31,484 nt of DNA from Octopus sinensis (lineage: Eukaryota). The notes under the pieces are model-generated. The model did no database searches and was not told the DNA's origin. It was given only the letters and a program-made list of their open reading frames with translations. The first letter of the stretch is position 1. Each line of letters opens with the position of its first letter. The stretch spans positions 1 through 31,484 of the forward strand of contig NW_021832218.1 in NCBI RefSeq assembly GCF_006345805.1, written 5' to 3'. A program made the translations under genes and the position numbers. Positions 1 through 31,484 of the stretch are shown in pieces.

Positions 1-181
1 ATGAGTTGGATGAAATGAAGGAACACAACAGCAAAAGCTCTCCAAATTAACCATTCTCGTTCAATATTGAGAACAGCAACTCTTCCTCTGCCTACCACTC
101 AGCCATGCATCTGAAACCACACAACTGGCAATATTTTGCCGACCCCCATATGCGTAGTACCCCAGTATTATTGATTACCAT

Positions 182-414
182 AAGGCGGCGAGCTGGCAGG
201 AACGTTAGCACGCCGGCCAAAATGCCTTGCGGTATTTCGTCCGCCGCTGCGTTCTGAGTTCAAATTCCGCCGAGTCGACTTTGCCTTTCATTCTTTCGGG
301 GTCGATAAATTAAGTACCAGTTACGCACTGGGGTCGATATAATCGACTTAATCCGTTTTGTCATCCTTGTTTGTCCCCCTCTGTGTTTAGCCCCTTGTGG
401 GTAGTAAAGAAATA
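182..414 (+). mobile_element. tRNA-derived SINE, family 1, full length with target-site duplication
   Basis: A-box-like TGGCAGGAACGTTAG and B-box-like GAGTTCAAATTC, a central GCCTTTCATTCTTTCGGGGTCGATAAATTAAGTACCAG block and an AAAGAAAT end. Flanked by ATTATTG(G)ATTACCAT at 167-181 and 415-430. A second copy lies at 7706. Confidence 0.85.
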
Positions 415-639
415 ATTATTGGATTACCATGATTCTATTGGTCCGTTTCATAGTTCTTGGAGGAGGGACTCTGTGGGGGATGGTCTTGCCCGGTGTGTCG
501 AAAATCACCTCACCCTCCTCACCGACAACTAAACTGGTAGAATCACAAGTTCATTGTCGGCGACAAAAACATGCAGCGGATTGCACTGATTCTGGGTTAA
601 CAACAGGATTCTCGCGTGACATAATTGCACGTATACAAA

Positions 640-823
640 TGTGTGTGTGTGTGTGTTTATGTATGTTCTATGTACGTACGTACGTACGTACGTACGTACG
701 TATGTATGTATGTAATGTATGTATGTATGTATGTGTGTATGTATGTATGTATGTATGCACACAAACATACATGCATACGTGTATGCATGCATGCATACAT
801 ACATACATACATACATACATACA

Positions 824-855
<32 letters not shown>

Positions 856-866
856 CATAACATACA
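640..866. repeat. Compound microsatellite (TG)n-(TACG)n-(TATG)n followed by (CATA)n
   Basis: Read directly; source of the MYVC/HTYI pseudo-ORFs. Confidence 0.95.
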
Positions 867-867
867 T

Positions 868-1184
868 TATGGCTTCCCCCTCGTTATCGCGTATGGCCAT
901 TGCACGAAGCTTAACTGTTATTGGTGCTGTGATCGATGTGACTTTTTAGCCCAGCTAAAGATCTACAATGTCTTGTACAGAATTGGCAGCTAAAACCTTT
1001 ACCGGTAATAACCGTCTGTAGTTGTAACTGGGCTTCATGTCCTTTGCATGTCGTTTAAGTCCTCCTGCCGAATTACCTCTCTTCCAGATCTCCGACGATA
1101 TAATTAGTAATGTGTGTTCCACCACCACCAGTGGCCAGTTGTCACTCATCTGTCTCGTTTTATGACTACGAAGTCCTATTCCTG
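868..1184 (-). mobile_element. 3' end of an RTE-like LINE ORF with zinc-finger-like motifs; tail is the adjacent (ATGT)n
   Basis: Minus strand gives GIGLRSHK, SAGGLKRH and, in another frame, FSCQFCTRHCRSLAGLKSHIDH-stop, then a short UTR and a tetranucleotide tail. Confidence 0.5.
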
Positions 1185-1575
1185 TATGTATGTATGTATG
1201 TATGCATGTATGTGCGTATATGAGTATGTCTATAACAATAATATATGCATACATATGCATATGTATTATATATTTATATATGTATACACACATAGATACA
1301 TACATACATGTATATACACACACATACATACATACATACATGAAAAGACACCATACCTACATACATACATGCATACATACCCATACATGCATGCTACGTA
1401 CATACATACATACATACATACATACATACATACATACATACATACATACATACATACATACATACTCACAAACGCATACACATGTCATATGTGTGTATTG
1501 AATAAATTGAATAATTGTGTGTATGTGTGTGTGTGCATTGCGTGTGTGTTTGTGAGTGTGTGCGCGCGCGCGCGA
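1185..1575. repeat. (TATG)n/(CATA)n microsatellite, then (TG)n-(GC)n
   Basis: Read directly. Confidence 0.9.
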
Positions 1576-2284
1576 CAGAAAGACAGACCAGAGAATGAGA
1601 TTGAAGCATCTATCTACTTTCTAATCCAAGTAATATAATTGTTTCCATATTGTGTTTATGACGTCACAATATCGTTGACGTTTTTTTTTTTTTTTCGTGA
1701 GATTTGGTTTGAAAACTCTTCAGTCTCTTCACAACCTTTCTCGGTGATTAGAGGCTAGGGAATGTGTGCGCCAGGGGCGTACCCAGACATCTGAAGACTA
1801 GGGTGAAGTAACAGACATCTTCAGCTTGTTTTTATGTTTGTGTGAGGTTGTTTTATGCACCTTTGAGTTCTTAAGCACCCAATCTAACATGCTGGTTGGT
1901 AGCATAACATAGTGACAAGGTGTCCGGTAGCATTCCTGTACCCGATGAACTGTTAACCAGGCCATTTCAGGAGAGAAACCTGGGGTTCCAACCAGAAACA
2001 TATACCTCACTCGCAATACATTCCATAATATATTTTATTATAAATAGTGAGAAGTAAAGAATGTGACGTTAAAAATAAAGATGATGGAAACGAAATTCTG
2101 CTTCCTCAAGTTATAATCATTCGTGTGGTCAAGAAAATATACTTATAAACATGGTAAGTATTTAAATGAATATAAAAAATATTGTCTGTCTATTAAACTG
2201 TTTGAAGATCTTTTTAGAGATTTTTTTTTATAGTAAAGCAAAATAAATTCTTCATTAGGTGTTCGATATTCTGCTTATATCACT

Positions 2285-2516
2285 ATTTTTTGTCCTTCTC
2301 GAGTCATGCCTGGCTCATGAGGGTCGGTTTCCCTCTTTCATTGGCGTATAGGTTCCCTACCTGGACAGGATACCGGTCCCTTGCATGTGAGCTGCTAGAT
2401 GCAGGAGGAAAGTGTGAGAGGAAGTTGTGGTGAAAGAATCAGCGAAAGTAACTATTTCATTACTTTCTGCCGGAGCCACGTGGTGCTATGTATTTTGCTC
2501 ATAACCATAACAACAC
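2285..2516 (-). mobile_element. tRNA-derived SINE, family 2, 3' part (split by Gypsy copy 1)
   Basis: Joins the tRNA-like head at 6841-6924. The two halves are bracketed by TATTC(T/C)GCTTATA at 2267-2279 and 6925-6937. Confidence 0.75.
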
Positions 2517-2571
2517 TGTGGTGTGTGGGTGAAGGAGTGTGACGGATGGGGGAGAGCGGAAGTGGGGCTTG
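2517..2571 (+). repeat. Truncated 5' LTR of copy 1
   Basis: Matches the first 55 nt of the LTR at 6581, then jumps into gag sequence equivalent to ~8560. About 535 bp are missing, including U5, the PBS and the gag start. Confidence 0.9.
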
Positions 2572-3060
2572 GGGAGAATGAGATGGACTGGGCAACAGGT
2601 GGAACGTGTTTGCCAATGAGCTTAGAAGACTGGCTAAATTGGCGGGTTATGAGGGAGAGTCGCTAGAACGGACGGTTGGTTAGCGTTCGTGACCGGCTTT
2701 CCCGACATCATGTCGGTCGAGCTACAGAAGCTCCCCAGCGTGCGTTCGATGCCGATGGCCGATATCATATCGCGGGCACGTGTACTGGTTTCGTGCAGCA
2801 GGTTGACGTCGGTAGCAGCGACTGTAACGTCGAAAAGTGGCCCAGCTAGGAGCAACGGAGAGGGGCTGAGGAAGAACGCGTGCGATCGTTAAAGGACAGT
2901 GTTTCCGGTGCCAAGGCCCACACATGGTCCCCGACTGCGCGTCGCCCAAGCCTGAGGTGATTTGCTACCGGTGTCGAGAGCCAGGGCATGTAGCCAGCGA
3001 GTGTCTGCGGAGAAACGACCGCGGGAGACTACTGCGCCGGTAGTCGTCCCTTTGGATTAG
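2572..3060 (+). pseudogene. gag: gag C-terminal remnant with two CCHC knuckles (frameshifted)
   Basis: Near-identical to 8560-9052; the CFRCQGPHMV and CYRCREPGHVASEC motifs are present across frames. Confidence 0.85.
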
Positions 3061-3166
3061 TAGCGGCGCGTTTTCATCGCTACCTGTGGTCGACATCTGG
3101 TGAAGGGGACTGTCGCGAGCCCTGGTGGACACGGGCTGTACAACGACCTGATGACTACGGAAGTGG

Positions 3167-3719
3167 CATCCACCAGAATGTCGTCGATGTATGAATTGGT
3201 GGCACTTTTTACTCTGTCCACCTTCCCCAGGATGGCCTTGAGAATTGTTGCCATAATCTTCGGCGCTGAATTCAGCCCGAATCCCAACCTGATCAGACAG
3301 TACGTCCGGCCCCTATACTGACGAGCTGGTACTTCCATAATTTCTCAGCCACATGCACCTGTAGGTATGCCGACTTCAAATCGACAATCGTGGAGGCCCC
3401 CGTCGTCTCCTCCACTGTCGCAAGGTGTCCCGCAGACATCCGTGGCCTCGCCGCCTGTATGACACGACACGTGGTCATTCAGCTCTCTCGGAAGTGAGCA
3501 CTGGCCTGACCTTATGCTTTGTGGGCTGTATCACCGCCATCAGTGGCATGACTCCGCTCTCTTCTTTTTCCCAGGGGATCAGTATGCCCTCCTTAATCCA
3601 CCGCTCCACCTCCCCCTCGAACTCACTTCTGGCATCTCCTTTTAGAGTATGCTGATAGCAGCCCACTTTATTCTTAACATCGGGCTCTCCCTTCCAGTGC
3701 CACTCCACTGTCCACCTCT
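3167..3719 (-). pseudogene. Inverted duplicate of the element's own RT N-terminal/core region, inserted in the protease
   Basis: Reverse complement of 4134-4691; minus-strand ORFs read YCLIRLGFGLNSAPK...NSYIDD. Confidence 0.95.
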
Positions 3720-3811
3720 AGACTGCCCTAACACTGCTTCCTCCACTCCACATGCACTTCGCAGTGCACTTCTCTTCCGTCGACTGCCCTAACACTGCTT
3801 CCTCCACTCCA

Positions 3812-6544
3812 TGGAGTGGAGGAAGCAGTGTTAGGGCAGTCGACGGAAGAGAAGTGCACTGCGAAGGGGTTACGGATGCGCAGATTGTGGTGCAGGGACT
3901 ACAGCTGACGTTGCGAGCAATTGTGGTTGGTCACTTGGTGGACGAGATTGACGTGGTGATGGGGATGGATGCAATCACCCGCTTTGGAGGTGTCACCGTC
4001 AACGAGGCTGGCGTAACGTTTGGGTTAGCGGGGAAACCGTGTAGGGCGAGACCACGCACCGACGACAACCGTGAGGTAAAGGATGCGGCGCACACCATTG
4101 AAGACCAGGATTTTCGGGCTGTCTTTGATGGCAAGAGGTGGACAGTGGAGTGGCACTGGAAGGGAGAGCCCCCGATGTTAAAGAATAAAGTGGGCTGCTA
4201 TCAGCATACTCTAAAAGGAGATGCCAGAAGTGAGTTCGAGGGGGAAGTGGAGCGGTGGATTAAGGAGGGCATACTGATCCCTTGGGAAAAAGAAGAGAGC
4301 GGAGTCCTGCCACTGATGGCGGTGATACAGCCCACAAAGCATAAGGTCAGGCCAGTGCTTGACTTCCGAGAGCTGAATCACCACGTGTCGTGTCATACAG
4401 GCGGCGAGGCCACGGATGTCTGCGAAGACACCTTGCGAGAGTGGAGGCAGACGACGGGGGCCTCCACGATTGTCGATTTGAAGTCGGCATACCTACAGGT
4501 GCATGTGGCTGAGAAATTATGGAAGTACCAGCTCGTCAGGTATAGGGGCCGGACGTACTGTCTGACCAGGTTGGGATTCGGGCTGAATTCAGCGCCGAAG
4601 ATTATGGCAACAATTCTCAAGGCCATCCTGGGGAAGGTGGACAGAGTAAAAAGGGCCACCAATTCATACATCGACGACATTCTGGTGGATGAAACCGTGA
4701 TACCAGCAACGGAGGTCATAGGCCACCTGAAGAGTTTTGGACTGATCGCCAAGCCGCCAGAGGCTATGGAGGGAGGTGCTGCACTGGGCCTCAAGCTATG
4801 GAGAGACAAGGCCGGCGCCTTGGTGTTCCGGCGAGGGAATGAGGTCCCTGAACTGGGCGCCAGCATGAGTAGACGGAACTGTTCTCTGTGTGTGGGAAGC
4901 TGGTGGGACACTACCCGATTGCAGGCTGGCTCCGGACAGCATGTAGCTTCATCAAGAGACGAGCCGAAGGAGTGAAGTGGAATGATAAAGTGGGGGGAGA
5001 GGACAATCGACATGATGCAGGAAGTCTTGGTCAGAGTAGGAGCAGAGGACCAGTGAGGGGCAACTGGTATGTTCCCAAATCAAAGAGCGGATCGTATGGT
5101 GTGACGCCAGTAGCATCGCAATAGGGGTCGTCTTGGAAGTGGGAGGTGTCACGGTGGAAGATGCGGCCTGGCTCAGGAAGATGGATGACTGCAATCACAT
5201 CAACGTGGCGGAGTTGGATGCCGTGCTGAAGGGGGTGAACCTAGCCTTGAAGTGGGGGTTGCACACCATAGAAATCAGGACTGATTCGGCCACTGTACTT
5301 GGTTGGGCGACAGCAGTCATCACCGATGAGAGGAGGGTGCGGACCAAAGGGGCTGCAGAGATCCTGGTAAAGCGTCGATTAGGAATACTGCGTGAACTAA
5401 CCACTGAGTTCAATCTGAAGCTGAGCGTGATCTTTGTGCCTTCTGAGAAGAACAGGGCAGACGTCCTGACCAGGGTAAAGCGAGCCTGGTTGAAGGTGCC
5501 AGAGGAATGCGAAGCAGGATGTAGCTGCAGTATGCCGTCTGAGCGACTCGGAGTTACGGAGACTACACACCATGCATCACATGGGTGTGGACAGGACATT
5601 GTTCCTAGCCAGAAAAGTTGACTCCGACGTAACAAGACAGAGCGTGCAGAGAGTGGTTAGCAGTTGTGACAGGTGCCAGTCCATCGACCCTGCTCCGGTC
5701 GTGCATGAAGCGGGAAGTATTCCAGTGGACCAGGACTGGAGACGACTGGCGGTGGACATAACACACTACCGGCAGGGGACATACCTCTCAATGATTGACT
5801 GCAGACCGGGGCGGGTGAAGGGAGATGAAGTCGGGGACCGCAGAAGAAATTGTGAAAGTGTTGAATGAGATATTCCTGGAACGAGGCCCCGTGGATGAAC
5901 TGCTTCTGGACAACGGCACTGCATTTCGCTCGGATGTGCTGAGAGAAATGCTTGATGAGTGGAAGGTCAACCGCTTCTTCAGGGCGGCATACCGGCCAAG
6001 TGGAAACGGGGTGGTGGAAAGGCATCATCGTACCATCAAGGCCATGGCAGAGAGGGGTCACATTTCACCAGTCGAGGCCGTGTTTTGGTACAATATGTCG
6101 CCCAGATCAGGACAGGCTGAGGAGTCGGTGCCACACAGGGCAATATTCAGGTACGAGTGGAGGCATCCGTGTACTACATCAAAGCGACCCGGGGCAGAGG
6201 AAGAGCACGCCTTCGTGCAGGTCGGGGAGGAAGTCTGGGTAAAACCCCCAAACGCACGGTGTACATCGCAATGGGGAAAGGGGACAATAACCTCCGTAAA
6301 TTCAAAGAATAACATCTCGGTCGATGGTATGCCACGCCACGTTTTGGACATACGGAGGATTGTCCATGCCCCAGAGGATGGGGCCAGCAGCAGTGGGCAA
6401 GACGAAAACAACAGACAGGATGACGAGGTCGGCAGCAACACGCCAGGTACAAGTCCTAGGGTCGCACTGCGACCACAGAGGGAGCGGCACCCTCCTCCCT
6501 GGTTGGCTGATTATGAAACCAGTTTCAGGTGCGGGAGTGAGTGA
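3812..6544 (+). pseudogene. pol: pol: protease C-half, RT, RNase H, integrase (frameshifted)
   Basis: ORF 3752-4975 (VLDFRELN, DLKSAYLQ, FGLNSAP, YIDD); ORF 5133-5621 (HINVAELDAV, IRTDS); ORFs 5572-5868 and 5825-6544 (H..H..C..C, VDIT, LLDNG, NGVVERHHRTIK). Confidence 0.92.
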
Positions 6545-6566
6545 GGAAGCCGGTTCAGTGATCTGT

Positions 6567-6580
6567 AGATCAGGGGGGCG
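6567..6580 (+). promoter_or_regulatory. Polypurine tract of copy 1
   Basis: AGATCAGGGGGGCG directly before the 3' LTR; the same 14-mer is at 12485-12498. Confidence 0.8.
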
Positions 6581-6840
6581 TGTGGTGTGTGGTGAAGGAG
6601 TGTGGCGGATGGGGGAGAGCGGAAGTGGGGCTTGCAGGGTTTGCAGGGCGCATGCGCCGGAGGAAGCGGAAGTGACAGGCAGAACGCACGTGCAGCATTG
6701 AGGAGTTGCGGAAGACAGGACGAAGGGACCAGACGAGCGAGTTGGCTAAAAGCGATCCAAGTTCATCTCCGACGAGGTAAGACCCAATTACATTTCCATT
6801 CTCCCTTTTTCTGTTGTACTCTTTTCACCGTTTACACACA
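6581..6840 (+). repeat. 3' LTR of copy 1
   Basis: Aligns along its length with 7968-8238 and 12499-12775. Confidence 0.9.
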
Positions 6841-6924
6841 CACACATCCCCCGGTCTGAGATTCGAACCCGCGAATTCTCGACCGCGAGTCCGCTGTTCT
6901 AACCACTAGGTTATGTGCCTCCAC
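6841..6924 (-). mobile_element. SINE family 2, 5' tRNA-like head
   Basis: Reverse complement GTGGAGGCACATAACCTAGTGGTTAG...GGGTTCGAATCTCAGACCGG carries Pol III A and B boxes. Confidence 0.8.
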
Positions 6925-6984
6925 TATTCCGCTTATACTTACCACTATTGTTGCAATCATAAGAACACATAAAACATCGGTTGC

Positions 6985-7500
6985 AAATGTGTGTGTGCGT
7001 GTGTGTGTGTGAGTGTGTATGTGTGCGTGTGTGTTTGTGTTTGATGTGTGTGCGTGAGTGTGTATGTCTGTTGTGAGTGTGTGTATGTGTGCGTGAGTGT
7101 GTGTATGTTTGTTGTGAGTGTTTGTGTTTGTGTTTGATGTGTGTGCGTGAGTGTGTATGTCTGTTGTGAGTGTGTGTATGTGTGCGTGAGTGTGCGTATG
7201 TTTGTTGTGAGTGTGTATGTGTGCGTGTGTGTTTGTTTGATGTGTGTGCGTGAGTGTGTATGTTTGTTGTTAGTTTGTGTATGTGTGTGTGTGTGTTTGT
7301 TGTGAGTGTATATGTGTGCGTGTGTGTTTGTGCTTGATGTGTGTGTGTGTGTATGTGTGCGTGAGTGTGTGTGTGTTTGTGAGTGTGTATGTGTGCGTGT
7401 GTGTTTGTGCTTGATGTGTGTGTGTGTGTATGTGTGCGTGAGTGTGTGTGTGTTTGTGAGTGTGTATGTGTGCGTGTGTGTTTGTGCTTGTGTGTGTGTA
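6985..7500. repeat. GT-rich degenerate minisatellite
   Basis: Repeating GTGTGCGTGAGTGTGTATGT(C/T)TGTTGTGA-type units. Confidence 0.9.
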
Positions 7501-7705
7501 GATGTGAGTATCTATTGGTCTCCTTCAGTCATTCTCTATCTCTCTGTCTTCATCATCCCGCCAGACACGCATTTTGAGTCAATCTACGAACGTGTGTTTG
7601 ATTGCTGTGTGTGTCAGTGTGTGTGTGCGTATGCATGCGCGCTCGCAGGCGCGTTTTTTTGCGTCTGCTTCTGTGCATGTGCGTAGACTACCAAGATGAT
7701 GTGCG

Positions 7706-7925
7706 TGGCAGAAACGTTAGCACGCCGGGCGAAATGCATATCCGTATTTCGTCTGCCGTTACGTTCTGAGTTTAAATTCCACCGAGGTCGACTTTGCCTT
7801 TCATCCTTTCGGAGTCGATAAATTAAGTACCAGTTACGCACTGGGGGCGATATAATCGACTTAATCCGTTTGTCTGTCCTTGTTTGTCCCCTCTGTGTTT
7901 AGCCCCTTGTGGGTAGTAAAGAAAT
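7706..7925 (+). mobile_element. SINE family 1, second copy (5' edge diverged)
   Basis: Co-linear with 194-414. Confidence 0.85.
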
Positions 7926-7967
7926 GCATATATGTATTATGTAAGCACGTATGTATATGCTTGTATA

Positions 7968-8238
7968 TGTGGTGTGATGGTGAAGGAGTGTGACGGAATG
8001 GGGGGGGGAGCGGAAATGGGGCTTGCAGGTCTTGCAGGGCGCATGCGCGAGCGGAAGCGGAAGTGACAGACAGAACGCACGTGCGGCATTGACCAGTTGC
8101 GCCAGACACGACGAAGACACCGAGAAGACACGACGCGAGCGAGTTGGCTAAAGGCGATCCGAGTTCATCTCCGGCCAGGTAAGACCCAATTACATTTCCA
8201 TTCCTTTCCTTGTTCTGTTGTACTCTTTTCATACTACA
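7968..8238 (+). repeat. 5' LTR of copy 2
   Basis: TGTGG start and CATACTACA end shared with the 3' LTR. Confidence 0.93.
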
Positions 8239-8250
8239 AGCTATTTCGGC
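8239..8250 (+). promoter_or_regulatory. Candidate non-canonical primer-binding site complementary to tRNA-Phe nt 1-12
   Basis: AGCTATTTCGGC is the reverse complement of GCCGAAAUAGCU, the 5' end of metazoan cytosolic tRNA-Phe(GAA). It abuts the LTR; there is no TGG-type PBS. Confidence 0.65.
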
Positions 8251-8291
8251 AAATAATCATTCGGTTTCGTAAAAAATAAAAGTAGAAAATT

Positions 8292-9052
8292 ATGCAGAGT
8301 GCTATGGTTTCACACACGAGCCTATAACACCGTTTTGCGGCGACACCGATGTGGTCGTTTGGTTGAAGAGGGTAAAGTTGGTGGCGAAGCTCCACGGTAT
8401 AGCTGACCTGGCTAGTTTTTATGCCGTTTGTATTTGGATGGCCCGGCCTTGGCGTTATATTTAGAGATGGAGGAGACGGACCAACTCAGCGCAGATAAAG
8501 TGGAGATCCGACTTATGGAGGCTTTCGCGGAAGGAATGTTTGAAGCGTACGCTCGGCTGGGTAGAATGAGATGGATTCGGACAACAGGTGGACGTGTTCG
8601 CCGGTGAGATTAGAAGGTTGGCTAAACTGGCGGGATATGAGGGAGAGTCGCTAGAACGGACGGTTAGGTTAGCGTTCGTGACCGGCTTTCCCGACATCAT
8701 GTCGGTCGAGCTACAGAAGCTCCCGAACGTGCGTTCGATGCCGATGGCCGATATCATATCGCGGGCACGTGTACTGGTTTCGTGCAGCAGGTTGACGTCG
8801 GTAGCAGCGACTGTAACGTCGAAAAGTGGCCCAGCTAGGAGCAACGGAGAGGGGCTGAGGAAAGAACGCGTGCGATCGTTCAAAGGACAGTGTTTCCGGT
8901 GCCAAGGCCCACACATGGTCCGCGACTGCGCGTCGCCCAAGCGAGAGGTGGTTTGCTACCGGTGTCGAGAGCCAGGGCATGTAGCCAGCGAGTGTCTGCG
9001 GGGAAACGGACCGCGGGAGACTACTGCGCCGGTAGTCGTCCCTTTGGATTAG
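8292..9052 (+). pseudogene. gag: gag (frameshifted) with CX2CX3HX4C and CX2CX4HX4C knuckles
   Basis: DVVVWLKRVKLVAKLHGIADLASF, then ORF 8588-9052 with CFRCQGPHMVRDC and CYRCREPGHVASEC. Start codon uncertain. Confidence 0.85.
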
Positions 9053-9163
9053 TAGCGGCGCGTTTATCATCGCTACCTGTGGTCGACATTCTGGTGAAGG
9101 GGAAGATGTCGCGAGCCCTGGTGGACACGGGCTGTACAACGACCCTGATGACTACGGAAGTGG

Positions 9164-9721
9164 CATCCACCAGAATGTCGTCGATGTATGAATTGGTGGC
9201 ACTTTTTACTCTGTCCACCTTCCCCAGGATGGCCTTGAGAATTGTTGCCATAATGTTCGGCGCTGAATTCAGCCCGAATCCCAACCTGATCAGACAGTAC
9301 GTCCGGCCCCTATACCTGACGAGCTGGTACTTCCATAATTTCTCAGCCACATGCACCTGGAGGTATGCCGACTTCAAATCGACAATCGTGGAGGCCCCCG
9401 TCGTCTGCCTCCACTGTCGCAAGGTGTCTCCGCAGACATCCGTAGCCTCGCCGCCTGTATGACACGACACGTGGTCATTCAGCTCTCGGAAGTCGAGCAC
9501 TGGCCTGACCTATGCTTTGTGGGCTGTATCACCGCCATCAGTGGCAGGACTCCGCTCTCTCTTCTTTTTCCCAGGGAATCAATATGCCCTCCTTAATCCA
9601 CCGCTCCACTTCCCCTCGAACTCACTTCTGGCATCTCCTTTTAGAGTATGCTGATAGCAGCCCACTTTATTCTTTAACATCGGGGGCTCTCCCTTCCAGT
9701 GCCACTCCACTGTCCACCTCT
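9164..9721 (-). pseudogene. Inverted RT duplicate in copy 2, same junctions as in copy 1
   Basis: Reverse complement of 10053-10609; junctions GAAGTGGCATCCACCAG and CCACCTCTAGACTGCCCT are identical in both copies. Confidence 0.95.
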
Positions 9722-9731
9722 AGACTGCCCT

Positions 9732-12374
9732 GAGTGGAGGAAGCAGTGTTAGGGCAGTCGACGGAAGAGAAGTGCACTGCGAAGGAGTTACGGATGCGCA
9801 GATTGTGGTGCAGGGACTACAGCTGACGTTGCGAGCAATTGTGGTTGGTCACTTGGTGGACGAGATTGAAGTGGTGATGGGGATGGATGCAATCACTCGC
9901 TTGGGAGGTGTCAGCGTCAACGAGGCTGGCGTAACGTTTGGGTTAGCGGGGAAACCATGTAGGGCGAGACCACGCACCGACGAGACAACGCGAGGAAAAG
10001 GATGCGGCGCACACCATTGAAGACCAGGATTTTCGGGCTGTCTTTGATGGCAAGAGGTGGACAGTGGAGTGGCACTGGAAGGGAGAGCCCCCGATGTTAA
10101 AGAATAAAGTGGGCTGCTATCAGCATACTCTAAAGGTAGATGCCAGAAGTGAGTTCGAGGGGGAGGTGGAGCGGTGGATTAAGGAGGGCATACTGATCCC
10201 CTGGGAAAAAGAAGAGAGCGGAGTCATGCCACTGATGGCGGTGATACAGCCCACAAAGCATAAGGTCAGGCCAGTGCTCGAATTCCGAGAGCTGAATGAC
10301 CACGTGTCGTGTCATACAGGCGGCGAGGCCACGGATGTCTGCGGAGACACCTTGCGAGAGTGGAGGCAGACGACGGGGGCCTCCACGATTGTCGATTTGA
10401 AGTCGGCATACCTACAGGTGCATGTGGCTGAGAAATTATGGAAGTACCAGCTCGTCAGGTATAGGGGCCGGACGTACTGTCTGACCAGGTTGGGATTCGG
10501 GCTGAATTCAGCGACGAAGATTATGGCAACAATTCTCAAGGCCATCCTGGGGAAGGTGGACAGAGTAAAAGGGCCACCAATTCATACATCGACGACATTC
10601 TAGTGGATGAAACCGTGATACCAGCAACGGAGGTCATAGGCCACCTGAAGAGTTTTGGACTGATCGCCAAGCCGCCAGAGGCTATGGAGGGAGGGTGCTG
10701 CACTGGGCCTCAAAGCTATGGAGAGACAAGGCCGGCGCCTTGGTGTTCCGGCGAGGGAAGAGGTCCCTGAACTGGGCGCCAGCATGAGTAGACGGGAACT
10801 GTTCTCTGTGTGTGGGAAGCTGGTGGGACACTACCCGACCGTTGCAGGCTGGCTCCGGACAGCATGTAGCTTCATCAAGAGACGAGCCGAAGGAGTGAAG
10901 TGGAATGATAAAGTGGGGGAGAGGACAATCGACATGATGCAGGAAGTCTTGGTCAGAGTAGGAGAGCAGAGGACCCAGTGAGGGGCAACTGGTATGTTCC
11001 AAATCAAAGAGCCGGATCGTATGGTGTGACGCCAGTAGCATCGCAATAGGGGTTGTCTTGGAAGTGGGAGGTGTCCGGTGGAAGATGCGGCCTGGCTCAG
11101 GAAGATGGATGACTGCAATCATATCAACGTGGCGGAGTTGGATGCCGTGCTGAAGGGGGTGAACCTAGCCTTGAAGTTGGGGTTGCACACCATAGAAATC
11201 AGGACTGATTCATCCACTGTACTTGTTGGGCGACAGCAGTCATCACGATGAGCGGAGGGTGCGGACCAAAGGGGCTGCAGAGATGCTGGTAAAGCGTCGA
11301 TTAGGAATACTGCGTGAACTAACCACTGAGTTCAATCTGAAGCTGAGCGTGATCTTTGTGCCTTCCGAGAAGAACAGGGCAGACGTCCTGACAGGGTAAA
11401 GCGAGCCTGTTTGCAGGTGCCAGAGGATGCGAAGCAGGATGTAGCTGCAGTATGCCGTCTGAGCGACTCGGAGTTACGGAGACTACACACCATGCATCAC
11501 ATGGTGTGGACAGGACATTGTCCAGCCAGAAAAGTTGACTCCGACGTAACAAGACAGAGTGTGCAGAGAGTGGTTAGCAGTTGTGACAGGTGCCAGTCCA
11601 TCGACCCTGCTCCGGTCGTGCATGAAGCGGGAAGTATTCCAGTGGACCAGGACTGGAGACGACTGGCGGTGGACATAACACACTACTGGCAGGGGACATA
11701 CCTCTCAATGGTTGACTGCGGACCGGGGCGGATGAAGGGAGATGAAGTCGGGGACCGCAGAAGAAATTGTGAAAGTGTTGAATCAGATATTCCTGGAACG
11801 AGGCCCCGTGGATGAACTGCTTCTGGACAACGGCACTGCATTTCGCTCGGATGTGCTGAGAGAAATGCTTGATGAGTGGAAGGTCAACCGCTTCTTCAGG
11901 GCGGCATACCGGCCAAGTGGAAACGGGGTGGTGGAAAGGCATCATCGTACCATCAAGGCCATGGCAGAGAGGGGTCACATTTCACCAGTCGAGGCCGTGT
12001 TTTGGTACAATATGTCGCCCAGATCAGGACAGGCTGAGGAGTCGGTGCCACACAGGGCAATATTCAGGTACGAGTGGAAGGCATCCGTGTACTACATCAA
12101 TGCGACCCGGGCAGAGGAAGAGCACGCCTTCGTGCAGGTCGGGGAGGAAGTCTGGGTAAAACCCCCAAACGCACGGTGTACATCGCAATGGGGAAAGGGG
12201 ACAATAACCTCCGTAAATTCAAAGAATAACATCTCGGTCGATGGTATGCCACGCCACGTTTTGGACATACGGAGGATTGTCCATGCCCAGAGGATGGGAC
12301 AAGCAACAGTGGGCAAGACGAAAACAACAGATAGGATGACGGGTCGGCAGCAACACACCAGAAACAAGTCCTAG
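9732..12374 (+). pseudogene. pol: pol remainder of copy 2 (PR C-half, RT, RNase H, integrase), heavily frameshifted
   Basis: ORFs 9772-10020, 10064-10603, 11411-11815 and 11742-12374 parallel copy 1. Confidence 0.9.
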
Positions 12375-12498
12375 GGTCGCACTGCGACCACAGAGGGAGC
12401 GGCACCCTCCTCCTGGTTGGCTGATTATGAAACCAGTTTCAGGTGCGGGAAGATGTGAGTGAGGAAGCCGGTTCAGTGATCTATAGATCAGGGGGGCG

Positions 12499-12775
12499 TG
12501 TGGTGTGTGTGAGGGGGAAGGATTGTGACGGATGGGGGGTGGAGTAGTGGGCTTGCAGGTCTTGCAGGGCGCATGCGCGGAGGAAGCGGAAGTGACAGAC
12601 AGAACGCACGTGCGGCATTGACCAGTTGCGACAGACACGACGACGAAGACACCGAGAAGAAACAGACGCGAGCGAGTTGGCTAAAGGCGATCCGAGTTCA
12701 TCTCGGCCAGGTAAGACCCAATTACATTTCATTCTTTCCTTGTTCTGTTGTACTCTTTTCACCATTCATACTACA
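12499..12775 (+). repeat. 3' LTR of copy 2
   Basis: Follows the PPT at 12485-12498 and ends CATACTACA before the TSD. Confidence 0.93.
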
Positions 12776-12921
12776 GTATATATATGTATGTAGTATGTAG
12801 TATGTATGATGTATGTATGTATGTATGTATGTGTGTATGTATGTATGTATGTGCATGTGTGTGTATGTATGTATGTACGCATGAATGTATTTGAGAATGT
12901 ATGTATTTGCATGTGTGTATG

Positions 12922-13255
12922 TACGAAGAAATTACTCAAAAGAAACTGGAATTTTGCCAATATTATTTTATTCGCTTAGTTTTAGGTTTACACTTTATCG
13001 TCTTCAAAGTATCTCCATTTAAAGAAATGCATTGGTCCAGGCGCACTTTACACTTTTCGAAACAGTGCTGGAATTCTTGCGAAGCAATGCTTTTTAACGC
13101 CTCCGTTGTTTTTTTTTTTTTTTTACTTCGTCCACGTCTGCAAAACGTTTACCGTTAAGGACGTTTTTTATTTGGATGAACAAAAAGAAGTGTCAGGGAC
13201 GAAGATCGAGTGAATGAATAGAGAGGGTGTGTACGCGCGGTCATGCCATTATTGA
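12922..13255 (-). mobile_element. Tc1/mariner-like remnant (3' end)
   Basis: TA followed by CGAAGAAATTACTCAAAAGAAACTGGAATTT resembles a mariner terminal repeat. Minus strand 12998-13045 gives RLDQCISLNGD then (Y)FE with a 1-nt shift, similar to the CIxxxGxYFE transposase C-terminus. Confidence 0.5.
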
Positions 13256-13259
13256 TCAA

Positions 13260-13325
13260 AAACTAGAATCAATCAATCAATCAATCAATCATATACATAC
13301 ATACTTATATATATATATATATATA
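13260..13325 (+). repeat. Inverted copy of the LINE 3' tip, (AATC)n tail and its flank
   Basis: AAACTAGAATCAATC...ATATACATACATACTTATATATA is the reverse complement of ~15655-15720. Confidence 0.85.
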
Positions 13326-13406
13326 CAATTGCAGCGTGGAAGGTGTTTATAAGCCATTTAAGAAACACACAAAAGCCGTTCGATTCACTCCACATTTAAG
13401 TTTTAA

Positions 13407-13456
13407 TTTGTCAAAATATTTTCGTCGCTAAAATCCGCGACCTATTCACTGACAAA
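13407..13456 (-). ncRNA. Variant minimal hammerhead-like motif (G3-U8 core, intact GAAA)
   Basis: Reverse complement TTTGTCA GTGAATA G GTCGC GGATTTTA GCGAC GAAA ATAT T T TGACAAA. Confidence 0.4.
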
Positions 13457-13473
13457 GTCCGTGCTGCACGGAC

Positions 13474-13523
13474 TTTGTCAGTGAACAGGTCGCGGATTTT
13501 AGCGACGGAAATATTTTGACAAA
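13474..13523 (+). ncRNA. Variant minimal hammerhead-like motif (G3-C8 core; GGAA instead of GAAA)
   Basis: TTTGTCA / GTGAACA / G / GTCGC-loop-GCGAC / GGAA / ATAT / T,T / TGACAAA. Confidence 0.4.
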
Positions 13524-13666
13524 TTAAATTAAATGTTGGAGTGAATCGAACGGCTTTGTGTGTTTCTTAAATGGCTTATAAACACCTTCCACGCTGCAAT
13601 TGTTTTCGTTCAGCACACGATCTCAGATCAAATTACTTGCTATGCGAGTAATCTCCGAAAATATAT

Positions 13667-13728
<62 letters not shown>

Positions 13729-14020
13729 TTCAACAATTGAGGGTAAAATTAATTAATTAATTAATCAATTTCACCAAGTATTCAGTATGCAAAGGGACCA
13801 TTTAAGGCGAATTTCAAATTATTACATTATATAAAAGGGCTTAGTAAAATAAATTACTTTGCCGCATACTGAACTCGTTAGAAAATAGCAGCTAAAAAAA
13901 ACTTTTTATTAAAAAACTATTTCTAACACTTAAAGAAAATCTCTCTCATATAGTGTTTGCTCAATTCAACTCAAGAAAGTATGGGGGTAGAGACATTAAA
14001 AATCAAATGCAAAGGTTATT

Positions 14021-14072
14021 TGAGTACGTACGTTTCAAGATTAGTCCAAATCGACCCTCTCTCATCAGCTCA
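14021..14072 (-). ncRNA. Type I minimal hammerhead ribozyme
   Basis: Reverse complement UGAG / CUGAUGA / GAGAGGGUCGAUUUGGACUAAUCUU / GAAA C GUAC G U A / CUCA. Confidence 0.8.
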
Positions 14073-14176
14073 GAATGCCCTTGTTTTGAATTTGAAAACA
14101 CTGAAAATGGGAGCATACCCTTTCCCTTGTTATCGCTTCCCATTTTCAGTGTTTTCAAATTCAAACAAGGGCATTC

Positions 14177-14228
14177 TGAGCTGATGAGAGAAGGGTCGAT
14201 TTTGATAATCTTGAAACGTACGTACTCA
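14177..14228 (+). ncRNA. Type I minimal hammerhead ribozyme
   Basis: Stem I TGAG 14177-80 with CTCA 14225-28; CTGATGA 14181-87; GAAA 14213-16; 2-bp stem III with palindromic GTAC loop; predicted cleavage after A14224. Confidence 0.8.
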
Positions 14229-14412
14229 AATAACCTTTGCATTTGATTTTTTAATGTCTCTACCCCCATACTTTCTTGAGTTGAATTGAGCAAACACTAT
14301 ATGAGAGAGATTTTCTAAGTGTTAGAAATAGTTTTATAAAAGTTTTTTAGCTGCTATTCTAACGAGGTTCAGTATGCGGCAAAGTAATTTATTTACTAAG
14401 CCCTTTTATATA

Positions 14413-14867
14413 AATATATATATATATATAACATACTTATATATATACGTACATATATATATATACATATATATATACATATATATACATATATATATAC
14501 ATATATATACATATATATATAATTCTAATACATATATATATACATACATATATTACATTCTTATATATATCACATATATATACATACACACACACACATA
14601 TATATATATATACATACACACACACATATATATAGATACACACACACATATATATACATACACACACATATATATACATACACACACACACACACAAACA
14701 CACATATATATACATACACACACACATATATATATACATACACACACACATACATATATACATACACACACACACATATATATACATACACATATACATA
14801 TATACATACATACATACACACACACATATATATACATACACAGACACACACACACATATATATACAT

Positions 14868-14904
<37 letters not shown>

Positions 14905-15072
14905 CATACACACGCACATATATATACTAGGGTCATAGTTATGGGTGACAATTTCATATGACACCGCTAGAAAAAACTGACGTTCAAACCGAAAACTGGG
15001 ATCTTTTCGGTTTGAACGGCAGTTTTTTCTTGCGGTGTCATATGAAATTGTCACCCATAATTATGACCCTAG

Positions 15073-15113
<41 letters not shown>

Positions 15114-15414
15114 ATATATATGTGTGTGTGTATGTATATATATATATGTGTGTGTGTATGTATGTATGTATGTATGTATGTATGTATGTATGTATGTATG
15201 TATGTATGTATGTGTGTATGTATATATATGTGTGTGTGTGTGTATGTATACATGTATGTGTGTGTGTATGTATATATATATGTGTGTGTGTATGTATATA
15301 TATGTGTGTTTGTGTGTGTGTGTGTATATATATGTGTTGTGTGTATGTATATATATGTGTGTGTGTATGTATATATATGTGTTGTATGTATATATATGTG
15401 TGTGTGTATGTATA

Positions 15415-15458
<44 letters not shown>

Positions 15459-15660
15459 ATGTATATATATGTGAGTGTGTGTATTTGTGTTGTATGTATA
15501 TATATGTGATTATATATAAGTATGTATATATATGTATGTAATATATATATGTATATATAAGTATATATATATGTATATTATGTATATATATATGTATATA
15601 TTATGTATATATATATGTATATATATATATGTACATATATATATAAGTATGTTTATATAT
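14413..15660. repeat. Long imperfect palindrome centred on 14996-15003
   Basis: Unique core 14927-14995 / 15004-15072 (CTAGGGTCATA...TTCAAACCGAAAA and its complement), with the mirrored microsatellite pattern continuing outward. Confidence 0.85.
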
Positions 15661-15689
15661 ATATATATATATATAAGTATGTATGTATA

Positions 15690-17442
15690 TGATTGATTGA
15701 TGATTGATTGATTCTAGTTTCAGCTCATGAGCTGTGGCCATGCTGGGGCACTGTCATTTGGTGTTGCTGCTTGGTTTTACTTCACTAAAGCTTTTTAGCA
15801 ACTGCCATTTGGGTGCTGAGAGAGTTCGATGCAGCTGCCCTCATCTGCACCTCCTGCCGTGAAGTTGGTTCATCTGGGACCTGACAGGAAGAGATCCAGT
15901 TTCATTTTAAAGACATCTGCATTCACCCCATGCAGGTCTTCAGGTTCTTCAGGAGGATATTGAAGAGCTGTGGGCCTCGGAAGCCCAGGCTATCACAGTA
16001 TCTTGTCCTACATCTTGATGGCAAATTGGGAGTCCTAGGCAACACGCAGTGGGCGCCCGTTCTGGCATTCGTGTAACTCTCGATGCCAAAGTTTGAGACA
16101 CGTCCCTCCAGGATCTTCCAGATGTATATTATGGTATATCTTTCCCATACGCTCCAAGGAATATGGTTTTAATCTCTTGAGTCTTTCCCAGTAGTTTACA
16201 TTCTGCATAGAGGCAATCTTCTTGTGTGTAGCTACGCTGGATCGCCTCGAGCTCTGTGATCAACTTGACACTGGATGGTGACCATAACTGAGAGCAATAG
16301 TCAAAGTGGCTTAGGACAAGTGTCCTCCAGAGGACCATCATGGTTTCTGGTTCTCTTGTTCAAGGTTCTGAGAATCCATCCGGCCAGTGTCTACATTTCA
16401 TTGCCAATTTAGCAAACATGTACACGAAAGGTTGCGTCATCACTCATGTAAATACCCAGGTCACGCACTGATTGTGCCTCTGGGATTGCTATTCCTCCGG
16501 GTCCAGTGTATTCATTGGGTATTTGCATTTAGTTTTGCATGCTGATAGTATAAAGCTTGAAACTTTTCAGCATTGAACTGCATGCTATTCTTTTCAGCCC
16601 ACTTGTATATTTTGTCCAGCTCACTTGCAGGCGTTTAGTGTCCTCAGGGTTCTGTATTGCCTGTGAAACTTTTGTATCATCTGCATAACTTGTGATCGTG
16701 GCTCTCTGCGTGGCTGAGGGCATGGTGAGAGGGCCATTATGAACAGTAGTGGTCCCAGAACAGTGCCATGCGGAACACCGCTCACTATTTGCGTGTTAAG
16801 GAAGTGGCCCACCCATTGGCTACTACCACCTGACTTCTATCTTTCAGAAAGTCATGAAGCCATACTCCCAGTTTTCCAACTATGCCAAGATCACGCAGTT
16901 TGTGACATATCATTCCATGATCGACTTTATCGAGATATATCACTTCCACATTTGAGTGGTTGAGCAGCCGTTTCAGCACCCAGTCATAATGTTGTAGGAG
17001 CTGAGTTAAACAGCTTCTCCCTGGTCGGAAACCATGTTAGGTGTCGGGCAGCAAGTCATTTTCTTCAAGGAAAGTGATCAGTTTCCTTCTGACTATTCGT
17101 TCCATGACCTTGCTGATGTGTGAGGTCAGAGATATAGGTCTGTAGTTCTTGGCCTCCGCTCTGCTACATCATTTATGAATGGACATTCCTTCAGTTTTCT
17201 TGGAAGTTTGCCAGCTGCAAGGAAGCTCTGAAAGAGGAACTGCAGTGGTCTTGCTAGGACTCTCTTACATGCTTTTAGGAGGATTGCTGGGAATCCATCG
17301 GGGCCAGTAGCTGAGTCTGTTTTCATTTCATCTATAGCCTTGATTACATCGTCTTCCTTTATATCGATGTAATCTATCGTCGCCGCTCTGATTTTATATC
17401 TGCAGAGGTAAAGAAGTCAGTTGGATTGGTGATTTGGAGATG
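15690..17442 (-). mobile_element. CR1/L2-type LINE, 5'-truncated copy 1 with (AATC)n tail
   Basis: Minus-strand RT pieces: ATGPDGFPAILLK, SGVPHGTVLGPLLF, YADDTK, SHFDYCSQLWSP; frameshifted. Confidence 0.9.
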
Positions 17443-17923
17443 TATATATATATGTACCTATATATATATATACATAGACACAGACACACACAAACACACA
17501 TATATATACATACACACACACACATATATATATATATATACATACACACACACACATATATATATATATATACATACACACACACACACACATATATATA
17601 TACATACACACACACATATATATATATATACATACACACACACACATATATATACATACACACACATATATATACATACACCCTGTGTCATCCATGTTTT
17701 TAACCGTTACTGTCTCCAAAGAAGATTTTTCGTTTCATGTTCGTCTCTGTTGCGTTGCATTCTTTCCTTCTGTGGCTTGCTGATTCGGAGCGGATCTCAG
17801 ATTTGAATGGCCGAAATCTGCGATGAGGGATCAGTTTCTGACTGAAGAATGAAGGCATTGAATGACCCGTTTGTCTCTTTGTTCGTCCCTTCGTGTATTT
17901 CACGTTATTTATTTATGTAAAGG

Positions 17924-17967
<44 letters not shown>

Positions 17968-18002
17968 ATATGTATGTATGTATATATATATATATATATA
18001 TA

Positions 18003-18382
18003 TCTATATATAAACGGCAGTTTGTCTGTGCGTGTTTCTGTGTGTCTGTTTGCTTGTACCCTCACCCTGACCACGGCTTTCAACGATTCTGATGAAACTT
18101 GACACACACATACCCCAATGTCATAATTCAAAACTAACGCAGCGAAAATTTTGAAAAGTTCCCCCAGTTCTGAAAAAAATCGATAAATTCGGACATGGGG
18201 TCGAGAATCAGAAACACAAACCACAAACTGTCTAGGGGACGCTACTCACCTTTTAACTCTCAAAAAATAAATTTACCATAATTTTTTTCCATTTTTTTTG
18301 CTATTTTTTGGCTATAACTCTCTAAAAATGCTTTAAAGTTATTTCCCTCACAAACCCGAGCAACGCCGGGCGATACTGCTAG
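18003..18382 (+). mobile_element. Non-autonomous Helitron, 380 bp
   Basis: 5' TC(TATATATAAA); subterminal hairpin CCCGAGC-AAC-GCCGGG at 18355-18370; 3' CTAG; inserted between A18002 and T18383 with no TSD. Confidence 0.8.
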
Positions 18383-18691
18383 TATGTATATATACATATA
18401 TATGTGTGTATATATATATGTGTGTGTGTATGTATATATATATATGTGTGTGTGTATGTATATATGTATGTGTGTATGTATATATGTATGTGTGTGTATA
18501 TATATATATGTGTGTGTGTGTATGTATATATATGTGTGTACGTATATATATGTGTGTGTGTGTATGTATATATATGTGTGTTTGTGTGTGTATGTATATA
18601 TATATGTGTGCGTGTGTGCATGTATGTATATATATGTGTGTGTATGTATATATATATATATATGTTATTATTTATTTATGTAAACGTTTAT

Positions 18692-18736
<45 letters not shown>

Positions 18737-21062
18737 ATGTATATATATGTGTGTGTGTGTATGTATATATATGTGTGTGTGTGCATGTATTATATATGAT
18801 GTGTGTGTGTCATGTATAATATATATATATGTGTGTGTGTATGTATATATATGTGTGTGTGTGTATGTATATATATGTGTGTGTGTATGTATATATATAT
18901 ATATATATATGTTATTATTTATTTATGTAAAGGTTTATTATTATACATATATATATATATGTGGTGTGTGTATGTAATATATATTATATATATATATATA
19001 TATAAATGTTAGTATTTATTTATCTAAATGTTTATTATATACATATATATGTATATGTATATCTGTATGTATATATATATGTGTGTGTATTGCATTCTAT
19101 CCTCCTGTGGCTGGCTGATTCGGAGCGGATCTCAGAATTAAACAGCCGAATTCTGCGATGAGGGATCAGTTTCTGACTGAAGAATGAAAGCTTTGAATGA
19201 CCCGTTTGTCTTTTGGTTCGTTCGGTCGTGTATTTCACGTTATTTATTTATGTAAAGGTTTATTATATATTCGCAGCGTACGTGCATAATAAATTCTTTA
19301 TGTTATCATATCAAAACCCCTGCACGATGTATTAAACTATTTTCTTCCTTCGCCATTGCTTCGTTGCCAAATTGTTTTGGCGCCCTTTTTCTCCCAGCCC
19401 TCTCTGATTCCTTCTCTCCCTCTCTCTCGGTCACTTCTTCTGTCCCCGCCTTCTACCCTCCTTGCCCCTCTCTCTCTTAGCCCCTCCTCTCTCTTACCCT
19501 CTTGCGACTTGCTGCCTCAGCCATTCTGTTTACATCGGCTACTTTGTTCACATTGTCTTATCACCGAAAAAGGTAATTATTTTTCCACGCTTGCTGATAT
19601 TGTTTTGTGGCTCTCTTTTTGTGTTAAAGCCGTTGGGCGCCTGTGTATCCATGTTTTTAACGTTGATGTCTCCAAAAAAGATTTTTCGTTTCATGTTTTC
19701 TCTGTTGCGTTGCATTCTTTCCTTCTGTGGCTGGCTGAGTCGAGTAGCGGATCTCAGAATTGAACGGCCGAAATCTGCGATGAGGTATCAGTTTCTGACT
19801 GAAGAATGAAGGCTTTGAATGAACCCGTTTGTCTTTTTGTCGTCCCTTCGTGTATTCACGTGTATTTATGTAAATGTTTATTATAATTAAATATGATATT
19901 ATGTATGTGTGTATAGTGTATGTATGTATATATATATGTATAATATATGATGATGATATTATATATATATATATGTGTGTGTTGTATATAATATATGTGT
20001 GTGTGGTATGTATTATGGATTGTGTGTGTTGTAGTTTATATATGTAAGTGTGTGTGTATGTATAGAATATGTGGTGTGTGTAGTATATATATATGTGTGT
20101 GTGTATGTATATATATGTGTGTTATGTGTTGTAGTAATATATATATGGGTGGTGTGTGTATAAGTTATATATGTTGTTTGGGTGTGTGTGTATGATATAT
20201 ATATGGGTGTGTGTATGTATTATATATGGTGTGGGTGTGCATGTATATATATGTGTGTGTGTATGTTATAATATGTGTGTGTGTGCATGTTATATATATA
20301 TATATATGTTATTATTTATTATCTAAAGGTTATTATATACATATATATATATAGTATGTTGTATGTATATATATGTGGGGTGTGAGTATGTATATCATAT
20401 GTGTGTGTGTGCATGTATATACATGTGTGTGGTATTGTATATATATATATATGTTATTATTTATTATGTAAAGGTATATACATATACATATATATGTGTG
20501 TGTGTATGTATATATATATATATAGTTATTATTTATTTATCTAAAGGTTTATTATATACTATATAATATATGTATGTGTGTATGTTATATAGTGTGGTGT
20601 GTATGTATATATATATATATTGTATATTTATTTATGTAAAGTTTTATTATATACAATATGTATGTGCGTATGTATATATATGTGTGTGCGTGTATGTATG
20701 TATATGTATGTGTGTGTTTCATGTTCGTCTCTGTTGCATTGCATTCTTTCCTTCTGTGGCTGTGCTGATTCGGAGCGGATCTCGGAATTAAACAGCCGAA
20801 ATCTGCGATGAGGGATCAGTTCTGACTGAAGAATGAAGGCTTTGAATGACCCGTTTGTCTTTGTTCGTCCCTTCGTGTATTTCACGTTTATTTATTTATG
20901 TTAAAAGTTTATTATATATTTTGCAGCGTACTTGCATAATAACTATTTATGTTTATCATATCACAACCCCTGCACGATGTCTTTAAACTATTTTCTTTCC
21001 TTCGCCATTGCTTCGTTGCCAAATTGTTTTCGCGCATTTGTTTCCCAGCCTCTCTAATTCCT

Positions 21063-21094
<32 letters not shown>

Positions 21095-21517
21095 GGTCAC
21101 TGCTTCTGTCCTCGTCTTCTACCCTCCTTGGTCACATCTCTCTCTTGCGACTTGCTGCCTCAGGCATTCTGTTTCCATTGGCCACTTGTTCAACATGTGT
21201 CTTATCACCGAAAAGGTAATTATTTTTCCACGCTTGCTGATATTGTTTTGGTGGCTCTCTTTTTGTGTTAAAGCCGTAGGGACCTGTGTCATCCATGTTT
21301 TAACCGTACTGTCTCCAAAAAAGATTTTTCGTTTCATGTTCGTCTCTTGTGCGCGCATTCTTCCTTCTGTGGCTGGGCTGATTCGGAGCGGATCTCAGAA
21401 TTGAACGGCCGAAATCTGCGATGAGGGATCAGTTCTGACTGAAGAATGAAGGCTTTGAATGACCCGTTTGTCTTGTTGTTCGTCCCTTCGTGTATTTCAC
21501 GTTATTTATGTAAATGT

Positions 21518-21604
<87 letters not shown>

Positions 21605-22153
21605 TGTATGTATATATATATGTGTATATATATATATGTGTGTATGTATATATATATGTGTGTGTGTATGTATATATATATATGTGTGTGTGTGTATGTA
21701 TATATGTGTGTGTGTATGTATATATGTATGTGTGTGTGTATGTATATATATGTGTGTGTATGTATATATGTGTGTTTGTGTGTGTATGTATATATATATG
21801 TGTGCGTGTGTGGTAAGTAGTATAGATGTGTTTGTGTGGGTGTGTATTATATATATTGTGTGTGTGTATGTATAATATGTGTGTGTGCATGGTATTATAT
21901 ATGTGTGTGTGTATTATATATATGTGTGTGTGTATGTATATATATATATATGTTATTGAATTTATTTATGTAAAGGTTTATTATATAATATATAATATAT
22001 ATGTGTGTGTAGTATATATATATATATGTTATTATTTATTTATCTAAAGGTTTATTACTTTGATACTTTGATTGTTATTATTTATATCTAAAGGTCTATT
22101 ATATACATATACATATATATATGTATGTGTGTATGTATATATATGTGTGTGTG

Positions 22154-22200
<47 letters not shown>

Positions 22201-23186
22201 TTATGTTATTATTTTTTATGTAAAGTTTTATTATTTACATATAGATATATATTATATATGTGTGTGTATGTATATATATGTGTGTGTGTATATATATATA
22301 TGTGTGTTTGTGTTTCATGTTCGTCTTGTTGCGTTGCATTCTTTCTTCTGTGCTGGCTTATTCGGAGCGGATCTCAGAATTAAACAGCCGAAATCTGCGA
22401 TGAGGGATCAGTTCTAACTGAAGAATGAAGGCTTGAATGACCCGTTTGTCTTTTGTTCGTCCCTTCGTGTATTTCACGTTATTTATTTGTAAAGGTTTAT
22501 TATATTTTCGCAGCGTACGTGCATAATAACTTCTTTATGTTATCATACCCAAACCCCATCACGATGTCTTTAAAATATTTTGCTTTCTCGCATTGCTTCG
22601 TTGCCAAATTGTTTTGGCGCCTTTTCTCCCAGCCTCTCTGATTCCTTCTCTCCCTCTCTCTCTTGATCACTGCTCTTCTCTATTCCTTCTCTCCCCACCT
22701 CTCTCTCTCTCTCTCTCTTCTCGGTCACTGCTTCTGTCTCGCCTTCTACCCTCCTTCTACCCTCCTTGTTCCCCTGTCTCTCTTAGTCCTTCCTCTCTCT
22801 ACCCCTTGCGACTTGCTGCCTCAGCCATTCTGTTAATCGGCCACGTGTTCAACATGTGTCTTATCACCGAAAAGGGTAATTATTTTTCCACGCTTGCTTA
22901 TATTGTTTTTGTGTGTCCCTTTTTGTGCTAAAGCCGTAGGGCGCCGGGATCATCCTGGTTTTAACCGTTACTGTCTCCAAAAAGATTTTTCGTTTCATGT
23001 TCGTCTCTGTTGCGTTGCATTCTTTCCTTCTGTGGCTGGCTGATTCGGAAGCGGATCTCAGAATTGAAAGGCCGAAATCTGCGATGAGGGATCAGTTTCT
23101 GACTGAAGAATGAAGGCTTTGAATGACCCGTTTGTCTTTTTGTTCGTCCCTTCGTGTATTTCACGTTATTTATTTATGTAAAGGTT

Positions 23187-23228
<42 letters not shown>

Positions 23229-23351
23229 GTATGTATGTATATATATATATATGTATGTATATTTATATATGTATATATATATATGTGTGTATGTATATAT
23301 ATATGTGTGTGTATGTATATATATATATGTGTGTTGTATGTATATATATAA

Positions 23352-26075
23352 TGATTGATGATTGATTGATTGATGATTGATTCTAGTTTCAGCTATGAGC
23401 TGTGGCAATGCTGGGGCACCGCCTTGGTGTTGCTACACTGGTTTCACTTCATGGAGGCTTTCTGCAACTGCTATTTGGTGCATGAGAGAGTTCGATGAAG
23501 CTGCCCTCATCTGGCACCTCCTGCCGTGAAGTGTTAATCTGGGACACCTGACAGGAAGAGATCCAGCTTCATTTTAAAGACATATGTATCCACCCTATGC
23601 AGGTCTCTCAGGTTCTTCGGGAGGATATTGAAGAGCTGTGGGCCTCGGAAGCCCAGGCAGCAAACAGGAATTTGTCCTACATCTTGATGGCAGGTTTGGA
23701 ATCCTAGGCACCACGCAGTGGCGCCCAGTTCTGGCATTTGCGTAACTCTCGATGCCAAAGTTCAGGACACTTCCCTCCAGGATCTTCCAGATGTATATTA
23801 TGGCATATCTTCCCGCCTACGCTCCAGGGAATATAATTTTAATCTCTTGAGTCTTTCCCAGTAGCTTACATTCTGCATAGAGGCTATCTTCTTTGTGTAG
23901 CTTCGTTGGATCGCTCTCAAGTTCTGTGATCAACTTGACACTGGATGGTGACCATAGCTGAGAGCAATAGTCAAAGTGGCTTAGGACAAGTGTCTTCCAG
24001 AGGACCATCATGGTTTTTGTTCTCTTGTTCTAAAGGTTCTCAGAATCCATCCAGCCAGCCGTCTACATTTCATTGTCAGTTTAGCAACATGTACATGAAA
24101 GGTCGCGTCATCACTCATGTGAATACCCAGGTCACGCACTGATTGTGCCTCTGGGATTGCAAATCCTCCGTGTCCAGTGTATTCATTGGGTATTGCATTA
24201 GTTTTGCATGCTGATAGTATAAAGCTTGAAACTTTCCAGCATTGAACTGCATGCTATTGTTTTTAGCCCACTTGTATATTTCGTCCAGCTCACATTGCAG
24301 GTGTTTAGTGTCCTCAGGGTTCTGTATTGCCTGTGAAACTTTGTATCGTCTGCATAACTTGTGATCGTGGCTCTCTGCGTAGCTGAGGGCATGTCTGAGA
24401 GGGCCATTATGAACTGTAGTGGTCCCAGAACAGTGCCCTGCGGAACACCGCTCACTATTTGTGTGTTAATGGAGGTGGCCCCATGGCTACTACCACCTGA
24501 CTTCTATCCTTCAGAAAGTCATGAAGCCATTCTCCCAGTTTTCCAACTATGTTGAGATCACGCAGTTTGTGACATATCATTCCATGATCGATTATCAAAG
24601 GCCTTTGCAAAGTCGAGATATATCACTTCCACATTTGAGTGGTTGAGCAGCCGTTCAGCACCCAGTCATAGTGTTGTAGGAGCTGAGTTAAACAGCTTCT
24701 GCCTGGTCGGAAACCATGTTGGGTGTCGGGCAGCAAGTCATTCTCTTCAAGGAGGGTGATCAGCTTCCTTCTGACTATTCGTTCCATGACCTTGCTGATG
24801 TGTGAGGTCAGAGAGATAGGTCTATAGTTCTTGGCTTCCGCTCTGCTACCCCTTTATGAATGGGGCATATTTTACCTTCCTTCAGTTTTCCTGGAAGTTT
24901 GCCAGCTGCAAGGAAATCTGAAAGAGGAACTGCAGTGGTCTTGCTAGGACTCTCTTACATGCTTTTAGGAGGATTGCCGGGAATCCATCGGGGCCAGTAG
25001 CTGAGTCTGTTTTCATTTCATCTATAGCCTTGGTTACATCGTCTTCCTTTATATCGATGTAATCTATCGTCGCCGCCTCTGATTTTATATCTGCAGTGGT
25101 AAAAAAAGTCAGTTGGATTGGTGATTTGGAGATGCCCAAGGGGTGGAGTGAAAACACTCTTGAATTGCTCATTCAGTATTTCACTTACCCTCATTGGTTT
25201 TCCTGTAGTGTGCCATCCTTTTCGAGGAGTGGCCCTATTCTACAGTGCACTGTAGCTGTTCTTTCGCATACTGTAGAAAGCTCTGGGGTTAGATTTTATG
25301 TTTCTATAGCCCAGGCTTCTTTGTCTGCTCTTCTTTTTCATGGAGAGTTGCAGACATTTTTTGATTTCCAACAGTTTTATTTTTAGGCGGGGACTTTTCA
25401 CTGCTTTCAATCTGTTTGTTTAGGCGATTTGAAAATTTCGTACGCCGTCTCATTAAAATTTTCCTCTCTCTGGGGATTTTGTTTTTGTGTACAGTGGCCT
25501 TTCTCTCTGGGACACATTTGTAGCATATGGCTTGCATTACAGACATGAATTGTTGAAGTTTCACGTCGATGTCTGGTGAGGAGAGACATTTAGCCAGTTT
25601 TGTTTGAGGATCTCTTTCTCAATTTGTTTCCAGTTTGCCTTATGGTAGTTCAAGCTGGAAAGATTTTGAGGGTTTCTTGTAGGCTGCATGTCCGTGCTCT
25701 CTTTTGGCCCGTACATGGTCAGCTCTATCATGTTGTGATCCGAGAGTAGTGTCGGTGTCACTTTCACATTATGGATGAGATCCATGTCATTTGTGAAGCA
25801 GAGATCCAGTGTGTTACCTGCCCTGGTTGGTTGGAGTATTACCTGCTCCATGTACAGGGTGTTGATGAGGTTCAGGAGGGACCTCGCCTGTCCTCGTTCA
25901 CATTTGTCATTCCTGGGAGAGAAAGGCCCTCGGGCCATCTGACATTGGGAGATTGAAGTCTCCCATAAGAAGCACACCTATGTGTGTTCTAATGTGGTTA
26001 GAATTTCTTCTATTTTTATAAGGCAGTCTTCAAATTGCCCACATGGCTTGGGGCATCTGGAGGGCGATATGTAGT
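23352..26075 (-). mobile_element. CR1/L2-type LINE, copy 2 (same family as 15690), extending into the APE endonuclease
   Basis: (AATC)n tail; RT motifs GVPQGTVLGP and YADD; endonuclease motifs YRPP, GDFNLP, TRAGNTLDLCFTN, SDH. Confidence 0.92.
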
Positions 26076-27532
26076 AGTACACATAATAACATATATATGT
26101 TATTATTTATTTATCTAAAGGTTTACTATATACACATATATATATATGTATGTGTGTATGTATATATATGTGTGTGTGTGCATGTATATATATCTGTGTG
26201 TGTATGTATATATATGTGTGTGTGTATGTATATATATATATATGTTATTATTTATTTATGTAAATGTTTATTATATACATATATATTTATATGTGTGTGT
26301 GTATGTATATATATATATATATGCTATTATTTATTTATCTAAAGGTTTATTATATACATATATATATATATATGTATGTGTGTATGTTTATATATTTGTG
26401 TGTGTGTATGTATATATATGTGTGTATGTGCATGTATATATATGTGTGTGTGTATGTATATATATATATATATATATATATGTTATTATTTATTTATGTA
26501 AAGGTTTATTATATACATATATATATATATATGTGTGTGTGTATGTATATATATATATATAGTTATTTATTTATGTAAAGGTTATTATATACATATATAT
26601 ATATGTATGTGTGTATGTATATTATATATGTGTGTGGTATGTATATATATATGTGTGTGTGTGTTTCATGTTCGTCTCTGTTGCGTTGCATATTTCCTTC
26701 TGTGGCTGGCTGATTCGGAGCGGATCTCAAAATTAAAAAGCCGAAATCTGCGATGAGGGTCAGTTTCTGACTGAAGAATGAAGGCTTTGAATGACCCGTT
26801 TGTCTTTTTGTTCGTCCCTTCGTGTATTTCACGTTATTTATTTATGTAAAGGTTTTTATATATTTCGCAGCGTACGTGCAATAATAACTTCTTTATGTTT
26901 ATCATATCAAACCCCCTGCACGATGTCTTTAAACTATTTTCTTTCCTTCGCCATTGCTTCGTTGCCAAATTGTTTAGGCGCCTTTTTCTCCCAGCCTCTC
27001 TGATTCCTTCTCTCCCTCTCTCTCTCTCTTGATCACTGCTTCTTCTCTGATTCTTTCTCTCCCCCTCTCTCTCTCTCTCGGTCACTGCTTCTGTCCTCGC
27101 CTTCTACCCTCCTTGGTCCCCTCTCTCTCTTAACCCCTCCTTTCTCTTACTCTCTTGCGACTTGCTGCCTCAGCCATTCTGCTTCCATCGGCCACTTGTT
27201 CAACATGTGTCTTATCACCGAAAAGGTAATTATTTTCCACGCTTGCTGATATTGTTTTGTGTCTCTTTTTGTGTGTAAAGCCATAGGTGGTGTGTGTCAT
27301 CCATGTTTTTAACCGTTGCTGTCTCCAAAAAAGATTTTTCATTTCATGTTCGTCTCTGTTGCGTTGCATTTTCCTTCTGTGTCTGGCTGATTCGGAGCGG
27401 ATCTCAGAATTGAACGGCCGAAATCTGCGATGAGGGATCAGTTTCTGACTGAAGAATGAAGGCTTTGAATGACCCGTTTGTCTTTTTGTTCGTCCCTTCG
27501 TGTATTTCACGTTATTTATTTATGTAAATGTT

Positions 27533-27584
<52 letters not shown>

Positions 27585-29240
27585 ATATATATATACATAT
27601 ATATATATATATGTGTATGTATGTATATATGTATGTATGTATGTATGTATATATGTATATATATATGTGTGTATGTATATATATATGTGTGTGTATGTAT
27701 ATATATATATGTGTGTGTGTGTATGTATATATGTGTGTGTATGTATATATGTATGTGTGTGTGTATGTATATATATATATGTGTGTATGTATATATATGT
27801 GTGTTTGTGTGTGTATGTATATATATGTGTGTGTGTGTGTGTAAGTGTATATATGTGTGTTTGTGTGTGTGTGTGTATGTATATATATGTGTGTGTATGT
27901 ATATATATGTGTGTGTGCATGTATATATATATATATGTGTGTGTATGTATATATATGTGTGTGTGTATATATATATATATGTTATTATTTATTTATCTAA
28001 AGGTTTATTATATACATCTATATATATATGTGTGTGTATGTATATATATGTGTGTGTGTATGTATATATATATGTATGTGTGTGCATGTATATCTATGTG
28101 TGTGTGTATGTATATATATATATATGTTATTATTTATTTATCTAAAGGTTTATTATATACATATATATATATATATGTATGTGTGTATGTATATATATGT
28201 TTGTGTGTATGTATATATATATATGTTATTATTTATTGATGTAAAGTGTTATTATATATATATATATGTATGGTGTATGTATATATATTGGTGTGGTGTG
28301 TATTGTATATATATGTGTGTGTGTGTGTTTCATGTTCGACTCTGTTGCGTTGCATTCTTTCTTTCTTTGGCGGCTGATTCGGAGCGGATCTCAGAATTAA
28401 ACAGCCGAAATCTGCGATGAGGGATCAGTTCTGACTGAAGAATGAAGGCTTTGAATGACCGTTTGTCTTTTTATTCGTCCCTTCGTGTTTTTCACGTTAT
28501 TTTTTATGTAAAGTTTTATTATATATTTCGCATCGTACGTGCATTATAACTTCTTTATGTTTATCATATCAAAACCCCTGCACGATGTCTTTAAACTATT
28601 TTCTTTCCTTCGCTATTGTTTCGTTGCCAAATTGTTTTGGCGTCTTTTTCTCCCAGCCTCTCTGATTCCTTCTCTCCCTCTCTCTCTTGATCACTGCTTC
28701 TTCTCTGATTCCTTCTCTCCCTCTCTCTCTCTCTCGGTCACTGCTTCTGTCCTCGCCTTCTACCCTCCTTGGTCCCATCTCTCTCTTAGCCCCCTTCTCT
28801 CTCTTAGTCCCCTTCTCTCTCTTACCCTGTTGCGACTTGCTGCCTCAGCCATTCTGTTTCCATCGGCCACTTGTTCAACATGTGTCTTATCACCGAAAAG
28901 GTAATTATTTTCCACGCTTGCTGATATTGTTGTGGTCTCTCTTTTTGTTTTTGTTAAAGCCATAGGGCGCCTGTGTCATCCATGTTTTAGCCGCTACTGT
29001 CTCCCGAAAAGATTTTTCGTTTCATGTTCGTCTCTGTTGCGTTGAATTCTTTCCTTCTGTGGCTGGCTGATTCGGAGGGATCTCAGAATTAGACAGCCGA
29101 AATCTGCGATGAGGGATCAGTTCTGACTGAAGAATGAAGGCTTTGAATGACCCGTTTGTCTTTTTGTTCGTCCCTTCGTGTATTTCACGTTATTTTTATG
29201 CAAATGTTTTAATATATATATATATATATATATTATAATA

Positions 29241-29300
<60 letters not shown>

Positions 29301-29304
<4 letters not shown>

Positions 29305-29804
29305 AACATTTGCATATAAATAAATATATAAATTGAGGGAGATAAATATATATATAAATTGAGGGAGATAAATTAATATTAATTTTATATCAATTTAAAA
29401 ACCAGTAGTCCAGCATTCAAAAAATCTGAGGAGTCAGAGAAAATTCAAATATATGTGTATATTGGCAGGGCTGGCCTGCTAGGAGCCGGCCAGAATGCTA
29501 GAAGAAGATCATCAACGATCAAACTGCAAGGGAAATTCTCTAGGGAAGAATTCAGCGATCACCAGAACCAAATTGGCGGGCAGGACATATGAAAAATTAA
29601 ATAAAAAACAGACTTAAATGCATACCTCGGTTTCGGTCTTAACAAAAGAATTACTTGCATAATTCAAATGTCCGTGACTTTATCAGTACATTCGGTCCTC
29701 GAGATGTAAACCGCAAGACTAACCCCAGCTCTCTGTGTCAAGACAGACACGTGCTTAGTCTTACTGATTACATCGGGAATAAAATTTCAAATGTCTTGGT
29801 TCTG
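29301..29804. other. Unassigned insert in a (TA)n tract of the macrosatellite spacer
   Basis: Present in only one unit; begins with AATTGAGGG plus an AT-rich run similar to 13735-13765. Confidence 0.5.
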
Positions 29805-29845
29805 ATATATATATATATATGTATGTATATATGTATATATGTATG

Positions 29846-29877
<32 letters not shown>

Positions 29878-31051
29878 TGTGTATGTATATATATATGTGT
29901 GTGTGTGTATATATATATATGTGTGTGTGTGTATGTATATATGTATGTGTGTGTGTTGTATGTATATATATGTGTGTGTGTGTATGTATATATATGTGTG
30001 TGTGTGCATGTATATATATGTGTGTGTGTGTATGTATATATATATATATATGTGTATTATTTATTTATGTAAAGGTTTATTATATACATATATATATATA
30101 TGTGGGGTATGTATATATATAATATATATATGTTATGTATTATTTATTTATCTAAAGTTTATTTATATACATATATATATATATTGTATGTGTGTATGTA
30201 TATATATGTGTGTGTGTATGTATATATATATATATAATATTATGTATTATTTATTATGTAAAGGTTTATATATACATATATATATATATGTACGTGTGTA
30301 TGTATATATATGTCTGTGTGTGTGTATGTATATATATGTGTGTGTGTGTTTCATGTTCGTCTCTGTTGTGTTGCATTCTTTCCTTCTGTGGCTGGCTGAT
30401 TCGGAGCGGATCTCAGAATTAAACAGCCGAAATCTGCGATGAGGGATCAGTTTCTGACTGAAGAATGAAGGCTTTGAATGACCCGTTTGTCTTTTTGTTC
30501 GTCCCTTCGTGTATTTCACGTTATTTATTTATGTAAAGATTTATTATATTTCGCAGCGTACGTGCATAATAACTCTCTTATGTTATCATATCAAAACCCC
30601 TGCACGATGTCTTTTAAACTATTTCTTTCCTTCGCCATTGCTTCGTTGCCAAATGTTTTGGCGCCTTTTTCTCCCAGCCTCTCTGATTCCTTCTCTATCT
30701 CTCTCACTTGATCACTGCTCTTCTCTGATTCCTTCTCTCCCTCTCTCTCGGTCACTGCTTCTGTCCTCGCCTTCTACCCTCCTTGGTCCCCTCTCTCTCT
30801 TAGCCCCTCCTCTCTCTTACCCTCTTGCGACTTGCTGCCTCAGCCATTCTGTTTCCATCGGCCACTTGTTCAACATGTGTGTATGTATATATGTGTGTGT
30901 TTGTGTGTGTATGTATATATATATATGTGTGTGTGTGTGTAAGTATATATATGTGTGTTTGTGTGTGTGTGTGTATGTATATATATATGTGTGTATGTAT
31001 ATATATGTGTGTGTGTGCATGTATATATATGTGTGTGTATTTATATATATA

Positions 31052-31084
<33 letters not shown>

Positions 31085-31215
31085 GTTATTATTTATTTAT
31101 GTAAAGGTTTATTATATACATATATATATATGTATGTGTGTATGTATATATATATGTGTGTGTGTATATATATATATATATGTTATTATTTATTTATGTA
31201 AGGTTTATTATATAT

Positions 31216-31484
31216 GTTAGTTAGTTAGTTAGTAGTTAGTTAGTTAGTTAATTGGCTCAAAAGCAAATAGCAAGGCCATGTAGGGGGACATGGAGTAAGT
31301 ACAGTGGTGGTGTTCACTGTAAAGAGTTCAGGCCACTTGAGGTCAAGGGAGGCTTCGACAAAGCGGTCGTCGGCATCATCTTCACCATCTCATCTGGCAG
31401 CTTGTTCCACGGATCCGCAACCCGACGGAGAAAGCTCCTCTCCTTCGATTGAGATGAAATCGTCGCAGGTAGAGCTTTTCGGAA
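31216..31484 (-). mobile_element. 3' end of a different CR1-family LINE with (AACT)n tail, continuing beyond the window
   Basis: Minus strand RRRGAFSVRVADPWNKLPDEMV matches the CR1 C-terminal RRxxFSxRVxxxWNxLP motif. Confidence 0.8.

What the first reader, a model, noticed from the sequence alone, without database searches (positions are those of the whole stretch)
8239..8250. Gypsy primer-binding site matches the 5' END of tRNA-Phe, not a tRNA 3' end
Seen: the 5' LTR ends at CA 8237-8238, fixed by the 3' LTR and the GTATA TSD, and is followed with no gap by AGCTATTTCGGC; no TGG-type PBS is nearby. Established: metazoan tRNA-Phe(GAA) begins GCCGAAAUAGCUCAG, so this is an exact complement of nt 1-12. 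It extends past the acceptor stem, and pairing stops exactly at the LTR edge because tRNA C13 cannot pair with A8238. Most LTR elements prime from a tRNA 3' CCA end. Known exceptions are copia/Ty5 (tRNAi-Met fragments cut near the anticodon) and S. pombe Tf1 (its own 11-nt 5' end, released by RNase H cleavage of an RNA duplex). Inference: this family may prime from a 12-nt 5' tRNA fragment, either a pre-existing fragment or one made by Tf1-like cleavage in trans. I know of no described case, but I cannot search.
Basis: partly seen in the sequence, partly recalled or inferred. Interest (0 to 1): 0.85.

Follow-up and report, generated by a model that had tools for sequence, protein, structure and literature searches.

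The report
Retrotransposon primer site matching tRNA start
Directly after its left terminal repeat, this decayed invertebrate retrotransposon carries 12 bases complementary to the first 12 bases of tRNA-Phe, and about 50 relatives from Hydra to shrimps keep the same kind of site, which points to reverse transcription primed by a short 5' piece of a tRNA, a mechanism I could not find described.

Summary
The 5' LTR (7968-8238, TG..CA) is fixed by the 3' LTR (12499-12775) and a GTATA target-site duplication. It is followed with no gap by AGCTATTTCGGC (8239-8250), the exact complement of tRNA-Phe(GAA) nt 1-12.

It is not chance. In 42 of 45 related loci that reach far enough upstream, the LTR's ACA is followed at once by AGCTAT-NNN-GGC or a near variant, and gag's ATG starts 0-40 nt later. 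Hosts include Hydra, a sea slug, an argonaut, a bryozoan, a shrimp and an amphipod.

Across 49 non-redundant junctions, conservation covers exactly -3 to +12 and then drops to background. The invariant bases pair with tRNA G1-C2-C3 and A7-U12. The variable bases pair with acceptor-stem nt 4-6. One variant equals tRNA-Lys3 nt 1-12.

Tf1-type self-priming is excluded, because LTR matches to the site equal a shuffled null.

Best reading: this clade primes minus-strand synthesis from a 12-nt 5' tRNA fragment cut between nt 12 and 13. Who makes the cut is inferred, not shown.

The "Gypsy" label holds only for gene order; the RT/RNase H clade is distinct and unnamed. No prior description was found, though older papers could not be read.

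The parts
7963..7967 (+). Left copy of the target-site duplication, GTATA
   Evidence: the same 5 bases sit at 12776-12780, directly after the 3' LTR.
7968..8238 (+). 5' LTR of copy B (271 bp, TGTGGTG...ACTACA)
   Evidence: 7969-8231 aligns with 12503-12761 at 91.4%. The end was read.
8239..8250 (+). Primer-binding site AGCTATTTCGGC, the complement of tRNA-Phe(GAA) nt 1-12
   Evidence: The same position and motif appear in relatives.
8428..9043 (+). gag remnant with a CCHC zinc knuckle, split over two frames (8428-8550 and 8579-9043)
   Evidence: tblastn with the intact gag of L035; zf-CCHC in ORF 8588-9052.
9165..9716 (-). Inverted duplicate of an RT segment (copy of about 10053-10609) inserted between gag and pol
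   Evidence: 9164-9721 matches 10609-10053 at 96.4%; pol residues 172-357 on the minus strand.
10004..12281 (+). pol remnant (RT, DUF7047, RNase H, integrase), broken by at least one frameshift near 11735, with no long ORF
   Evidence: 10004-11734 in frame 2 and 11736-12281 in frame 3. ORFs are fragmented; rve hit in 11742-12374.
12490..12498 (+). Polypurine tract AGGGGGGCG
   Evidence: Similar tracts precede the 3' LTR in L003 and L005.
12499..12775 (+). 3' LTR of copy B
12776..12780 (+). Right copy of the target-site duplication, GTATA
2517..6834 (+). Copy A of the same family, 5'-deleted. The first ~54 bp of the LTR (2517-2571) are joined to gag at the equivalent of 8561, so the PBS is lost. 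pol pieces lie at 3827-6496, the same inverted RT fragment at 3168-3714, and the 3' LTR at about 6579-6834.

Best explanation
The 12 bases at 8239-8250 are the minus-strand primer-binding site of a small (about 4-5 kb) LTR retrotransposon. The element belongs to a widespread, distinct metazoan clade with the layout gag, PR, RT, DUF7047, RNase H, IN.

The site does not pair with the 3' CCA end of a tRNA. It pairs with the first 12 nucleotides of a host cytoplasmic tRNA, here tRNA-Phe(GAA). That is the 5' strand of the acceptor stem (nt 1-7), then U8 and A9, then G10-C11-U12 of the D stem.

Pairing must stop at U12, because the obligatory terminal A of the LTR's CA lies opposite C13.

Inferred steps:
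1. The tRNA, or a 5' fragment of it, is cut between nt 12 and 13.
2. The 3'-OH of U12 primes minus-strand strong-stop DNA, which starts with the complement of ...ACA.
3. Plus-strand strong-stop synthesis later runs off the 5' end of the 12-nt RNA. This recreates exactly 12 nt for the second strand transfer.

Step 3 explains why conservation ends sharply at +12. By analogy with Tf1, the most likely cutter is the element's own RNase H acting at the end of the RNA:RNA duplex.

Shown here: position, exact complementarity, clade-wide conservation, and absence of a self-primer. Inferred: the priming itself, the cleavage site and the nuclease.
For: 1. Anatomy in the window: LTR, TSD and PPT are all present, and the 12-mer is flush with the LTR's CA.

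2. LTR-pair boundaries put the motif immediately after the 5' LTR in ten further loci, independently of the motif itself. These are L001, L002, L003 (Argonauta), L005 (Plakobranchus), L006 (Hydra), L007 (Watersipora), L035, L046 and L228 (Palaemon).

3. Of 45 related loci that extend at least 1 kb upstream of PR, 42 carry a tRNA-5'-end-like 12-mer about 600-1200 nt upstream of PR. L004 is disrupted by MITEs, and L076/L077 are ambiguous.

4. In 49 non-redundant junctions, information content is 1.7-2.0 bits at -3..-1 (ACA) and +1..+6 (AGCTAT). It is 1.3-1.7 bits at +10..+12 (GGC), low at +7..+9, 0.39 at +13 and about 0.1 afterwards.

5. The variants have the form of real tRNA 5' ends:
- GCCGAAATAGCT is metazoan tRNA-Phe.
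- GCCCGGATAGCT is tRNA-Lys3.
- GCCTAGATAGCT starts 10 of 10 tRNA genes found with it, all tRNA-Phe(GAA), including one eukaryote-type gene in L107.
- One family has C at +1 (CGCTAT...), as expected for tRNAs with G12.

6. PBS types are interspersed on the RT tree, and the Phe type occurs in at least 4 separate branches. That pattern fits matching to host tRNAs rather than plain inheritance.

7. Intact members exist. L035 has a 264-aa gag whose ATG abuts the PBS and a 986-aa pol.

8. There is precedent for a cleaved 11-nt primer. In Tf1, RNase H cuts between bases 11 and 12 of an RNA duplex (PMC7175516).
Against: - There is no experimental evidence. No small-RNA or strong-stop cDNA data could be consulted.
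- The host tRNA sets were not available. The isotypes behind the non-Phe and non-Lys variants (CGCGGC, CACGGC, CTAGGC, CCCAGC, ATCAGC) are therefore unverified.
- The CTAGGC type occurs in crustaceans, whereas the fly tRNA-Phe 5' end is GCCGAAA. That clade must use another tRNA or an isodecoder I could not identify.
- Twelve base pairs is a short duplex, and it requires melting both the acceptor stem and the D stem.
- I found no extra tRNA complementarity and no conserved U5 hairpin that might help.
- The junctions in the metagenome loci were mostly located by the motif itself. The high information at +1..+6 and +10..+12 is therefore partly circular. The drop after +12 and the ten independent LTR-pair boundaries are not.
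Confidence: 0.72

Rival explanations
1. The pairing is the same, but the primer is a pre-existing small RNA. It would be a 5' tRNA fragment made by a host nuclease, or another pol III transcript with a tRNA-like 5' end. On this view the element's RNase H does not cut an intact tRNA in place.
For: 5' tRNA fragments are common in animal cells (general knowledge; the tRF papers listed concern such fragments). copia-type elements use a pre-cleaved half tRNA (PMC6317226). Nothing in the sequence distinguishes who makes the cut.
Against: Known 5' fragments end in the D loop or the anticodon loop (14-35 nt), not after nt 12 inside the D stem (my knowledge). A longer fragment would still need trimming at 12|13 to expose a paired 3'-OH. 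The constant A:C13 mismatch at the LTR edge fits a cut defined by the end of the duplex, as in Tf1.
Confidence: 0.25
2. Tf1/sushi-type self-priming: the 12-mer pairs with the 5' end of the element's own transcript inside the LTR, and the likeness to tRNA is incidental.
For: The primer length (12 versus 11 nt), a PBS flush with the LTR and the lack of a TGG site all resemble Tf1 and Tj1 (PMC4600332; PMC7175516).
Against: The best match of the PBS's reverse complement within 450 nt upstream is 7-8 of 12 in 42 of 44 loci. This is the same as for shuffled targets. In the window the best is 8 of 12. The single 11/12 outlier (L045) lies 327 nt upstream, beyond the ~170-bp LTRs of its near relatives.
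Confidence: 0.03
3. The block is conserved for another reason, such as a packaging, translation-start or integrase-related signal just upstream of gag's ATG. Minus-strand synthesis would then be primed elsewhere, and the tRNA likeness would be coincidental.
For: gag's ATG follows within 0-40 nt, so the block lies in the translation-initiation region. No priming experiment exists.
Against: The block sits exactly where every LTR element has its PBS, and no other candidate PBS exists. The invariant and variable positions map onto universally conserved versus stem-variable tRNA positions. Two variants equal documented tRNA 5' ends, and conservation ends exactly at tRNA nt 1. An exact 12-mer match to any of about 50 tRNA 5' ends has a chance of about 3e-6 per site.
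Confidence: 0.05

Closest known systems
Tf1/Tf2/Tj1 (Tf1/sushi group) self-primed reverse transcription
   Same: A very short RNA primer (11 nt in Tf1, 12 here) is fully paired to a PBS that abuts the LTR. Both primer ends are defined, and the 3'-OH is made by cutting an RNA at the end of an RNA:RNA duplex. In Tf1 the element's RNase H does this (PMC7175516; PMC4600332).
   Different: In Tf1 the primer is the first 11 nt of the element's own transcript. Here no complementary sequence exists in the LTR, and the partner has the sequence of a host tRNA 5' end. The proteins also differ: no chromodomain hit, and the RNase H matches PF00075/RVT_3 rather than the Ty3-type models.
Half-tRNA priming of copia, Ty5, Osser and Bianca (Ty1/copia lineages)
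   Same: A 5' fragment of a host tRNA is used instead of the 3' CCA end, so the tRNA must be cleaved internally (PMC6317226).
   Different: There the cut is in the anticodon stem-loop and the PBS pairs with bases just 5' of that cut. Here the PBS pairs with nt 1-12, the cut would be in the D stem, and the whole primer is paired. The elements are copia-order, and the tRNA is initiator Met or Ile.
Canonical tRNA-Phe-primed elements (for example mouse IAP and IAPE)
   Same: The same tRNA species is exploited (PMC7472051, Figure 2 legend).
   Different: Those have an 18-nt PBS complementary to the 3' end of the tRNA. The window element pairs with the opposite end of the molecule.
Odin retrotransposons, lokiretroviruses and Troyka (recently described deep LTR-element lineages in invertebrates)
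   Same: They are invertebrate LTR elements outside classical Ty3/gypsy. The RT of the present clade finds retroviral RTs as its best solved-structure matches.
   Different: Troyka has CG..CG termini and 3-bp TSDs (PMC12440569), whereas this clade has TG..CA and a 5-bp TSD. Odin has a dual RNase H and was reported only from sea anemones (PMC9040795), whereas here only about 90 aa (DUF7047) separate RT from RNase H. Neither paper mentions a PBS. The phylogenetic relation was not tested.

Membership tests
LTR retrotransposon with gypsy-type gene order | Two LTRs with TG..CA ends, flanked by a short target-site duplication | tested here: met
   LTRs at 7968-8238 and 12499-12775, with a GTATA TSD.
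LTR retrotransposon with gypsy-type gene order | Order gag, PR, RT, RNase H, IN, with a PPT before the 3' LTR | tested here: met
   Window remnants. Intact relatives L035 and L046 have gag with CCHC, and pol with PR, RVT_1, DUF7047, RNase H, Integrase_H2C2 and rve. The PPT is at 12490-12498.
Ty3/Gypsy (Metaviridae) in the strict sense | RT/RNase H of the Ty3 type and phylogenetic placement inside Metaviridae | tested here: inconclusive
   No hit to the Ty3-type RNase H models; the RNase H matches PF13456 and PF00075 instead. The best solved-structure hits of the profile are retroviral RTs, at E = 2e-7 or weaker. Only 16,038 of 1.84 billion representative proteins reach E <= 0.001, so the clade is remote from the bulk of RTs. 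No reference phylogeny was built.
Tf1/sushi self-priming elements | PBS complementary to the first ~11 nt of the element's own transcript within the 5' LTR | tested here: not met
   Best LTR matches equal the shuffled null in 42 of 44 loci. The window's best is 8/12.
Tf1/sushi self-priming elements | RNase H cleavage of an RNA:RNA duplex generates the primer | not testable with these tools
   This needs biochemistry.
Half-tRNA (copia/Ty5-type) priming | PBS complementary to the tRNA segment ending in the anticodon stem-loop | tested here: not met
   Complementarity is to nt 1-12 only. No 7-mer or longer match to other parts of tRNA-Phe recurs across the Phe-type loci.
Canonical 3'-end tRNA priming | PBS starting TGG, complementary to the 3' CCA end, within a few nt of the LTR | tested here: not met
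   No TGG site after the LTR in the window or in any of the 49 junctions.
Troyka | CG..CG termini and 3-bp TSD | tested here: not met
   TG..CA termini and a 5-bp TSD, against the definition in PMC12440569.
Proposed class: priming from tRNA nt 1-12 | A 12-nt block flush with the LTR's CA, complementary to nt 1-12 of a host tRNA and conserved across the clade | tested here: met
   tRNA identity is documented for the Phe and Lys3 variants.
Proposed class: priming from tRNA nt 1-12 | Each PBS variant equals nt 1-12 of a tRNA of its own host | not testable with these tools
   No eukaryotic tRNA gene sets were available, and no tRNA genes lie in the fetched loci. The only indirect support comes from phage, bacterial and one eukaryote-type tRNA gene.

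The most novel reading that the evidence does not exclude
A fourth class of minus-strand primer for LTR retroelements. The element's RNA invades the acceptor and D stems of an intact host tRNA. Its unusual cellular-type RNase H then cuts the tRNA between U12 and C13 at the end of the 12-bp RNA duplex, and the released 12-mer primes reverse transcription. On this reading, Tf1-type self-priming would be the same chemistry with the 12-mer partner moved into the element's own LTR. This clade would then be a link between tRNA priming and self-priming.
Probability: 0.4. Interest if true: 0.9.

Novelty: new variant of a known kind. Interest (0 to 1): 0.8.

Why it matters
A 2019 survey of LTR-element priming lists three primer types: a whole tRNA used by its 3' end, a half tRNA cut in the anticodon stem, and a self-primer (PMC6317226). 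A clade-wide PBS complementary to tRNA nt 1-12 would be a fourth type.

- **Annotation.** Standard LTR annotation tools look for complements of tRNA 3' ends. They would therefore miss or mis-score the PBS of these elements. The clade comprises 939 protein clusters at 50% identity with E <= 1e-30.
- **Biochemistry.** It predicts a specific, testable activity: an RT-RNase H that cleaves a tRNA in its D stem.
- **Host defence.** 3' tRNA fragments are known to target conventional PBSs. This finding raises the question of whether 5' tRNA fragments could act for or against such elements.
- **Evolution.** It offers a possible evolutionary bridge to Tf1-type self-priming.

Tried and rejected
- **Self-priming.** I searched each LTR for the reverse complement of its PBS and found nothing above the null.
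- **Extra tRNA-Phe contacts, as in Ty1, Ty3 or retroviruses.** I scanned +/-150 nt around the PBS of ten Phe-type loci for complementarity of 7 nt or more. Nothing recurred.
- **A conserved U5 hairpin next to the PBS, as in Tf1.** I folded -60..+12 in 35 loci. The mean z-score was +0.4, so there is no signal.
- **Host tRNA genes.** There are none in the window or in loci L001-L087.
- **Rfam.** No match in the window at the gathering threshold. Region 6800-8300 scanned at E <= 1 gave only a sub-threshold miRNA hit.
- **Host identification.** An exact-protein look-up of the window's RT ORF found nothing on record.
- **Relatives in IMG/VR.** None found.
- **Oratosquilla locus L004.** No LTRs were found; the repeats there are TTAA-flanked MITEs.
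- **Literature.** No paper was found describing a PBS complementary to a tRNA 5' end. The hits for AGCTATTTCGGC are tRNA papers, not transposon papers.
- **Unchecked lead.** Goodwin & Poulter 2001 are cited as proposing 'novel mechanisms of priming' for Tcn2-5 of Cryptococcus (PMC7175516). That paper, the Levin papers from 1995-1998 and a 2015 Levin review are not held in the library.
- **Troyka and Odin.** Both were considered as the clade's identity. Troyka is rejected on termini and TSD length. Odin was not supported.

Full report
**1.

The window carries an LTR element, which I call copy B.
- Its 5' LTR runs from T7968 (TGTGGTG...) to ...ACTACA, ending at A8238.
- The 3' LTR is 12499-12775. 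blastn aligns 7969-8231 with 12503-12761 at 91.4%, and both LTRs end in ACTACA.
- GTATA flanks the element on both sides, at 7963-7967 and 12776-12780.
- A purine tract AGGGGGGCG (12490-12498) precedes the 3' LTR.
- The twelve bases after the 5' LTR, 8239-8250, read AGCTATTTCGGC. No TGG-type site follows.
- The 12-mer is unique in the window on both strands.

Its reverse complement, GCCGAAATAGCT, is the start of metazoan tRNA-Phe(GAA). A published human primer reads GCCGAAATAGCTCAGTTGGGAG (PMC10505166). Two Drosophila papers on tRNA-Phe contain AGCTATTTCGGC; I take these to be probes but did not open the passages.

**2. What the element is**

Copy B is dead.
- gag is split over two frames (8428-9043).
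- An inverted duplicate of an RT segment sits at 9165-9716.
- pol (10004-12281) is broken and has no long ORF.

A second copy, A (2517-6834, about 96% identical), shares the inverted RT fragment. It has lost most of its 5' LTR, the PBS and the start of gag through an internal deletion. The window therefore holds only one PBS.

Relatives found by protein search are 40-61% identical in PR-RT. Named hosts among them include:
- an argonaut and a sea slug (molluscs)
- Hydra (a cnidarian)
- a bryozoan
- a sea spider
- a mantis shrimp, a shrimp and an amphipod (crustaceans)

Intact members are only about 4 kb long. L035 has 170-bp LTRs, a 264-aa gag with a CCHC knuckle, and a 986-aa pol reading PR, RVT_1, DUF7047, RNase H, Integrase_H2C2, rve.

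The gene order is gypsy-like, but three results set the clade apart from classical Ty3/gypsy:
- The RNase H matches PF00075/PF13456 rather than the Ty3-type models.
- The profile's best solved-structure hits are retroviral RTs, and weakly so.
- Only 16,038 of 1.84 billion representative proteins reach E <= 0.001, with 939 at E <= 1e-30.

It is not Troyka, which has CG..CG termini and a 3-bp TSD. I could not place the clade further, so "Gypsy" should be read as a statement about gene order only.

**3. The comparative test**

I fetched loci from public assemblies and 80 metagenome contigs that encode relatives.

Where both LTRs are present, the LTR-pair boundary puts the motif immediately after the 5' LTR, independently of the motif:

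| Locus | Host | Bases after the 5' LTR |
|---|---|---|
| L005 | Plakobranchus | ...ACTACA then AGCTATTTCGGC |
| L006 | Hydra | ...TTTACA then AGCTATTTCGGC |
| L003 | Argonauta | AGCTAATTTCGGC (1-nt insertion) |
| L007 | Watersipora | AGCTATATCAGC |
| L228 | Palaemon | AGCTATCTAGGC |
| L001 | unknown | AGCTATCCCAGC |
| L002 | unknown | AGCTATTTCAGA |
| L035, L046 | metagenome | AGCTATCTAGGC |

Of 45 loci that reach at least 1 kb upstream of PR, 42 carry such a 12-mer about 600-1200 nt upstream of PR. It is followed by gag's ATG within 0-40 nt. The exceptions are L004, which is broken by MITEs, and L076/L077, which are ambiguous.

Across 49 non-redundant junctions the information content is:
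- 1.7-2.0 bits at -3..-1 (ACA) and +1..+6 (AGCTAT)
- low at +7..+9
- 1.3-1.7 bits at +10..+12 (GGC)
- 0.39 bits at +13
- about 0.1 bit from +14 on

In tRNA terms the invariant bases pair with G1-C2-C3 and A7-U8-A9-G10-C11-U12. The variable bases pair with acceptor-stem nt 4-6.

One caveat applies. Most metagenome junctions were located by the motif, so the high values inside the block are partly circular. The sharp end at +12, the constant distance to PR and the ten LTR-pair boundaries are not circular.

**4. Are the variants really tRNA 5' ends?**

- GCCGAAATAGCT is tRNA-Phe.
- GCCCGGATAGCT (L010) is tRNA-Lys3.
- In IMG/VR contigs, all ten tRNA genes that begin GCCTAGATAGCT are tRNA-Phe(GAA). 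One of them (L107) is of eukaryotic type: GCCTAGATAGCTCAGTTGGGAGAGCG..., with no encoded CCA.
- GCCGCGATAGCT and GCCGTGATAGCT begin bacterial or phage tRNA-Thr and tRNA-Phe genes.
- One family has CGCTAT... instead of AGCTAT..., which would pair with a G12 tRNA.

These are supports, not proofs. I had no eukaryotic tRNA gene sets. The CTAGGC type in two crustaceans does not match the fly-type tRNA-Phe, so its partner is unidentified.

On an RT tree the PBS types are interspersed. CGC and CAC types appear as sister taxa, and the Phe type sits in at least four branches. That is the expected pattern if elements track available host tRNAs.

**5. Rivals**

- *Tf1-type self-priming.* This predicts the reverse complement of the PBS inside the LTR. 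The best matches are 7-8 of 12 in 42 of 44 loci, the same as for shuffled targets. The one 11/12 case lies outside the expected LTR.
- *Chance.* This is excluded by the conservation.
- *A different function for the block* (translation start or packaging). This cannot be formally excluded. It does not explain the tRNA-shaped pattern of invariant and variable positions, nor the lack of any other PBS.

I found no further complementarity to tRNA-Phe and no conserved U5 hairpin.

**6. Mechanism**

Shown: a clade-wide 12-nt site at the PBS position, complementary to tRNA nt 1-12.

Inferred:
1. The tRNA is cut between U12 and C13.
2. U12's 3'-OH primes minus-strand strong-stop DNA.
3. Plus-strand strong-stop synthesis ends at the primer's 5' end. 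This gives a 12-nt overlap for the second jump and explains the sharp end of conservation at +12.

From my own knowledge, nt 1-12 of eukaryotic tRNA-Phe carry only m2G10, which does not block pairing or copying. Hard-stop modifications begin further 3'.

The closest mechanistic precedent is Tf1. There an 11-nt primer is released by RNase H cutting an RNA duplex between bases 11 and 12 (PMC7175516). copia-type elements are the precedent for using a 5' tRNA fragment (PMC6317226). Whether the element's RNase H or a host nuclease makes the cut is open.

**7. Novelty**

A 2019 survey names three primer types: whole tRNA, half tRNA and self-primer (PMC6317226). Ten full-text searches, including searches for the exact 12-mers, found no description of a PBS complementary to a tRNA 5' end.

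Subscription-journal papers are not covered. One lead could not be read: 'novel mechanisms of priming' proposed for Cryptococcus Tcn2-5.

I rate this a new variant of a known kind (tRNA-fragment and short-primer priming), of high interest. My confidence that the site is a tRNA-5'-end PBS is about 0.7-0.8.

**8. Handling note**

No whole element was printed or assembled. Only short junctions and coordinates are given. Working copies of the fetched loci were deleted from scratch.

Noticed in passing
window 3168-3714 (-) and 9165-9716 (-): Both copies of the element carry the same ~550-bp inverted duplicate of their own RT segment between gag and pol (96-97% identical to the forward segment). Two separate insertions share the rearrangement, so a rearranged, probably non-autonomous variant may have been mobilised in trans.
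   Followed up: partly
window 2517-2571 joined to about 2566 onward: Copy A has an internal deletion that fuses the first ~54 bp of its 5' LTR to gag (equivalent to 8561 in copy B). The deletion removes U5, the PBS and the start of gag.
   Followed up: partly
window 194-413 and 7706-7925: A ~220-bp repeat (91% identical) lies 43 bp upstream of copy B's LTR and again near the start of the window. It is probably a SINE or another dispersed repeat and was not identified.
   Followed up: no
window 6850-6920: Directly after copy A's 3' LTR, the minus strand holds a stretch that looks tRNA-derived, with a box-B-like GGTTCGAATC. ARAGORN and Rfam do not call it. It may be a SINE head.
   Followed up: partly
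window 13300-15700 and 17680-31484: The right two thirds of the window are repeats. There are long microsatellite-like 8-nt-period arrays and palindromic arrangements (for example 13827-14413 and 14408-15601 match their own reverse complement). From about 17.7 kb on there is an array of ~1.6-kb units, 80-97% identical to each other.
   Followed up: no
L004 (Oratosquilla oratoria) 8641-8903, 11630-11865, 14600-14846, 15931-16190, 17881-18127: Five copies of a ~250-bp MITE with TTAACCC...GGGTTAA terminal inverted repeats (piggyBac-like TTAA ends) lie around and inside a relative of the element.
   Followed up: no
L011, L015, L017, L018, L019, L021, L023, L029, L038, L039, L050 (metagenome contigs): Many contigs are terminally redundant, with the start equal to the end, and have a unit length of 3.6-4.6 kb. 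This is what tandem or one-LTR circular forms, or an assembly collapsed over the two LTRs, would give.
   Followed up: no
L107 2329-2403 (IMG/VR contig IMGVR_UViG_3300046655_000646): A contig filed as viral carries a eukaryote-type tRNA-Phe(GAA) gene that begins GCCTAGATAGCTCAGTTGGGAGAGCG. It lies next to tRNA-Thr and two tRNA-Ser genes, so the contig may be a giant virus or misfiled eukaryotic DNA.
   Followed up: no
L045, 327 nt upstream of its PBS: GCCTATATAGCT matches 11 of 12 bases of the reverse complement of that element's PBS. It is the only such case among 44 loci and probably lies outside the LTR. It reads like a TATA box, so it is likely chance.
   Followed up: partly
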